Below, one piece after another: positions 1 through 42,595 of a stretch of 42,595 nt of DNA. The position numbers and the translations under genes are program-made. Below the pieces are notes generated by a model that worked only from the letters and a program-made list of their open reading frames with translations, was not told the DNA's origin and searched no databases. Where the stretch lies: the IMG/VR virus record IMGVR_UViG_3300045988_182590; one strand, given 5' to 3'. How positions within the stretch are numbered: the stretch's first letter is position 1; the number at the start of each line of letters is the position of its first letter. This DNA is from a virus.

Positions 1-119
1 CGGCGCATACTTCAAAGAAAAAGAACGCCCACACGGAAGCCGACAGAAATACTGTTCTGTGAAGTGTCGCGTTAAAGCAAATTATGCTCAAAAGGCGGAA
101 ACTTTGAAACAATCCAAAC
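1..119. repeat. Terminal overlap identical to 42477..42595 (closed circular or circularly permuted genome, unit length 42476 bp)
   Basis: Exact 119/119 nt identity of the two window ends, compared directly. Confidence 0.97.
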
Positions 120-325
120 AAAGAACTTGGTCAACGAAAGAGCCCGATTGGTCAAAAGTTCCGTCTAAGCCTTGGGACAATAACGACCCCGATTGTCGCG
201 CGGTTATTGAATACCTAAAAACGGTAAAGCCTATTGACTGGTCAGAAGTGAACAACAACATTAACGAGGAATTAAGGGAGCGGACAAATGAAAAACGAAA
301 AAGAAAAACAAAGATACTCGGTTGA
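1..325 (+). CDS. 3' part of the junction-spanning zinc-ribbon CDS (start at 42445)
   Basis: Same frame as 42445 (codon phase 2,5,..59); stop at 323..325. Confidence 0.6.
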   Translation, partial: GAYFKEKERPHGSRQKYCSVKCRVKANYAQKAETLKQSKQRTWSTKEPDWSKVPSKPWDNNDPDCRAVIEYLKTVKPIDWSEVNNNINEELRERTNEKRKRKTKILG

Positions 326-530
326 AGCATCCGCGCGCCGATTCGCGAAAAGAATCAAGCGGGTTGAAGAAAAACAGAAACGCTTAATCGACAAGCTGGT
401 TTATGGGCAACCGTCTAAAACCGACGAATGGTTTTTGAAACAAGCGATAAAATCTTGTTCTCGACAAATCCAAACGTATAAAAATTCGATTTTGTACGGC
501 AAAAAACAATCGAAAGGACAACGGAAATGA
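288..530 (+). CDS. Hypothetical basic protein
   Basis: 80-aa ORF packed between neighbours with overlapping stop/start; K/R-rich; no motif recognised. Confidence 0.4.
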   Translation: MKNEKEKQRYSVEASARRFAKRIKRVEEKQKRLIDKLVYGQPSKTDEWFLKQAIKSCSRQIQTYKNSILYGKKQSKGQRK

Positions 531-988
531 CAACGCTGAATTTTGTGGTGAATCTGGAAAAAATGGTCGGCAAAGGTCGCCCGCGTTTTGCGCGGCAAGG
601 TGGATTTGTCCGAACATATACTCCACCCGAAACAAAAAACACCGAAAGAAAAATCGCGGCGGTGTGCAAAAGCGCAATGGATGTTTGCTCTGTCGGTGTT
701 TTCAACGGCTCGGTAAAGCTGGATGTCGAAGCAGGTTATCCTATCCCCAAATCCACGTCCAAGCGTTTAAAACAACAGATGCTTGACGATGAAGTGCGTC
801 CGACGGTTAAACCCGACGCGGACAACGTTTTAAAACTTGTTGCGGACGCTTTAAATGGCGTGATGTACAAGGATGACAATCAAATCGTGATGATGTCCTT
901 TGAAAAACGATACACGGACACAAAGCCCTATCTGCGTATCAGCGTTTCGGATGAAGTCCAAAACGCACCCGACCAAATCTTTTTTTGA
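527..988 (+). CDS. rusA: RusA-family Holliday-junction resolvase
   Basis: GKGRPRF near the N-terminus and KPDADNVLKLVADALNGVMYKDDNQIV match the RusA D-x-D-N...DAL...DD-Q signature. Confidence 0.85.
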   Translation: MTTLNFVVNLEKMVGKGRPRFARQGGFVRTYTPPETKNTERKIAAVCKSAMDVCSVGVFNGSVKLDVEAGYPIPKSTSKRLKQQMLDDEVRPTVKPDADNVLKLVADALNGVMYKDDNQIVMMSFEKRYTDTKPYLRISVSDEVQNAPDQIFF

Positions 989-1007
989 AAACTGAAAGGA
1001 AAAAACT

Positions 1008-1202
1008 ATGGAAAACGCATTGAATCTTCTCGGAAAAAATCTCTTTGGCGTGCTTCTTTTCGGCGTCGAATATGCCTTTGTCAAAGCAATTTTGGACACA
1101 AGCTTTTCATTGAACGCTGTCGTAGCGATTGTCTTGGTTTCACTCTTAGGAATCCGCGCGCGCTTGGGAAAAATCCTTGACAAGATGTCCGAAAAGGAAT
1201 AA
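1008..1202 (+). CDS. Small membrane protein
   Basis: 64 aa with two hydrophobic stretches; aaaggaaaaaactATG ribosome-binding site. Confidence 0.5.
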   Translation: MENALNLLGKNLFGVLLFGVEYAFVKAILDTSFSLNAVVAIVLVSLLGIRARLGKILDKMSEKE

Positions 1203-1319
1203 CGTTTTACCTGCGATAAGAAACTGTACAAAAAAAATCCTTTTATGCAGAACGGCGTTTGTAGTACAGGCAAACCTTACGGGGTCGCGCCCGACGTTCT
1301 GCACTCTGAAAGGTATTTT

Positions 1320-2141
1320 ATGCAAAAAAAGAAATCATTTTTAATTTACACGGAGTCGCTATCAGTTCTTGACGAACTGAACAAAGAACAAATCGCCGAT
1401 TTGTTCTTAGCGATTAAAGACTATCAGAACGGCGTCGAACCTAAATTAAATGGATTGATGAAAGCCGTATTCTTGCCTTTCAAAAATTACTTTGACGAAA
1501 ACGCTGAAAAATATGAAAAAGTTTGCGAAAAGCGCAGAAACGCTGGTAGTTTAGGCGGTAAAGCAAATGCTACCAAATGCAAGCAAATGCTACCAAATGC
1601 TACCAAATGCAAGCAAATGCTACCAAATGCTACCAAATGCAAGCAAATGCTACCAAATGCTACCAAATGCAAGCAAATGCGCTATGATAATGATTCTGAA
1701 TCTGATTCTGAATATGATTCTGATTCCGATGTTTCTAACGAAACATTAAAAAAAGAAATTTCTAAAGAAAAAACGGAAATCACAAAAGGATGCCGTTTTG
1801 AAAACTCACCGTACTTCAATGAAACAATGCCAAAAGAATTTGAAACCGAGTCTTCAAAAATGAATCCGTTTCAATCGGCAGAAAGAGAGTATCAATCATT
1901 CAAAGATTACTGGGCAGGAAAAACTGGAGCAACAGCGACCAAAAAAGATTGGATAGCAACTTGGCGAAACTGGCTTAGAAACTCTCGAACATTCAAAGAT
2001 ATTTCCCACGTTTTAAATCGGGAAGCGGTTAAAAACCAAATGGCGTATTTGGAACAAATGAAAGCACAGGGGGACGAGTTCTTTATCCAGCGGGCGCGAA
2101 CACGGCTTAAACAAATCATTGAACAGGAGCTTGAGAAATGA
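1320..2141 (+). CDS. Putative replication initiator / replisome organiser with internal iteron array
   Basis: Lies directly upstream of and overlaps the DnaB-type ATPase gene. The C-terminus YQSFKDYWAGKTGATATKKDWIATWRNWL resembles DnaD/phage initiator tails. It contains a 120-bp repeat array. ATG 1320 has an aaagg ribosome-binding site; the ORF is open from 1245. Confidence 0.5.
   Translation: MQKKKSFLIYTESLSVLDELNKEQIADLFLAIKDYQNGVEPKLNGLMKAVFLPFKNYFDENAEKYEKVCEKRRNAGSLGGKANATKCKQMLPNATKCKQMLPNATKCKQMLPNATKCKQMRYDNDSESDSEYDSDSDVSNETLKKEISKEKTEITKGCRFENSPYFNETMPKEFETESSKMNPFQSAEREYQSFKDYWAGKTGATATKKDWIATWRNWLRNSRTFKDISHVLNREAVKNQMAYLEQMKAQGDEFFIQRARTRLKQIIEQELEK
1561..1680. repeat. Twelve contiguous 10-bp units (aagCAAATGC / tacCAAATGC) with a 30-bp super-period; candidate origin iterons
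   Basis: Read directly. CAAATGC recurs every 10 bp, 12 times. All three frames stay open. Followed by gattctgaa-type repeats at 1686..1730. Confidence 0.9.
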
Positions 2142-3046
2142 CAACGTATTTTTCGGGAGTCAATTCCAACAAAAACGTAGGCGTTTTCGGAATCAATTAC
2201 CTCGACAAGACGCTGTACGGCATCGGGAAAGGCGATTTGATTTTAATCGGAAGCCGAAGCGGCGCGGGCAAATCCACAATCGCCAACAGTATCGCGATTA
2301 AAAACCGCAATCGGTGCAAGGTTTCCCTGTTTTCGCTTGAAAACTTTGAAGATGACCTCGAAATGCACGTCGGATATTTGAAGTTCCTTGAACTGACAAA
2401 ACGCTATGATGTTTCGGAGCGCGCGTTTATGCAGGGCGGTGCAAACAGTATGATGACCGAAGAAATCGTAAACGAAATCGACTCGGCAATGGATGTCGCG
2501 TTTAAGGGATTGCACGTTTTTCACCGACAACCGAATTTCACAATCGAAAAGCTTGTTGACGCGATGATGCAAGAAAAGGAAGCGGGATGCGAACTACTGA
2601 TTATTGACCACTTGGATTACGTCGAAAAGGACGCTTACGACTTGAACGACAACATCCACCAAACAATGCTGATGAAGACGATTCGGCAGGTGCAGGATGA
2701 AACGAAAATGGCAGTCGTTGCTATATCGCACTTACGCAAGCCGATGTTTGGGCAAAAGCTTTTTAAAATCCCGTCAATGGATGAATTTATCGGAAGCTCC
2801 AACAAGGTTAAGGAAGCAACAGTCGTTATAATGTTTGCGCCCGACGATGAAATGAATGAGCTGTCAACTACAAGCGCGCGCAAGGCGACGTTTTGTTGTA
2901 TCCGTAAAAACCGATTCGGGGGCTTCAGAAACGAAGCGGCGCGTCTGTACTATGACTTGAAGCGGGGGCAGTATGAAGACGCTTACGAAGTCCTTTCCGT
3001 GAATTATACGGGGTCTGAAATAAAGGAATTGCGGAATGAGATTTAA
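2138..3046 (+). CDS. DnaB-C-terminal-domain (RecA-like) replicative helicase/ATPase
   Basis: Walker A GSRSGAGKST, Walker B LLIIDHLDY, AISHLRK. No DnaB N-terminal domain. Confidence 0.75.
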   Translation: MTTYFSGVNSNKNVGVFGINYLDKTLYGIGKGDLILIGSRSGAGKSTIANSIAIKNRNRCKVSLFSLENFEDDLEMHVGYLKFLELTKRYDVSERAFMQGGANSMMTEEIVNEIDSAMDVAFKGLHVFHRQPNFTIEKLVDAMMQEKEAGCELLIIDHLDYVEKDAYDLNDNIHQTMLMKTIRQVQDETKMAVVAISHLRKPMFGQKLFKIPSMDEFIGSSNKVKEATVVIMFAPDDEMNELSTTSARKATFCCIRKNRFGGFRNEAARLYYDLKRGQYEDAYEVLSVNYTGSEIKELRNEI

Positions 3047-3353
3047 GGAAATTCGGGATTTTTATTTTGAATATCGCGCCTTTGAAGAAGCGCGCGGATT
3101 GGACAAAGAAACTGCGCGTGCCAACGCATTAAAAGCGTATCGGGAAAAACTGAAAAAGTATTTTGGCGTTCGTGCAGCGGAAACAATGCGTACAATGACT
3201 TTCGAGGAACGTTTCATATCGCACCACCCAGAAATGTTTGAACTTGCTGACAACGCGATTTTTGACGTTCGTATGCGGGCTCAAAATATGACAAGGGATG
3301 ACAAATTAAAAATTTTGAAGTATTTTTCTGATAACAAAAAGGAGCTGATATGA
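3036..3353 (+). CDS. Hypothetical protein
   Basis: 105-aa ORF overlapping neighbouring stop/start codons. Confidence 0.5.
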   Translation: MRFKEIRDFYFEYRAFEEARGLDKETARANALKAYREKLKKYFGVRAAETMRTMTFEERFISHHPEMFELADNAIFDVRMRAQNMTRDDKLKILKYFSDNKKELI

Positions 3354-3595
3354 TAGACTATGCAAAACTGGCGGCGGTTGATTTTTCAAACGCTGAAATT
3401 GAAGACTTTGAAGAACGCGCGGCGATAATTGAACACGACGGCGGATATTCAAAAAACGAAGCGGAAAAGCAAGCGTATATGGCGATGCTTGCAGAGCGCG
3501 ACAAAAAGGGAGTGCCGTCCCCCGACGTTATGAGACGGCGTGTTGAAGAGGTAACAAAAAACATTTTCCGTTTCGACAGAGATTCGGAAAAGTGA
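3350..3595 (+). CDS. Hypothetical protein
   Basis: 81-aa ORF with ATGA overlap to the upstream gene. Confidence 0.5.
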   Translation: MIDYAKLAAVDFSNAEIEDFEERAAIIEHDGGYSKNEAEKQAYMAMLAERDKKGVPSPDVMRRRVEEVTKNIFRFDRDSEK

Positions 3596-3610
3596 AAGGA
3601 AAAAAAGGAA

Positions 3611-4198
3611 ATGAAATTTAATCTTGAGGATTGTGCGGGGTACAAACCCGCAGTATTGGGGATGATGCTTTCATACGGGAAAACTTCGTTTTCAGAGTTT
3701 TATGCTGATTATGAAGATATTGACCGATTGGCGGCTAAACTCGCGCCTATGGACGGCGGACACAACAAATTTCTTGAACAAATCCAGTATTGGATTCTGG
3801 TGCAAGCTCCGTTGTTCTGGTGGAAGCAAGCCGACACTTACCGAGTCGGCGTGTCAAAGTCGTCGGAAAGCACGATGCACAAAAGCTGGAAAAGCGGATT
3901 GACGCAAGAAATGTTTGAAACGCCGATTTTTCAAGACACGCTTAACAATTTGAACAAGTTTATCGATGAGTACAACGCCGAAAAAACGACGACAGAACGC
4001 AAAGCGTATTTGCAGGATTTGATTATCGGAAATCTGCCCGATGCGTATTTGCAGACGCGGCTTTTGAACGTGAACGCAAAATGCTTGCGGAATATGTATT
4101 TTCAGCGTCGGGAGCACAAGCTCAAACAATGGCGCGACTTTTGCGCTTGGATTAAAGAACTGCCGTATGGCGATTTAATTACGGCTGAAAGGGAATGA
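3611..4198 (+). CDS. ThyX-like (flavin-dependent thymidylate synthase fold) protein with divergent active-site motifs
   Basis: GGHNKFLEQIQYWILVQAPLFWWKQADTYRVGVSKSSESTMH parallels ThyX GH.SPLEH..F.F.I...SR....Q..RHR.....QSQRY. LLNVNAKCLRNMYFQRREHKLKQWRDFCAWIKELP parallels the second ThyX block. Confidence 0.45.
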   Translation: MKFNLEDCAGYKPAVLGMMLSYGKTSFSEFYADYEDIDRLAAKLAPMDGGHNKFLEQIQYWILVQAPLFWWKQADTYRVGVSKSSESTMHKSWKSGLTQEMFETPIFQDTLNNLNKFIDEYNAEKTTTERKAYLQDLIIGNLPDAYLQTRLLNVNAKCLRNMYFQRREHKLKQWRDFCAWIKELPYGDLITAERE

Positions 4199-4584
4199 AA
4201 ATGAGTGAAGACATTGAGAAGCTCCGCTTAGAAACGGAAAATCTACAACTGAAATGTGCGCTTGAATTTTACGCCGAGGGGCGGCATCTTTGGCACGCTG
4301 ATAAACGTGATGCCACAACGCATAAAGAATACGATAGCGTTTCTGGTGTCGTGGAAAACGGAGCGTATGCGTTTAAAAAGCTTCGTGAAATTGAAGACGA
4401 ACTTCCCGAAAAAATCGAGAAGTTGGAAGCGGAAAACACGCGGTTGCGTGAAGCGTTGGAGCACCTCGTATCAACAGATATAACCGTTGACGAATATGGA
4501 ATATGGCGCATTGACGGCAAGACTTTCCAGACGTGGGCCGCTGATGTTCTGAAAGGGGGCGCGGACTATGAACATAGAAAATGA
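4195..4584 (+). CDS. Hypothetical coiled-coil protein (ALEFYA motif)
   Basis: 129-aa ORF with overlapping start; heptad-rich. Confidence 0.5.
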   Translation: MKMSEDIEKLRLETENLQLKCALEFYAEGRHLWHADKRDATTHKEYDSVSGVVENGAYAFKKLREIEDELPEKIEKLEAENTRLREALEHLVSTDITVDEYGIWRIDGKTFQTWAADVLKGGADYEHRK

Positions 4585-4834
4585 ATTAAAACTAAAAGCT
4601 TATAACATAGACTTCTTCACAAAAAAGGCGGTCGAAGATATTACGACTTTAGGACAATACTCTGATTGGTTGCTTAACCAAGCAAATCAAATCCAAATGG
4701 AAATGGAAATGTTGCGAGAGATGAACAAAAAATTAGAAGAAGCTTTGGAAGAAATCTCCCGTGGATTTGATTCGGATAGTCGGAACTACTCCCGTGAACA
4801 GATGATGAGAATGGCAAAGGAAGCGTTGAATTGA
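4568..4834 (+). CDS. Hypothetical protein
   Basis: 88-aa ORF, tightly packed. Confidence 0.5.
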   Translation: MNIENELKLKAYNIDFFTKKAVEDITTLGQYSDWLLNQANQIQMEMEMLREMNKKLEEALEEISRGFDSDSRNYSREQMMRMAKEALN

Positions 4835-5193
4835 AGCAAGAATTTTACGAATTAGCAAAGAAAATTGCCGATTGGCACACAGTTACGTTCAAAGACGCTG
4901 ACAAGGCGGGACAGCTTTTGAAGCTCGATGAAGAATTTGACGAATGGCGGGCGGAAACAGCCGACCCCGAAAAGCAAATAACTGAACTGGCAGACTGCTT
5001 TATTGTCGCATCCTCCCTGTGGTTTCGCTTTGAAGCGGCAATCGGTATGTTCACCTGCAAGGCGATTGTAAAGCATTGTGCCGATGCCGACGGCGAACTG
5101 TACGATGCCATTATTGCAAAAATGGAAGTGAACAAAGAAAGAACCAGAAAAGGTTTGTGGAAGAAATTACCCGATGGAAGAGAACACCACTAA
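4831..5193 (+). CDS. MazG-like nucleotide pyrophosphohydrolase
   Basis: LKLDEEFDEW (EExxE) and ELADCFIV motifs typical of small phage MazG proteins. Confidence 0.6.
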   Translation: MKQEFYELAKKIADWHTVTFKDADKAGQLLKLDEEFDEWRAETADPEKQITELADCFIVASSLWFRFEAAIGMFTCKAIVKHCADADGELYDAIIAKMEVNKERTRKGLWKKLPDGREHH

Positions 5194-5210
5194 AATGAAA
5201 GGAAATTTTT

Positions 5211-5435
5211 ATGAAAATAAACTTGCCGTTCAACCGTTGCCTTGTTATCGCTTCGCCCAAGAAACGCTACGAAATACTGCCTGTCGAAACGGTGAACTTT
5301 TACCGTGAAAAAATAGACAGGTGTTCCGCCGCTTTGCGGGCAATCCGTCAGGAAGTGAACGAACACGGCTTTTGCGCGGACTGGGACGAAATCGTGTTTC
5401 AATGTGACCAGACGTTGGAATATCTCAAAAAGTAA
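5211..5435 (+). CDS. Hypothetical protein
   Basis: 74-aa ORF; aaaggaaatttttATG ribosome-binding site. Confidence 0.5.
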   Translation: MKINLPFNRCLVIASPKKRYEILPVETVNFYREKIDRCSAALRAIRQEVNEHGFCADWDEIVFQCDQTLEYLKK

Positions 5436-5452
5436 GGGAGTTATCATTACTA

Positions 5453-5584
5453 ATGACACGCGAAGAATTACTCAAAAAAGTAGCTGAAACAGTATGCGGA
5501 AGCCGTGAACAAGCGCACGGAAACCCCGCTAACACGTTTAAGCGAATTGCACGCCTTTGGACAACGTATTTGCAGAAGGCGTGA
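5453..5584 (+). pseudogene. N-terminal half (43 codons) of a small conserved phage protein (DUF6378-like); the partner half is at 7910..8068
   Basis: MTREELLKKVAETVCGSREQAHGNPANTFKRIARLWTTYLQKA-stop. Family members continue with the DVA.MM...H.DSW.D..GY block, which is found 2.3 kb downstream. Confidence 0.65.
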
Positions 5585-5591
5585 GGTGAAA

Positions 5592-5798
5592 ATGAACATT
5601 CTTGAAAAATACAGGAAAGATAACGGCTTGACGTATGCCGAACTCGCTGAACGTATGGGGCAAAAACCTTGCCGTGTTTGGAAGTGGTGCAAAAAAGGAA
5701 TCAGATGCCCCACAGCAATAATATCTATTTCAGAGCTTTTGAAGCTTGAAAAATCGACGGTTTTTGAAAAAATGACTGAAAGGAAAGAAAAAAAATGA
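5592..5798 (+). CDS. Helix-turn-helix DNA-binding protein (Cro/YdaS-like)
   Basis: GLTYAELAERMGQKPCRVWKW HTH; gaggtgaaaATG ribosome-binding site. Confidence 0.55.
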   Translation: MNILEKYRKDNGLTYAELAERMGQKPCRVWKWCKKGIRCPTAIISISELLKLEKSTVFEKMTERKEKK

Positions 5799-6052
5799 GT
5801 GAGAACATCAAAGATGTAAACGGAGTCGATTCGGCACGCTTGCTGTCGTATCTTGAGCGAATCGAACGTTTAGAAGAGGAACGAAAAGCTCTTCAAATCG
5901 ACATTAAAGAGGTGTTTGAAGAAGCAAAATCGGCGAATTTTGACGTAAAAGCAATCAAAGAGCTTTTGAAAATTCGCAAAAAAGACGAACTGGAACGCCA
6001 AGAACAGGAATACGTCGTCGAACAGTACCGACGCGCTCTTGGCATTGATTGA
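5795..6052 (+). CDS. GapR-like (DUF2312) DNA-binding protein
   Basis: LLSYLERIERLEEERKALQIDIKEVFEEAKSANFDVKAIKELLKIRKKD closely parallels Caulobacter GapR. Confidence 0.8.
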   Translation: MSENIKDVNGVDSARLLSYLERIERLEEERKALQIDIKEVFEEAKSANFDVKAIKELLKIRKKDELERQEQEYVVEQYRRALGID

Positions 6053-6055
6053 AAG

Positions 6056-6083
6056 ACGGCGGGAATTATCCCGCCGTTTTTTC
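6056..6083 (+). terminator. Rho-independent terminator, shared by the convergent genes
   Basis: Stem acggcggga/tcccgccgt with a 4-nt loop, followed by tttttt. Confidence 0.8.
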
Positions 6084-6245
6084 TTTGTACACCCATTTTT
6101 CGCCGTCAAACACAATGTCAAAACCGCTTTTAAGGTTTAACGGCTCTTTGAACGTATGAAACGGCGGTAAATCCGATTCGGAGTGGCATTTTTGCGCCCC
6201 GTTCCATTTTCCTGTTTTTTTGTCGTATGAATAAGCAATCAGCAT
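6066..6245 (-). CDS. 59-aa protein homologous to the N-terminal domain of the tail-fibre assembly protein at 20443..20886
   Basis: MLIAYSYDKKTGKW..LPPFHTFKEPLNLKSGFDIVFDGEKWVYKEK versus ..LPADCTLIEPPEAKEGFDIVWNGDAWEYKEQEK. caggag ribosome-binding site. One residue below the ORF-track cutoff. Confidence 0.6.
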   Translation of the reverse strand: MLIAYSYDKKTGKWNGAQKCHSESDLPPFHTFKEPLNLKSGFDIVFDGEKWVYKEKTAG

Positions 6246-6272
6246 AAGCGACTCCTGTTTGTTATAAAAATT

Positions 6273-6309
6273 CCCCGCCGAATAAGGAGGAAAATCGGCG
6301 GGGGTTTTA
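6273..6309. terminator. Stem-loop terminator
   Basis: Stem ccccgccga/tcggcgggg with a 13-nt loop, tttt on the plus strand, T-rich on the minus strand. Confidence 0.6.
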
Positions 6310-6356
6310 GTGCTGAATGGAATGTAGTTTCTTTATGGCATAAAAAGCCCAAAAGT

Positions 6357-6432
6357 TCAACCATTTTTTTCAGAATCAATCAGCTCTTTGATTTCATCCC
6401 GCTTCATTCTGCCGACATAAAACAAACCGTCG
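6357..6432 (-). pseudogene. Detached C-terminal coding piece of the glutaredoxin-like gene (..GLFYVGRMKRDEIKELIDSEKNG-stop)
   Basis: Joins in frame to 8231..8385 if 6427..8385 is flipped. Confidence 0.7.
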
Positions 6433-6460
6433 ATACCCGCAAATATCCGTACACCGTCAT
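6428..6460 (-). pseudogene. Detached first 11 codons of a serine invertase (MTVYGYLRVST, contains the catalytic Ser motif)
   Basis: ATG 2 nt after the methyltransferase stop. Near-identical to the N-terminus MTVYAYLRVSS at 20410. Runs out of frame into a stop after 18 codons. Confidence 0.8.
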
Positions 6461-6462
6461 TT

Positions 6463-7017
6463 TCAGATTTCCTTGTCAAATTTTTCAGTTTCGTTTCCCC
6501 AGCAATCCCAACCCGCCCGATGCTGGCGGGCAAATAGTTCTATTCGTTCCCCGCCGCAAAGGTTTTCGATTAAAGAATACTGTTCATCTGGTTTTCTGGA
6601 ATGTTCGCGGACAACACCTTGAAGAACGTTCCGAGTAGATTTGTTAAGAGTCCGAGGGTGTCCGCGCGTTCCGACAAGCAACAGTTCGGTGGCGCAACGG
6701 AAAATATATCCAGTTCCGAAAGCGGTTTTCCCGTTCTTTGTCGTCTTATGCCAAGATGCGCCTGTCTTGTATTTAAACCCCCAAGCCGCCATTGTTTCCA
6801 AAGCTTCGGGCAACATTGGAAACGTCGCCCACATAAATAGGAAACAATCTTTGTCGGCAATGTCGATAACAGGCAAAGTTTTAATGTCGTTTATAGGCAT
6901 ACAGGAATAATGACTTTCCGCGCCTTTTGCCGTGATTCCTTTTGACGAAAATGTTTTGAACTTCCACGGCGGGTCGGCAAGGATGCAGGCATATTTTTTA
7001 TTCGGAAATGGAATCAT
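6463..7017 (-). CDS. MT-A70 family N6-adenine DNA methyltransferase
   Basis: ILADPPWKF (DPPW catalytic motif); size and layout typical of phage MT-A70 enzymes. Confidence 0.8.
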   Translation of the reverse strand: MIPFPNKKYACILADPPWKFKTFSSKGITAKGAESHYSCMPINDIKTLPVIDIADKDCFLFMWATFPMLPEALETMAAWGFKYKTGASWHKTTKNGKTAFGTGYIFRCATELLLVGTRGHPRTLNKSTRNVLQGVVREHSRKPDEQYSLIENLCGGERIELFARQHRAGWDCWGNETEKFDKEI

Positions 7018-7338
7018 TTTTCGCTGTCCTTGTATTCAAAAGAACGCCCCTTTGTTTTCTTTCCTTTCCCGATTATTTTGGCAACAGTCGTCCCGTATTT
7101 TGACATTGCGTCGTGTACGGAATCGAAAACTTCCTGTGTTTCGACACAAATAACAGGACGTGAACGGAAGCCCCCCTTTACGCTTTTTCGACGACGGAAT
7201 CCGTTTTTTCATTTCTGCGATAACACCGTCGGGAGTGATTTTTGAACACTTCAACAAAAAGTCGGCTACCGCCTGTTCGGGCGTATCAAAACCGATAGGC
7301 GCAACAGCCGCCTTTTTCAAAACAACAAGATATTTCAT
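7014..7338 (-). pseudogene. Frameshifted gene. The C-terminal part is a small DNA-binding module of the type seen on phage homing endonucleases
   Basis: Frame 0 gives MKYLVVLKK..KKRKGG. After the G6 run (C6 at 7171..7176) the +1 frame reads FRSRPVICVETQEVFDSVHDAMSKYGTTVAKIIGKGKKTKGRSFEYKDSEK and stops in an ATGA overlap with the methyltransferase start. Confidence 0.55.
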
Positions 7339-7727
7339 TCTTCCTCTCCTTTTAAAAATTCTTCGTTAATTTTTTTCCCTGATTGGTCTTGTTTCTCGAC
7401 TTTAAGTGTGTATTTCATTTTCTTTCCTTTCTTTTTCCTTTTCGATAAGAGGGCGAGGAAGTCCAAAAACACTTTCCAAAATGCCTGCCTTATTCGCCCG
7501 TTATTAAGGCACTTCCACAATGTAGGACGCAATGATTCTCTGTTTTCCCCGCCTATTTCCAGTTCAGCGGGCAGTCGCGGTTTATTCTTTATTCCCCGCC
7601 GTCCGTTTTCGGTTTTACCCGAAAAATCAATTCCAACAGTTAGACGAGAAAAGACATCCTGTTGGAGCTTCACCCGCCGCTCTGTCAATTCGTGCGACTT
7701 CAGCGTCAATCGCAAATAAGACGGCAA
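7335..7727 (-). CDS. Hypothetical protein (weak)
   Basis: 130-aa ORF downstream of the promoter at 7822..7850; composition unconvincing; competes with the small ORF at 7627..7773. Confidence 0.3.
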   Translation of the reverse strand: MPSYLRLTLKSHELTERRVKLQQDVFSRLTVGIDFSGKTENGRRGIKNKPRLPAELEIGGENRESLRPTLWKCLNNGRIRQAFWKVFLDFLALLSKRKKKGKKMKYTLKVEKQDQSGKKINEEFLKGEEE

Positions 7728-7773
7728 AAATCAAGAACGCCACACTTGCAATTAAAAAAACAAAATTTTTCAT
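7627..7773 (-). CDS. Small protein with an N-terminal transmembrane/signal segment
   Basis: ggaaaggtgaaaaATG ribosome-binding site; MKNFVFLIASVAFLIFAVLFAIDAE...; 48 aa. Confidence 0.4.
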   Translation of the reverse strand: MKNFVFLIASVAFLIFAVLFAIDAEVARIDRAAGEAPTGCLFSSNCWN

Positions 7774-7821
7774 TTTTCACCTTTCCTTTTTTCGACTCGG
7801 CTTATCGCCTTTCGATAATTT

Positions 7822-7850
7822 TTTGTACCAAATTTAAAAACATAGGTCAA
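7822..7850 (-). promoter_or_regulatory. Sigma70-type promoter TTGACC-17-TACAAA with an extended -10 TG
   Basis: Minus strand reads TTGACCtatgtttttaaatttggTACAAA. Shares atgttt and aatttggtacaaa with the promoter at 10389. Confidence 0.7.
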
Positions 7851-7880
7851 CATCTTTTTTACTTTTTTTCAAAAAATGTT

Positions 7881-7908
7881 TTGATTTTTTAAAATTCACG
7901 AATAAAAT
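7881..7908 (+). promoter_or_regulatory. Candidate promoter TTGATT-16-TAAAAT, divergent from 7822..7850
   Basis: Hexamers read directly. Confidence 0.45.
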
Positions 7909-7909
7909 C

Positions 7910-8068
7910 AACGACGGAATCGACGTTCGTATAACGGAAACGGATGTCGCCGTTATGATGACACTTTTTAAAATTGCCCGCTTGCAGGGAAATCCGAAGC
8001 ACGAGGATTCGTGGGTTGATGCGGTGGGATACTTGGCTTGCGGATGCGAAAGAGAAACGGAAAAATAA
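7910..8068 (+). pseudogene. C-terminal half of the DUF6378-like gene (no start codon)
   Basis: NDGIDVRITETDVAVMMTLFKIARLQGNPKHEDSWVDAVGYLACGCERETEK-stop. Same strand and codon phase as 5453..5584. Confidence 0.65.
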
Positions 8069-8070
8069 CA

Positions 8071-8256
8071 ATGCTTGATGATGATGTTATCATCTACATT
8101 GAACAAAACGGGGCGTATACGTCCCGTCTAACGTTCAATATGAAGACGATAAGAAAGCTGACAAAACAAGTGCGTAAAGAGGTCATTGAAGACTTGGAAA
8201 GCGCAATAGATTTTATGAAAGGATTTGAAAATGGCAACTCTGATTTCAACTCGTAA
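8071..8256 (+). CDS. Hypothetical protein
   Basis: ATG 8071, 61 aa (MLDDDVIIYIEQNG...). Confidence 0.45.
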   Translation: MLDDDVIIYIEQNGAYTSRLTFNMKTIRKLTKQVRKEVIEDLESAIDFMKGFENGNSDFNS

Positions 8257-8422
8257 TTGTTTCAAATGCAGGGAAATAAAAAGGGTGTTTCCAGACCTCG
8301 ACGTTGTTTACGCTGAAGATATGCCCGCTGAAGAACTTTCAAAGAAAAACATAACACAAGTCCCCGTTTTGCAAACTGCCGACGGACAAACAGGATTGCG
8401 ACAATCAGAAAATCGGTGTTGA
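8231..8422 (+). CDS. Glutaredoxin/NrdH-like thioredoxin-fold protein with a chimeric, non-native C-terminus
   Basis: CFKC redox motif and ..ITQVPVLQTADG. The last 11 residues are an out-of-frame reading of invertase codons. Confidence 0.6.
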   Translation: MATLISTRNCFKCREIKRVFPDLDVVYAEDMPAEELSKKNITQVPVLQTADGQTGLRQSENRC

Positions 8423-8426
8423 AGCT

Positions 8427-9269
8427 TTGGCAAAACGTCGCGGGCTTGTTGTTGATAAATGGATTGAAGACGACGGCGTGTCAGGGACGAAAGAACCCGA
8501 AAAGCGCGCGCTCGGCGGTGTTTTGAAAAAACTGAAAAAGGACGACGTGATTCTTTGTTCAGAACTGTCGCGACTCGGTCGTAAATTGTTTATGATTATG
8601 AGAATACTTGAACACGCAATGACAATCGGGGCGCATATTTTCACGGAAAAGGAAAATTACGAACTGGGCGACAACGTGCAGAGTAAAGTTCTTGCTTTCG
8701 CTTTCGGACTGGTCGCCGAATTGGAACGGGAAATGATTAGCAAGCGGACCAAAGAAGCCCTCGCCGCAAAAAAAGCAAGGGGAGAGAAACTCGGTAGAGC
8801 TTTTGGCGCGAAAAACAAAATTCACAAATACGATGGTTTCTCTTTGGAGAAGTTTGAAAAAGATTATCAAAAAACTTTTTCCCTTAAATATTGCTTGGGG
8901 AAACAAAATCTGTCCACCTCGTATTTTTACGGCGGAGGTTTCAACGAAACATTAAGAGCAGAAATAATGGAGATAATCGAGAAACACAAGAAAGATAAAC
9001 CTATTGGCATTTATTGTGTAAATACTAAACATTTTCAGAAAAACGCTCTAAAAGCGTTTGGAACAACAGAAATAAAACCGATTGTTCGACTTTCCGATTT
9101 TAAGGTTTATAAATCGATTCGCTCTCTTTGGTATGATAACTTTTCAAAAGAGCTTAATCCTACTATTTATAATCTAAAAAAACTGGCAGAATGTATACAT
9201 AACGGGGACGAGTTCCACGGAAAATTCTTCGAGTTCAAAGATTTTTATGACGGCGTTTCAATCGGATAA
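8427..9269 (+). CDS. Serine invertase (Hin/Gin/Mpi-like) lacking its first ~10 codons including the catalytic Ser; extra ~100-aa C-terminal domain
   Basis: VSGTKEPEKR..SELSRLGR..QSKVLAFAFGLVAELEREMISKRTKEALAAKKARGEKLGR, then an HTH-like LGKQNLSTSYFY. Homology extends upstream of the TTG start to ..TDKQDCDNQ (from 8382). Confidence 0.75.
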   Translation: MAKRRGLVVDKWIEDDGVSGTKEPEKRALGGVLKKLKKDDVILCSELSRLGRKLFMIMRILEHAMTIGAHIFTEKENYELGDNVQSKVLAFAFGLVAELEREMISKRTKEALAAKKARGEKLGRAFGAKNKIHKYDGFSLEKFEKDYQKTFSLKYCLGKQNLSTSYFYGGGFNETLRAEIMEIIEKHKKDKPIGIYCVNTKHFQKNALKAFGTTEIKPIVRLSDFKVYKSIRSLWYDNFSKELNPTIYNLKKLAECIHNGDEFHGKFFEFKDFYDGVSIG

Positions 9270-9411
9270 AACCACCCGAACGTTGTAAAAATTTTGACGT
9301 CTTTTTGGAATGTTATCACGTCCCACCGGTTTATATTGGTGGGCGTGTATGTTTCAGAACAAATACCAACGGCGGCGATTATTCCCGACGGGCTTTTTAA
9401 ATTAAACAAAA

Positions 9412-9606
9412 TCATTTTTGACACCGCATATACACGACGTTGTTTTTTTCGACCTGTTTAATTGTTTCAGCCGTGTCGTTTTCGTAATCCAAAAAAACAG
9501 GCTGATAGAGTAGGCAAAAACCGCCATACAGACGATTTGAACACCCAGACAACAAAAGCGCACACAAAACAATAAAAAACGATGTACGGGCTTTAAATCG
9601 CTTCAT
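9412..9606 (-). CDS. Small lipoprotein
   Basis: Signal peptide with lipobox LLSGC. Confidence 0.6.
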   Translation of the reverse strand: MKRFKARTSFFIVLCALLLSGCSNRLYGGFCLLYQPVFLDYENDTAETIKQVEKNNVVYMRCQK

Positions 9607-9663
9607 TCAAACACCTCATAAAAAAACGACGACGGAAAACTTGGCAAAACCGTCGCCGTTTAT

Positions 9664-9723
9664 GATTAACGTCTTTGAGTAAGAACGCAAGGAAAAAGGA
9701 AAAAAAACGTTCAGACGTTAATC
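9664..9723. repeat. Perfect 11-bp inverted repeat gattaacgtct / agacgttaatc with a 38-bp spacer
   Basis: Read directly. Confidence 0.9.
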
Positions 9724-9759
9724 GAACTCTTATATATTGCCCTTTTCCCGTCCGTTTTG

Positions 9760-9978
9760 TCAACGGGAAAAACGTTCCTTGACTTCTTTTTGCAAATCGG
9801 TGTCGTTGTTTAAACACTCACGAATCCGCTTTGCTTCTTCAACTGCATCGCTTTCTTTTTCGGCGTGTTTGTTTCCCTCTTGCGCTTGCCCCAGTTTGTA
9901 AGATAAAAACGAAATAACGGCGACAAACACGCCAACGCTGGCAAGAACGCTCAAATCATTCATTGTTTTACCTTTCAT
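9760..9978 (-). CDS. Single-pass membrane protein with a charged helical tail
   Basis: N-terminal TM segment LSVLASVGVFVAVISFL followed by a coiled, charged region. Confidence 0.5.
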   Translation of the reverse strand: MKGKTMNDLSVLASVGVFVAVISFLSYKLGQAQEGNKHAEKESDAVEEAKRIRECLNNDTDLQKEVKERFSR

Positions 9979-10079
9979 AAAAAAACGGGATTTGTTGTGT
10001 CTGGTCTATCCCGCGAAAACCACCGTTCCGTTCGTTCTGTTCCCAAGCCAACGGACGCAACTCGGCGGACATCCGCAAA

Positions 10080-10289
10080 TTATTTTCTGTCGCTTTTTTT
10101 ACCCACGATTTTTAAAGTGCGCGTACCGTTCGGATTGACAACGGAAAAGTAATCCAAGATGTGGATGATTTTTTCAAGAACGCTGTCATCGCGAGTCGTC
10201 GGAGTAATGCGGACAATTACAGTCGCTGCCGTAACAATCGCACCTATCCAGTATATCGCTTGATTCGCATATTCGATAATGTTTTCCAT
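10080..10289 (-). CDS. Small membrane protein
   Basis: TM segment AIYWIGAIVTAATVIV followed by RITPTTRDD. Confidence 0.5.
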   Translation of the reverse strand: MENIIEYANQAIYWIGAIVTAATVIVRITPTTRDDSVLEKIIHILDYFSVVNPNGTRTLKIVGKKSDRK

Positions 10290-10388
10290 AAAGCTTTCCT
10301 TTCATTAAAAATGCTTACGTTTTCAGTTTATCAAAAAAAAGCGGTTTCTGCGATATTTTATTTTTTTGAAAAAAAACAAAAAAAATGC

Positions 10389-10417
10389 TTGCTTAATGTT
10401 TAGGAATTTGGTACAAA
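10389..10417 (+). promoter_or_regulatory. Sigma70-type promoter TTGCTT-17-TACAAA with an extended -10 TG
   Basis: TTGCTTaatgtttaggaatttggTACAAA, about 50 nt upstream of the first gene of the block. Confidence 0.65.
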
Positions 10418-10466
10418 GAAAACAAGGACAGGGCGAATCGGGTGCTCTGAAAAAAGGAAAAGGAAA

Positions 10467-10685
10467 ATGGAAGAAATCGAAATAACGGTTGACGGCGTTT
10501 TGTTGTCAATTAGCTTTGAAACAGAAACGTATTCCCTTGAGCCTTACAGTTGGGGCGTTTCAAGGGGTACGGAAACGGATGTTTACGTTAATTCCGTTTG
10601 TGTCGGCGGTGTTGACATTATGCCGCTGTTGTCTGATGAAAAAATTGAAGAAATCGAGGAAAAAGTAAGGGAGAATCTGGAATGA
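10467..10685 (+). CDS. Hypothetical protein (ISFETET motif, paralogue of 11555..11779)
   Basis: aaaaggaaaaggaaaATG ribosome-binding site; 72 aa. Confidence 0.55.
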   Translation: MEEIEITVDGVLLSISFETETYSLEPYSWGVSRGTETDVYVNSVCVGGVDIMPLLSDEKIEEIEEKVRENLE

Positions 10686-11017
10686 CAGAAGAATTGAAGT
10701 CTTGCCCGTTTTGTGGCGGAAAAGAAGTAAAGCTGTTCAAAGAGGGGAGCATTTAGGTCGTGGAGTGTCTGCAATGCTTGGCGAAAGTCGGCGCGACGGC
10801 AGAAGCTGACGTGCTGGATTTTTGGAACTACCGACCGAAAGAGGAGCAACTCGGCAAACAAATCCGAGAAATGAAGCAGAAAAACGACGCGTTAAAGCGC
10901 GAAATTTTAGAAGAACGTGAAGACAACGCCGACAATATGGAGTATCACGTCGCAGAGCGGGAACGCCTTAAAGCCGAAATTGCACGGTTGCGTAAAGCAT
11001 TGTTTTTTTTATGCTGA
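10682..11017 (+). pseudogene. Lar-like restriction-alleviation zinc-ribbon protein interrupted by an in-frame TAG (10754..10756)
   Basis: MTEELKSCPFCGGKEVKLFKEGSI-TAG-VVECLQCLAKVGATAEADVLDFWNYRPKE follows the Lar pattern CPFCGG...V.C..C.A.....EA...WN.R. Confidence 0.6.
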
Positions 11018-11234
11018 ACTGGACGGCATCGGCATTCAGCACAAATCTTTAGAGTTTGTTGACGGCAGACCCCAGCCTTTTGGAACAATCGCCAGAACAG
11101 CTCTGTTAAACTTTATCGTACCTGACGGAAGCCGTGTTGAATTGTCGAACTTGAAAAAAGCAATGGAAAGAATCGGCGACGGAGAAGGGGAATTTATTTT
11201 CCCTTTGTTGATAAAGAAAGGCGATGAAAAATGA
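11010..11234 (+). CDS. Continuation of the Lar-like/coiled-coil protein in another frame (T8 frameshift at 11003..11010)
   Basis: Removing one T gives ..RLRKALFFYAELDGIGIQHKS..; ALxFYA also occurs in ORF 4195. Confidence 0.45.
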   Translation, partial: YAELDGIGIQHKSLEFVDGRPQPFGTIARTALLNFIVPDGSRVELSNLKKAMERIGDGEGEFIFPLLIKKGDEK

Positions 11235-11570
11235 CGTTTGAAGAAAAATTGAAGCAAAAACTTGCTGTTTTGAAAGAAGTAACCGAAAAACAGAAGCAAA
11301 TCATTGAAATGCTGTGCGAAGAAAACTCTGCTTTATTGCAAAAAAAAGGATGAATTAGAAGCAAGAATCGATATATTTGATAAAAAACTTCTCAACTCCG
11401 TAAAAGAAGATTATGAAAACAAAAAATTAAAAGATGCGCTTCTTAAAATAAAGGACATTATCGAAAGCTCGCAAGATAAAAAATATCTTTCTTACTTTGA
11501 TTTGGATGCAAAAGATGCCGTTTTTATTTTAGACACTATTGAAAATGCCCTGTTATGGAGTCCGAAATGA
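11231..11570 (+). pseudogene. Coiled-coil protein split by an A8 run (11340..11347)
   Basis: ATG 11231 gives MTFEEKLKQKLAVLKEVTEKQKQIIEMLCEENSALLQKKG-stop. With A7 it continues ..LLQKKDELEARIDIFDKK.. (ORF 11304..11570). Confidence 0.5.
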
Positions 11571-11779
11571 GGATAACAATCAGTTTTGAAACAGAAACAG
11601 TCCCAGATTATATTCGGGGCGAAACGAAAGCGGAAGACAGAATTTTAGAAATAAACTTCGACGGGGAAAGGCTCGAATCATATTCCGAGTATATGGACGA
11701 TTATGATAAGAAAGAAGCCGTCGGGTGTATTCGTTCTGTTTTGAATTTATACGAAAAGAAAGAGGAGTTAAAAGGATGA
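11555..11779 (+). CDS. Hypothetical protein (ISFETET motif)
   Basis: 74-aa ORF; shares ITISFETET with 10467..10685. Confidence 0.5.
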   Translation: MESEMRITISFETETVPDYIRGETKAEDRILEINFDGERLESYSEYMDDYDKKEAVGCIRSVLNLYEKKEELKG

Positions 11780-12078
11780 CAAATGAACGTTTCAGATACA
11801 GAATTTACGACGTTGAAAATAAAAGATACGTCGATAATCCCGAAGACTTTGTGCCTTGGGATTTGCCCGACGGGTTTATCGCAGAACAATGTACGGGATT
11901 GACAGACAAAAACGGCGTCCTGATTTTCGAGGGCGATATAATGTTGATACGCAAAGAAAAAATGCGTGTTGATTGGGAAAATGCAATGGCTGGTTTTATT
12001 CTTACAGGGAACGCGAAAGAAGCGCCTGTTTATGAATATAATGTAATCGGCAATATCCACGAAAGCGGGGACAAATGA
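11776..12078 (+). CDS. YopX-family protein
   Basis: RFRYRIYD...TGLTDKNGVLIFEGDI...VIGNIHE; ATGA overlap with the upstream stop. Confidence 0.7.
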   Translation: MTNERFRYRIYDVENKRYVDNPEDFVPWDLPDGFIAEQCTGLTDKNGVLIFEGDIMLIRKEKMRVDWENAMAGFILTGNAKEAPVYEYNVIGNIHESGDK

Positions 12079-12314
12079 CACAAAACGAAAAAATGCGGTT
12101 TTACCGTGAAGCAATGGGTTGGTCGCGCATTAAATATGCCGAAATGTCGGGCTTCAACGAAAATTATGTTTTAATGGTCGAAAAAGGACGGCGCGCGGTT
12201 TCAAAGCCGTATTCCGAAAAAATGGAACGCGTCCTTTTAGAACATCCCGTTGAACTAACGGAGCGTGCCGCCGCTTTGTTGGAAGTTTTGAGACCGACAG
12301 AAAAGGTGTCATAA
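12075..12314 (+). CDS. XRE-type HTH regulator
   Basis: REAMGWSRIKYAEMSGFNENYVLMVEKGRR. Confidence 0.6.
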   Translation: MTQNEKMRFYREAMGWSRIKYAEMSGFNENYVLMVEKGRRAVSKPYSEKMERVLLEHPVELTERAAALLEVLRPTEKVS

Positions 12315-13081
12315 TGACGTTGTATGATTCGGCGAAAAAAGACTTTCTCAAGACGATTGATGCGATTGCGGGGCGACATACGCCCGAACAGGTCTTTACC
12401 GACTTTGTGTCAATGGCGGCGATGAGCATTTCAAACGCCGTCGATTTTAAACAGGAACGGGAAAAGAAGTACCTCGATTTGATTGGGAAGTATGAACCAG
12501 ACGAACAGGCGCGCTTTCCCGAACTGTTGGCAATCACGACAAAAGTCTTTGAAGCACAATTCGGCGATTTTCTTGGTGAATGTTTTGAAGAACTCGGCGC
12601 GTCTAATAGCAAAACGGGGCAGTTCTTCACGCCGTACAGCGTCGCCCGACTTTGCGCCAAGACGTCCTTTGATAAAGCGCGGATTGATTCGGCGATTGCG
12701 GAAAAGGGCTATGTCGGCATAAATGAACCTGCGGCGGGCGGCGGTGCAATGATTGTCGCTTTCTTGGAAACGATGAAAGAAAACGGGTATAACTTTCAGA
12801 CGCAATCGCTGACGGTGGCGCAGGATATTGATTACCGATGCGCCTATATGTGCTATGTGACGCTTTCGCTTTTGGGCGCGCCCGCTATTGTTTGCATAGG
12901 CGACACGTTGACGCTTGATATATGGGACGAATTGCACACACCGTTTTATGTTCTGAATTATCTGAAATTCAAACGGAACGGCAAGAATCCCGTTGCTGAC
13001 GAACCGACGGCGGTGGAAAATAAAACGAAATCTGTTCCCGTTTTCAAATCGGGAAATGACGGACAGTTTTCACTTTTTTGA
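12314..13081 (+). CDS. HsdM-like N6-adenine methylase-fold protein without a canonical NPPF/Y motif
   Basis: GQFFTPYSVARL (motif X), INEPAAGGGAMIV (motif I), ..GDTL.., then HTPFY where (D/N)PP(F/Y) is expected. Confidence 0.55.
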   Translation: MTLYDSAKKDFLKTIDAIAGRHTPEQVFTDFVSMAAMSISNAVDFKQEREKKYLDLIGKYEPDEQARFPELLAITTKVFEAQFGDFLGECFEELGASNSKTGQFFTPYSVARLCAKTSFDKARIDSAIAEKGYVGINEPAAGGGAMIVAFLETMKENGYNFQTQSLTVAQDIDYRCAYMCYVTLSLLGAPAIVCIGDTLTLDIWDELHTPFYVLNYLKFKRNGKNPVADEPTAVENKTKSVPVFKSGNDGQFSLF

Positions 13082-13094
13082 AAAGGAAAAAACA

Positions 13095-13679
13095 ATGGCT
13101 GAATTAACGAAAAAACAGGTTGCCGCTATCAAAGCGGTAGGCAAGGCGTGCGATACGACCAAATACCAGTATCCGCTTGTTAAGTATGTTTTCAGCGACG
13201 GAGCGAAAATTTACGGAACGAACGCGCATATTCTTTTTATGGAACGTGATGTCGGCGCGCCGAAAGGGGTTTACCTTCCTAAATCGGCTGAAAGGATAGA
13301 CCCAAAAATTTTATTCCTTGGTGAAGATTTGGACTATTTCTTAAAAAGACTCCATAGGTGCAAAAAGGAAAGCACCGCCGAATCAGAAACGCGCGCCAAT
13401 TTCTTGCGGGCGAAATATGCCTTTGACTCGGAATACAAAAGGGAACTTTATCAAATCACTTTTTCCAACGACGGGCATTTTCAAAGAGAATTTTTTTTCT
13501 TAAAGAGAACGATAAAACAGGCAATTTCCTTTGTTGGAAAGGGATTTTCGCTCTATCAAAGCGAACTTGAAGAAAGATGCGTTTTTGAAAGCAAGGACGG
13601 AAAACGTATAGCCATTGTTATGGGTTTGTATAAAACCGACGATATTAAGCTTTTGAATGACGTTGACTTGAAAGGATAA
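13095..13679 (+). CDS. Hypothetical protein (weak resemblance to a sliding-clamp N-terminal domain)
   Basis: ATG 13095 after aaaaggaaaaaaca; YGTNAHILF loosely resembles DnaN ATDGHRL. Confidence 0.4.
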   Translation: MAELTKKQVAAIKAVGKACDTTKYQYPLVKYVFSDGAKIYGTNAHILFMERDVGAPKGVYLPKSAERIDPKILFLGEDLDYFLKRLHRCKKESTAESETRANFLRAKYAFDSEYKRELYQITFSNDGHFQREFFFLKRTIKQAISFVGKGFSLYQSELEERCVFESKDGKRIAIVMGLYKTDDIKLLNDVDLKG

Positions 13680-13683
13680 AAAA

Positions 13684-14055
13684 ATGAAAGAAACAACGTA
13701 TGAAATCGACGGCGTGCAGTATGAAGCCGTTGTGTCAGAAAGCTGGACTGTGAAAACAATATGCCGTTGGAATGAAGAAGCGTCCGCGATTTTAGGGGAA
13801 CTTACAAAATTCACTCGGAACGCGGTTCAATCGGCGCGTCAAAGTTCGCCGCTTGGTTTGGCTGACGTTTCTATTTTGGAGCGGTGGGATAAAGAACAGA
13901 TTGCTTTTGCCAACGCTATGGAAAATTTTGTTCGTGAGAATTTCCCGAAAGTGGCAAAACGTCTGTACAAACAAGGCGAGATTCTTTGGAATTTTTTTAT
14001 GAATTGTGCCGTCGCCGCTTTTGACGAATATCAAGACGAACAAGGTATCGGATGA
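13684..14055 (+). CDS. Hypothetical protein
   Basis: 123-aa ORF. Confidence 0.5.
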   Translation: MKETTYEIDGVQYEAVVSESWTVKTICRWNEEASAILGELTKFTRNAVQSARQSSPLGLADVSILERWDKEQIAFANAMENFVRENFPKVAKRLYKQGEILWNFFMNCAVAAFDEYQDEQGIG

Positions 14056-14070
14056 AGAAAGGAAAGAAAA

Positions 14071-14487
14071 ATGAATGACAAGTTAAAATTTCGTGTTTGG
14101 TCGCTTGATGAAAAGCGTTTTTTAGACGGAAACTTTTTCATCAATCAAAACGGTGTTGCTTATGATGATAAAATGAAACCTTTAAAAAACTGTATTATTC
14201 AAAAAAGCACGGGACGTTTCGACAAGAACGGCTATATGATTTACGCAGGTGACGTTCTTTGGGATGATTGGGAAAAGGACTTTATGCGCGTATACTGGGA
14301 CAATGGCGGATACTCGGTCGGGGTTAAAGGCGTTGTGCGGTACGATTTGAGTGAATTGTCGTCGTATGACATCGAAGTGCGTGGGAACGTTTTTGAGGGA
14401 TGGACATCGCCTTATCAAGACGTACCAGTCCGCAATGGGTTTACTCGTTATGAAAACAGAAATGGGGTAATCGATGAAAAATCTTAA
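14071..14487 (+). CDS. YopX-family protein (second copy)
   Basis: KFRVWSLDEKRF...STGRFDKNGYMIYAGDV...VRGNVFE. Confidence 0.6.
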   Translation: MNDKLKFRVWSLDEKRFLDGNFFINQNGVAYDDKMKPLKNCIIQKSTGRFDKNGYMIYAGDVLWDDWEKDFMRVYWDNGGYSVGVKGVVRYDLSELSSYDIEVRGNVFEGWTSPYQDVPVRNGFTRYENRNGVIDEKS

Positions 14488-14593
14488 ATACTTGGCTTAT
14501 CTCGTTCCGTGCTGTATGGCTTGCCAAGGAACGGCGGATGGGATTTTTTTCGCCGCGTTGACGACGATTGTGTTGTCTTTTATGTTGGATTGA
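14474..14593 (+). CDS. 39-aa hydrophobic peptide
   Basis: MKNLKYLAYLVPCCMACQGTADGIFFAALTTIVLSFMLD. Confidence 0.3.
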   Translation: MKNLKYLAYLVPCCMACQGTADGIFFAALTTIVLSFMLD

Positions 14594-14606
14594 GGGAGGT
14601 AAAAAA

Positions 14607-14750
14607 ATGAAAGATTGGGTTTATTTTATTCTAACGATAGCTTGGGCAATCTTTTGTCTATGGGGTGCAATAGCTTTGGAAAAAAACGCTGTAAATTCTG
14701 GTGTTATTTTTATGCTGTGCCTTATTGGGTTAGAAATAAAGATAAAATGA
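14607..14750 (+). CDS. 47-aa two-TM membrane protein
   Basis: gagggaggtaaaaaaATG; MKDWVYFILTIAWAIFCLWGAIALEKNAVNSGVIFMLCLIGLEIKIK. Confidence 0.5.
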   Translation: MKDWVYFILTIAWAIFCLWGAIALEKNAVNSGVIFMLCLIGLEIKIK

Positions 14751-14914
14751 CGAAAGAAGAAAAAGCTCTCGTAGAAGCGTATAAAAAGGGAATGGCGGAC
14801 GCTTGCTCTATTTTATTGGAAACGATACGGGCGAAACAAATTGAAAACGTCGCCGATTTGCTTCCCTCTTTGGCATATACGGAAAAAGAGAACGGGAAAC
14901 ACACAATACATTAA
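14747..14914 (+). CDS. Hypothetical small protein
   Basis: ATGA overlap with the upstream stop; 55 aa. Confidence 0.45.
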   Translation: MTKEEKALVEAYKKGMADACSILLETIRAKQIENVADLLPSLAYTEKENGKHTIH

Positions 14915-14987
14915 AACTTCTTGACAACGGCGGATAAAACAGATAGGATGAAAATCTCTTATTTCTCCTAAAGAAGACAAACGGAAC

Positions 14988-15022
14988 GAACGGGACGGAT
15001 GAAAATTCGCCCCGTTCTTTTT
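14988..15022. terminator. Bidirectional stem-loop between the convergent early and late blocks
   Basis: gaacgggacg/cgccccgttc stem (9/10 paired) followed by ttttt. Confidence 0.55.
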
Positions 15023-15395
15023 ATCCCTGTTTTCGGTAATAATCCCAGACAACGCCTTGCGGTTTTGTTAGGTCATCGTCAACGTGAATGAATGTTTTTC
15101 CGATTCCGATACGACAAAAGCCGACTTCCAATAATGCGGACAAAATTTTTAAACGACTCCAGCCGTCCGTACATTTAATATCAACGGCAAGACCCGCCAA
15201 GTGTGAAGACGTTTCCGAACCGCCGACTTCTCGATTATATTTTTCACACCGAAAAGCAGACGTTAAAACAAACGGGATGCCCGCAAGTTCGCGCGCCTTG
15301 TTTAATTTTTCACGAAAGTCGGGGACAAGACCGCCGCACCCGCAACAACGGCACGATTCTTCGTTTTGTGAAAAGTAATTTTTTGTCATAAGCAC
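15021..15395 (-). CDS. Endolysin, peptidase M15 (L-Ala-D-Glu / D,D-peptidase type)
   Basis: TSAFRCEKYNREVGGSETSSHLAGLAVDI and FIHVDDD zinc-ligand pattern. Confidence 0.8.
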   Translation of the reverse strand: MLMTKNYFSQNEESCRCCGCGGLVPDFREKLNKARELAGIPFVLTSAFRCEKYNREVGGSETSSHLAGLAVDIKCTDGWSRLKILSALLEVGFCRIGIGKTFIHVDDDLTKPQGVVWDYYRKQG

Positions 15396-16001
15396 CTACA
15401 TACCAACCCAGAAAATCAATCCGAAAATGAATCCGACTGCGTACTCGGCAAGATTTGTCGCGCCAGAAACAGACCAATGTTTTTGAAACAGCCAATCTTC
15501 ACGTTCTTTAAGCATCCAACAAAGCGCGTACAACGGCGATACGCTTGCGCCTATAGCGATTACCCACGGCGAAAACAACGGCTCTGTATAACCAAATAAA
15601 AGAGGAATAAAGCCCAATGCGTAAAACAGAAACATCGGACAGGTGTATCTCAGCCCCATATACAGGAAATCGTACAGAAAGCCGTATTTTCTGTTTTTAA
15701 GCAACCAGTCGCAAGGAAAGTGATACCAGCGGGCGTTATACCGCTTAATTGTCGTTTCGTCATATTGTCCGCGACCGATGTCAAAGCAAGCCCCGTGTCC
15801 ACGCGCCCAGAACTGACAGTACAAGAAAACGGCGGATAAGGCACAAATCCACCATTCGTAATGCGTGTGCCAATACATCATCCCCGTGAATGACACCAAA
15901 AAGACGATACATTGAACAGCGCGATTGTTTCCAAGCCAAGTATTCTTAAATCCCCCGCCAAACCACCTGCGCCATAGTCCATAGAACACCGCTTCTATCA
16001 T
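15396..16001 (-). CDS. Polytopic (about 5-6 TM) Trp-rich membrane protein in the lysis cassette
   Basis: 201 aa, several hydrophobic segments, abuts the endolysin start. Confidence 0.55.
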   Translation of the reverse strand: MIEAVFYGLWRRWFGGGFKNTWLGNNRAVQCIVFLVSFTGMMYWHTHYEWWICALSAVFLYCQFWARGHGACFDIGRGQYDETTIKRYNARWYHFPCDWLLKNRKYGFLYDFLYMGLRYTCPMFLFYALGFIPLLFGYTEPLFSPWVIAIGASVSPLYALCWMLKEREDWLFQKHWSVSGATNLAEYAVGFIFGLIFWVGM

Positions 16002-16249
16002 TTCTTTGTTTCCTCAATTAAAATGCGGTAGATGTCTTTAACGTCGTTCTTTGTTTCGGTCGTCTGGTGCAAAACTGTGTCGAGTTTAACCTCAATCATT
16101 GAAACCTTGCCCTCTGTTATGGCGGCGCGATGTTCCAATTCCGTAACGCGCGGGGACAACTGAATAAGTGTTTGGATAAAACAGGACACGGTGAAAATTG
16201 TCATTATCACCCAGCCCCACACTTTAAGTTTTTCGACGACGTGTTCCAT
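15998..16249 (-). CDS. Single-TM protein with a coiled-coil tail (holin/spanin-like)
   Basis: WGWVIMTIFTVSCFIQTLI followed by a helical charged tail. Confidence 0.5.
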   Translation of the reverse strand: MEHVVEKLKVWGWVIMTIFTVSCFIQTLIQLSPRVTELEHRAAITEGKVSMIEVKLDTVLHQTTETKNDVKDIYRILIEETKK

Positions 16250-16524
16250 TATTCGACCTCTTCTATAAAAACATTTACAGGAACGGCAGAACCTTTGAAA
16301 TACACCTTGTCCCCTGTGTCGGCGACAACTGAAACGTCAGAAAATGGCGCAAGTTCTTTCCCGCGAATATCGTTGTCGGGCGTTTCGGTCGTTTTCAAAT
16401 AACACAAAAAACCGATGCCAATGCTGTTTGCGTGAACCGTATATGCTTTTGTATGGTCGTAGTCTTGACCCATAATGTCAGAAAGCGGTTGCCATTCTTT
16501 AGCTTTCACGTTGTAATTTTTCAT
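16249..16524 (-). CDS. Hypothetical protein downstream of the tail fibre
   Basis: 91-aa ORF. Confidence 0.5.
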   Translation of the reverse strand: MKNYNVKAKEWQPLSDIMGQDYDHTKAYTVHANSIGIGFLCYLKTTETPDNDIRGKELAPFSDVSVVADTGDKVYFKGSAVPVNVFIEEVE

Positions 16525-16610
16525 TTTCGTTGTCCCTGTAAAAACTTTAACTACTTATAGGTTAAATCAATCCGCTCTTTTTATCAACAAGTCTTTTTAG
16601 GAAAGCAAAA

Positions 16611-16633
16611 ACAACGTTTAATCTGCCGAATTT
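16611..16633. repeat. Left copy of the 23-bp inverted repeat acaacgtttaatctgccgaattt
   Basis: Perfect reverse complement of 17217..17239. Confidence 0.95.
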
Positions 16634-16934
16634 AAATGATAGGATTCCACAAGGAAGCGGAAGCCGCGGAACGGTCGGCACGTATTTATCTGAGAGCTTG
16701 CCAAACATTAAAGAGTATGTTCCATCCTCGCTACGTTGCGATTTTGGGAATTCATCTGTCTCTGGTAGTGTTTTTGAAATAGGCGACGCATCAGGTTACA
16801 AATACACTGCTGGAACGGGTTTCGGGTCAACCTCTGGATTTGACTTAAACGTATCACGTAAATACCCTACATACAAAGACAACGCTCCAGTCCAACAATC
16901 CGCGACGGTGGTTGTTTTCTGCATCCGATACTAA
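16611..16934 (+). other. Silent alternative tail-fibre C-terminal cassette (no start codon; begins inside the inverted repeat)
   Basis: Frame open from 16566. TTFNLPNLNDRIPQGSGSRGTVGTYLSESLPN... continues the tail-collar motif and ends CIRY-stop like the expressed cassette. Confidence 0.8.
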
Positions 16935-17830
16935 TATCGGATGCAATATAAGCACGTGGCGTAGGCGGGAATAACTCTATCAACATTTGAATAAACTTGC
17001 GACGAACGAGATGCGTCGAATCCAACCGCCACATCATTCGCTTCCGAACCAGCGGGATTTCCTCTTACAACGCTGAATGTATTATAAAAAGCTCCGCTTG
17101 TTTTAAAGGATAGTGCGATTCTGTCACCAGTAAAAACGCCTGTAATGTTCGGTAAACTTCCGTTTCCTATCTCGCCAATAGGAATAGAACCAGAGTACCA
17201 CGGTGCACGATCAAGCAAATTCGGCAGATTAAACGTTGTATTTCCGTCCCCTGCACCCCACGTTGTCCCGATGACATTGAACAGACGCGCGTAAGTGATG
17301 CGGGAAATAGCCGCGCCGTTGCAAATCAGATAACCGTCGGGAGCGTCATTTGCAGGCCAAGTGATAATTATTCCTGTCGGAAGTCCCGCGTCAATAAAAG
17401 CCCAATGCACGCCGTCAAGATATTCGGGATTTGTTAAAAAGTTAAACGTGTTGTTTTCGACAAGGGAATAAACCGCCGTCGGTTTTCCGCCGACAATCGC
17501 CCACAACAAAGCCCCCTGCGGATACCCGCCGATAGCGTCTGAAACTGCTTGATTGAACGAATATGTACCGCCGTTTTGAGCGAAGAAGTTATGTTGCGAA
17601 ACGGTGTTAAAAAGACCGTTAAAGTCTTGCTGTTTCGGGGGAAGTCCCGATACCTGTGTCGGCAAAGGATTTTCAATTACGGGCATACGGGTAATGGCAG
17701 GAAAACCCTCTTGGAAAGATGCACGATTCGTCCCTGTTGCGCCGTTCGGAATAGCGTTAATGTTTTCGCTTGTCGCCTGTGCGGCAATCGGTTGAGGGAT
17801 TACGACGGGGGTTGTATTTGAAGTCGCCAT
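16931..17830 (-). CDS. Tail fibre with a phage tail-collar domain
   Basis: GIIITWPANDAPDGYLICNGAAISRITYARLFNVIGTTWGAGDGNTTFNLPNLLDR. Confidence 0.8.
   Translation of the reverse strand: MATSNTTPVVIPQPIAAQATSENINAIPNGATGTNRASFQEGFPAITRMPVIENPLPTQVSGLPPKQQDFNGLFNTVSQHNFFAQNGGTYSFNQAVSDAIGGYPQGALLWAIVGGKPTAVYSLVENNTFNFLTNPEYLDGVHWAFIDAGLPTGIIITWPANDAPDGYLICNGAAISRITYARLFNVIGTTWGAGDGNTTFNLPNLLDRAPWYSGSIPIGEIGNGSLPNITGVFTGDRIALSFKTSGAFYNTFSVVRGNPAGSEANDVAVGFDASRSSQVYSNVDRVIPAYATCLYCIRY
17217..17239. repeat. Right copy of the 23-bp inverted repeat, inside the tail-fibre gene
   Basis: aaattcggcagattaaacgttgt; encodes TTFNLPN on the minus strand. Confidence 0.95.
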
Positions 17831-18448
17831 TTATTTAACTCCTATGCTGTCTACGACAAAAACGCCGTTGTTAAAAGGTTTAAGACCGCTCCCCTCGAAA
17901 CCGAACGTTTCTTGCGGCGGAATCGGTATAATGGATGCAATTTTAACGCCAGACGGGCGCGGCAGAAAATCGTTTAATTGCAAAACGATTTCTTCTTCGG
18001 CTGTCGGAAAAAAGTCTAAAATGTACGTTATGGACATATTCAAATTGTCCTGTACATAAGACTTGTTGTCGGGATGATTGAAGAAAATTTGACGAATAAA
18101 CGTGTTTACGTTTGAAAACGTCGGCGCGTGAGAGTTTTTATACAGTTTTGCGTTCAAAAGAAATCTGTAAGACTCCGTCGGAATGGGGACAAGTTCGCCG
18201 TCGGCGTTCGTATACAAAGGACGTTCAAGATTCAGTAAAAAACTCCACAAAGTCAAACCAAATTCGTTTGCCGTCTGAATGTTCAAAACGTCATCAATCC
18301 ATCGTTCCCAAAAATCAGAAACGGCATCATCGTAAAAGTTTTGCTTCATAGCAATCAAAGCGTTAAAGTTCGGCGCGTTGTCGTACTGCCAAAGGATAAC
18401 GTTTCTTGCATTAAAAGCGATTTCTTTTGCGACATCGTAATTCTTCAT
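17831..18448 (-). CDS. Baseplate wedge protein (DUF2612 / Mu gp48-like)
   Basis: ILWQYDNAPNFNALI motif and position after the J-like gene. Confidence 0.55.
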   Translation of the reverse strand: MKNYDVAKEIAFNARNVILWQYDNAPNFNALIAMKQNFYDDAVSDFWERWIDDVLNIQTANEFGLTLWSFLLNLERPLYTNADGELVPIPTESYRFLLNAKLYKNSHAPTFSNVNTFIRQIFFNHPDNKSYVQDNLNMSITYILDFFPTAEEEIVLQLNDFLPRPSGVKIASIIPIPPQETFGFEGSGLKPFNNGVFVVDSIGVK

Positions 18449-19650
18449 TGAATCACCACCGACACATCATCAGACGTTAAAAGAGCGCATTGTTTTGAAA
18501 GGATTGTAACGCCGTTGACTGTTTGCTGTTCGCCTTTTTTACCCGCGACGACTTGAACAATTTTAATTTCGGGGATTGCTTCGGAAACGGCGGAAGCGAT
18601 TTCAAAAGTGTTTACGTTATTCCCGATTACAAGACACTCGACGTTCGGATTTTTGTTTTGCGTCCAAGCGACAACGGCATCTTTTACATCTTGATAAATG
18701 TTGTTTCCCCGATATTTGTTCAAAGAAACCGTGATTGTCGTTTGCACCTCGATATATTCGGGGCGATTGAATGTAACTTGGACGTATCGGTCGTTTATTG
18801 CATCGTATCCTAAACCTGTTTCGGATTGTCCGCTAATTGCCGTATATCCGCATCCGACGTTTTTTGCGGACGCAATGGCATTGTAAATGTCTTGAACAAG
18901 TCCGCCGTCCACAATGATACACAAAGAGTGCGGGGAAACAGAAACTCCGTCAACTTCAACCGCAGTATCATTGTAATTTTCGTAATACCAAGAAGATATA
19001 ACGCCATTTACGCCAGACAGTTTTCCTTTGATAGAATCGTTATATCCGTTCGCTAATTGTTGAGCGTACAAGATACGTTCGCGATAAGAAGAGTCGCTTT
19101 CTTTTTCATATCCGATAATGGCGGGGTCGGGATTGTTTATCGTTTCCCACCCCGAAACGCTCGAAACGATTTCCGTTAATGTTCCGACGGGACAAGGGAT
19201 TTGTCCGAGTTCAACTGACTGAAAATAAACTTCCGCCTTGCCGTTTGTGTCCAGCTGAACGGCTTTTTCACTTTCAAAAATATAACCGTCCGTTGTTTTA
19301 GCTTGAGAGCCAGCGGGAATTATAGTTCCAGCAACGCCCGCAACAGATGCAAGAGTCTTAGTCGGTTGAGCATAGTTCCGATACACCAAAACCTTTACGC
19401 CGATTGCATCCAAAAAATCGCCAGATGCCGTTCGGATGTTTTGAGAATTTGCCATTAAAGCGACAACGCGGATAACCTGTTGCCGCAATAACGTATCGTG
19501 TTCAATCAAGCGTCCCTGCGGCGTTGACGTTTCAACGGACAAATCCGCGCCGAAAATATCTTTGTATTCGTTTTCAACGTCCGTTTTTACGTCGCCCGTA
19601 TTCGGAATAACAACGCCCGTGGACGTAACATAATCGTACAAATCAGCCAT
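18445..19650 (-). CDS. Baseplate J-like protein (Mu gp47-like)
   Basis: 401 aa; lies between the W-like and wedge genes. Confidence 0.6.
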   Translation of the reverse strand: MADLYDYVTSTGVVIPNTGDVKTDVENEYKDIFGADLSVETSTPQGRLIEHDTLLRQQVIRVVALMANSQNIRTASGDFLDAIGVKVLVYRNYAQPTKTLASVAGVAGTIIPAGSQAKTTDGYIFESEKAVQLDTNGKAEVYFQSVELGQIPCPVGTLTEIVSSVSGWETINNPDPAIIGYEKESDSSYRERILYAQQLANGYNDSIKGKLSGVNGVISSWYYENYNDTAVEVDGVSVSPHSLCIIVDGGLVQDIYNAIASAKNVGCGYTAISGQSETGLGYDAINDRYVQVTFNRPEYIEVQTTITVSLNKYRGNNIYQDVKDAVVAWTQNKNPNVECLVIGNNVNTFEIASAVSEAIPEIKIVQVVAGKKGEQQTVNGVTILSKQCALLTSDDVSVVIQ

Positions 19651-19652
19651 TT

Positions 19653-19997
19653 TTAACCCGCAATCGTTGTTTCCCCGTAAACCGTCGAAACGTTCATTTC
19701 ATATTTTAAAGTGCTGTCTTCAATTCGCATTGCAAAATTCACAACAGAATTTACGCCGTCAATCGCTTCAACGTTATTCACAATTTGTTTTCTAAACAAA
19801 AAAACGTCGGGCGGCGAATTGAAAACAGAGCCAAAATAATCAACGCCAACATTCGTTGCCAACTGACATTCGCCTAAAACCGTCTGAATCCGCTGTTTTA
19901 TGACCAATGCCAAAGCGTCAATATCAGACACCAACGCCAGATTGCCTAACGCATCTAAATAAACGTCATTGTCCGAATTTGTCGCTATCGTTTTCAT
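19653..19997 (-). CDS. Baseplate W/gp25-like small protein (Mu gp46 position)
   Basis: 114 aa; position; LALVIKQRIQTVLGE pattern. Confidence 0.5.
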   Translation of the reverse strand: MKTIATNSDNDVYLDALGNLALVSDIDALALVIKQRIQTVLGECQLATNVGVDYFGSVFNSPPDVFLFRKQIVNNVEAIDGVNSVVNFAMRIEDSTLKYEMNVSTVYGETTIAG

Positions 19998-20410
19998 TGA
20001 ACGCCTTTCATTTCGTTAAATCCTATAACAATTTGAAATCTTTGTAAAGGCAAAATCACGGGACGGAAATACAACATTTTCGACTGCGGCGAATCATCAA
20101 GAACAAAGTTTTCTTTAACCGAGTAAACACGAACGCCCTTTTCAAGCAAATCTTCAAACAAGCGGCAAAGTGTGAATATACGGCGGGACAAGCAGGACAA
20201 TTCAGAAACAATAACAACATCGCCCGATTTCAAACGTCGGGCAAGGCTTCCAAGATTACGGAGTTTCGGCTCTTTTGTCCCCGAAACTTTGTCAACAATG
20301 TATTTGTCGATTTGAACATTCAAAGCAACGGCTTTGGCATCCACGCCTTGCCGCTGATTTTGTTCGTCTTGAGAAACAGATGATACCCGTAAATATGCGT
20401 AAACAGTCAT
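19994..20410 (-). CDS. Truncated serine-recombinase catalytic domain (paralogue of 8427..9269) without E-helix or HTH
   Basis: MTVYAYLRVSSVSQDEQNQ...VSGTKEPKLR...SELSCLSRR...QSKMLYF, then unrelated sequence running into the W-like start. Confidence 0.7.
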   Translation of the reverse strand: MTVYAYLRVSSVSQDEQNQRQGVDAKAVALNVQIDKYIVDKVSGTKEPKLRNLGSLARRLKSGDVVIVSELSCLSRRIFTLCRLFEDLLEKGVRVYSVKENFVLDDSPQSKMLYFRPVILPLQRFQIVIGFNEMKGVQ

Positions 20411-20413
20411 ATT

Positions 20414-20437
20414 AAAAAGGCGGGAAAAATCCCGCCC
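20414..20437 (-). terminator. Rho-independent terminator inside the late operon
   Basis: Minus strand ggcggga-tttt-tcccgcc followed by ttttt. Confidence 0.7.
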
Positions 20438-20442
20438 CTTTC

Positions 20443-20886
20443 TTATTTGGGTTCTTCAAGCGTCTTGAGCTTTTCCTCAAGTTCGTTAATCTGCGCCCGC
20501 CACCCGTCACGCTCGGAAACAACGGCATCTAAATCATACGGCAATTCTTGTCCTCTCAACGAAGCTTCGGTGCATTTCAACACTTTGTAATCCGTTTCGG
20601 AAAGTTTTGCTTTCAGCTCCCAGATTTCCTGTTGCGTCTTTTCTTTTTCGGTCGGGACGTAAGGTTCGGGTTCTTTCGGTTTTTCCTGTTCTTTGTATTC
20701 CCAAGCGTCGCCATTCCAAACGATGTCGAAACCCTCTTTTGCTTCGGGCGGTTCAATCAGCGTGCAGTCTGCGGGCAAAAGCCAAATATCCTTGCCTTGC
20801 AGTTTAGACTCCAAAGGGTCTTTGTGCATTTCTTCGGATTGTTGAAACGTCTTTTTTTCTTGGTCGTAGCGATAGCAGATAGCCAT
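20443..20886 (-). CDS. Tail-fibre assembly protein (Tfa / Mu U-like)
   Basis: LPADCTLIEPPEAKEGFDIVWNGDAWEY parallels lambda Tfa [22 protein letters not shown]; helical C-terminal half. Confidence 0.6.
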   Translation of the reverse strand: MAICYRYDQEKKTFQQSEEMHKDPLESKLQGKDIWLLPADCTLIEPPEAKEGFDIVWNGDAWEYKEQEKPKEPEPYVPTEKEKTQQEIWELKAKLSETDYKVLKCTEASLRGQELPYDLDAVVSERDGWRAQINELEEKLKTLEEPK

Positions 20887-20947
20887 TTGTGTTTCCTTTC
20901 AAAAAAATATATCTGATATTATCGGATAAACATCCGACAAGCAAGGA

Positions 20948-21643
20948 TTAAGAAACCTGCGTTAAAAGTCCATTCGTAAAAGTCAATGTTTGCTTTGTCG
21001 CGCCTGAAACATCGTGAATTTCAACAACCTGCGTTGTCAGTCCCGCAACGCCGCCCGTTGAATACGTTGCCGATTCGGTGTTTCCCGAAACAGAAACGTT
21101 TTTAGAAACAGTCGCTCCGTTCGCGTCAAAAACAAGCGTGCTTTCGCCATTCGTGAGCGTTAAATTTTCCGCCGTCATTTCAACTTTGACCGTACCGTCC
21201 GCGTTTTGAATTGAAAAGTCCGCCGTTGTATTATCAGCAGTCGAAAGATTGAACGGCAAAAAGAAACCGTCTTCAACGGCGTGAACTCGTCGGGTATTCG
21301 GGTCGGCTTCGGTGAGTGTCTTCAAAAAATTATAACAATCACGGTCGGCGAAAAAAATCAGTCCCAAATCCCCTTGTTTCAAAGAAAATGAAACCGTAAA
21401 TGCGCTTCCGAAACGGACAACGGGCATTGTGATAATCTGTCGACTTTCCGTAATGCCGTCATTCCTGATATATTTGACCGCAGGACGCACTTTAACCGTG
21501 TTAGATACCCTGTCATACTCTTGAACAATAGCGGGCATACAGACGCTTATTTGTGCGCTTATTGACCGCAACAAATCTTGAAGTGCGAAAAGTTCACTTT
21601 CTGTTGAAAGCGGATTTGCATTTACGATTGAAGTGTCAGACAT
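20948..21643 (-). CDS. Baseplate central spike (gp138-N / Mu gp45-like)
   Basis: VCMPAIVQEYDRVSNTVKVRPAVK..ITMPVV OB-fold pattern, beta-helical Thr/Ser-rich C-terminus. Confidence 0.6.
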   Translation of the reverse strand: MSDTSIVNANPLSTESELFALQDLLRSISAQISVCMPAIVQEYDRVSNTVKVRPAVKYIRNDGITESRQIITMPVVRFGSAFTVSFSLKQGDLGLIFFADRDCYNFLKTLTEADPNTRRVHAVEDGFFLPFNLSTADNTTADFSIQNADGTVKVEMTAENLTLTNGESTLVFDANGATVSKNVSVSGNTESATYSTGGVAGLTTQVVEIHDVSGATKQTLTFTNGLLTQVS

Positions 21644-22502
21644 TGCTCGGAATCCTCATACAAGAAAGGTGCGTGTAAAAAGGAACGTCGCGGGAAGTCC
21701 CCTCGTGCGTCAACATATAGACCGTGTAATCCCCATTCAAAGACGGAATTTGCGTCGATTCGATTTTTGCGATTTGCGACATCTGAAAAAACGGGTTTAG
21801 GAAAATTGAAACGTCGCATCCGTAAGTCGTCGGCTTCGGCATAAAAACCATACCGTTTTCAACATTGATTAAATACGGAACGCTCGGTCGATTCGTTTTT
21901 GCCCAGTCATCGACAATGATTTTTCCCTGTTCGTAATAAAAAATCTTGTCGTTTTTTAACATTTCATAGAGTTTCCTTTCCAAGGACGGAAGATTCCCCT
22001 TGAAATAAAACTTATCTATTCTTTTGTTAGACGTGGAATAATCCAAAACAACGGGAACTGAAAATTCAGACGCTATTTTTTTAACAAGATTTTTCGACGT
22101 TGTATTTTCAATCGATATTTCTTTTTCTTCAGAAACAAGGTCTAAGTTTGAAAACACTTCCATATTCAGCCAAATATCGGGCGGCATTGTCGGAATTGCT
22201 TTAAAAATCAATCCGTCAAAAATTACCGCCGACTCGTCGTCTGTTTCTTCAACGTATCCTGCGGTCAGGCGAATATATTTATCGTTTTGCGCCGCCAAAT
22301 ACGCCCCCTGAAACGTCGTCAGCTGGTTTATATGCTCTTGCGACAATCCACACACCGAGATTGTCCCTTGAGAAAAAACTGTCCCACGGTATTTTGTGAT
22401 TTTGAAACGAACGGCTAAATTTTCAAGCGTCAGTAAAACATCCCGCTGTTTTTTATCAGCGGACAAGCGGTAAATTTCGACAACGACTTTACGCTTTTTC
22501 AT
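21636..22502 (-). CDS. Baseplate hub protein (Mu gp44 position)
   Basis: Position and size (288 aa). Confidence 0.45.
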   Translation of the reverse strand: MKKRKVVVEIYRLSADKKQRDVLLTLENLAVRFKITKYRGTVFSQGTISVCGLSQEHINQLTTFQGAYLAAQNDKYIRLTAGYVEETDDESAVIFDGLIFKAIPTMPPDIWLNMEVFSNLDLVSEEKEISIENTTSKNLVKKIASEFSVPVVLDYSTSNKRIDKFYFKGNLPSLERKLYEMLKNDKIFYYEQGKIIVDDWAKTNRPSVPYLINVENGMVFMPKPTTYGCDVSIFLNPFFQMSQIAKIESTQIPSLNGDYTVYMLTHEGTSRDVPFYTHLSCMRIPSNV

Positions 22503-22792
22503 TCCGAATCACTCACATAAATCAAGTTCGCGCTTTCGCCCAATTTGTCATAAGACGGATAATCTTCATCATCGCAAAGCATATAAAACTGACCGCCGCG
22601 TTTCTGAAAATCATACAGAATCGGCTGATTGTTGCATACGGCAACGCTCGTACACAATGTTTCTTCATCGGCAACAATCGTAATGAAAAGCAAGTCCAGC
22701 GACGTTTGCAAAGAGATTTCATAGTTCACGCCGTCTAAAACGACAAAAAACGTTTGATTAGGCGATTTTGTTGTAGGGATGATTTGTGCCAT
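22499..22792 (-). CDS. Hypothetical tail protein
   Basis: 97-aa ORF in the tail module. Confidence 0.45.
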   Translation of the reverse strand: MAQIIPTTKSPNQTFFVVLDGVNYEISLQTSLDLLFITIVADEETLCTSVAVCNNQPILYDFQKRGGQFYMLCDDEDYPSYDKLGESANLIYVSDSE

Positions 22793-22793
22793 T

Positions 22794-23492
22794 TTAGAAT
22801 CCTATCTTTGAAAATGCGCCGCTAAATTTCTTTGAGATAACATTCCCAACTTTTTTGAAAAAAGAATCCTGCGCCGATTTGAATGTTTCAACCTGTTTTA
22901 CGACAATCACTTCTTCAAACTCAAGTGTTAATATAACACGATATAGCGTATCCACCGTGAATTTATGCGGATAGCCTGTTAAAATCATATTTTGCAAAAG
23001 TTCGGTTTTCGTTTTTATGTTAAACGGGATTGAATCTTCGTATGCGTACTTTATGCCCGTCATCACTTTTTCATACAACGGCGACGGCAGATTCCCCGAA
23101 AAAATATCTGAAAATCCTGATATGGTGGAATTCAAAACCGCTAAATAATCATCACCTACCGCGCTTGGCAACCCGATTTTTACAATCGCGCGTTTCGGCA
23201 TAATGATTTTGGAATCCGCTACAAGCCGTCCGTCTTCAACGGGCGTTGACATAATTTTAGACAGGTTTTGAACTTCAACATCCAAAATCGCGATTTTGTT
23301 AAAAGAGTATTTTGTATCAAAAGTTTTTCTCAAAACTTTATTGTTTTGTGCCAGTAGAATCGTTCTTAGCTCTACATTGTCCGTATATCCATACGACATT
23401 TCAGGCGTAACGTATGGGTAAACCTCGAAAGAGTCGTTTGAAAAGACCGCGCCTAAAACATTTTGCGCCAAGTTCAATGTTAAAAAACTCAT
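22794..23492 (-). CDS. Tail protein (Mu gp43 position)
   Basis: Position immediately after the tape measure gene. Confidence 0.4.
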   Translation of the reverse strand: MSFLTLNLAQNVLGAVFSNDSFEVYPYVTPEMSYGYTDNVELRTILLAQNNKVLRKTFDTKYSFNKIAILDVEVQNLSKIMSTPVEDGRLVADSKIIMPKRAIVKIGLPSAVGDDYLAVLNSTISGFSDIFSGNLPSPLYEKVMTGIKYAYEDSIPFNIKTKTELLQNMILTGYPHKFTVDTLYRVILTLEFEEVIVVKQVETFKSAQDSFFKKVGNVISKKFSGAFSKIGF

Positions 23493-24955
23493 TGTCCCGT
23501 CCCCTGCAACATTGTTTGAAGCCGCGCCGCATTTTGAAGCAAACCGTTTTGCGTTCCCGACATTGCCGCCTGTCCGATTGCCGCAGATTCGCCGCCAGAT
23601 GAAACATTTACATTTGCGTTCATATTAAACGTGTTGGATGTATTGTTTGTCGCTCCGCCGTATGTATTCAGCGTTGTTAAAACATTTCCGCCCGCAGAAA
23701 CATTTTCATTTGACAATCGCATATTTTGCGCCGCCTGTTTCGGGAACATAGTTCCGAAAATTTCCGCTTCGTCTTCTTTCGTGAAATTTTCGTCATATTT
23801 TGTTTTGAACATTGGGGCAATATCTTTTTCGAGGTCAGGAATAACGTCATTATTTCCGAAAAACAGGGAAAGACCATTTGCAATAATCCGCGCAAATTTT
23901 GCGCTTTTTGCAAAAGCTTCCGTCGTTGCCTGAGTAAAAGTATCCCACAATGTCAGAAACGATTTTTGCGTTTCGGAATACTCTTTTAACGAAGAATCAT
24001 TGAACTGGATTGTCTTTTCAAACTGATTGACCGACGAAAAGAATTTTTCAACGCCCTGCGACAACATTTGAATTGTCGCTTCATCCAAGCCGAAAGAACG
24101 CCCAATAAGTTTTTGCGTTTCAACGTCTTTTCCCTGCATTGATTCGCCGATACGCCGCAAGAACGTTTCGGCATCGCCCACGCCGTCCAGACGAACGCCG
24201 AATTTAGCGGCGAGGGGCGCGATTTTATCGACGTTGAAACCCAGTTTAAATTCGGAAATCGTCTGATTTAAGCCCTGCAAAGTTTTTGACATCGTAGACA
24301 TATCGCCGCCAAAACGTTTAGCGGCAAGACCCATTGCTTGCAATCGGGTAGTGTCTACACCAGCAGAAAAAGACGAAACGCTTACGTTTTGCGCTTCCTG
24401 CGCCGTATCCTTGTAAAACTGAAACGCCTTATAAGCCACATAAGACGCGCCCGCCTTAATAAGCAGGGCTTGCCGCTTCAACGCTTCTTTTTCAAGAACG
24501 GCTTTTTTTTCGTCTTGGCGCAATGACTTTTCTTTTTCACGTTGTTCTTTATTTAAAGCAGATTCTTTGTTTTTTTCCTGCCGCTCTTGTTCTTTGCGCT
24601 TTGCAACTTCCAGAGAAAAAGAGTCTTTTTCGAGTTTTGTACGCTCCCGCTTTGCTTTTAACTCGGACAACAAAGCGGCGGACTGTTCTTTCGATTCACG
24701 CAATCGAGCGGCGGCTTCGTTTTTTTCGACAACGCCCTTTTTCTTTTCTTCCGCTGTTTCAACACGAATTTGAGCAACGCGGTCTTTCATTGCTTCACGG
24801 TCGAGCTTCTCATACTCTTTCCGCAAGCCAGCAATGGCGGTTTTGAGCGAATCAACGCCCTTTTGAACGTCTTTTTCGCCCTTTGCCTTGAACAAATATA
24901 CAAATTCGTCAGTAACCGCCATTTTGCAACTTCCGCTTTCTGTTTGCTTCTTCAA
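23489..24955 (-). CDS. Tape measure protein (ATG at 24922 is the more likely start)
   Basis: Long coiled-coil K/E-rich N-terminal half; position after the chaperone. Confidence 0.7.
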   Translation of the reverse strand: MKKQTESGSCKMAVTDEFVYLFKAKGEKDVQKGVDSLKTAIAGLRKEYEKLDREAMKDRVAQIRVETAEEKKKGVVEKNEAAARLRESKEQSAALLSELKAKRERTKLEKDSFSLEVAKRKEQERQEKNKESALNKEQREKEKSLRQDEKKAVLEKEALKRQALLIKAGASYVAYKAFQFYKDTAQEAQNVSVSSFSAGVDTTRLQAMGLAAKRFGGDMSTMSKTLQGLNQTISEFKLGFNVDKIAPLAAKFGVRLDGVGDAETFLRRIGESMQGKDVETQKLIGRSFGLDEATIQMLSQGVEKFFSSVNQFEKTIQFNDSSLKEYSETQKSFLTLWDTFTQATTEAFAKSAKFARIIANGLSLFFGNNDVIPDLEKDIAPMFKTKYDENFTKEDEAEIFGTMFPKQAAQNMRLSNENVSAGGNVLTTLNTYGGATNNTSNTFNMNANVNVSSGGESAAIGQAAMSGTQNGLLQNAARLQTMLQGTGQ

Positions 24956-25046
24956 TCGCCTTGTATTGATTATACTTTGGAACGATTAAAGACTCCCATA
25001 TCGTCATCGCGTCTTCAAGGTCGTAAACCGTTTGTAATTCCCTTAA
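24909..25046 (-). CDS. -1 frame extension ORF after the tail chaperone (candidate G/GT-type frameshift product)
   Basis: The -1 frame is open across the chaperone stop and reads TLRELQTVYDLEDAMTIWESLIVPKYNQYKAIEEANRKRKLQNGGY-stop, overlapping the tape-measure start. Confidence 0.35.
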   Translation of the reverse strand, partial: LRELQTVYDLEDAMTIWESLIVPKYNQYKAIEEANRKRKLQNGGY

Positions 25047-25477
25047 AGTTGCTCCTCCGAGTGAGATGATTTGTCCGATAAGCCCATCAACGTTTCGGTA
25101 ACACTCTGTACGACAAGAGCCAGAAGACTCTGCATAAAGTCTAAGCCCTTGCCATTCTGAAAAAAAGAGAAATTGTACACAATCATTTCCCTTTCAATCT
25201 TCATAAGCATTTCCCAATCGTCGCAATGATTGTTAATCAAATCCTTTGTTTTCAAAGGAATTTCCCGCCCGTCATCAAGGCGGACTTTTACATACGACAT
25301 CAAGTCCAGCATAAGCCGTTCTTGGTCATCATACGACCCGATTTTTGTGTTTGAGATAAGAGCGGAAATCGGATACTGCGTCATAATGCGCCGCCCCTCT
25401 GTTGCGGGGAACTTCGACAAAACGAACGTCTTTTTCAATCCGTCCGACGTTTCCACTTCAAAATCTTTTTCTTTCAT
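25043..25477 (-). CDS. Tail assembly chaperone
   Basis: Position between the tube and tape measure genes. Confidence 0.55.
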   Translation of the reverse strand: MKEKDFEVETSDGLKKTFVLSKFPATEGRRIMTQYPISALISNTKIGSYDDQERLMLDLMSYVKVRLDDGREIPLKTKDLINNHCDDWEMLMKIEREMIVYNFSFFQNGKGLDFMQSLLALVVQSVTETLMGLSDKSSHSEEQL

Positions 25478-25490
25478 TCTTTATCCTTTT

Positions 25491-25931
25491 TTAATTAAGC
25501 TTTGCCCCGAAAACGAAACCGTACCGACGGCTTCTATAACGACCGCTTGATTGAATAGGAACATCGGTCGTTCCGATAATCATTTTTCCGTTTCCGTACA
25601 AGCTGTCCCGTTTTCCGTTGTATTTTAACATCAAAGTGATGATGTCGCTATTAGAAATTTTGTTTGATGCCGACAAATTCGAGTTATAAAGCGTCTGCAA
25701 GCGTTTATCGCTCGGCGAATTTGCAATGACATTAACATACATCGGAATAATCGGCGCGACGTTTTGAAAGAAGACGCGACCGTTCAAATCCTTTACACCG
25801 ACACCCAAAGGAACGTCGGGAAGTTCAAACGGGTCAACATCATCGGCAAAATCAGAAACCTCAAAACCAAGCGGGAAAGTGTTTGTCGCACTTATCCACA
25901 TAGAAAATCCGACTGCGGATATATTAAACAT
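25491..25931 (-). CDS. Tail tube paralogue 2
   Basis: Aligns with 25954..26400: FADD.DPF..PD, LNG, SSGR/SNGR..S..YGFVF. Confidence 0.6.
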   Translation of the reverse strand: MFNISAVGFSMWISATNTFPLGFEVSDFADDVDPFELPDVPLGVGVKDLNGRVFFQNVAPIIPMYVNVIANSPSDKRLQTLYNSNLSASNKISNSDIITLMLKYNGKRDSLYGNGKMIIGTTDVPIQSSGRYRSRRYGFVFGAKLN

Positions 25932-25953
25932 AACACTTTCCCCTTGATTTTAA

Positions 25954-26400
25954 TTAGGCGACGTTTTCAAAGACGAAACCGTAATGTTTCGACTTCATAC
26001 GACCGTTAGACGCAATCGACTGCATCGGCGAACCGACAAGAATCGCGCCAGACTGCAACGTTTTTACCGTGCCGTCGGGATAATTCGCCGTAATCGTGAT
26101 AACGTCTTTCGCGCTGTTTTTGCCTTTCTTTTGCCGATTCGCTTCCAACAAAACCGACAAATTCTTTTCTTCATCGGTATTCGGAAGCACGTTCAAATCA
26201 ATCGGCAGCGGGACGGCTTTTTGCCAGACAACCATATCACCATTCAACCCGATACCGTATTCGGCGACGGTAATATCGGGAAAATCGAACGGGTCGGAAT
26301 CATCTGCGAATTTACGCAAAATGATGCCCGCGGGAAAGGTTTTATCGGCAACCAACGTAATGAAAAAGCCAGCGGCTGAAATATATTCCATTGTTTCCAC
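25954..26400 (-). CDS. Tail tube protein
   Basis: Directly downstream of the sheath gene; 148 aa. Confidence 0.65.
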   Translation of the reverse strand: METMEYISAAGFFITLVADKTFPAGIILRKFADDSDPFDFPDITVAEYGIGLNGDMVVWQKAVPLPIDLNVLPNTDEEKNLSVLLEANRQKKGKNSAKDVITITANYPDGTVKTLQSGAILVGSPMQSIASNGRMKSKHYGFVFENVA

Positions 26401-26404
26401 TCCC

Positions 26405-27904
26405 TTAAATCAAAATGTCAGAACCGACGACTTTACGGATAGAGTCGCCTTTGCCGTAAATAAGCGTGTAGGTGAACACCCATTCGTCTTTACCTTGAAT
26501 CGACTGTTGCGCCAAAACAGGAATAAAGATGTACCCGTTTTCCTGCACCGTGCGCCACGATTCCGTTTCGCCAGTAATCTGGTCAATGTACGCTTTTTGA
26601 GTCGTTGTCAGCGTCTTTCCGACGGAAATAACGCCGTTCGTTTTCGCTTCGTCAAAAATGCTCGTCAAAGCGGTTGTCAACAAGGACACGCCGTCTTCGT
26701 TGGCGGGGACTTTATTCAAAGCCAAAAACAGATTGAACGCCTGCGTCGTGATTGCGTCTTTCAGCCAGATTTCATTGAACAAAACGGCAATATCCGTCCC
26801 GTCTTGAGTATAACCGCGCTGATAGAACGAAATGCCTTTACCCGCCTGTTGCGTCAAACCCAAATAGTTTACGTTTTTCGGGTCAAGCAAATTAGCCGTA
26901 GCGTCGTCTTCAACAGACGGCTTGTCGTTCGGGAACTGTTTAAACATCGGCGAAATCGTGCCGTTCACGGCGTTATAGTTCGTTGTCGCGCCCATAACGC
27001 ACGGCATATATTCCGCATAATCGGCGTTTTCGTCATCCGTCAGAATTGTGGCAGAACCGCCCTCGGTAACCGCGACAACATCGGAATACGTCAATTTGGT
27101 AACGGGATGCGAATACGCAAACTGCATATTTTGCGCCGTCGCCCAGTTGGAAACGGATTCAATATCGGCGGTTTCCGTCAAAGCGGGCAAGAACACGAAA
27201 GAAGCAAAGTTGTTTGAAACATTCGTGATTCTGTCCATAGCCGCCGCCGCTGTTTCCGCCGCCGAGCCGTTCGACAAAATCGGTGCGCTCGCTTTATTCC
27301 AACGCAAAGCAGTAGCCAAATCGCCGTTATCGGCAAATTCAACCGTCGCCGCGCCAGTTTCACCGCCCGTCAAAACAAACACGCCGTTTTCAAATTGAAC
27401 AGTCGCACTCGTAAACATCGCGCCGCCACCTGCGTTTTCACGGATTTTGCCCGTCAAAGTCGTCGCGACCGCCGCCAGATTGTCAGATGCCGACAAATCA
27501 ATGTTTGACATTTCATAGGCAACGCCATTCAAAGAAACGGTCAAAGAACCCGCGCTGATAGCCGTAAAAGCGGACAATGCCGCCGCGTTTTCCGTCGGAA
27601 TCAACATAGGCGCGACTGCTTCGGGCGTGAAGCGCGCATACGAAATCATATTGATTTGCGTGATTGCATTTGAAACATAGGCGCATTGTTTCGCCGCGAA
27701 AGCGTATTCCTTGCTTTGCGTGCCGAAATAAGCACCGACATTTTTCAGAATTTCAGATGCGGCACCCGAAAATTCCAAAATCTGCCCCGTAGGGATACGG
27801 CTATTCGTCGAAATAACACGCGTCCCCATATTCTTGCGAGAAGCCGCCGCTTGCCCCCCGATGCCGCTTGTGATAGCGACGTATCTTGATTGACTGATAG
27901 CCAT
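26405..27904 (-). CDS. Contractile tail sheath protein
   Basis: 499 aa; position upstream of the tube gene. Confidence 0.7.
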   Translation of the reverse strand: MAISQSRYVAITSGIGGQAAASRKNMGTRVISTNSRIPTGQILEFSGAASEILKNVGAYFGTQSKEYAFAAKQCAYVSNAITQINMISYARFTPEAVAPMLIPTENAAALSAFTAISAGSLTVSLNGVAYEMSNIDLSASDNLAAVATTLTGKIRENAGGGAMFTSATVQFENGVFVLTGGETGAATVEFADNGDLATALRWNKASAPILSNGSAAETAAAAMDRITNVSNNFASFVFLPALTETADIESVSNWATAQNMQFAYSHPVTKLTYSDVVAVTEGGSATILTDDENADYAEYMPCVMGATTNYNAVNGTISPMFKQFPNDKPSVEDDATANLLDPKNVNYLGLTQQAGKGISFYQRGYTQDGTDIAVLFNEIWLKDAITTQAFNLFLALNKVPANEDGVSLLTTALTSIFDEAKTNGVISVGKTLTTTQKAYIDQITGETESWRTVQENGYIFIPVLAQQSIQGKDEWVFTYTLIYGKGDSIRKVVGSDILI

Positions 27905-28453
27905 TTAACCCACCTCTATAAAGTTGCCGTCAATGCTGTTAATCACGTCTTGTTCTGTTTCATCGGACTGATACAACGTCAAGACCAACGTGAACTCTGG
28001 ACTTTTTTCGTATTTGTTCGTCTTATCGATGAAAGATTCCTCTTTTATATCGGTAATCCGCAACAAATTATAGCCCAAACTCTTTAAGGATTTTATCCCA
28101 ATTTGTGATTGAAACCAAGTAATAATTACTTGGATAACGTCGTTTGATGTAGCGACTGTCGCATCCTGCACGCCTTTCCGACGCTTCAATGCCCGAATTT
28201 GAAAATGGATGTCTTGAAAATAATCGACAATCCGATTCAATTTGTCTTTTTTGACATAATGCTGTCCCTGCCAACCATATCGGCGGGAATGGAAACGGTC
28301 GACAAGAACAACCGCCGTGTTAATTGACAAATTCAACGCTTGGTCGGCTTGCACAATCGAAAAGCCCGTGATACCCGCATCCTGCAAAGCCTGTTTGATA
28401 AATCCGACAACATCGGCGTATGTTTGGTTTTCATTACGGAGCATCGTCTTCAC
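27905..28453 (-). CDS. Neck / tail-terminator protein (positional)
   Basis: Gene order. Confidence 0.4.
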   Translation of the reverse strand: MKTMLRNENQTYADVVGFIKQALQDAGITGFSIVQADQALNLSINTAVVLVDRFHSRRYGWQGQHYVKKDKLNRIVDYFQDIHFQIRALKRRKGVQDATVATSNDVIQVIITWFQSQIGIKSLKSLGYNLLRITDIKEESFIDKTNKYEKSPEFTLVLTLYQSDETEQDVINSIDGNFIEVG

Positions 28454-28823
28454 CTATCTGTTTGACGACAATGGCAGATGACCAGCCGTCGTAAGACTGC
28501 CAATCGTTCCCTTTAAAGACGTTCCACCGTTCGCCGTTAATAACGACGTAATCGGGCGTTTCTTGCTTGTCCGTGCCGTTCAGTTGGCAGTTTACATAAA
28601 CCGCCTTATATTCTTTCTGGAAATCAAGCCCAAGTTGCGTATAAATCGCATTTTGAAGCGGTTGAACAGATGACTTCGGATAAACAGTCCCCTCATCAAA
28701 AGACGGAATTGCTTGCCCGAAATCCGTGATTGTGTTGCCCAAAAACTTAAAGACCGTAACAGAAACGGGCGGGATGACATTCAAAGCGCGGGAAAGCAGA
28801 TTTTTTGTAATCAAAGCCGACAT
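28434..28823 (-). CDS. Head-tail joining protein (positional)
   Basis: Gene order. Confidence 0.4.
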   Translation of the reverse strand: MSALITKNLLSRALNVIPPVSVTVFKFLGNTITDFGQAIPSFDEGTVYPKSSVQPLQNAIYTQLGLDFQKEYKAVYVNCQLNGTDKQETPDYVVINGERWNVFKGNDWQSYDGWSSAIVVKQIGEDDAP

Positions 28824-29236
28824 TACTTTATCTCACCTTTCACGCTGTTAATCATCGTTCCCGTATCAATCAAGGGCTTGTCGCTTGTATTGCCGTGCTT
28901 CCGACGATTCCTTAAAGTTCGTTCCGAAAGCGGCGGCGAATAAACAGAATTGATTGAATCCTTTAAATCCTGTTCGACAACCTTACTTAATTCTTCAAAA
29001 ACTGTTTGTAAATTTGACAAGCCGTGCTTTTTTATCAAATCGGCAAACAGTTCTTTCCATTTCCCCGCGTTTTCAAGGGCGCACGGGCGCATAAAAGGAC
29101 GGGCAGGGACAAGTACATCGTTTCCGTTAAAACCTTTTATAATCGCACCGTTTTCTTGTCGGCGCGCGACCTTTGCAACAGATTCGCCGTTTTCCTCTTT
29201 ATCATCGCCAAAGAAACCGACTTTCAACTGTTTCAT
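28823..29236 (-). CDS. HK97 gp10-like head-tail joining protein
   Basis: VPARPFMRP and KPLIDTGTMINS motifs. Confidence 0.55.
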   Translation of the reverse strand: MKQLKVGFFGDDKEENGESVAKVARRQENGAIIKGFNGNDVLVPARPFMRPCALENAGKWKELFADLIKKHGLSNLQTVFEELSKVVEQDLKDSINSVYSPPLSERTLRNRRKHGNTSDKPLIDTGTMINSVKGEIK

Positions 29237-29637
29237 TGCGCGCTAATCCAAAATGGAACGCAAGCCCTTGTCCTCAACTGGGCACGCAATTCCAATCCGT
29301 ACCCAGTCAACTCAAACCAACGTTCCAATTCATCACGGGAAATCGGCGGGGCTAACGAAACAGAAACATTATCGACGCGCGCCGACGTTTCATATCCGAT
29401 AAACCCGCTACCGCTTTGCTCTATTCTGTCTTTCAGCGTCAATAAGTGCGCGGTCATTAAATAAATAGCATATTCCCGCGCCGTGTCCCGCAACCGCCCG
29501 TAATTGATGTTTGAAACATAATTTTGAGCGTTTCTAAGATATGCGGAAACAACGGCATCGGGATACGTTTCCTGCGGAAAATCAGAAAAAAACGTAGCCC
29601 GAAATCCCTCAACACTTACCGACACCGTACAAGACAT
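29233..29637 (-). CDS. Head-tail connector (DUF4054-like)
   Basis: FRATFFSDFPQETYPDAVVSAYL...YLMTAHLL pattern. Confidence 0.5.
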   Translation of the reverse strand: MSCTVSVSVEGFRATFFSDFPQETYPDAVVSAYLRNAQNYVSNINYGRLRDTAREYAIYLMTAHLLTLKDRIEQSGSGFIGYETSARVDNVSVSLAPPISRDELERWFELTGYGLELRAQLRTRACVPFWISAQ

Positions 29638-29649
29638 AGGGAAGTATCC

Positions 29650-30024
29650 TTATTTATTTTTCCGCTTGCGCTTGTTGCCCGATTCGACTTCATCGACACC
29701 CGACAAACTTTGTTCGGTCAACGGAGCGGTAGCGTCCTTTTCTTGCAAGTCGTGTACCGCTTCATCGGCATCCTGTTTCGCCTTTTGGACTTTCAAGAAG
29801 CCGCGCGCAACGTGATTGTTAAATTCGGAAATCTGCTTTAAGACTTCATAATCTTCATCAGACACCGACGTAACCACACCTTTGGGCGTATACAGTTTTT
29901 TGTTTGCAACGTTCGCGCCGCCGTTAATGCTGATTTTCTTTTTCAAAATCACATTCCCGTTGCCGATACGTTCGTACAAGCAATAATCCTGCCCGCCCGT
30001 TAAAGTCGAAAAAATGTAAACCAT
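29650..30024 (-). CDS. Hypothetical head protein
   Basis: 124-aa ORF after the capsid gene. Confidence 0.45.
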   Translation of the reverse strand: MVYIFSTLTGGQDYCLYERIGNGNVILKKKISINGGANVANKKLYTPKGVVTSVSDEDYEVLKQISEFNNHVARGFLKVQKAKQDADEAVHDLQEKDATAPLTEQSLSGVDEVESGNKRKRKNK

Positions 30025-30051
30025 AAGAATACTCCCTTTTGTTGTTTAAGT

Positions 30052-31104
30052 TTAGATGCCCGAGAAACGCACCAATCCCGTCGGCTGTGCCAAGAAGAAG
30101 CCCGAAGTCGCCGCCGAATAATCTTCAACGCGACCTTTCGCTTTCTTTTCAAAACCGACAAAGAAGAACGTCGCCTGAACATCCTGATTGACGACTTTAT
30201 CGCCATTCATACGTTCAAAGTACAGGTAAGCGACATCCGAGCCGCCGTTCGCACCCGCCATTTGTTTAGCGGTCTTCACGGAGCATTTCGGATAGTTTTC
30301 GCTCAACCAGCCGATAACCGTTTTACCGTATTCCGACGACGGAGTCGACAGGTAAATTTCAGCCTGCGGCGGAACAACCAACGTGAACTCGTCGGCTTTC
30401 GGGTCAACCAAGTTCGCCTGAACAGCGGGGACGGCGGAAATCATCGAGATAATATCTTTGGTGATTTCCAAGAACGTTTTGGTCGCCCAAGTCGTCGTGC
30501 CAGCCGCGCCCGCAGGAACGGTAACGTAGTTCGGCAGGTTCGGGTCATTGAACAAACCGTAAGTGTTGTTCGAGCCGTTGTTATAGCCGTAGAACGCAAT
30601 ATCGTTCAAGCCGATAGCTAACGATTCGGCAACAGCCGTACGGTCTTCCGCGTCGGAATCAATCTGCATCGCGGACGAACGGGCAGAAGCCAGCATCGTG
30701 GATTCGTATCCCATTTCCAAACGGACAACCGAACGCGTTTCAAAGTTGACGTTGTGGTCAGCCAGAGGAACGTTCGTAGTGTCGCCGTAAGGACGCGCCT
30801 GCGCCAAACGTTCAACGACCTTGCGGACGATTTCTTCATCTTCCCAACGACCGATAATGTTACGACCCAACAGGTCGTCAGCTTTACGGGCGGCGGTCGC
30901 GATATAAATCGCTTTCGGCAACCACGTCTGCAAGAACTGCACGGGCGTGCCAGTATTCGCCGCCGTAATCATAGCAGGCAAAGCATCCATCGCGCCGACA
31001 CCGATACCCAACGCCTGCAAAGCGGCATCAGACATTTTGTCTTCAACAGGGCGTACCTGTTTCGGCGACAGAGAAACTTTCACTTTCGATTCAGAGGTAA
31101 TCAT
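30052..31104 (-). CDS. Major capsid protein
   Basis: 350 aa; position after the scaffold and decoration genes; DUF2184-like pattern. Confidence 0.7.
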   Translation of the reverse strand: MITSESKVKVSLSPKQVRPVEDKMSDAALQALGIGVGAMDALPAMITAANTGTPVQFLQTWLPKAIYIATAARKADDLLGRNIIGRWEDEEIVRKVVERLAQARPYGDTTNVPLADHNVNFETRSVVRLEMGYESTMLASARSSAMQIDSDAEDRTAVAESLAIGLNDIAFYGYNNGSNNTYGLFNDPNLPNYVTVPAGAAGTTTWATKTFLEITKDIISMISAVPAVQANLVDPKADEFTLVVPPQAEIYLSTPSSEYGKTVIGWLSENYPKCSVKTAKQMAGANGGSDVAYLYFERMNGDKVVNQDVQATFFFVGFEKKAKGRVEDYSAATSGFFLAQPTGLVRFSGI

Positions 31105-31118
31105 TTGAATAATACTCC

Positions 31119-31598
31119 TTAATCACCAAGTTCCAGTTTCACCAATTCGCCCGCCGCACCACTGGAACGGAAAGTAGCGTGGGGAATTTCAACGTGAGTT
31201 TCGGGGACATTGGCAGTCGCCGCATAAGCGGAAATTTTGCCCGTGTCTTTGGCATAAGCCGCAATGTTGCCAATCGCCGCCGCCGTTTCGGATTTAACCC
31301 AAACGTGAGCAAAACGGGCGACAGAAGCAACCGTGCCGTCCAAAACTTCCAACGTCGCCGCCAAGCCACCGTGCAAAGCAACCGTGCCGTCGTTCAGCGC
31401 GATACCTGCAAAAGCACCCTCGCCGCCGACCGTAACGTCGTCTTCGGTAGCACCTTGCGTAAAAGCGCGACCCAAAGCGGCGGCAATACCAGCATTAGCG
31501 TGCAAACGTTTCGATTCCGCGCGACGCGGGGAATCGTCATACAAACCGCCTTCAACGCCAGCGGCAAGCTTCGTGTTAATAACTTTCTGCAAAGCCAT
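31119..31598 (-). CDS. Head decoration / structural protein (Gly/Ala-rich)
   Basis: Lies between the scaffold and capsid genes. Confidence 0.45.
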   Translation of the reverse strand: MALQKVINTKLAAGVEGGLYDDSPRRAESKRLHANAGIAAALGRAFTQGATEDDVTVGGEGAFAGIALNDGTVALHGGLAATLEVLDGTVASVARFAHVWVKSETAAAIGNIAAYAKDTGKISAYAATANVPETHVEIPHATFRSSGAAGELVKLELGD

Positions 31599-31603
31599 TT
31601 TCT

Positions 31604-32788
31604 TTACCCTTTCAAATAGGCGACCAAATCGGCATCCATAGAGGAAGCGGAATCCATAGCCGATTTCTTGTCAGAAATCGAGTAGGTTTCATCTTCGCGA
31701 GAAGCCATTAAATAGCCGTTCAACGTTGCGACGGAATCGGCGGCGGCGCATTTGATACCCAATTTGCCGCAAGCATATTCCGCAATTTCCTGCACGGACA
31801 TACCCGCAGAATCAAAAGTGCCGATTTTCTTTGCCACTTTTTCAGCAAAAGAGGCGGCTTTCGCCATTTCTTTCGGCAGAGAGTCCAACGCCTTTTTCAA
31901 AGACTTGATTTCAGCGTCCATAGCTTTCTTTTCGTCTTCTTTTTCTGGTTCGTCTTCGTCTTTTACTTCTTTTTCTTCGACGGCTTTTTCGGGTTCGGCG
32001 GAAGTTTCGTCTTTCGCTTCTTCCTTATTTTCCGTGTCTTCATCCCCGCACGCTTTGTCATCGGCAGAGCGTTCGGAGTCATTGTAGGAATTTGTTTCCA
32101 TTTTCCCGACAATGGTTTTAATCAATTCGTCGGTCAATTTCGCAGGGTCTTTTTTCGCTTCGTAAAGCATAGCTTCAACTTCGCTGATGTCCTTGCGCTT
32201 ATCGACTTCGGAATCTTTGACAATCGTTTTCGTCATTTTTGTCAACTCCATAGGTTCTTTGTCATACACCACCGCCCTGTCAAACACTCGGACATCAGAG
32301 CCAGAGCGACCTCTGTCAACCAACGCAACGTGGTTTGCCCGAAGATTCCTTTGAACAACGTCATAATGTTGCCCGTTAAATTCACCCGCCGTTAAATCGT
32401 AATCGCAAAAATAACCCATTGAGAGTTCCTTTTTGCCCCGATTTAACAAGTGCTTCATACGTTCGGAAAAAATCTTAACGTTTCCCTTTAAGTACAAGCC
32501 GTCATCCGACGGATGCGGGTCAAAAACAACGCCCTCGACACCTTTTGATTCGGCGGGGGTATAATCTTTTCCCAGCATTTCGTGTTCATCAGTCAAGGGA
32601 ACGACCGATTTAAAGCTGTCAATCGTTTCTTGAGAAAACAATTCATCGGCGGGGCGGTAAACGTAATAAATCTTGTCCGCTTCGAGTTTCGGTGAAATCT
32701 CGCGACCAAGATACGCAAAAACGCCGACTTTGCTGATATTACTATCGTTGCAAAGCCAAAAGCCGTTATCGTCTTCAATCTTTGACAT
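31604..32788 (-). CDS. Prohead scaffold/protease (DUF2213-like) with an acidic low-complexity linker
   Basis: ELSMGYFCDYD...RNLRANHVALVDRGRSG; position after the portal gene. Confidence 0.65.
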   Translation of the reverse strand: MSKIEDDNGFWLCNDSNISKVGVFAYLGREISPKLEADKIYYVYRPADELFSQETIDSFKSVVPLTDEHEMLGKDYTPAESKGVEGVVFDPHPSDDGLYLKGNVKIFSERMKHLLNRGKKELSMGYFCDYDLTAGEFNGQHYDVVQRNLRANHVALVDRGRSGSDVRVFDRAVVYDKEPMELTKMTKTIVKDSEVDKRKDISEVEAMLYEAKKDPAKLTDELIKTIVGKMETNSYNDSERSADDKACGDEDTENKEEAKDETSAEPEKAVEEKEVKDEDEPEKEDEKKAMDAEIKSLKKALDSLPKEMAKAASFAEKVAKKIGTFDSAGMSVQEIAEYACGKLGIKCAAADSVATLNGYLMASREDETYSISDKKSAMDSASSMDADLVAYLKG

Positions 32789-32842
32789 TTTTAGCCGTCC
32801 GTATGAAATACAATTATTTGTTATAATGCCATTTACAAAACG

Positions 32843-34738
32843 TTAAGTCAATTTATTTTTAGCGCGGCGGTACTTTGCAACGCCAGATTTTGACAAACGC
32901 TTCTTTTGGTCATCCCACTCGTCTTTGTCTACCCAAAACTTCACGCCGTCCTCTTTGTTTTTAAGACGGACTTCATCCGTTCCGCGTTCGACAACGATAA
33001 AATCGTGGTCATCTTCTTTTTCGGACGCGTTTTCGGAACTCGTCAAACGGTCTTTCTTTTCTTTGGATTCGCTACCGCCGACTTCGCCCTTGCGTCCTTT
33101 GTGATTGAAGTCGCCGCTTCCCTCGCCGCCGTCTTCACAAGCGGAATCGGACGCTTTGACTTTGATTTTTTCTTTTTGTTGCAAAGTCGGGGAAATGGCG
33201 GGATTCCGCATACGGAAATTTTGTCCGTCCTTTTGAACGGTGCGGTCGCCGTTCGTTTCTTGCTCTTGAACTTCCGACGTGTCAATATCATCGGAAATGT
33301 TGTTCAATCCAAGATGCTCGTCCTGCCGAATCACATCGCGCATTTCATCGGTAGAAATAGCCCCCGAAGCCTGCAACGTCGCCAAAGTGTTGGCGCGAAT
33401 AGCGGACACTTCGGCAATTTCCTTGCTGGTCGGGCTGTCAATCGGGTTAAAGACAACGTTAAATTTATACGTTTTTCCGAAATCTGACTTCAAAGAAAGC
33501 AAACAATGCCGCTCGATTAACGGCGTAGCCTGTAATTCCTGTATGCCCTGCAAGGTCTGCACATAATCTTTATAAGAAAACTCGCCGCTTGCGTTCATAC
33601 CTTTCGGGGCTGTCCCCATAAGTTTTTCATACGTCATTTGCGCGGTAGAAGCGACAAGTTGATACTGCCCCGCCATAACTTCGGGCAAGTCCGTCAGCGA
33701 CGTGTCAATCTGTTTCACGTCGTCGTCAGGGTTTTTAAAGAACATCCCCTTGTTGTCGCGCAACTCCGCCACCTTGTCCAACATCACTTGCATTTCGGCT
33801 TCGTTTTCAATGTAGGATGCCAAATCGCCGTCAACAATCAGCATACGCTTGCTTTTCGCCAACATCGTCGCTTCATCCGCCAACGCTTCCGCCGAAAACA
33901 CACGGCGATAAATCATTTGCGTCAAAGGAACGCCGCCAAAATAAAAAGACGGCTTCAAAATATCGGGAACAGGCGCGTATACGCATTTAATAACGTGCGA
34001 CGCGTGAATACGCTGTCCATTCATAAGTTGATAAAACGTCGGTTCGTAAAAGCTCTTGTCATCGGGTTTTGAAACAGACGACAAATTAAATTCGGGTACA
34101 AGCCAAATCGGGTCGATAATACGAATCCCCTTATAAGCCCCCGATTTCACACCGTCAATGTTAAACGGCGCGGAATAATCGATTCCGTCGACAATCGGCA
34201 AAGCGTAGGCGACACCGAAAGTTCGGTTGTTTACAAGATATTTGAGCGTCTGCGGGATAATATTGTATTTTTTGTCCGCCAAATAACGCAGTTCTTTGAG
34301 TTCTTCGCCTTTTTCCTGCGTTTCTTTGTCAGAATCCTGTTCAAGAACGATACGGAAATCAGGTGTAAGCGCATCTTCGGGCGGCAAACAGCAAGCTTTT
34401 GAAATCAACCAGTTCGTCATAAGCATAGCGCACGCCTGATAACCGATAAAAACGCCCCTTTGCATATATTCATACAACGTAGCGTCCAGTTCCATATTCG
34501 GAGCGTAATAATCTTGGAATTTCTGACAAACGGAAGCGTCCATTGCAACGATTTTTCCGTCTTTTGTCCGCTTTTGGAAGTTTTCTACTGTTTTTGAAAA
34601 CATTTTCCCCCACGCCGCCGTTTTATCCTGCGCCGTCAAAGAAGACTTCACATTTTGCAAAGCCTGTTGAAGTTTCTGTTTTTTCTTTTTTGACATTTTA
34701 AACCCGCCTGTTGCCCAAAATATGGGCGATTTTATCAT
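32843..34738 (-). CDS. Portal protein with a charged C-terminal extension
   Basis: 631 aa; ATGA overlap with the TerL stop. Confidence 0.75.
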   Translation of the reverse strand: MIKSPIFWATGGFKMSKKKKQKLQQALQNVKSSLTAQDKTAAWGKMFSKTVENFQKRTKDGKIVAMDASVCQKFQDYYAPNMELDATLYEYMQRGVFIGYQACAMLMTNWLISKACCLPPEDALTPDFRIVLEQDSDKETQEKGEELKELRYLADKKYNIIPQTLKYLVNNRTFGVAYALPIVDGIDYSAPFNIDGVKSGAYKGIRIIDPIWLVPEFNLSSVSKPDDKSFYEPTFYQLMNGQRIHASHVIKCVYAPVPDILKPSFYFGGVPLTQMIYRRVFSAEALADEATMLAKSKRMLIVDGDLASYIENEAEMQVMLDKVAELRDNKGMFFKNPDDDVKQIDTSLTDLPEVMAGQYQLVASTAQMTYEKLMGTAPKGMNASGEFSYKDYVQTLQGIQELQATPLIERHCLLSLKSDFGKTYKFNVVFNPIDSPTSKEIAEVSAIRANTLATLQASGAISTDEMRDVIRQDEHLGLNNISDDIDTSEVQEQETNGDRTVQKDGQNFRMRNPAISPTLQQKEKIKVKASDSACEDGGEGSGDFNHKGRKGEVGGSESKEKKDRLTSSENASEKEDDHDFIVVERGTDEVRLKNKEDGVKFWVDKDEWDDQKKRLSKSGVAKYRRAKNKLT

Positions 34739-36060
34739 TTTTGAAACGAAAAAGCCATAGGAAAGATTTGATTTTCCAAAGTATACCGCAAACAGTCTGA
34801 AACGTCATCATTCAGCTTTGGAAGCTGGTCGGTGAAACGCCCCTCTTTGTCGCGGACAAATTCGTATTGCGAAAGTTGCTGATACGCTTTCGGACAACGC
34901 GCGGGGTCGACAACCAGTTTAGTGCGCCCCGCAATCCATTTAATCCCGTATTTTTCGCTGTTCTTTCTTTTGCGCGCGCCGCGGATATTAAATCCTTTCC
35001 CGCGCCATTCCAAAATCGACTTCTTTTCCGCGCTGTCGGCAATGATTCCGATTTTGCGGTCGCCTTTGTTGTGTTCACGGACAAGGCGCATCGCGTCTTT
35101 GTTTAAAAGCTCCGTTTCAACGATTTCATCATAAACGTAAATCGTATCCAACACCTTGTCATAGCACACTTTCAACCAAACGAACGGATGCCCGAAGCCC
35201 CAGTCAATACCCGTTAAAACATTCGGGAACTTTCGGATTTGGTCGTCATCAATCGTTTCAGCGGACAAGTTTTTAAAAATCGCGCCGCTTGTCCCGACAA
35301 CCTCGCCCAGATATTCGTGCCGATACGCGCGCGGGTCTTTTATTTTTAAAGCTTCCGCTTCCTCCAACGCGTCCGCGCCAATCCACGCGATACGTTTCTT
35401 TTCGGGGATGTCCAAATACGTCGAATGAAGAACTTTCCGCGTCTTGTCATTTTTTGCCGCTTCTTCATTCACCCAAGATGCCATTGTCAACGGCGGGTTA
35501 TAGGTACAGAAACAAACATTCTTTAAATGAAAGCCTTTTTCCTCTAAACCGTCCCCGCCGCGGAAAAACGACTGGTTGGCTTTTCGGATTTCGGGCATCC
35601 CGTTAAATTCTTCAAGTTCTTCGTACCAAACATATACGAAACGACCGATTGAAGCCTTGATTGACTTTGTTTTTGTCGCATCATCCAAGCCGCGAAAATA
35701 AATTTTCTGTCCCGTCGGGCGGTAAATGTAGGTCAACGGAGCAAGCGTGCTTTCCCACAATTCCTCAACGCCGAGTTTTCGGATGCCCCATTCAATTTGA
35801 GCAAACGTAGATTCGCGCGACGTATTCCCGAACTTTCGCAAAACGACGGCGTTTGACAAAGAAGACTCTGAAATAATCCCCTGCTCTACCCACGAAGCGT
35901 CACGCATCATCAAAAACGGGATAATCAGTCCCATAAAAGACGACTTCAAAGAAAAACGCCCGCCCTTTAACCACAGATGCCTGTATTCAAAGTCCCCGCG
36001 CACCAACGAGTCATAAACATCATTGAACGCGGGGGAAATCATTTCGCGCGGGTCAATCAT
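34735..36060 (-). CDS. terL: Terminase large subunit
   Basis: Walker A-like LKGGRFSLKSS; size; position. Confidence 0.85.
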   Translation of the reverse strand: MIDPREMISPAFNDVYDSLVRGDFEYRHLWLKGGRFSLKSSFMGLIIPFLMMRDASWVEQGIISESSLSNAVVLRKFGNTSRESTFAQIEWGIRKLGVEELWESTLAPLTYIYRPTGQKIYFRGLDDATKTKSIKASIGRFVYVWYEELEEFNGMPEIRKANQSFFRGGDGLEEKGFHLKNVCFCTYNPPLTMASWVNEEAAKNDKTRKVLHSTYLDIPEKKRIAWIGADALEEAEALKIKDPRAYRHEYLGEVVGTSGAIFKNLSAETIDDDQIRKFPNVLTGIDWGFGHPFVWLKVCYDKVLDTIYVYDEIVETELLNKDAMRLVREHNKGDRKIGIIADSAEKKSILEWRGKGFNIRGARKRKNSEKYGIKWIAGRTKLVVDPARCPKAYQQLSQYEFVRDKEGRFTDQLPKLNDDVSDCLRYTLENQIFPMAFSFQK

Positions 36061-36707
36061 TTTTTAACTTCCTTATACTCGGCTTCAATCAAACTCCGAC
36101 GACGCTTCCATTCCAAAAACTCGGCATATTCAGGGTCGTCTTCTTTCTTAATCGGCGGCGGCGCAAAAGTCGGCATATCAAAACTTGCGGACACTTTTTT
36201 ATCAATCGGCTTTTCGCCCATTGTATCCCGCAACGCCACAAAAGCAGAAACGTCGCCCATATCCAGCACCTTATTCACCAACGCCATGACCATTTCTTCA
36301 AGAACGCTATTCCCTTTAATGTCCTCTGCCAAGACAATCGCCTTAACAGCCGCTTCAAACACACGCTTCGTTTTACAGGTGCCCGCGCGAGTAATAGCGG
36401 CTTTTTCATAATCTTCTTTTGTAATCATAGCACGCAACCGCGCCATTTTTTCATTTATAGCCGACTGTTCTTCGGGCGAACGCACAATCTCTTTCTTTTG
36501 CCGCTTTGCATTTTCACGGAAAAGCTTTTTTACTTCCTTGGCAACCATTCTTTTCGTGCGCTTCCTTGTCCGCTTCCTTTTTTCATACGAACGCGCCCGC
36601 ATTTCCGCGCGGCACTCGTCAGAGCATAACTGCTGTTTAGGCTCGCCACGAAAACGCCGCCCGCAGCATTTACAAACCTTGGGAACGAGTCCGTCCGATA
36701 CCGTCAT
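36057..36707 (-). CDS. terS: Terminase small subunit candidate with an N-terminal zinc ribbon
   Basis: Overlaps the TerL start. CKCCGRRFRGEPKQQLCSDECR. ATG 36707 makes an ATGA overlap with the upstream stop; the ORF is open to 36755. Confidence 0.5.
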   Translation of the reverse strand: MTVSDGLVPKVCKCCGRRFRGEPKQQLCSDECRAEMRARSYEKRKRTRKRTKRMVAKEVKKLFRENAKRQKKEIVRSPEEQSAINEKMARLRAMITKEDYEKAAITRAGTCKTKRVFEAAVKAIVLAEDIKGNSVLEEMVMALVNKVLDMGDVSAFVALRDTMGEKPIDKKVSASFDMPTFAPPPIKKEDDPEYAEFLEWKRRRSLIEAEYKEVKK

Positions 36708-37132
36708 TCCGAAACTCCCATTTGCGCTAAAATCAATCCGCGATATTTGCGGCAATGCGCCGATATGTCATCAAGCACCTTTTCTTCACCGACACGGATA
36801 TTCCCGTCGGACAGTTTATTCAGAATCACGTCCATCAAATCAACGATTGACCGCATTGAAACATCAACGGTGATAAACTCCGACGCTTCGTCAATAACTT
36901 CAATCGCCGTCGGAACGCGCGCGCCCTGCCCCATAAACACAGTTTCCGAAATCTCGTCCCGAAAATCGGACAAACCCGAAAACACTTCATCCATTAACTT
37001 ATGGACTCCGAAAAAATCCGCCCCTCTGTACGAGTAGTGAACTTCTTTCGCCATAAGCTCCAACGCCAATAATTGACCCAATAATTCTTTCATTGCGACA
37101 CCTCTCAAGATAATTTCAGATAATTTTAGCAC
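36704..37132 (-). CDS. Dps/ferritin-like four-helix-bundle protein (ATG 37094 is the likely start)
   Basis: LLALELMAKEVHYSYRGADFFGVHKLMDEVF..DFRDEISE parallels Dps ..HWN.RG.NF..VHE.LD....D..AER, including the His/His/Asp/Glu ferroxidase positions. Confidence 0.6.
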   Translation of the reverse strand: MLKLSEIILRGVAMKELLGQLLALELMAKEVHYSYRGADFFGVHKLMDEVFSGLSDFRDEISETVFMGQGARVPTAIEVIDEASEFITVDVSMRSIVDLMDVILNKLSDGNIRVGEEKVLDDISAHCRKYRGLILAQMGVSE

Positions 37133-37151
37133 AATAACACCACAATAACTA

Positions 37152-37182
37152 TAAAAAAAGAGCGGGCTTTTTACACCCGCTC
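37152..37182 (-). terminator. Strong rho-independent terminator just upstream of the first late gene
   Basis: Minus strand gagcggg-tgtaaaaag-cccgctc followed by ttttttt. Confidence 0.8.
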
Positions 37183-37243
37183 ACAGACAGCCGTGGAACT
37201 GCCTAACGTCAACAAAAAAGGAGTTTTTCTGCTTAACGTCCCC

Positions 37244-37271
37244 ATTCTATCAAAACACCGCCAAAAATCAA
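37244..37271 (-). promoter_or_regulatory. Candidate late promoter TTGATT-16-TAGAAT
   Basis: Minus strand ttgatttttggcggtgttttgatagaat, about 55 nt upstream of the terminator hairpin. Confidence 0.5.
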
Positions 37272-37282
37272 TACAAAAGATA

Positions 37283-37305
37283 AAGGGGCTTCTCGCGCGC
37301 CCCTT
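37283..37305 (-). terminator. Stem-loop upstream of the late promoter
   Basis: aaggggc/gcccctt stem with a 9-nt loop; T-rich tail on the minus strand. Confidence 0.45.
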
Positions 37306-37563
37306 ACCAACTTTATATCTCTGCAAACATTTCCGTGAATCCGTTAAAGCGCGCTTTGAAAGCCTTTAACTTCACTCCCCTACTTCTACCAAACACCGCC
37401 CTGCCCTGCAAGCTCTTTTTTCTCCCTAACAACAAAAAAACAATCCGCCCCTTTCCCCAAAACATCAAAAAATTAAGCTTTTCCGCCACTTTTAACCCCT
37501 TCCACTACCCTAAAAAGGATTGATAGACAAAAACTCCGTGAAAAAATAGACGAAAAATAAACC

Positions 37564-37579
37564 GCAGAAATCCGCCATT
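37564..37579 (+). repeat. 16-nt direct repeat gcagaaatccgccatt (copy 1), containing the recurring AATCCGCC motif
   Basis: Identical to 38314..38329. Confidence 0.9.
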
Positions 37580-38313
37580 CCCGACAAACATAAACCGTAT
37601 CACCCCCGTGATTTTTGATACCCACTCCCCTTTTCAGCTTGTCTAAAATCACCCGTTTGGACAAAATATAAGGGCTAAAGGAACATATTTTTGGGGATGG
37701 ACTACTTTTTCCGCCCGTTTTCTGACACCCACTCCCCCACATCAAAAAAGGATTGACTCTTTGCTTAAATCATTGAAAACACTACACTTTCTTTGAAAAG
37801 CGGCGTTTCACACCCGCCTAATTGTCGCATAACATATATTATGTGATTTGAAAACTCAATAAAATCAATGACTTATTCTGTTTTGACAAAAAAACTATTG
37901 AAAATCTCGGCTTTTTGATTTTTCTCAAAAGCTGCCAAAAACCTAAGCAATCCGCCATTTTTAGCGTTTTTCAAAACAAAAACTTTTTTGATTTTTTTAA
38001 ACAGGAAAAACAAAAATTAACCTTTTCGCCCTTTAAAGAAAAAAAGACTGGATGCTGTACAGTCCCGCCGTCGCTGGTGTCCCCTGCTCTCTTGCTTTAC
38101 TCCCCCGCTTGTCCGCTGTGTTCTTAGTGTTTTGTTGTTTTTGCGCTTGCGGGCGTTTTTTGTGGGGCGGGCTAAAAAGGCGGTGTTTTTGGTGGAAACG
38201 AATCGACGCGCGTGCCGCTGTACTACTTCCCCCGATTCGCCCATATATACGCCGTCGCTTTCTTCTTTTTGTCGTTGTCGTTTTAAAAAAAATGCGCCTA
38301 TCCTTAAAAAACG

Positions 38314-38329
38314 GCAGAAATCCGCCATT
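38314..38329 (+). repeat. 16-nt direct repeat gcagaaatccgccatt (copy 2)
   Basis: Identical to 37564..37579. Confidence 0.9.
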
Positions 38330-38369
38330 TTTTGATTGTAAAAAGGGTGTGAATTTTATACTTTTTTCG

Positions 38370-38398
38370 TTGACAGATGTTTCATTTTTTCGTACAAT
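38370..38398 (+). promoter_or_regulatory. Near-consensus sigma70 promoter TTGACA-17-TACAAT
   Basis: ttgacagatgtttcattttttcgtacaat, 67 nt upstream of ATG 38465; the leader has two short hairpins. Confidence 0.8.
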
Positions 38399-38464
38399 GA
38401 CAATATCAAGAGGGGTAAAGAACCCCACCACCGAATCGGTGGAAACAAAAAAGGAGTTAAAAAA

Positions 38465-38674
38465 ATGAAAAAATACACTATTGCATACAACGCCCGCTGT
38501 GAATCTGGCTGGTCTGACCGTCGGGGGAATCTGTACGGGGATGTCGTCGAAACATTTGACGACAAAGAAACGGCGGAGCGTATTGCCGCTGATTTAAACA
38601 AATCGGTCGGCTATGAAAACTGTTTTGGCGATTATTTGACGTTTTTCGTCGAAGAAATGGAAATCGAAGAATAA
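38465..38674 (+). CDS. Hypothetical protein
   Basis: aaggagttaaaaaaATG; 69 aa. Confidence 0.6.
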   Translation: MKKYTIAYNARCESGWSDRRGNLYGDVVETFDDKETAERIAADLNKSVGYENCFGDYLTFFVEEMEIEE

Positions 38675-38684
38675 GGGGGGACGG

Positions 38685-38945
38685 ATGCAAGAAAAAACGT
38701 TAAACACAAAAATATACGATTTGCCAACAACGGGAAACTCTTGCTGTTTAATTCGCCAGCTCGCGGGAGTGAGCGGTCAAAAATACCGCGACGCGCACCG
38801 TTGCCGCGCAAATGCGGCGGAGGGCGATAACGTCGATTTAAAAACAGCGAATCGACACGTCAATGAGCAACGCGCGGCAGTTGAATCTTTCCGCGCGAAA
38901 TTCGGGGAAATGACCGTCGGCGAATTTTTGGAAAAAAACTGTTAA
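38685..38945 (+). CDS. Hypothetical protein
   Basis: 86-aa ORF. Confidence 0.5.
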   Translation: MQEKTLNTKIYDLPTTGNSCCLIRQLAGVSGQKYRDAHRCRANAAEGDNVDLKTANRHVNEQRAAVESFRAKFGEMTVGEFLEKNC

Positions 38946-39099
38946 GCTTGATTTTGCCAGAGCGGCGGCGGTGTCGCCTGTTTGGAAAAATGGGCAAAGA
39001 GCAACGACTCTGCCGAAGAAATCCGCCTGTTTAATCGTCTTGGGCGTTTGGAAATGTTGGAATCGGCGTTAAAACGCCGTCAGTTGGAAGGATAAAACA

Positions 39100-39453
39100 A
39101 TGACAACTTTATTCAATGGATGGACAGCCGAAAAAATAGGTAGCGAAACCGTTTTAAGAATGGAAAACGGGGAAATCGTCTATACTTTACAATTCAAAAA
39201 CCGCTGGCATTGGCGGACTCCCGATTTAAACGGATACCGCATTGTTTGTAATCGTTCAAAATGGGAAAACAAAGGGGACGTGAGAGTTTGCCACGGTTTA
39301 GGTAAATTTATAACTGTCATTGAAGATGCGGGAAATCGCCGTACTGTTTCAAAATTGGCGGCATTAACAAAAGAATTGACCGCCGAGTTTTTGGAAAAGA
39401 ACTTTGAAAACGTCGCTGTGTACACGGCGGGCGGTTCGGTTTTGCCCGATTAA
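39100..39453 (+). CDS. Hypothetical protein
   Basis: ggaaggataaaacaATG; 117 aa. Confidence 0.55.
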   Translation: MTTLFNGWTAEKIGSETVLRMENGEIVYTLQFKNRWHWRTPDLNGYRIVCNRSKWENKGDVRVCHGLGKFITVIEDAGNRRTVSKLAALTKELTAEFLEKNFENVAVYTAGGSVLPD

Positions 39454-39534
39454 GAAAACGGGTTAATTTGCCAAAGTGGCGACAACGCGCCGCCACTTGA
39501 ACAAGTTAATTTTTGAAAGAAAGGAAGCAAATCA

Positions 39535-40644
39535 ATGGAAAAAAGTAAACAAATTGTTATAAAAAACAATAACGCCGCTATTTTGCCCGCGCCGTTATCA
39601 AGCGGGTTTATTCCCGCCGTCGCCGTTAAACTCGGATATGACGAAACAGAACTGACAAAACGCGCCGTTGAATTTTACAATTTTTGCCGTGTAAAAGATT
39701 TGTCGGCAAAAACGGGAAGCAAGCTTATGGACTGCACGCCCGAATCGACGCAAAAGGCGTTTTTGCAGGTCGCCGCTTGGAATATCCCGCTTGATTCTCG
39801 TGATTTTTGTTATTTTTACAACAACAACGGGAATATGACGGCGGAACCGTCGTACAAGGGCTTGCTGTACGTCGCGAGTCAAAACGGATTGGAAGTGGAC
39901 GCGGGACTTGTTTTTGACGGAGATTCGTTTGAAATGACCGAATCCGCCGCGGGCGACTCGTTCGTTTTGAAACGTGGGAATCCGTTCGGGCGTAAGAAAA
40001 TCGTCGGCTTTTACGCTTTCGTCAAATGCGCCCGCTATTCCCCGAAAATTTACACATTTTCGTTTGAGGAGTTGGAAGCGGCAAAACAGGCAAGCGTTCG
40101 GAAAATGGGCGGAAAAGAATCGCCCGCTTGGAAATACTTTCCAAACGATATGTTTTTAAAAGTTGGGTTGAAAAAAGCCCTCAAAATTTCAATGGCAAAA
40201 ATCGAAATCCGTTCTGAAATTCGGGCGATGTTTGACGATGAAGTCCCCGAAGCCGAGGACACCGTTCAAGTGCAAAGTGAAAAAACCGCTTTATTTGCGT
40301 CTACAACGCCAGTTGAAGCATTAACCGCTACACCCGTACCCGAAACGCCGTCAATCGAAACAGACGGGCAGGAAAATGGGCAAAGCGTCGATGTTTCAGA
40401 TGAAGAAATGGAAATGTCGGAAGAAAATGCAGAACCGCCCGCCGTCATTTTGGAATTGTCCGCTTTTATGGACAAGCTGGAAGCGTATGCAGATGAGTCG
40501 TTGTCTTTGGACGATGCCGATACTCTGAAAAAGATGAAGTACGTTAATGACCTGCGCGACCGCTTGGAAACTGCGGGCTATGCGGACGCGTCAAAAAATG
40601 TTTCCGCCGCTTTTAGCAAAAAACTGCGGAAAGGGGTGAAATAA
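39535..40644 (+). CDS. recT: RecT-family single-strand annealing protein with an acidic C-terminal tail
   Basis: AEPSYKGLLYVASQNGLEVDAGLVFDGDSFE...GFYAFVK...WKYFPNDMFLKVGLKKALK. Confidence 0.75.
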   Translation: MEKSKQIVIKNNNAAILPAPLSSGFIPAVAVKLGYDETELTKRAVEFYNFCRVKDLSAKTGSKLMDCTPESTQKAFLQVAAWNIPLDSRDFCYFYNNNGNMTAEPSYKGLLYVASQNGLEVDAGLVFDGDSFEMTESAAGDSFVLKRGNPFGRKKIVGFYAFVKCARYSPKIYTFSFEELEAAKQASVRKMGGKESPAWKYFPNDMFLKVGLKKALKISMAKIEIRSEIRAMFDDEVPEAEDTVQVQSEKTALFASTTPVEALTATPVPETPSIETDGQENGQSVDVSDEEMEMSEENAEPPAVILELSAFMDKLEAYADESLSLDDADTLKKMKYVNDLRDRLETAGYADASKNVSAAFSKKLRKGVK

Positions 40645-40997
40645 TGGAAAAGAAAAAAGCCCCCGCCGTCAATATCGACAAGGTGCGCGTGCCGAAAGAA
40701 CAGGATGCCCGCGTCAAATTGACCGATGAAGAACGTGAGAACATCAAAACGATGTGGTGCAACGGCGCGTCGATTAAAGGATTGGCTAAGCTGTTCAATG
40801 TTTCCCGCCGCACAATCCAGTTTATTCTCTTCCCGTCGCGGAAAGAAAAAATGTTGGAAGCGCGAAAGGCGCGTTTTTGGAAAAATCATTGGTATAAACG
40901 CCGCAAGCACAATATCGCGATGCGCCGTTGTCGAAACAGAAAAAGAACGATGCTTGAACACGGTGTAATTTCAGAGGAAGAACAAAAAAATGCGTGA
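40644..40997 (+). CDS. HTH DNA-binding protein
   Basis: ASIKGLAKLFNVSRRTIQFIL helix-turn-helix; basic C-terminus. Confidence 0.5.
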   Translation: MEKKKAPAVNIDKVRVPKEQDARVKLTDEERENIKTMWCNGASIKGLAKLFNVSRRTIQFILFPSRKEKMLEARKARFWKNHWYKRRKHNIAMRRCRNRKRTMLEHGVISEEEQKNA

Positions 40998-42441
40998 AGA
41001 AATGGAAAAAGAACTGGATTCGTTATATCCGCGTTTGCGTATCGGGCAGAAATGCCCGTGCGGAAAACCCGCCGAACACGTCCACCATTTAATCGGGCGC
41101 AATAATCAGCTGTTGCGTTGGGACGTTAAAAACCTGTTGCCGCTGTGCGCCGAATGCCACGCCGCCATTCACGACAAAGGAATGTGGAATCACGGCTTGG
41201 ATTTGGTCGATGCCGAAACGCGCGCCTATTTGGAAGCCCGCAAAAATGTTTTGCTCAAAGACTATCTGCGTGAAAAAGGACAATCGTTTGAAGACTTCGC
41301 CGCCGAAAAACGAAAAGAGATTTTGGAAAACGTCGGGCGGATGCGAAACATTGTTCAAAACTCTGACGAATGGCTGTCCGAAAAACAAGGGACAATCGGC
41401 GGGTCGGAAATCGCCGCCGTCATCAAATCCTTTGTCCCGAAAGAACGCTTAATGGAAATAATGGGGGAACGCGCCGCCACTTCGTTTTTAAACGAACCGC
41501 TGTACACGACGGGCTATCTTGTTTTTCACAAAATCAAAAACGGATACCGACAGCCGCCGATTCCCGACGAATTGAACGTTTACGGACACGCCGCCGAATC
41601 TTACGTCGAATGGGCGTTGCGCGACAATGCGGATTTTGACGTGCGCCGTTGCCAAGACTTCATTAAACGCCCCGATATAAGCCCCTTTGCGTCCTGTTCG
41701 CCCGACGGATATTGTGTGTCAAAAAAAGAACAGTATAACGACGTGAACGGTCGCCCGATTACAGAGCGGAATCCTATTTGGGAGTGCAAAACCATCCAGC
41801 ATTTCAAAGCAATCAAAGAAGACGCTTTGAAGCGCGGGCTTCAATGGTCATATTTGTTTCAACTACAGAATAACGCAATGATTTGTGGGCGTGATTGCGC
41901 GGTCATCTCGTCAATGCTGTTGCCCTTGGAAAAGGACACGACATTTAATCGCGGCGTGATTGCGTCTTTGATTGAACAGAAACGCTTTGAAGAAGTGCAG
42001 GAACGTTTTACGCCCGAAGTTTACACGTCGGTTTACGGGCTTATCCCCGAAATGCAAGCGGCAATTAAGGAAGCGTTGCGGAAATTTGAACAGGCGATTG
42101 CCGAAAACAAGCCCCCCGAAATCAACAAAGAAACGCTGTCTTTGATGAAAAAGGACTTCGCGTGCTATCAAGAAGTCGAAAAGTTTAACGCGTCGAGCGC
42201 GGTGATGCTGTCTTCACAAGACCAAATCGACGGACAGGATGCACACGACTGGTTTAACGATGCGCTGTTTTTCGCCGAATCAATCCGCTTGGATGATGAC
42301 CGCAACGAAAAAAACAAATTGCTTATCAAAAAATTTATGATGGACAACAACGCGTCCGAAATCTACACGCTGGACGGCGGAAAAGCGAAATTGTCCGCAA
42401 ACGGTCGCTTGTCTTTGCAACCGCTTAAAAACGAGGGATAA
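40990..42441 (+). CDS. HNH endonuclease domain fused to a YqaJ/lambda-Exo-like recombination exonuclease
   Basis: N-terminus CPCGKPAEHVHHLIGRNN...LLPLCAECHAAIHD; then SDEWLSEKQGTIGGSEIAAVI, CSPDGY, WECKT (PD-(D/E)xK). Confidence 0.75.
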   Translation: MREEMEKELDSLYPRLRIGQKCPCGKPAEHVHHLIGRNNQLLRWDVKNLLPLCAECHAAIHDKGMWNHGLDLVDAETRAYLEARKNVLLKDYLREKGQSFEDFAAEKRKEILENVGRMRNIVQNSDEWLSEKQGTIGGSEIAAVIKSFVPKERLMEIMGERAATSFLNEPLYTTGYLVFHKIKNGYRQPPIPDELNVYGHAAESYVEWALRDNADFDVRRCQDFIKRPDISPFASCSPDGYCVSKKEQYNDVNGRPITERNPIWECKTIQHFKAIKEDALKRGLQWSYLFQLQNNAMICGRDCAVISSMLLPLEKDTTFNRGVIASLIEQKRFEEVQERFTPEVYTSVYGLIPEMQAAIKEALRKFEQAIAENKPPEINKETLSLMKKDFACYQEVEKFNASSAVMLSSQDQIDGQDAHDWFNDALFFAESIRLDDDRNEKNKLLIKKFMMDNNASEIYTLDGGKAKLSANGRLSLQPLKNEG

Positions 42442-42444
42442 AAA

Positions 42445-42595
42445 ATGACTGAAAAACTAATCAAATGCGCTTGGTGCGGCGCATACTTCAAAGAAAAAGA
42501 ACGCCCACACGGAAGCCGACAGAAATACTGTTCTGTGAAGTGTCGCGTTAAAGCAAATTATGCTCAAAAGGCGGAAACTTTGAAACAATCCAAAC
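42445..42595 (+). CDS. Zinc-ribbon protein, 5' part. The CDS crosses the circular junction and ends at 325 (118 aa in total)
   Basis: ATG 42445 follows gagggataaaaa. MTEKLIKCAWCGAYFKEKERPHGSRQKYCSVKCR is a CxxC...CxxxC ribbon. The frame is continuous with ORF 59..325 through the overlap. Confidence 0.6.
   Translation, partial: MTEKLIKCAWCGAYFKEKERPHGSRQKYCSVKCRVKANYAQKAETLKQSK
42477..42595. repeat. Second copy of the terminal overlap (identical to 1..119)
   Basis: Exact identity to 1..119. Confidence 0.97.

Follow-up and report, generated by a model that had tools for sequence, protein, structure and literature searches.

DNA segments are permuted or turned over in several described systems, each of which resembles in part the locus analysed here. 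In the R64 Rci/sfx shufflon, a tyrosine recombinase acts on multiple conserved 19-bp sfx repeats; one gene thereby acquires alternative C-termini, and cultures are heterogeneous. The Hin/Gin/Cin/Min systems (for instance, the Mu G segment, the P1 C segment and p15B Min) pair a small phage serine recombinase with adjoining inverted DNA; invertible segments of the Hin/Gin type also have a recombinational enhancer and depend on Fis. Intragenic invertons, described in gut bacteria, lie between inverted repeats, are turned over reversibly by invertases and recode a protein (Chanin et al., bioRxiv 10.1101/2023.03.11.532203, PMC10028968). Finally, mosaicism of phage genomes is the subject of an illegitimate-recombination model, which Martinsohn et al. 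2008 (PMC2327257) discuss.

The window, that is, the whole stretch of 42,595 nucleotides that was analysed (IMG/VR record IMGVR_UViG_3300045988_182590), is the closed ~42.5-kb genome of an uncultivated human-gut myophage. Its early region shares traits with each of these systems. As in the R64 shufflon, adjacent segments have been permuted by inversions with common end points. As in Hin/Gin/Cin/Min, a small serine recombinase adjoins the inverted DNA, the exchange was conservative and one of the two events has a 2-nt overlap; as in phage Mu, the genome contains a tail-fibre cassette. Like intragenic invertons, the inversions have end points in coding sequences of a gut-associated genome. Like illegitimate (RecA-independent) inversions, they have breakpoints that share only 2-6 nt and lie within genes and one leader region, they are rare, lineage-restricted and fixed, and the phage genome includes genes of a RecT/YqaJ module for recombination.

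Interrupted genes and recombinases of the phage

The first of three interrupted genes encodes a DUF6378 protein. Its N-terminal half (5453..5584, plus strand) is translated as MTREELLKKVAETVCGSREQAHGNPANTFKRIARLWTTYLQKA and a stop, and its C-terminal half (7910..8068, plus strand), which begins without a start codon, as NDGIDVRITETDVAVMMTLFKIARLQGNPKHEDSWVDAVGYLACGCERETEK and a stop; with an offset of 2457 nt (819 x 3), the two share one absolute codon phase. The two halves do not belong to unrelated families, since the N fragment matches Pfam DUF6378 (PF19905) at profile positions 1-38 of 81 (E 5.8e-10) and the C fragment at positions 37-79 (E 8e-16). Searched as a joined 93-aa protein, they align in one stretch, full-length, to positions 1-79 of 81 with 102 bits (E 2.1e-29), above the curated cut-off of 27.1 bits. 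Intact homologues of 92-95 aa do not stop at YLQKA and cross the junction uninterrupted (...WTTYLQNDGI(D/E)V...). Eleven of them, P0001 to P0011, are 76-96% identical to the joined protein, the best being P0001 (93 aa, 96% identity over 100% of the joined protein). In the N half, only codons 1-41 are native, and the terminal 'KA-stop' comes from the old 5′ leader of the HTH gene. Judged by these matches, the two halves are one gene, with a likeness far beyond chance. A preliminary description of this DNA had proposed just that, two same-strand halves of one DUF6378 gene, and the Pfam search and the intact homologues confirm it to the base; in related contigs (L016-L027 and L202-L208) the gene is contiguous, in the layout that was then predicted.

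The same description held that an invertase and a glutaredoxin-like gene were likewise split, and both prove to be real and repaired in the predicted order. Serine recombinase 1 (305 aa) is reassembled as rc(6460..6427) + 8386..9269, where rc denotes the reverse complement. The rejoined product has the N-terminal catalytic domain and the YxRVS serine motif, matches Resolvase (PF00239) over profile positions 1-144 of 145 with 114.9 bits and PHROG 125 'DNA invertase' with E 1.7e-35, and is identical to the intact P0195 in 304/305 residues. In the window, the serine motif (6460..6427) is physically apart from residues 12-305 (8386..9269), and the gene callers' version of the remainder is a 280-aa ORF from a TTG at 8427, without the catalytic serine. 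Relatives carrying the recombinase cassette have an intact serine recombinase of 305-310 aa; the cassette is missing from L202 and L203 and occupies another place in L011-L015. The third gene, for a 74-aa CxxC protein with a putative thioredoxin fold (Grx-like), is reassembled as 8231..8385 + rc(6426..6357). The exact joined protein, 100% identical, occurs intact in other contigs; it has a CFKC motif and matches PHROG 22 'thioredoxin domain' (E 1.3e-7), while Thioredoxin_3 gives 16.8 bits, below its cut-off of 24.8.

Elsewhere in the window (16600-17250) there is a genuine Mu-G-like tail-fibre inversion cassette. A second invertase, also outside the early region, is truncated by a separate ~1-kb deletion; it is intact in relatives, where it has 199-208 aa. 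The deletion joins the coding region of this invertase to the edge of a genuine crossover site.

Table 1. Features and junctions of the rearranged early region, in window coordinates
Feature	Position	Strand	Basis
N-terminal DUF6378 half	5453..5584	+	profile match; L016 continuous across junction
Junction A/X, AA microhomology, s1 joined to inverted s3	5576..5577		2-nt BLAST-segment overlap, all relatives
HTH regulator gene, 68 aa	5592..5798	+	HTH_3 (weak); PHROG transcriptional regulator
GapR-like DNA-binding protein gene	5795..6052	+	GapR_DNA-bd, 84.6 bits
Terminator-like hairpin 3′ of GapR-like gene	~6055-6085		sequence
orf59	6066..6245	-	between Grx-like gene and GapR in all relatives
G+C-rich hairpin then U-run, terminator-like	6273..6309	-	-19.7 kcal/mol, z = -5.3
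C-terminal Grx-like half	6357..6432	-	exact joined protein intact elsewhere; PHROG 22 match
Junction X/Y, CGACGG copy, s2 joined to s4	6427..6432	-	6-nt BLAST-segment overlap
Recombinase 1 codons 1-11, MTVYGYLRVST with catalytic-serine motif YLRVS	6427..6460	-	tblastn residues 1-11, 100% identical
MT-A70 family DNA methyltransferase gene, intact	6463..7017	-	119 bits
orf100 and orf130, intact, same operon	7036..7727	-	synteny
Divergent promoter region (putative), AT-rich	7780..7909		
C-terminal DUF6378 half, no start codon	7910..8071 (end also given as 8068)	+	profile positions 37-79
Junction Y/Z, AA	7910-7911		BLAST breakpoints
orf61, intact	8071..8256	+	synteny
N-terminal Grx-like half, CFKC motif	8231..8385	+	exact joined protein intact elsewhere
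Junction Z/B, CGACGG	8380-8385		BLAST breakpoints
Rest of recombinase 1, residues 12-305	8386..9269	+	profile match, homology

Two overlapping inversions with exact breakpoints

The region is described by blocks A (to 5577), X (5578..6432), Y (6433..7909), Z (7910..8385) and B (from 8386), whose order in the window is A-X-Y-Z-B. BLAST breakpoints are always at 5577/7910, 8385/6432, 5576/7911 and 6427/8380, with overlaps of 2 and 6 nt, and the block borders drawn in the preliminary description (5577/5578, 6432/6433, 7909/7910 and 8385/8386) are exact within these microhomologies. Sixteen independent contigs of related phages (L016-L027, L202-L208), which come from different samples and have 94-98% nucleotide identity, show the order A-Z-X'-Y'-B (a prime marks inversion), exactly the one that had been reconstructed. 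There, DUF6378, orf61, the Grx-like gene, the hairpin and orf59 read rightward and GapR and HTH leftward; the divergent promoter region follows and, next to it, MT-A70 and the recombinase read rightward. All relatives have an intact DUF6378 gene and an intact 74-aa thioredoxin-fold gene.

The window was rebuilt in this order as ..5575 + AA + 7912..8379 + CGACGG + rc(5578..6426) + TT + rc(6433..7909) + CGACGG + 8386.. and gave single colinear HSPs to the relatives across all four sites, s1 to s4. Through s1-s3 there is one HSP, for instance of 1,927 nt with 1 gap (L019) or of 2,358 nt (L203), and the rebuilt sequence is also colinear with relatives through s4. The rebuilt segment is as long as that of the window, with zero bases gained or lost, and the DNA between the DUF6378 halves is not a simple insertion with target-site duplication.

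The breakpoints and the path between the two orders bear out the suggestion of two successive inversions. These were described as nested; in effect, they overlap, with block Z common to both. An exhaustive search finds exactly one path of two reversals, with [Z X'] first and [Z' Y'] second. Thus, the AA/TT event came first, as had been guessed. Since the two CGACGG copies form direct repeats in the ancestral order, the second event was possible only after the first. The intermediate genome, A-X-Z'-Y'-B, was not found among the contigs searched, so that the two-step history rests on parsimony.

The missing intermediate might instead reflect a single complex replication-based event, in which serial template switching (chromoanasynthesis or MMBIR-like) gave A-X-Y-Z-B directly. 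Every junction has microhomology, and an 8-bp inverted repeat, CTGCCGAC...GTCGGCAG, located on s2 could stall or fold DNA. Nevertheless, this would require four switches, with each segment copied exactly once and not one base duplicated or deleted. Template-switch products typically show copy-number changes, and the four junctions here are two reciprocal pairs, as two crossovers predict; this account is therefore very unlikely.

Fixation in one viable lineage

At least 16 sample assemblies yielded around 30 contigs that match the window at 99.9-100% identity, and the junctions in these are of the window type only. Besides the IMG record, they include MEGAHIT k127 contigs, SPAdes NODE contigs and scaffolds; the samples are from a Fiji-islands cohort (PRJNA217052). 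Circular-closing assemblies with a 119-nt terminal overlap are found in many individuals; the rearranged lineage is viable. In the relatives, junctions are canonical only, with the rearranged ones in none, so that the derived state occupies one lineage and the ancestral state its outgroups. None of ~46 contigs examined mixes window and canonical junctions, a result at the assembly level; because these contigs have only 2-3x coverage, minor isoforms might exist at the read level. The rejoined genes show no decay. They differ from intact orthologues almost only synonymously, with 21 synonymous and 1 non-synonymous differences for the recombinase (against L027), ratios of 5:1, 8:0 and 4:0 for the Grx-like gene against three relatives and 10:2 for DUF6378; the breaks are therefore recent.

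Multiple-displacement amplification is known to generate spurious inverted chimeras joined at short microhomology. Nevertheless, a chimera of assembly or amplification is effectively refuted, its probability being negligible: the same junctions recur in at least 16 independently assembled samples and with different assemblers, no bases are missing and all four junctions fit together as products of reciprocal exchange.

The preliminary description also called the region shufflon-like, and an active, reversible multi-inversion switch might toggle between isoforms that differ in how HTH/GapR, the methyltransferase and the recombinase are expressed. A recombinase gene does adjoin the region, and the ancestral and present layouts would both keep intact genes behind co-oriented promoters. 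However, a shufflon has at least three conserved crossover repeats at its borders, in both orientations, and an adjacent Rci-type tyrosine recombinase; here, only 2-nt and 6-nt identities are present at the borders, and the neighbour is a split serine recombinase. Coexisting isoforms are likewise absent at the assembly level, the ~30 contigs of the lineage having one junction set. None of the R64 features given above is present. Unlike Hin/Gin/Cin/Min, the early-region junctions lack sites of ~26 bp, the two orientations are not found side by side, there are no alternative gene ends and the events destroyed genes, the recombinase included. In contrast to intragenic invertons, the locus lacks flanking inverted repeats of that kind, is fixed in its state and has genes that are simply broken. 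In addition, neither recombinase is intact at present, the first being split and the second truncated, three coding genes were destroyed with no alternative products, and even the genuine tail-fibre cassette occurs in one orientation only in this lineage (5/5 spanning contigs). Since junction state follows lineage perfectly, an active switch is contradicted at the assembly level and is highly improbable.

Agent of the inversions and consequences for transcription

Within each pair, the sites share only AA/TT or CGACGG/CCGTCG, and the exchange was reciprocal with no net change, as in illegitimate inversion. No inverted or direct repeats longer than these microhomologies were found at the junctions, where the similarity of the flanks is at chance (15/52 vs a null of 14.8; 17/56 vs 18.8). 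A Hin/Gin-type core of the AAACCNNGGTTT type is not enriched, with none at the junctions, nor is there at these an inverted pair of imperfectly palindromic sites of ~26 bp. Nor do the junctions significantly resemble the crossover site of the phage's own tail-fibre cassette (best background fraction 0.0014 per position, with 70 positions tested). CGACGG is a common hexamer here, with 63 copies vs 29 expected. Serine recombinases need 2-nt identity, while annealing-type short-homology events use identity such as 6 nt. The dissimilarity of the sites suggests that the inversions were independent of a site-specific recombinase. Thus, we consider it probable, with good confidence, that two overlapping reciprocal inversions arose by illegitimate, microhomology-level recombination and left a frozen rearrangement, not a working switch. 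This would be a distinctive case, as two overlapping and perfectly reciprocal inversions can be followed base by base in a natural population, whereas the mosaic joints documented in phages are mostly replacements or indels rather than inversions.

In the ancestral order, the genes that read rightward were DUF6378, orf61, the Grx-like gene, orf59 and, beyond the divergent promoter region, orf130, orf100, MT-A70 and recombinase 1; between orf59 and this promoter region, GapR and HTH read leftward. First, Z-X' was inverted by an exchange that joined DUF6378, at its codon 42 (s1), to a site 14 nt 5′ of the HTH start codon (s3), the two having only AA/TT in common. This split DUF6378, parted HTH-GapR from their own promoter and put them behind the replication-gene operon. 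Then, the two CGACGG hexamers, brought into inverted orientation by the first event, recombined between the Grx-like gene (s2) and recombinase 1 (s4), inverting Z'-Y' and splitting both genes. This second inversion cuts recombinase 1 at its catalytic-serine codon. The agent was presumably recombinase-independent. Candidates are crossing-over at short homology, an exchange of the topoisomerase type and, where short inverted repeats occur, strand-switching during replication; the RecT/YqaJ system of the phage may have assisted.

Some observations count against the illegitimate reading. Site-specific recombinases, too, characteristically exchange DNA with perfect conservation, as seen at the four junctions, and the AA/TT overlap of the first event has exactly the 2-nt crossover size of serine recombinases. 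Moreover, counting the ~1-kb deletion, 2/6 breakpoints lie in recombinase genes, which make up ~3.5% of the genome (post-hoc p ~0.02). Perhaps, then, a small serine recombinase of the phage itself, either recombinase 1 or the Gin-like tail-fibre invertase intact in relatives, performed both inversions off target, at non-cognate pseudo-sites. The second event would then have been self-inactivating, freezing the arrangement through the cut in the catalytic-serine codon. The phage family encodes two such enzymes, a real inversion cassette is present at the tail fibre, and the third rearrangement of the lineage is the deletion between the second invertase and the crossover-site edge. P1 Cin, in work from the 1980s associated with Iida and Hiestand-Nauer, reportedly uses low-homology 'quasi' sites if the central dinucleotides match. 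Nevertheless, the four sites are unlike each other and unlike the tail-fibre crossover consensus, both partners of each event would need to be pseudo-sites, and the central dinucleotides would differ between the two events. The 6-nt identity is not needed by serine-recombinase chemistry, and no second lineage shows similar events, though these recombinases are widespread. We thus regard off-target recombination as unlikely.

As for transcription, the divergent-operon layout of the preliminary description stands, being that of the relatives, whereas its two promoters fare less well. The putative old HTH promoter at 7881..7908 (plus strand; TTGATT-16-TAAAAT, 9/12 consensus) is a weak match and now points into block Z, and that at 7822..7850 was not returned by the consensus scan; the region overall is not enriched in promoters over shuffles. 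The argument from transcriptional coherence therefore leans on weak consensus matches. In relatives, the HTH gene reads leftward and adjoins the divergent promoter region; in the window, it starts 14 nt 3′ of the A/X junction, in the same direction as the upstream replication-gene operon. The 6273..6309 hairpin sits downstream of the C-terminal Grx-like half. Pfam and PHROG searches returned no family matches for orf100 and orf130.

The three broken genes appear to be accessory and dispensable; the cassette of recombinase 1, for one, is lacking in L202 and L203. The lineage probably survived because of this and because each intact gene would lie downstream of a co-oriented promoter. Most probably, then, the region is the frozen scar of an ordinary genome rearrangement and not an active switch that shuffles genes.

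Gene order in related phages and repair of the split genes

In the window, the blocks of the early region follow one another as A-X-Y-Z-B, and the preliminary description had derived this from an order A-Z-X'-Y'-B, where a prime denotes the reverse complement. The latter is the gene order of all 16 related phage contigs (L016-L027 and L202-L208), which come from unrelated samples and were collected through intact homologues and the exact GapR protein. In these relatives, a contiguous DUF6378 gene (93 aa) is followed rightward by orf61, the Grx-like gene (74 aa) and orf59; GapR and HTH are read leftward and precede the divergent promoter region, after which small ORFs, MT-A70 and, if its cassette is present, the recombinase all point rightward. 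When the window is compared with each relative by BLAST, the alignment breaks at the same four places, located in the DUF6378 gene (s1), in the Grx-like gene (s2), upstream of HTH (s3) and in recombinase 1 (s4), the split serine recombinase of this region. At two of the joints, neighbouring segments have 2 nt (AA/TT) in common; at the remaining two, they have 6 nt (CGACGG) in common. The ancestral order rebuilt from the bases of the window has an unchanged length, with the outer joints 2,810 nt apart, and aligns with the relatives in single colinear HSPs through all four sites. Thus, no base was gained or lost, and the proposed reconstruction is correct. GenBank phages gave no megablast match, and a search of IMG/VR with MT-A70 returned distant relatives only (identity of at most 79%).

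Coordinates of blocks and features in the window (rc, reverse complement)
Feature	Position	Strand	Remarks
Terminal direct overlap	1-119 / 42477-42595		119 nt
Block A	..5577		
Block X	5578..6432		
Block Y	6433..7909		
Block Z	7910..8385		
Block B	8386..		
DUF6378, first half	5453..5584		Pfam profile positions 1-38
DUF6378, second half	7910..8068		Pfam profile positions 37-79
Grx-like gene	8231..8385 + rc(6426..6357)		74-aa CxxC thioredoxin-fold protein
Grx-like breakpoint (s2), split in the window	8370-8385 / 6413-6432		
Recombinase 1	rc(6460..6427) + 8386..9269		305 aa, complete Resolvase domain
Hairpin	6273..6309		
Former HTH-GapR promoter	7881..7908		predicted; weak consensus match
Divergent promoter regions	7819-7876 / 10363-10420		58-nt inverted similarity, 72%
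Tail-fibre inversion cassette	16600-17250		
Inverted repeats of the cassette	16600-16640 + 17210-17250		41 nt
Tail-fibre gene	16931..17830	-	
Second, Gin-like serine recombinase	20410..20066	-	residues 1-116 only + 22-aa unrelated tail

The two DUF6378 ORFs are exactly those given beforehand, and they are indeed halves of one gene. Their concatenated translation matches profile positions 1-79 in a single stretch (102 bits), and among about 5.8 billion proteins it retrieves contiguous proteins of 92-95 aa, the best of them 96% identical. Intact homologues run through the proposed joint as ...WTTYLQNDGI(D/E)V.... The other two genes thought to be split are so as well: rejoined recombinase 1 shares 304 of 305 residues with an intact orthologue (P0195), and the exact rejoined Grx-like protein is present intact in other assemblies. 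The proteins of 43, 63 and 280 aa that pipelines call in this region are gene fragments, one of them annotated as 'DNA invertase' despite being without the catalytic serine, and comparison with relatives can repair such split genes of viral contigs. In clustering at 90% identity, the 43-aa DUF6378 fragment belongs to a cluster (proteins P0189 and P0190) that is represented by a 444-aa protein, which was rejected as kin because it is unrelated; this clustering artefact could mislead annotation of the fragment.

Fixation in the lineage and the state of its invertases

About 30 contigs, drawn from no fewer than 16 sample assemblies produced with different assemblers, carry the MT-A70 protein and the 43-aa and 280-aa fragments; the lineage samples belong to PRJNA217052, a Fiji cohort. 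These contigs span the junctions and are 99.9-100% identical to the window. The lineage is nearly clonal. In a census with 40-nt junction probes, lineage contigs were of the window type only and relatives of the canonical type (their own arrangement) only, with no mixed case. The rearrangement is therefore real and fixed in the lineage. In addition, the direct overlap between its ends closes the window into a circle of about 42,476 bp, making it a complete replicon with no host flanks.

Neither an un-rearranged twin nor an intermediate was found. The exact joined DUF6378 and joined recombinase 1 are both absent from a collection of 15 billion proteins, and a 30-mer of the repaired s4 had no match in IMG/VR. 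Its sole metagenome match was rejected, being an unrelated host recombinase of 201 aa in which the conserved motif also occurs. Nor did any mixed state turn up around the genes for GapR and MT-A70 or around the 43-aa and 280-aa fragments. Synonymous to non-synonymous differences from intact orthologues amount to 21:1 for rejoined recombinase 1, to 5:1, 8:0 and 4:0 for the Grx-like gene, and to 10:2 and 5:3 for DUF6378. Judging by these ratios, purifying selection acted on the broken genes until recently, and they show no decay.

Recombinase 1 is an accessory, movable cassette the size of an ORF (about 930 bp). In most relatives, its place is after MT-A70; two relatives (L202 and L203, where MT-A70 has 192 aa) lack it, and in five further contigs (L011-L015) it stands after an N6_Mtase gene. 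Its catalytic domain (residues 1-162) is 65-75% identical to 200-aa recombinases in metagenome-assembled genomes (MAGs) of gut and rumen Alphaproteobacteria (L041-L120), while its C-terminal 145 aa, which stand where an HTH_7 domain is usual, match no family. These features point to a domain swap and to a host among the Alphaproteobacteria. GapR is an alphaproteobacterial protein family. Across 185,579 species genomes, there are only relatives of the catalytic domain and no full-length copy; consequently, these genomes hold no attachment-site information, and a prophage or integrase role was rejected. An integrated copy of the phage was looked for and not found.

A second serine recombinase, near 20 kb, is also broken. 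In relatives, the gene is complete (199-208 aa; P0202 and P0203) and has an additional tail-fibre cassette behind it, and about 1 kb is missing from the window at this point (compare 8001-9353 of the related contig L212). The deletion joins ..CAGTCGAAAATG of the invertase gene to TTGTATTTCC, which lies where a crossover repeat has its edge. With recombinase 1 split and this enzyme truncated, both invertases of the lineage are dead. This phage can do without DUF6378, the Grx-like gene and the two serine recombinases. The tail-fibre element is a genuine inversion cassette and looks like the G segment of Mu: its repeats have in common a perfect 23-nt core, ACAACGTTTAATCTGCCGAATTT, which encodes TTFNLPNL, and the 569 nt between them hold two convergent alternative C-termini of the tail-fibre gene, both ending in ..CIRY. 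Relatives (L027 and L212) have unrelated cassettes between the same repeats. In this lineage, all five spanning contigs show one orientation, which is consistent with the loss of both invertases. Among relatives with an intact invertase, L212 carries three crossover repeats (8718-12203; the contig ends at the third), and two inverted ones flank a 2.9-kb essential block with the sheath initiator, Baseplate_J, the wedge and the constant part of the tail fibre. A programmed inversion of this block could reverse the baseplate genes and would make the system a multi-site (Min-like) one.

Order and cause of the two inversions

With the inner three blocks written as a signed permutation, (1,2,3) in the ancestor and (-2,-3,1) in the window, exhaustive search finds only one path of two reversals, in which [Z X'] is inverted first and then [Z' Y']. 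The inversions had been described as nested, but they overlap on block Z instead. Their order is fixed independently by the CGACGG copies, which are direct repeats in the ancestral order and become inverted only once the first event has occurred. In that event, codon 42 of DUF6378 became linked to a position that lies 14 nt before the start codon of HTH, and the stop codon of the 43-aa fragment comes from the old HTH leader. The second linked the Grx-like gene to recombinase 1, and its joint falls precisely on the codons for YLRVS-T. The data demonstrate two reciprocal exchanges, one at an identity of 2 nt and the other at one of 6 nt. A single replication event with multiple switches is unlikely to have produced them, since the window contains each segment a single time, complete to the last base. 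In the intact Grx-like gene, the breakpoint lies inside an 8-bp inverted repeat, CTGCCGAC-N12-GTCGGCAG, a potential hairpin at the crossover.

The region had been called shufflon-like, but the evidence says that it is not a programmed system. No long or imperfect repeats extend beyond AA and CGACGG at the junctions. In the recombining orientation, their flanks agree at 15 of 52 and 17 of 56 positions, as by chance (null means of 14.8 and 18.8), and searches for dyad symmetry or a motif common to s1-s4 were negative or at chance level. A Hin/Gin-type core is absent, and a 7-mer that s1 or s2 has in common with the tail-fibre crossover site was judged not significant. Furthermore, the enzyme adjacent to the region is a serine recombinase that the second event itself destroyed. 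The defining features of shufflons and Hin/Gin systems are thus missing, and membership of either fails. CGACGG was rejected as a specific site, as the window has 63 copies (28.9 expected; none of 100 shuffles reached 63) and their strand follows the coding strand; the excess is likely caused by codon or dipeptide (Asp-Gly) usage. The copies are mostly on the plus strand before about 17 kb and mostly on the minus strand from 17 to 39 kb. The region holds a double inversion that has become frozen. Its kind is known in principle, and it is not a new switching system.

As to the agent, illegitimate recombination independent of a recombinase ranks first, given the lack of site similarity, the 6-nt identity of annealing size, the inverted repeat at s2 and the RecT/YqaJ module present in the genome. 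Alternatively, both inversions and the deletion of about 1 kb could be off-target acts of the phage's own DNA invertases on pseudo-sites. Use of quasi-sites is reported for Cin; a search on Cin quasi-sites in one literature library returned nothing. The same window does hold a genuine inversion cassette, and the deletion joins recombinase coding sequence to the edge of a genuine crossover repeat; nevertheless, a PWM derived from the natural tail-fibre crossover sites of this phage has no significant match at s1-s4, and this origin is improbable. On this improbable account, the damage, whose last inversion went through the catalytic-serine codon of recombinase 1, would have been self-inflicted and self-terminating and would also have rewired the HTH/GapR module. 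If the off-target account were true, the genome would be an in-the-wild record of such invertase activity.

Predicted transcription after the rearrangement and its meaning

HTH and GapR now stand directly behind the replication-gene operon, and their former predicted promoter is directed into the second half of DUF6378, orf61 and onward. The orf130-orf100-MT-A70 operon keeps its own promoter and would now run into the hairpin and then orf59. In this layout, each intact gene would still lie downstream of a co-oriented promoter, which plausibly explains the viability of the lineage. The similarity between the divergent promoter regions, which includes TTTGGTACAAA and would form direct repeats in the ancestral orientation, may represent a shared operator for the HTH protein.

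Overall, the finding is of moderate interest, which lies in its base-pair resolution, in the survival of a lineage in which three genes are broken and both invertases dead, and in whether the invertases caused the damage. It provides a base-resolved natural case in which two reciprocal inversions, at sites of almost no homology, have rearranged the early region of a phage. HTH and GapR tolerate relocation to the replication operon, away from their own promoter, and the rearranged phage still spreads among people.

Follow-up and report, generated by a model that had tools for sequence, protein, structure and literature searches.

Genes and junctions in the early region

The window, by which we mean the whole stretch of DNA analyzed (42,595 nt), is a complete circular phage genome from a gut phage lineage. 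In its early region, segments lettered A, B, C, E, and F meet at four junctions, and the following features lie along them.

5453..5584, plus strand: DUF6378 gene, N-terminal fragment; 43 codons with a foreign KA-stop tail, matching only positions 1-38 of 81 of Pfam DUF6378
5576..5577, no strand: junction j1 (A|C'), a product of inversion 1; overlap AA (2 bp); breakpoints from BLAST against L001/L104; 13 spanning contigs
5578..6426, minus strand: segment C, inverted relative to relatives; window 5576-6432 corresponds to L104 8381-7526, minus strand (97.4%)
5592-5798, plus strand: 68-aa HTH gene (segment C)
5795-6052, plus strand: GapR-like gene (segment C)
6066-6245, minus strand: 59-aa ORF (segment C)
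6357-6426, minus strand: Grx-like gene, orphan 3' end (segment C), LFYVGRMKRDEIKELIDSEKNG-stop
6427..6432, no strand: junction j2 (C'|E'), a product of inversion 2; 6-bp overlap, CCGTCG; 12 spanning contigs
6428..6460, minus strand: recombinase gene, orphan first 11 codons (MTVYGYLRVST, including the catalytic serine); 100% match to residues 1-11 of the homologues
6433..7909, minus strand: segment E, inverted relative to relatives; window 6427-7911 corresponds to L104 10034-8380, minus strand; contains the stub of the recombinase gene, the gene for the MT-A70 methyltransferase, three small genes, and a promoter-like intergenic region
6463-7017: MT-A70 methyltransferase gene (segment E; Pfam MT-A70, E = 2.7e-34)
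about 7774-7909: promoter-like intergenic region (segment E)
7910..7911, no strand: junction j3 (E'|B), the second product of inversion 1; overlap AA (2 bp); 13 spanning contigs
7910..8068, plus strand: DUF6378 gene, orphan C-terminal part, NDGIDVRITETDVAVMM...CERETEK-stop
8231..8422, plus strand: Grx-like gene (CFKC motif); codons 1-52 native, tail QTGLRQSENRC being recombinase sequence out of frame
8380..8385, no strand: junction j4 (B|F), the second product of inversion 2; 6-bp overlap, CGACGG; 12 spanning contigs
8386..9269, plus strand: recombinase gene from codon 12 on; the earliest possible start, TTG at 8427, gives 280 aa without the nucleophile

Three genes are split by the two inversions, namely the DUF6378 gene, the Grx-like gene, and the serine recombinase gene (the one complete DNA invertase gene that the phage had), and the fusion tails at the junctions (KA, VCFMSAE, and QTGLRQSENRC) are short out-of-frame peptides. 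When rejoined in silico, all three yielded full-length, family-consistent proteins. For the DUF6378 gene, nucleotides 5453-5577 and 7910-8068 rejoin in frame to encode 93 aa that match profile positions 1-79 of 81 (E = 2e-29), and the gene is intact, at the same 93 aa, in relatives.

The recombinase stub opens at an ATG at 6460 on the minus strand, 2 nt past the stop of the MT-A70 gene, and MTVYGYLRVST continues into VCFMSAE-stop. Most of the gene now forms a 280-aa frame (8427..9269) that stays open upstream as far as about 8355, with the reading ..FCKLPTDKQDCDNQ.. These sequence statements, together with the positions of CCGTCG and CGACGG, had been made in an earlier sequence-only reading, and all of them check out. 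So does its description of an invertase without its nucleophile: the present ORF lacks residues 1-25, and hence the Y-x-R-V-S nucleophile motif that the family requires, and covers only positions 27-144 of Pfam Resolvase (PF00239).

In silico inversion of 6427..8385 restored a 305-aa protein, for which the profile search proposed in that reading returned PF00239 positions 1-144 of 145 (E = 4e-33); its Ser10 falls opposite the nucleophile of gamma-delta resolvase, also Ser10, and opposite the corresponding serine of Gin. From codon 12 on, the window gene is 98% identical to the restored protein (tblastn). The contig collection contains a near-identical 305-aa protein (P0004, one residue different), the exact restored protein being absent from it. 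Compared with L104, the gene carries 21 synonymous nucleotide differences and 1 non-synonymous, indicating that it was functional until recently. The E helix and C-terminal HTH are present in the AlphaFold model of a 96% identical protein, P0002 (helix 109-142; three-helix bundle 165-193; pLDDT 86-90 across 161-210), which Foldseek aligned to Tn3 and gamma-delta resolvase over about 210 columns, and a BLASTP alignment to a 200-aa invertase with HTH_7 reaches residue 194. An extra domain at 244-295 of the model lies outside the family definition, and the family-specific C-terminal extension of about 110 aa had zero Pfam matches. In the 5' coding block GA.TGCGACAATCAGAAA, synonymous positions are largely kept among homologues, which gives only a hint of a possible Fis-bound enhancer.

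The same flip produced a 74-aa Grx-like ORF ending ..TADGLFYVGRMKRDEIKELIDSEKNG. This restored protein matched PHROG 22 (thioredoxin domain) over residues 1-72 (E = 1.3e-7), whereas Grx- and NrdH-specific models gave no match and the Pfam Thioredoxin_3 match of 16.8 bits is under the curated cut-off of 24.8; it is a candidate member of the Grx/NrdH-type fold first proposed for it. The present 63-aa form matched no Pfam family. The exact 74-aa sequence occurs on other contigs (P0011), all from other lineages and other samples, and the exact 63-aa product on 13-16 contigs.

Segment order in related phages

About seven related lineages carry the early region in the ancestral order A-B-C-E-F (L001, L003-L005, L007, L103, L104, and L119; 93-98% identical to the window), compared with A-C'-E'-B-F in the window. 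When the window was aligned to L001 and L104 by BLAST, five blocks resulted; in the relative their ends meet precisely, sharing 2, 6, 2, and 6 bp, with zero bases gained or lost. Outside the 2.8 kb that hold both inversions, the remainder of the ~20 kb compared is collinear. The early region differs from that of all sequenced relatives by two successive, base-perfect conservative inversions. Each of the four breakpoint sites falls in an element that is intact in the relatives: s1 in the DUF6378 gene, s2 in the Grx-like gene, s3 in the promoter region before the 68-aa HTH gene, and s4 in the recombinase gene.

Inversion 1 links the DUF6378-gene site to the promoter-region site over a 2-bp overlap. 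It joined s1 and s3, turning B-C over; the CGACGG copies at s2 and s4 thereby became inverted, and inversion 2 then flipped B'-E to give A-C'-E'-B-F. Inversion 2 was possible only after inversion 1, because the CGACGG pair is a direct repeat in A-B-C-E-F. The earlier claim of a reciprocal in-frame swap of the recombinase 5' end with the Grx-like 3' end is borne out, and the relatives contain both restored junctions. The flipped junctions anticipated in related genomes are thus present, but undoing the 6427..8385 flip alone does not yield the relatives' arrangement, from which the window also differs by the second inversion (5576/7, 7910/1). We are highly confident of this structural and historical account when it is taken alone, that is, as two inversions and a single state in the lineage.

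Every intact gene in the region still appears to have a plausible source of transcription upstream, a circumstance that would account for the survival of the lineage. Promoter-like hexamers at 7866-7908 showed no enrichment over shuffled sequence.

The tail-fiber inverton and the breakpoint sequences

Three features outside the early region are relevant to the recombinase.

16611..17239, no strand: invertible segment in the tail-fiber gene, with the perfect 23-bp inverted repeat ACAACGTTTAATCTGCCGAATTT at 16611-16633 and 17217-17239 (motif TTFNLPNL)
16611-16934, plus strand: silent alternative C-terminal cassette, opposing the expressed cassette
19994..20410, minus strand: second serine recombinase gene, a truncated remnant (Resolvase profile positions 1-112 of 145) adjoining a tail-fiber-assembly-like gene

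In silico inversion of 16611-17239 gave a 304-aa fiber with a different 99-aa C-terminus. The 23-bp repeat is kept in the relative L104, homologues of the silent cassette are expressed tail-fiber C-termini in other phages, and the segment is organized as a cassette inverton of the G-segment type; the flipped fiber protein was absent from the contig collection. This segment is probably the natural substrate of the recombinase. The gene beginning at 20410, with which the stub had originally been compared, does encode a serine recombinase N-terminus but is not an intact gene: its protein departs from the family after ..QSKMLYF, no E helix or DNA-binding domain for it was found anywhere in the window, and in relatives it is truncated at differing points. 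As neither recombinase gene is intact, we infer that the phage has no means of its own to undo the rearrangement. The 16611-17239 inverton is probably also frozen, and a frozen tail-fiber switch is a likely consequence of the double inversion.

The four breakpoints have no common site architecture or consensus and yield no alternative in-frame proteins, as a multi-site system would. Identity between s2 and s4 is confined to the central hexamer; their flanks, where a DNA-binding domain would read, are unrelated. No inverted repeats longer than 6 bp (6427/8385) or 2 bp (5576/7910) were found, and the ends of the inverted segments lack ~26-bp dyad sites with an identical 2-bp core. The four sites showed no significant likeness to the cognate tail-fiber site (Monte Carlo P = 0.86; shared 7-mers, P = 0.08) or to a hix-like consensus (P = 0.06), and the 7-mers in common with the cognate site are ACAACGT and CTGCCGA, one each in s1 and s2. 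Neither inversion used the cognate site. By our calculation, about 0.1% of random break-joins would show a 6-bp overlap; CGACGG, however, is common in the genome, with 63 copies versus 29 expected.

Origin of the inversions and comparison with known systems

With its cause included, our account becomes tentative: we lean, with less than even confidence, toward two inversions by recombinase-independent illegitimate recombination rather than by invertase action. Short-homology or replication template-switch break-and-join would produce both inversions, possibly assisted by the phage's RecT-like and YqaJ-like proteins; the genome has a gene for a RecT-like annealing protein, and on relatives a protein of the YqaJ family was called. 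Damage to the invertase gene would then be a coincidence inside a dispensable region, and the invertase decayed independently in the L103 lineage, indicating that it is dispensable. The unrelated flanks of s2 and s4, the G+C-rich CGACGG with its 63 copies, the absence of cognate or hix-like resemblance, and the unused cognate site all count against a role for a recombinase.

Other observations count against illegitimate recombination. Such joining usually leaves small gains or losses, whereas all four junctions are base-exact, and the 2-bp overlap of inversion 1 is too short for homology-driven exchange and equals the serine-recombinase stagger. In Salmonella, the spontaneous inversions confirmed by experiment had inverted homology of 12 bp or more (PMC3411829), compared with 6 and 2 bp here. 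Two rare events would also have fallen inside 2.8 kb, beside and within the recombinase gene. Finally, orientation was read from assemblies, and a minority orientation may exist.

A self-inflicted origin seems to us rather unlikely. In this reading, the 305-aa invertase or one of its many close host paralogues made both inversions at non-cognate sites, and the second event ended the series by cutting through the enzyme's own gene at codons 10-12. Four conservative, reciprocal junctions are what recombinase chemistry would leave, and both events lie within 2.8 kb around the gene. The overlap of inversion 1 is exactly a 2-bp AA, and AA/TT centers the inverted repeats beside homologous invertase genes, as it does hix. 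The series ends where the enzyme dies, as an absorbing state predicts; spontaneous inversions usually require at least 12 bp of homology (PMC3411829); and s1 and s2 each share one 7-mer with the cognate site. However, the sites are not significantly like the cognate or hix-like ones (P = 0.86, 0.08, and 0.06), s2 and s4 are identical at the center only, with differing flanks, and their core is G+C-rich. The cognate site took part in neither event, whereas secondary events of Cin reportedly pair a cognate with a quasi site.

We consider it very unlikely that the locus is a programmed reversible switch, in which a weak multi-site system would toggle the invertase, Grx-like, and DUF6378 genes together and host invertases would reverse it in trans. 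The inversions are precise and in frame, host-type genomes (gut Alphaproteobacteria) are rich in invertases whose catalytic domains are 65-75% identical, and assemblies report the majority orientation alone, all of which would suit a switch. Yet the fetched contigs that cross each junction number 12-13 and match at 99.4-100% identity. They derive from runs of PRJNA217052 (Fiji cohort) and from further accessions, were made by different assemblers (NODE_, k127_, and Logan names), and revealed no coexisting orientations of the kind that a DNA invertase system displays. All lineage contigs share one orientation at the four junctions, the other orientation occurring only in different lineages. The contig collections (assemblies only) contained no intermediate or reverted form and no contig with j1 plus intact Grx-like and recombinase genes. 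Moreover, inverted repeats do not exceed 6 and 2 bp, the fusion tails are out-of-frame junk rather than alternative proteins, and a return to the ancestral state would require two ordered steps. The rearrangement is very probably a fixed dead end. The "recombinase-off state" suggested by the sequence-only reading is not supported as a switch position, given this single orientation and sites unlike the genuine inversion site; "locked," its other term, is the better word, as the 20410 recombinase is itself a truncated remnant.

Highly improbable, too, is a self-gating multi-site system, in which the four breakpoints would be weak but true crossover sites. The invertase would reversibly cut itself off from the 5' codons for its nucleophile, along with two neighbor genes, and closely related host invertases would flip the segments to restore them; were it true, the sequenced state would be one phase of a recombinase on/off switch. 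An assembly or chimera artefact of one contig, already discounted from the sequence, is ruled out by the 12-13 contigs per junction from varied samples and assemblers, 12 of them over each of 6427-32 and 8380-85.

Among known systems, the tail-fiber invertases (Gin with the G segment of Mu, Cin with the C segment of P1, Min of p15B, and Hin of Salmonella) resemble the restored small serine recombinase in nucleophile motif, E helix, and HTH, and their segments resemble the fiber-cassette inverton with its 23-bp inverted repeat. The phage protein differs by its ~110-aa C-terminal extension without a Pfam match, and the early-region inversions differ in having 6 and 2 bp of identity, no dyad, one orientation, and a destroyed enzyme. 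In the quasi-site inversions of Cin/Gin-type enzymes, reportedly described by Iida and Hiestand-Nauer in the 1980s, one of the two sites is said to be cognate and the other a quasi site with some remaining resemblance to it. The likeness lies in rare conservative inversions off the normal targets, for which an identical central dinucleotide is needed; here, neither partner is cognate, and the resemblance is not significant. The integrases of SSV1 and Mx8 are tyrosine recombinases with the attachment site inside their own gene, and their integration is programmed and reversible. They share with the present case a crossover within the recombinase's own coding sequence that splits the gene, but they are integrating enzymes of the tyrosine type, whereas ours is a serine recombinase of a phage for which a search of 185,579 reference genomes turned up no integrated form.

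Intragenic and partial-intergenic invertons have recognizable inverted repeats, are reversible, and appear in mixed orientations in reads (bioRxiv 10.1101/2023.03.11.532203). As in these, the endpoints lie within coding sequence and a flip creates premature stops, but the phage rearrangement has none of the repeats, reversibility, or mixed orientations. Verified spontaneous inversions between short inverted repeats involve 12-18 bp of homology (PMC3411829); the favored illegitimate recombination would resemble them in being recombinase-independent and in using short homology at both endpoints, here of 6 and 2 bp.

Split recombinase gene and its reconstruction

The stop codon of the MT-A70 methyltransferase gene (6463..7017) is followed, 2 nt on, by a minus-strand ATG at 6460, which opens a frame that reads MTVYGYLRVST and then VCFMSAE before a stop. 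The 280-aa ORF at 8427..9269 has a frame that is open upstream, reading ..FCKLPTDKQDCDNQ.., and the two loci carry an inverted hexamer pair, CCGTCG at 6427-6432 and CGACGG at 8380-8385. The sequence-only reading had proposed that an inversion between these hexamers exchanged the ends of a serine-invertase gene and a glutaredoxin-like (Grx-like) gene; the stub, the hexamers, and the open frame on which it drew were all correct on re-check.

Reversing 6427..8385 in silico yielded two complete proteins, of 305 and 74 amino acids. The 305-aa protein matched the Pfam Resolvase profile at positions 1-144 of 145 (E 4e-33), compared with positions 27-144 only for the present 280-aa ORF, and its rebuilt Ser10 aligned with the nucleophile of gamma-delta resolvase and Gin. 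The restored 74-aa protein gave a full-length match to the thioredoxin-domain PHROG 22 (E 1.3e-7), whereas the present 63-aa Grx-like chimera matched no Pfam family. By exact look-up, the 74-aa sequence is known elsewhere (protein P0011). The exact 305-aa protein was absent from the collection, but a 305-aa protein one residue off the restored form (P0004) is present there. Compared with the intact gene on the related contig L104, the recombinase coding sequence shows 21 synonymous and 1 non-synonymous differences, indicating that purifying selection acted on it until not long before breakage.

Two successive inversions and their fixation

Related contigs were fetched through their products: L001-L008 for the intact 74-aa protein, L099-L104 for the intact invertase, and L119 for the 68-aa neighbour. 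The ancestral order was seen in L001, L003-L005, L007, L103, L104, and L119.

Ancestral gene order and blocks of the window (BLAST against L001 and L104)
Ancestral, one strand: DUF6378 gene (93 aa), 61-aa gene, Grx-like gene (74 aa), 59-aa gene
Ancestral, next, other strand: GapR-like gene, 68/69-aa HTH gene
Ancestral, then: promoter region, small genes, MT-A70 gene, recombinase gene
Up to 5577: block A
5576-6432, reversed: block C'
6427-7911, reversed: block E'
7910-8385: block B
8380 onward: block F

In the relatives these five blocks fit together as A-B-C-E-F with not a base gained or lost, neighbouring blocks sharing 2, 6, 2, and 6 bp. As far as could be worked out by hand, a single two-step path links the two orders. 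Inversion 1 joined a site within DUF6378 (s1, ..tatttgcagAAcgacgg..) to a second site (s3, ..aaaatcAAggcgtg.. on the other strand), which precedes the ATG of the 68-aa gene by 14 nt. Inversion 2 joined codons 50-52 of the Grx-like gene (s2) to codons 10-12 of the recombinase gene (s4), and must have come second, because both CGACGG copies point the same way in the ancestral arrangement. The inversion of the sequence-only reading is thus real; it is one of two, the five-block comparison showing that a second also separates the window from its relatives. A third gene, DUF6378, is split as well: a 43-aa fragment of it remains at 5453-5584, and its C-terminal part lies orphaned at 7910-8068. Put back together, the two cover Pfam positions 1-79 of 81, and the 43-aa fragment alone covers 1-38. 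Neither the window nor L104 showed long inverted repeats around the segment. Positions 7819-7876 and 10363-10420 carry a 58-nt A+T-rich, promoter-like repeat (72% complementary, 88% over a 26-nt core) that is inverted in the window and direct in relatives, a by-product of inversion 2.

The arrangement belongs to a complete circular genome of ~42,476 bp, the assembly closing on an exact 119-bp terminal direct repeat (1-119 and 42477-42595). At each of the four junctions (5576-5577, 6427-6432, 7910-7911, and 8380-8385), 12-13 of the fetched contigs read across with identities of 99.4-100%, which establishes the junctions as real. These contigs come from BioProject PRJNA217052, cited by a Fiji-cohort paper, from ERZ2663xxx and ERZ2664xxx assemblies, and from one BRIT16 scaffold. 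The ancestral order, sought in related genomes, is present on contigs 93-98% identical to the window, all of them from other samples. The 43-aa DUF6378 fragment occurs on 22 contigs; all those shown that are long enough to tell have the full window arrangement, and the intermediate was not seen among them. Scanning one metagenome gave four more intact invertase 5' ends and zero new arrangements. A distant-mode blastn search of GenBank phages returned methyltransferase fragments only and no relative of the region. In IMG/VR, the methyltransferase query gave distant homologues of no use for typing the arrangement, and the search by junction pattern found nothing.

Two base changes beside the hexamer core (GGC to GGT and AAG to AAA) were considered as localized conversion. 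This was rejected for GGT, which is common in intact relatives; AAA, synonymous and seen in this lineage only, was treated as a private SNP. Elsewhere in the window, a 298-aa ORF (1245-2141, plus strand; DUF6291 on relatives) repeats the peptide NATKCKQMLP in tandem, three times in full and a fourth time in part.

Recombinase family and tail-fibre inverton

The catalytic domain of the recombinase is 65-75% identical to the ordinary ~200-aa invertases of gut Alphaproteobacteria, and the first ~70 nt of the phage gene are identical to those of the invertase genes on L124, L126, and L129, a resemblance in sequence that hints at the host group. The phage family (280-316 aa) shares a conserved C-terminal extension (VRLSDFKVY ... 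GDEFHGKFFEFKDFYDG; 8850-9269, plus strand, from the family alignment) that has no Pfam match. In the AlphaFold model of the 96%-identical homologue P0002, the catalytic domain, E helix, and three-helix region are accompanied by an extra small alpha/beta domain, which is this extension; Foldseek aligned about 210 columns of the model to Tn3 and gamma-delta resolvase.

In a sister group (L099-L102), the same invertase gene is placed after an N6_Mtase gene and not after MT-A70. L123, L124, and L126 (~8580-8710 in each) carry 25-29-bp inverted repeats at the very 3' ends of their ~200-aa invertase genes, enclosing 56-74 bp, that look like small hix-like invertons. The invertase of L103 (5001-5868) has suffered damage of its own, having lost 15 aa from the E-helix region and acquired a frameshift (P0053, 191 aa), which indicates that the enzyme is dispensable.

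The search for a natural substrate revealed a classical-looking inverton at 16611-17239. Its perfect 23-bp inverted repeat, ACAACGTTTAATCTGCCGAATTT, also kept in L104, lies in a tail-collar fibre gene.

Features of the tail-fibre inverton and second recombinase
16611-16633 and 17217-17239: arms of the repeat, in the 299-aa fibre gene at TTFNLPNL
16611-16934, plus strand: silent alternative 99-aa C-terminus, opposite in strand to the fibre gene and in frame once inverted
19994-20410, minus strand: second serine recombinase, a decayed remnant (Resolvase positions 1-112 of 145)

Both cassettes end in CIRY, and homologues of the silent one are expressed fibre ends in other phages. The present fibre form alone is on record in the protein collection; the flipped protein is absent from it. 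The second recombinase has a baseplate-wedge gene on one side and a tail-fibre-assembly-like gene on the other, and its counterparts in relatives are cut off at other points (113-150 aa). Since this second gene is a remnant, the 305-aa enzyme is what likely drives tail-fibre switching in relatives; the present lineage no longer has an intact recombinase, and its switch is probably frozen. The 147-aa tail-fibre-assembly-like protein (20443-20886, minus strand) shares homology at its N-terminus with a 59-aa ORF (6066-6245, minus strand; BLASTP E 3e-10), a tail-gene fragment among early genes.

Origin and consequences of the inversions

We tentatively favor recombinase-independent illegitimate recombination, which would have made both inversions, over off-target cutting. 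The s2 and s4 sites have only the central hexamer in common, and their flanks share nothing. The CGACGG hexamer is G+C-rich and common, with 63 copies in the whole window compared with 29 expected from shuffles; the excess may reflect codon usage or a motif. By our own calculation, a 6-bp overlap would arise by chance only about 0.1% of the time; homology-guided joining is expected to leave one, whereas a serine recombinase has no need of it. The phage also encodes a RecT-like protein, and a YqaJ-family protein was called on relatives.

That the invertase or a host paralogue made the inversions by acting off-target seems less likely, although several features speak for it: all four junctions are exact, the overlap of inversion 1 is exactly the 2-bp AA, both events fall within 2.8 kb that include the recombinase gene, and the spontaneous inversions verified in Salmonella relied on 12 bp of homology or more (PMC3411829). 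However, the four sites showed no significant likeness to the cognate tail-fibre site (P 0.86; shared 7-mers, P 0.08) or to a hix-like consensus (P 0.06), and neither inversion used the cognate site. Two further roles for s4 were considered. As a conserved DNA element in the invertase 5' end it was rejected, synonymous sites varying freely across codons 3-12 among homologues; for a role as an intragenic attP, a search of reference genomes gave no integrated copy of the 305-aa form. Recognisable inverted-repeat sites and coexisting orientations, which define a programmed inverton, were both looked for and the assembled contigs showed neither, so that the reading as a switch is unsupported; a self-gating reversible switch is very improbable.

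Two fixed inversions have turned three accessory genes into pseudogenes, and "locked," which the sequence-only reading had offered as a possibility, is the accurate word. The 68-aa HTH and GapR-like genes now lie behind early rightward genes, the MT-A70 operon has retained its own promoter region, and the promoter region that once pointed at the HTH gene is now directed at the DUF6378 remnant, the 61-aa gene, and the Grx-like chimera. Every intact gene would thus still lie downstream of a plausible transcription source, although the promoter scan of 7866-7908 scored no better than shuffled sequence.

These data provide a clean, base-resolved natural case of balanced, gene-breaking phage inversions with the ancestral state kept in relatives. 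A circulating gut phage lineage persists in the Fiji-cohort runs and other samples despite the loss of its only complete invertase gene, and with its host-range switch probably stuck in one position, it offers a natural control for the worth of switching in the gut. Should the cuts be the invertase's own work, the lineage would document a rare case, from nature, of off-target DNA invertase activity ending in self-destruction, with a bearing on how safely such enzymes are restrained. For genome scans, a convincing in-frame repair is proof of an inversion, not of a switch.

Among the closest known systems are the Gin/Cin/Min tail-fibre invertase systems, the intragenic invertons (bioRxiv 10.1101/2023.03.11.532203), the spontaneous short-repeat inversions (PMC3411829), and inversions at secondary sites by Gin/Cin/Min-type enzymes. 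This genome contains one system of the Gin/Cin/Min kind, whose sites neither inversion 1 nor inversion 2 uses.

Follow-up and report, generated by a model that had tools for sequence, protein, structure and literature searches.

Switching of the receptor-binding tip by DNA inversion is a classic host-range hedge of phages, and most of its documented cases come from enterobacterial phages (Mu, P1, p15B). A locus in a viral DNA of 42,595 nucleotides (IMG/VR record IMGVR_UViG_3300045988_182590; the whole stretch is called the window) raises the questions of whether its tail-fibre gene is such a switch, which enzyme flips it, and whether it still flips. An earlier note had described the locus from its letters and left the last two questions open. 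The features discussed are collected in Table 1.

Table 1. Positions of the fibre cassettes, recombination sites, baseplate genes and recombinase genes in the window
Feature	Position	Strand	Remarks
rec1 fragment	6425..6460	-	opening 12 codons (MTVYGYLRVSTV) of second serine recombinase, in opposite orientation to rest of gene
rec1 remainder	8385..9269	+	294 codons; Pfam Resolvase positions 11-144; NCBIfam NF009949 216 bits
Secondary site P	16583..16593	+	in F flank (ATC-AA-CAAGTC); L035 rec2 3' end joined exactly here
Site A	16611..16633	+	recombination site at head of silent cassette; perfect 23-bp inverted repeat with site B
Cassette c2	16634..16934	+	silent alternative fibre C-terminus, ~100 codons, ending CIRY-stop; in frame with site A, without start codon
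Palindrome, 12 bp	16919..16946	none	from two convergent ...CIRY-stop ends
Cassette c1	16931..17216	-	fibre C-terminus now expressed, last ~95 residues of 299-aa fibre; ORF 16931..17830
Site B	17217..17239	-	recombination site within fibre gene; codes TTFNLPN at Collar domain end
Putative second invertible segment, 2.86 kb	17240..20056	-	three baseplate genes and constant part of fibre gene
Constant part of fibre gene	17240..17830	-	in second segment
DUF2612/Wedge1 gene	17831..18448	-	domain search; in second segment
Baseplate_J gene	18445..19650	-	domain search; in second segment
Baseplate wedge/sheath-initiator gene	19653..19997	-	domain search; in second segment
Conserved promoter-like leader	20020-20048		in second segment; weak match TTTACA-17-TAGGAT
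Site C remnant	20057..20079	+	left half of site upstream of wedge gene, fused to antisense rec2; 21/23 bases match flank of site B
rec2, N-terminal 110 codons	20080..20410	-	dedicated serine invertase; Pfam Resolvase match limited to positions 1-112 of 145
Candidate constant tail-fibre assembly protein	20443..20886	-	outside invertible DNA; PHROG 105 'tail fiber assembly' E=1.3e-7, residues 4-66

Two alternative fibre tips between inverted sites

The sequence of site A (ACAACGTTTAATCTGCCGAATTT) is the exact reverse complement of site B, forming a perfect 23-bp inverted repeat where none was expected (100 dinucleotide-preserving shuffles). No further copy was found in the window with up to 3 mismatches allowed, and beyond the 23-bp core the arms are similar over 41 nt at 83% (16600-16640 / 17210-17250). 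Site A heads a plus-strand frame that lacks a start codon, is preceded by stops and reads TTFNLPN...VVFCIRY-stop. Cassettes c1 and c2 lie tail to tail, with stop codons overlapping by 4 nt (16931-16934). As RNA, the palindrome at this junction would form a hairpin of -17.3 kcal/mol (z = -3.95); no U-tract follows it, and the junction layout recurs in 8 related cassette pairs. Besides the two cassette frames, 16634-17216 holds only short overlapping mechanical ORFs (42-56 aa) and no chaperone gene. Coordinates and frames thus bear out the earlier note on the exact repeat bracketing two tail-to-tail in-frame cassettes, on the TTFNLPN-coding right copy within the fibre gene and the start-less left frame, on the lack of a chaperone within the segment, and on a repeat unlike a typical gix/hix site. 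Recent ancestry together with coding constraint might be enough to explain why the two sites are perfectly identical.

In the 299-aa fibre, residues 153-210 form a Pfam Collar domain (E=3.4e-21), and the profile of the fibre matched PDB 1pdi, 1ocy, 9cuy and 8kec (T4 gp12 short tail fibre receptor-binding region). The order of a Collar domain followed by a receptor-binding region is that of a T4 gp12-like fibre. An AlphaFold2 monomer model was poor (pLDDT 67.6, pTM 0.30), and Foldseek with this model against PDB returned nothing below E=0.5. The final CIRY strand might return and complete the collar fold. Orthologues of the candidate assembly gene show faint Caudo_TAP_N marks and always adjoin rec2 in the relatives.

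Relatives carry the other orientation and larger arrays

In the relative L045, positions 8588-9109 align plus/plus with 16607-17152 of the window, and the DNA on the constant side (5774-8621) and on the lysis-gene side (9174-11202) aligns plus/minus. The A-B segment of L045 is flipped between the same flanks, which puts a c2-type cassette in the expressed position and leaves the c1 orthologue silent. Nucleotide identity was 74-84% within the segment and 95% in the flanks, and the expressed cassette of L045 shares only 50% protein identity with c2. The alternate orientation that the earlier note proposed to look for among relatives therefore exists, and its claim that inversion swaps the fibre C-terminus in frame holds. 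Alternative C-termini, inverted to each other and joined in frame to one constant part, are what inversion by a serine invertase is expected to produce, and the window and L045 present its two orientations. The evidence for inversion is throughout a comparison between genomes.

Cassettes headed by the same site were counted in further arrays: 2 in L002, 4 in L001, 4 in L022 and 6 in L034. To the left of site A, the flank (type F) is intergenic DNA towards the lysis genes; flank and site occur together in L001, L044, L046 and L035. A megablast search of 14000-22000 against a phage collection gave no match, and scans of viral contigs with Baseplate J and rec1 re-found the L001 contig only. A Firmicute is the probable host (one MAG carries the label Clostridium sp.), and the phage family is probably one of gut Clostridia phages.

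The window is presumably a metagenomic assembly, in which inverted repeats can cause mis-joins, and the locus might be a chimera formed at a short repeat. However, the tail-to-tail layout with overlapping stops was present in at least 9 independent assemblies from different sources, and an independently called protein (P0131) is 99.7% identical to the expressed fibre (1 substitution in 299 residues). We regard an artefact as extremely improbable.

It was also considered whether the left cassette is a decaying duplicate that was never used, the repeat being left over from a past duplication or inversion. The cassette has neither promoter nor start codon, and the local invertase is dead. Its frame is, however, open across 107 codons, and against the orthologue in L035 it showed 88% protein identity and a dN/dS of 0.21 at a dS of 0.42, with no indels or stops. 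Moreover, cassettes of the c2 family are joined to the constant fibre part in L045 and P0004, and conservation of the site extends to copies whose left arm does not code for protein. Decay, which the earlier note had named as a possible refutation, is thus very improbable; judged by its substitution pattern, c2 is under purifying selection.

A second invertible segment holds the constant part of the fibre gene

At 95-96% identity, the 2.86-kb segment between site B and rec2 is reversed against its two flanks in L001, L046 and L047; L044 and L045 have it co-directional with the flanks. This comparison indicates that 17240..20056 is itself invertible. Neither this segment nor the third, degenerate site at its right end (20057-20079, site C) was part of the earlier note. 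At site C a deletion junction was found, which reads GGAAATAC-AA-CATTTTCGAC. The blastn alignments with L001 overlap there, 17219-20079 matching reversed and 20067-23800 forward (rec2 codon ~112).

Site and position of exchange

A site of about 30 bp heads each cassette and consists of an A-rich left arm followed by AA-CGTTTAAT(C/G)TGCCGAA. Crossover sites of serine invertases have imperfect dyad symmetry and an asymmetric 2-bp core that is identical across partner sites. The best dyad axis of the site falls on the AA dinucleotide, with weak symmetry (5.4 of 12 positions). Three independent aberrant junctions put the exchange at this AA, just 5' of C(G/A)(T/A/C)T: site C of the window, an inversion within rec2 of L044, and the junction at secondary site P in L035. 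The last reads GTAAAACG-AA-CAAGTCTTTTTAGG, and homology to the window begins at 16586. The candidate secondary sites are thus those at rec2 codons ~112 and ~137 and P in the F flank. L022 has GA in place of AA in 4/4 sites. From the three junctions and these GA sites we infer that strands are exchanged at the AA dinucleotide. In L022, L002 and L021 the sites have ACC instead of ACG, and in L001 the sites of one genome differ at several positions.

These junctions also bear on the possibility that the segment is inverted by homologous recombination at the 23-41-bp repeats, through the phage's own RecT/YqaJ-exonuclease pair or through host RecA. Genes for RecT (39535..40644) and a YqaJ-like exonuclease (40990..42441) are present in the window, and the repeat is perfect over 23 bp. 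However, the aberrant junctions lie at look-alikes that share only AAC(G/A) and at one fixed dinucleotide, which is the signature of a site-specific enzyme and not of a dependence on homology length. The differences among the sites of L001 likewise argue against this route, as does the position of the invertase gene, which in relatives that have one adjoins the array and ends with its stop codon inside a site. Homologous recombination is therefore highly improbable as the cause, even less probable than a decaying duplicate.

Both recombinase genes are incomplete

The window contains no complete recombinase gene, and the earlier note was right that both genes are defective. In rec2 the homology stops at codon ~112, leaving the gene without E-helix and HTH; the called ORF 19994..20410 continues from rec2 into unrelated sequence. 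Intact orthologues of 199-208 aa, with the motif YLRVSS and with Resolvase and HTH domains, were found in L022, L035, L045 and L047. Invertases of this class have ~190-200 aa, a catalytic Ser near residue 10, a C-terminal HTH, and a gene adjoining invertible DNA. The rec2 of L047 matched the PHROG 'DNA invertase' with E=1.6e-43. For both rec2 and rec1, the best-scoring named family was Mpi (NCBIfam NF009949; aligned 3-197 of 199 residues), with 199 bits for rec2 of L022 and 216 bits for the rebuilt rec1, both under the curated cut-off of 272 bits. The Mpi family model matched over the full length with E=7.6e-59 vs 7e-12 for Gin (4m6f), so that Hin, Gin, Cin and Pin are not the closest relatives. 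Adjacency and family point to rec2 as the probable enzyme of the switch. A scan of window ORFs detected no tyrosine recombinase in those covered; Pfam Resolvase marks the recombinases of these loci as serine type. Likewise, no reverse transcriptase of a diversity-generating retroelement was present among the ORFs scanned, no template repeat was seen, and a tRNA scan found none.

The second gene, rec1, combines an Mpi-like catalytic domain, which shares 44% identity with that of rec2, with a C-terminal domain unrelated to its counterpart in rec2. An intact 304-aa orthologue (P0011) is 96% identical, and in L048 the MT-A70 gene and rec1 are contiguous. A simple inversion of 6427-8383 is a doubtful origin of the split: the breakpoints carry only a 6-bp inverted repeat (CCGTCG/CGACGG), and 7943-8043 has a weak forward match in L036, which suggests that the rearrangement may have been more complex.

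Two further candidates were discarded. A 297-aa ORF in L001 resembling a fusion of invertase and cassette arises from a frameshift within the HTH-coding stretch; read in the other frame, the sequence ends ...GVSRRKIAKRCKVCEKTLRKWLRKTNV-stop as in L047. The left flank of site A could be read on the minus strand as a lost C-terminus of rec2 (...VVFAFLKRL, compare LAFAFGL in rec1); the same flank is intergenic beside lysis genes in L001, L044 and L046.

With rec2 truncated and rec1 split, the switch of the window genome probably no longer flips unless an invertase is supplied in trans. Since rec2 was cut by a deletion at a secondary site, a frozen switch becomes the likelier of the two options that the earlier note had left open, namely flipping by some enzyme or none. 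Supply in trans might come from rec1 after reversal of its split, from an Mpi-like invertase of the host or from a co-resident relative whose rec2 is intact. In favour of this stand the perfect, full-length sites A and B, the intact and constrained frame of c2, the likeness of the catalytic domains of rec1 and rec2, the thousands of ~200-aa homologues in bacterial contigs, and the description of Mpi as acting globally in trans (PMC6109161). On the other hand, in phages with intact rec1 orthologues the fibre has 596 aa and is not accompanied by called cassette genes, and the different C-terminal domain of rec1 makes a different site specificity probable. The split of rec1 and the lack of any complete recombinase gene in the window weigh in the same direction. 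Continued flipping in trans is unlikely, if a more serious contender than decay or homologous recombination.

Comparison with known systems

In phages Mu and P1 a chaperone gene (U/U') co-inverts with each variable part, and the invertase works with Fis and an enhancer. The earlier note had likened the locus to the Mu G and P1 C segments, and the likeness stands: two inverted fibre C-termini lie between sites inside the ORF, exactly the two-cassette state of Mu G/Gin and P1 C/Cin remaining in the window. Unlike these, the segment has no chaperone that could co-invert, the candidate assembly gene is constant and lies outside, and the local invertase is truncated. Several of the sites share AAACGTT with ARACGTWCGT, which we take to be the promoter-flanking repeat of Mpi. 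Mpi, the 'master' serine DNA invertase of Bacteroides fragilis, differs in flipping promoters at many dispersed loci, whereas the sites described here lie in the coding sequence of one phage gene.

A closer parallel is Min of the plasmid/prophage p15B, a multiple-inversion system (Sandmeier, Iida & Arber 1992; cited in PMC6109161 and bioRxiv 10.64898/2026.02.14.705889). Both systems have a serine invertase beside the array and several crossover sites within a tail-fibre gene, offering many C-termini to one constant N-terminal part. The system described here differs in an invertase nearer to the Mpi family than to Hin/Gin/Cin/Min, in another site sequence, and in short cassettes (~100 codons) without a chaperone gene. 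It also differs in that the constant part and three baseplate genes lie on an invertible segment between two cassette banks, and in its probable Firmicute host. In Bifidobacterium prophages, the Rin shufflon is another system of gut phages with multiple cassettes for a receptor-binding protein C-terminus, as judged from rearrangements between genomes and between virion and prophage (PMC6109161). Rin differs in its tyrosine recombinase, its 11-bp sites and its receptor-binding protein family (PMC6109161); a tyrosine recombinase, which marks Rin and the shufflon in the strict sense (R64 Rci), was not among the window ORFs scanned. Finally, in a survey of programmed inversions, tail fiber proteins were among the enriched targets, with DUF2612 proteins, phage tail protein I and Mpi-family serine recombinases as enriched neighbours (Milman, Yelin & Kishony 2023; PMC9881135). 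This is the gene set found here; the passages of the survey consulted do not describe the present architecture, its site, or the flipping of a baseplate and constant segment.

Discussion

The A-B segment is very probably the one unit still intact in a serine-invertase cassette system that exchanges the tip with which the tail fibre binds its receptor. Each cassette, of ~85-125 codons, consists of a variable middle between the TTFNLPN start and the CI(R/K)Y stop. The constant fibre part ends in one site; recombination with an inverted site would flip the intervening DNA and splice another cassette in frame onto the constant part. In relatives, 2-6 cassettes lie in banks on both sides of the 2.86-kb segment, which flips too. 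The window genome probably arose from an L045-like arrangement through two events, an inversion of A-B and one deletion. The deletion joined the site upstream of the wedge gene to a look-alike in rec2 codon ~112, taking away two cassettes and the C-terminal half of rec2. We infer that the invertase itself made this deletion.

A wider and more speculative reading, possible but in our judgement doubtful, is a 'swinging arm', an architecture that is not known from Mu, P1 or p15B. The constant fibre half, on a 2.9-kb flip-segment with three essential baseplate genes and their own promoter, would dock to cassette banks on either side, and the invertase would recurrently destroy itself via look-alike sites in its own gene, locking the lineage in one host-range state. 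Three independent losses of rec2 were found: by a deletion in the window, by an inversion within the gene in L044 and by a frameshift in L001; the split of rec1 in the window may be a fourth case of self-destruction.

The principle is already known from Mu Gin, P1 Cin and p15B Min; with its architecture and an invertase gene that has repeatedly destroyed itself, the present system is a variant of it. The variant departs from the enterobacterial systems in four respects: an Mpi-like invertase, a compact cassette without a private chaperone, a crossover within a conserved Collar motif, and an essential baseplate operon that flips with the constant part. For annotation, 'hypothetical' 100-aa ORFs beside fibre genes and apparent invertase-fibre fusions should be suspected of being silent cassettes. 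The compact, chaperone-free cassette with its defined 30-bp site could serve the engineering of phage host range, and the repeated loss of the invertase via secondary sites illustrates concretely how switches of this kind come to be fixed.

Inverted repeats and alternative fibre cassettes

The 23-nt sequence ACAACGTTTAATCTGCCGAATTT at 16611-16633 (site A) recurs as a perfect inverted copy at 17217-17239 (site B), and similarity between the two copies reaches 41 nt at 83%. No further copy with up to three mismatches was found in the window, nor was any obtained in 100 shuffles. Site B sits within the fibre ORF, where the Collar domain ends, and codes for TTFNLPN. A homologue profile of the 299-aa fibre matched the receptor-binding region of the T4 short tail fibre gp12 (PDB); an AlphaFold2 monomer model was poor and a fold search was uninformative. 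Site A begins a plus-strand frame of 107 codons in the same phase, without a start codon and with its stop at 16932-16934. This silent cassette (c2) and the expressed fibre C-terminus (c1) are convergent, and their stops overlap by 4 nt. The repeats and paired frames described in the earlier note are all present in the sequence, and its statement that the segment carries no chaperone gene was borne out: no gene-sized ORF besides the cassettes was found between A and B, so no chaperone is co-inverted. The product of the 147-aa gene that always adjoins rec2, the probable dedicated fibre invertase gene, may be a constant chaperone. Both CIRY-stop ends form a perfect 12-bp palindrome at 16919-16946 (-17.3 kcal/mol, z = -3.95), and eight related cassette pairs keep this layout with overlapping stops. 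As no U-tract follows the palindrome, it is doubtful that it acts as a terminator.

Fibre and recombinase features of the window, and left flank types of the recombination sites
Feature	Position	Strand	Description
Fibre ORF, 299 aa	16931..17830	-	Pfam Collar at residues 153-210; PHROG tail fibre / tail collar matches
rec1, first 12 codons	6460-6425	-	inverted, adjoining MT-A70 methylase gene
rec1, remainder	8385-9269	+	rest of split gene
rec2	19994..20410	-	homologous to intact invertases only to codon ~112, then antisense of wedge-gene leader
Candidate constant chaperone, 147 aa	20443..20886	-	weak PHROG 'tail fiber assembly' match
Left flank type F			lysis-side intergenic region
Left flank type K			fibre constant part
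Left flank type Wf			upstream of wedge gene
Left flank type R			3' end of rec2
Left flank type N			additional flank type

Cassette banks in related genomes

A search with the fibre protein gave 1598 homologues, many of them ~95% identical over the first 205 residues and unrelated beyond. One homologue is labelled Clostridium sp. MAG, and Clostridium sp. is therefore the tentative host. The closest viral contig, L001 (IMGVR_UViG_3300045988_180615, 42.8 kb), contains four site copies and as many cassettes, a pair on either side of a block comprising the wedge gene, Baseplate_J, DUF2612 and the constant fibre part; the related contigs L002, L022, L033 and L034 have two, four, three and six cassettes, respectively. 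Every cassette starts with TFN(L/V)PN and nearly all end with CI(R/K)Y-stop, the exceptions being the expressed cassette of L044 (YIRY) and one cassette of L022 (...AATRV). Between these conserved ends, cassettes share only 30-50% identity. L033 (10000-13420) and L034 (10000-14700) belong to a more distant lineage with sites ACATTCAATTTACCTAATTTT, a 262-aa resolvase within the array and a wedge-like 114-aa gene alone between two sites; block rearrangements distinguish the two contigs.

Orientation of the segments

The window was aligned against five nearly full-length relatives (L001, L044, L045, L046 and L047). The A-B segment was found in the opposite orientation, which the earlier note had considered worth seeking among relatives, in L045. 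There, both the constant fibre side (5774-8621) and the lysis-side flank (9174-11202) aligned plus/minus to the window, while the sequence between them (8588-9109) aligned plus/plus to 16607-17152. A c2-family cassette is joined to the constant part in L045, and a clear c1 orthologue (...PNITGVFTGDRIALRFTTSGAFYNT...VPAYAVCKYCIRY) is silent and adjoins the same lysis-side flank. The L045 cassettes show 74-84% nucleotide identity to those of the window, i.e. they are more diverged than the flanks. At the level of sequence comparison, L045 is decisive for the alternate orientation of the A-B segment between genomes. The earlier note had also considered that the left cassette might be a decayed duplicate. 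Compared with its L035 orthologue, c2 showed 88% protein identity and 45 substitutions with no indel or stop (dS 0.42, dN/dS 0.21), and judged by these values it is not a decayed copy.

A larger segment of 2.86 kb (17217-20079), which is 95-96% identical in all five relatives, runs opposite to both of its flanks in L001, L046 and L047 and in the same direction as them in L044 and L045. With both orientations found among relatives, this segment, containing three baseplate genes and the constant fibre part, appears itself to be invertible. Its conserved leader has a sequence weakly resembling a promoter (TTTACA-17-TAGGAT, 20048-20020, minus strand), from a scan overall not above chance, which could allow expression of the baseplate/fibre operon in either orientation. 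L047 is without the left cassette bank (5740-5775); its F flank meets the wedge-gene leader via 10 nt of unrelated sequence (GACGGCTTAT), and its baseplate/fibre block has a fixed orientation opposite to the remaining tail genes.

Recombination site and probable crossover point

An alignment of 26 distinct sites, among which five left flanks recur, showed conservation over ~30 bp, including an A-rich left arm that is kept even where non-coding. At site C of the window (20057-20079), the junction reads GGAAATAC/AA/CATTTTCGAC, and intact rec2 reads ...ATATC/AG/CATTTTCGAC at this position. The junctions of an inversion within rec2 of L044 are ...GGGAAGCG/TT/CGCTTTTT... and ...GATATGCC/AA/CGTTTAAT; in L035, the end of rec2 is joined to an F-flank look-alike site (GTAAAACG/AA/CAAGTC). 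The exchange point is probably the dinucleotide immediately preceding C(G/A)(T/A/C)T, because all three aberrant junctions fall there. Most genomes have AA as this candidate core and L022 has GA at each of its four sites, a pattern, uniform among partner sites and asymmetric, that is consistent with a crossover core. The best dyad axis lies on the same dinucleotide and is weak (5.4/12).

The invertase genes

Beside the array, L022, L035, L045 and L047 encode a protein of 199-208 aa (rec2) with YLRVSS near the N-terminus, a Resolvase catalytic domain and a C-terminal HTH, which matched PHROG 'DNA invertase' (E=1.6e-43). Its best named family was the Mpi master invertase model NF009949 (E=7.6e-59, full length), although at 199 bits it falls below the model's cut-off of 272 bits; the best solved structure was Gin, at only E=7e-12. 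The impression in the earlier note that the repeat is not a gix/hix site agrees with this closer relation to Mpi than to Gin. In L047 and L001, the 3' end of rec2 (...RKTNV-stop) enters a site, its TAA stop being the TAA of CGTTTAAT. A 297-aa ORF of L001 (6930-7823, minus strand), fusing invertase and silent cassette, was rejected as a genuine fusion, since a shift of reading frame within the HTH-coding region produces it and the usual ...RKWLRKTNV* end is read in the other frame. Either a true mutation or misreading of a homopolymer during sequencing accounts for the shift. In L044 (GCA_018376725.1, labelled Clostridium sp. MAG; 4700-5030), an inversion bounded by a look-alike at codon ~137 and the gene-end site has reversed the 3' third of rec2, and this is taken as a second, independent self-disruption of rec2. 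The resulting 138-aa ORF has the same length as that of the window by coincidence.

The catalytic domain encoded by the second serine recombinase gene, rec1, is 44% identical to that of rec2; the C-terminal domains, ~140 aa in rec1, are unrelated. Rebuilt rec1 (305 aa) was 96% identical to the intact 304-aa protein P0011, and in L048 MT-A70 and rec1 are contiguous. Intact orthologues were located in phages whose fibre is 596 aa long and has no called cassette genes alongside, so rec1 is unlikely to be the dedicated fibre invertase. Relative to the remaining gene, the first 12 codons lie in inverted orientation together with the upstream MT-A70 block (6427-7626), with only a 6-bp inverted repeat (CCGTCG/CGACGG) at the breakpoints; because 7943-8043 matches L036 weakly in the forward direction, the rearrangement seems to go beyond a single simple inversion. 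An AT-rich 58-nt inverted repeat (7819-7876 and 10363-10420, 72% complementary) encloses 2.5 kb with the main part of rec1; its two arms may be promoter regions that resemble each other. A copy of CTGCCGA, a heptamer of the fibre sites, also lies next to each rec1 breakpoint (6400-6440, ATTCTGCCGACAT; 8360-8395, AAACTGCCGACGG), perhaps by chance, given that some five copies would be expected across the window. The window further encodes two DNA methyltransferases (MT-A70, 6463-7017, minus strand; N6_Mtase, 12314-13081, plus strand) and a RecT / YqaJ-exonuclease recombination pair (39535-42441, plus strand); no tyrosine-type integrase was found among the ORFs scanned.

State of the switch

In the simplest history, two events would suffice from an L045-like ancestor: an inversion of the A-B segment, and a deletion between the Wf site and a directly oriented look-alike site in rec2, which would have taken out two cassettes and one site and left the invertase without E-helix and HTH. 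With rec2 homology ending at codon ~112 and rec1 split, both invertase genes are incomplete, as the earlier note had it. Because the search of the window yielded no complete recombinase gene, the switch is probably frozen in this genome; that an enzyme acting in trans still drives it is rather unlikely.

Relation to known systems

Mechanistically, the system corresponds to Mu Gin, P1 Cin and, above all, p15B Min (PMC6109161). Programmed inversions were already shown by a genome-wide screen to be enriched for tail fibres, DUF2612 proteins and Mpi-family recombinases (PMC9881135). New as variants are the Mpi-like enzyme with its site, the ~100-codon cassette without a chaperone and with its crossover in the Collar motif, the cassette banks to either side of a flip-segment with essential baseplate genes, and the repeated inactivation of the invertase gene via secondary sites.
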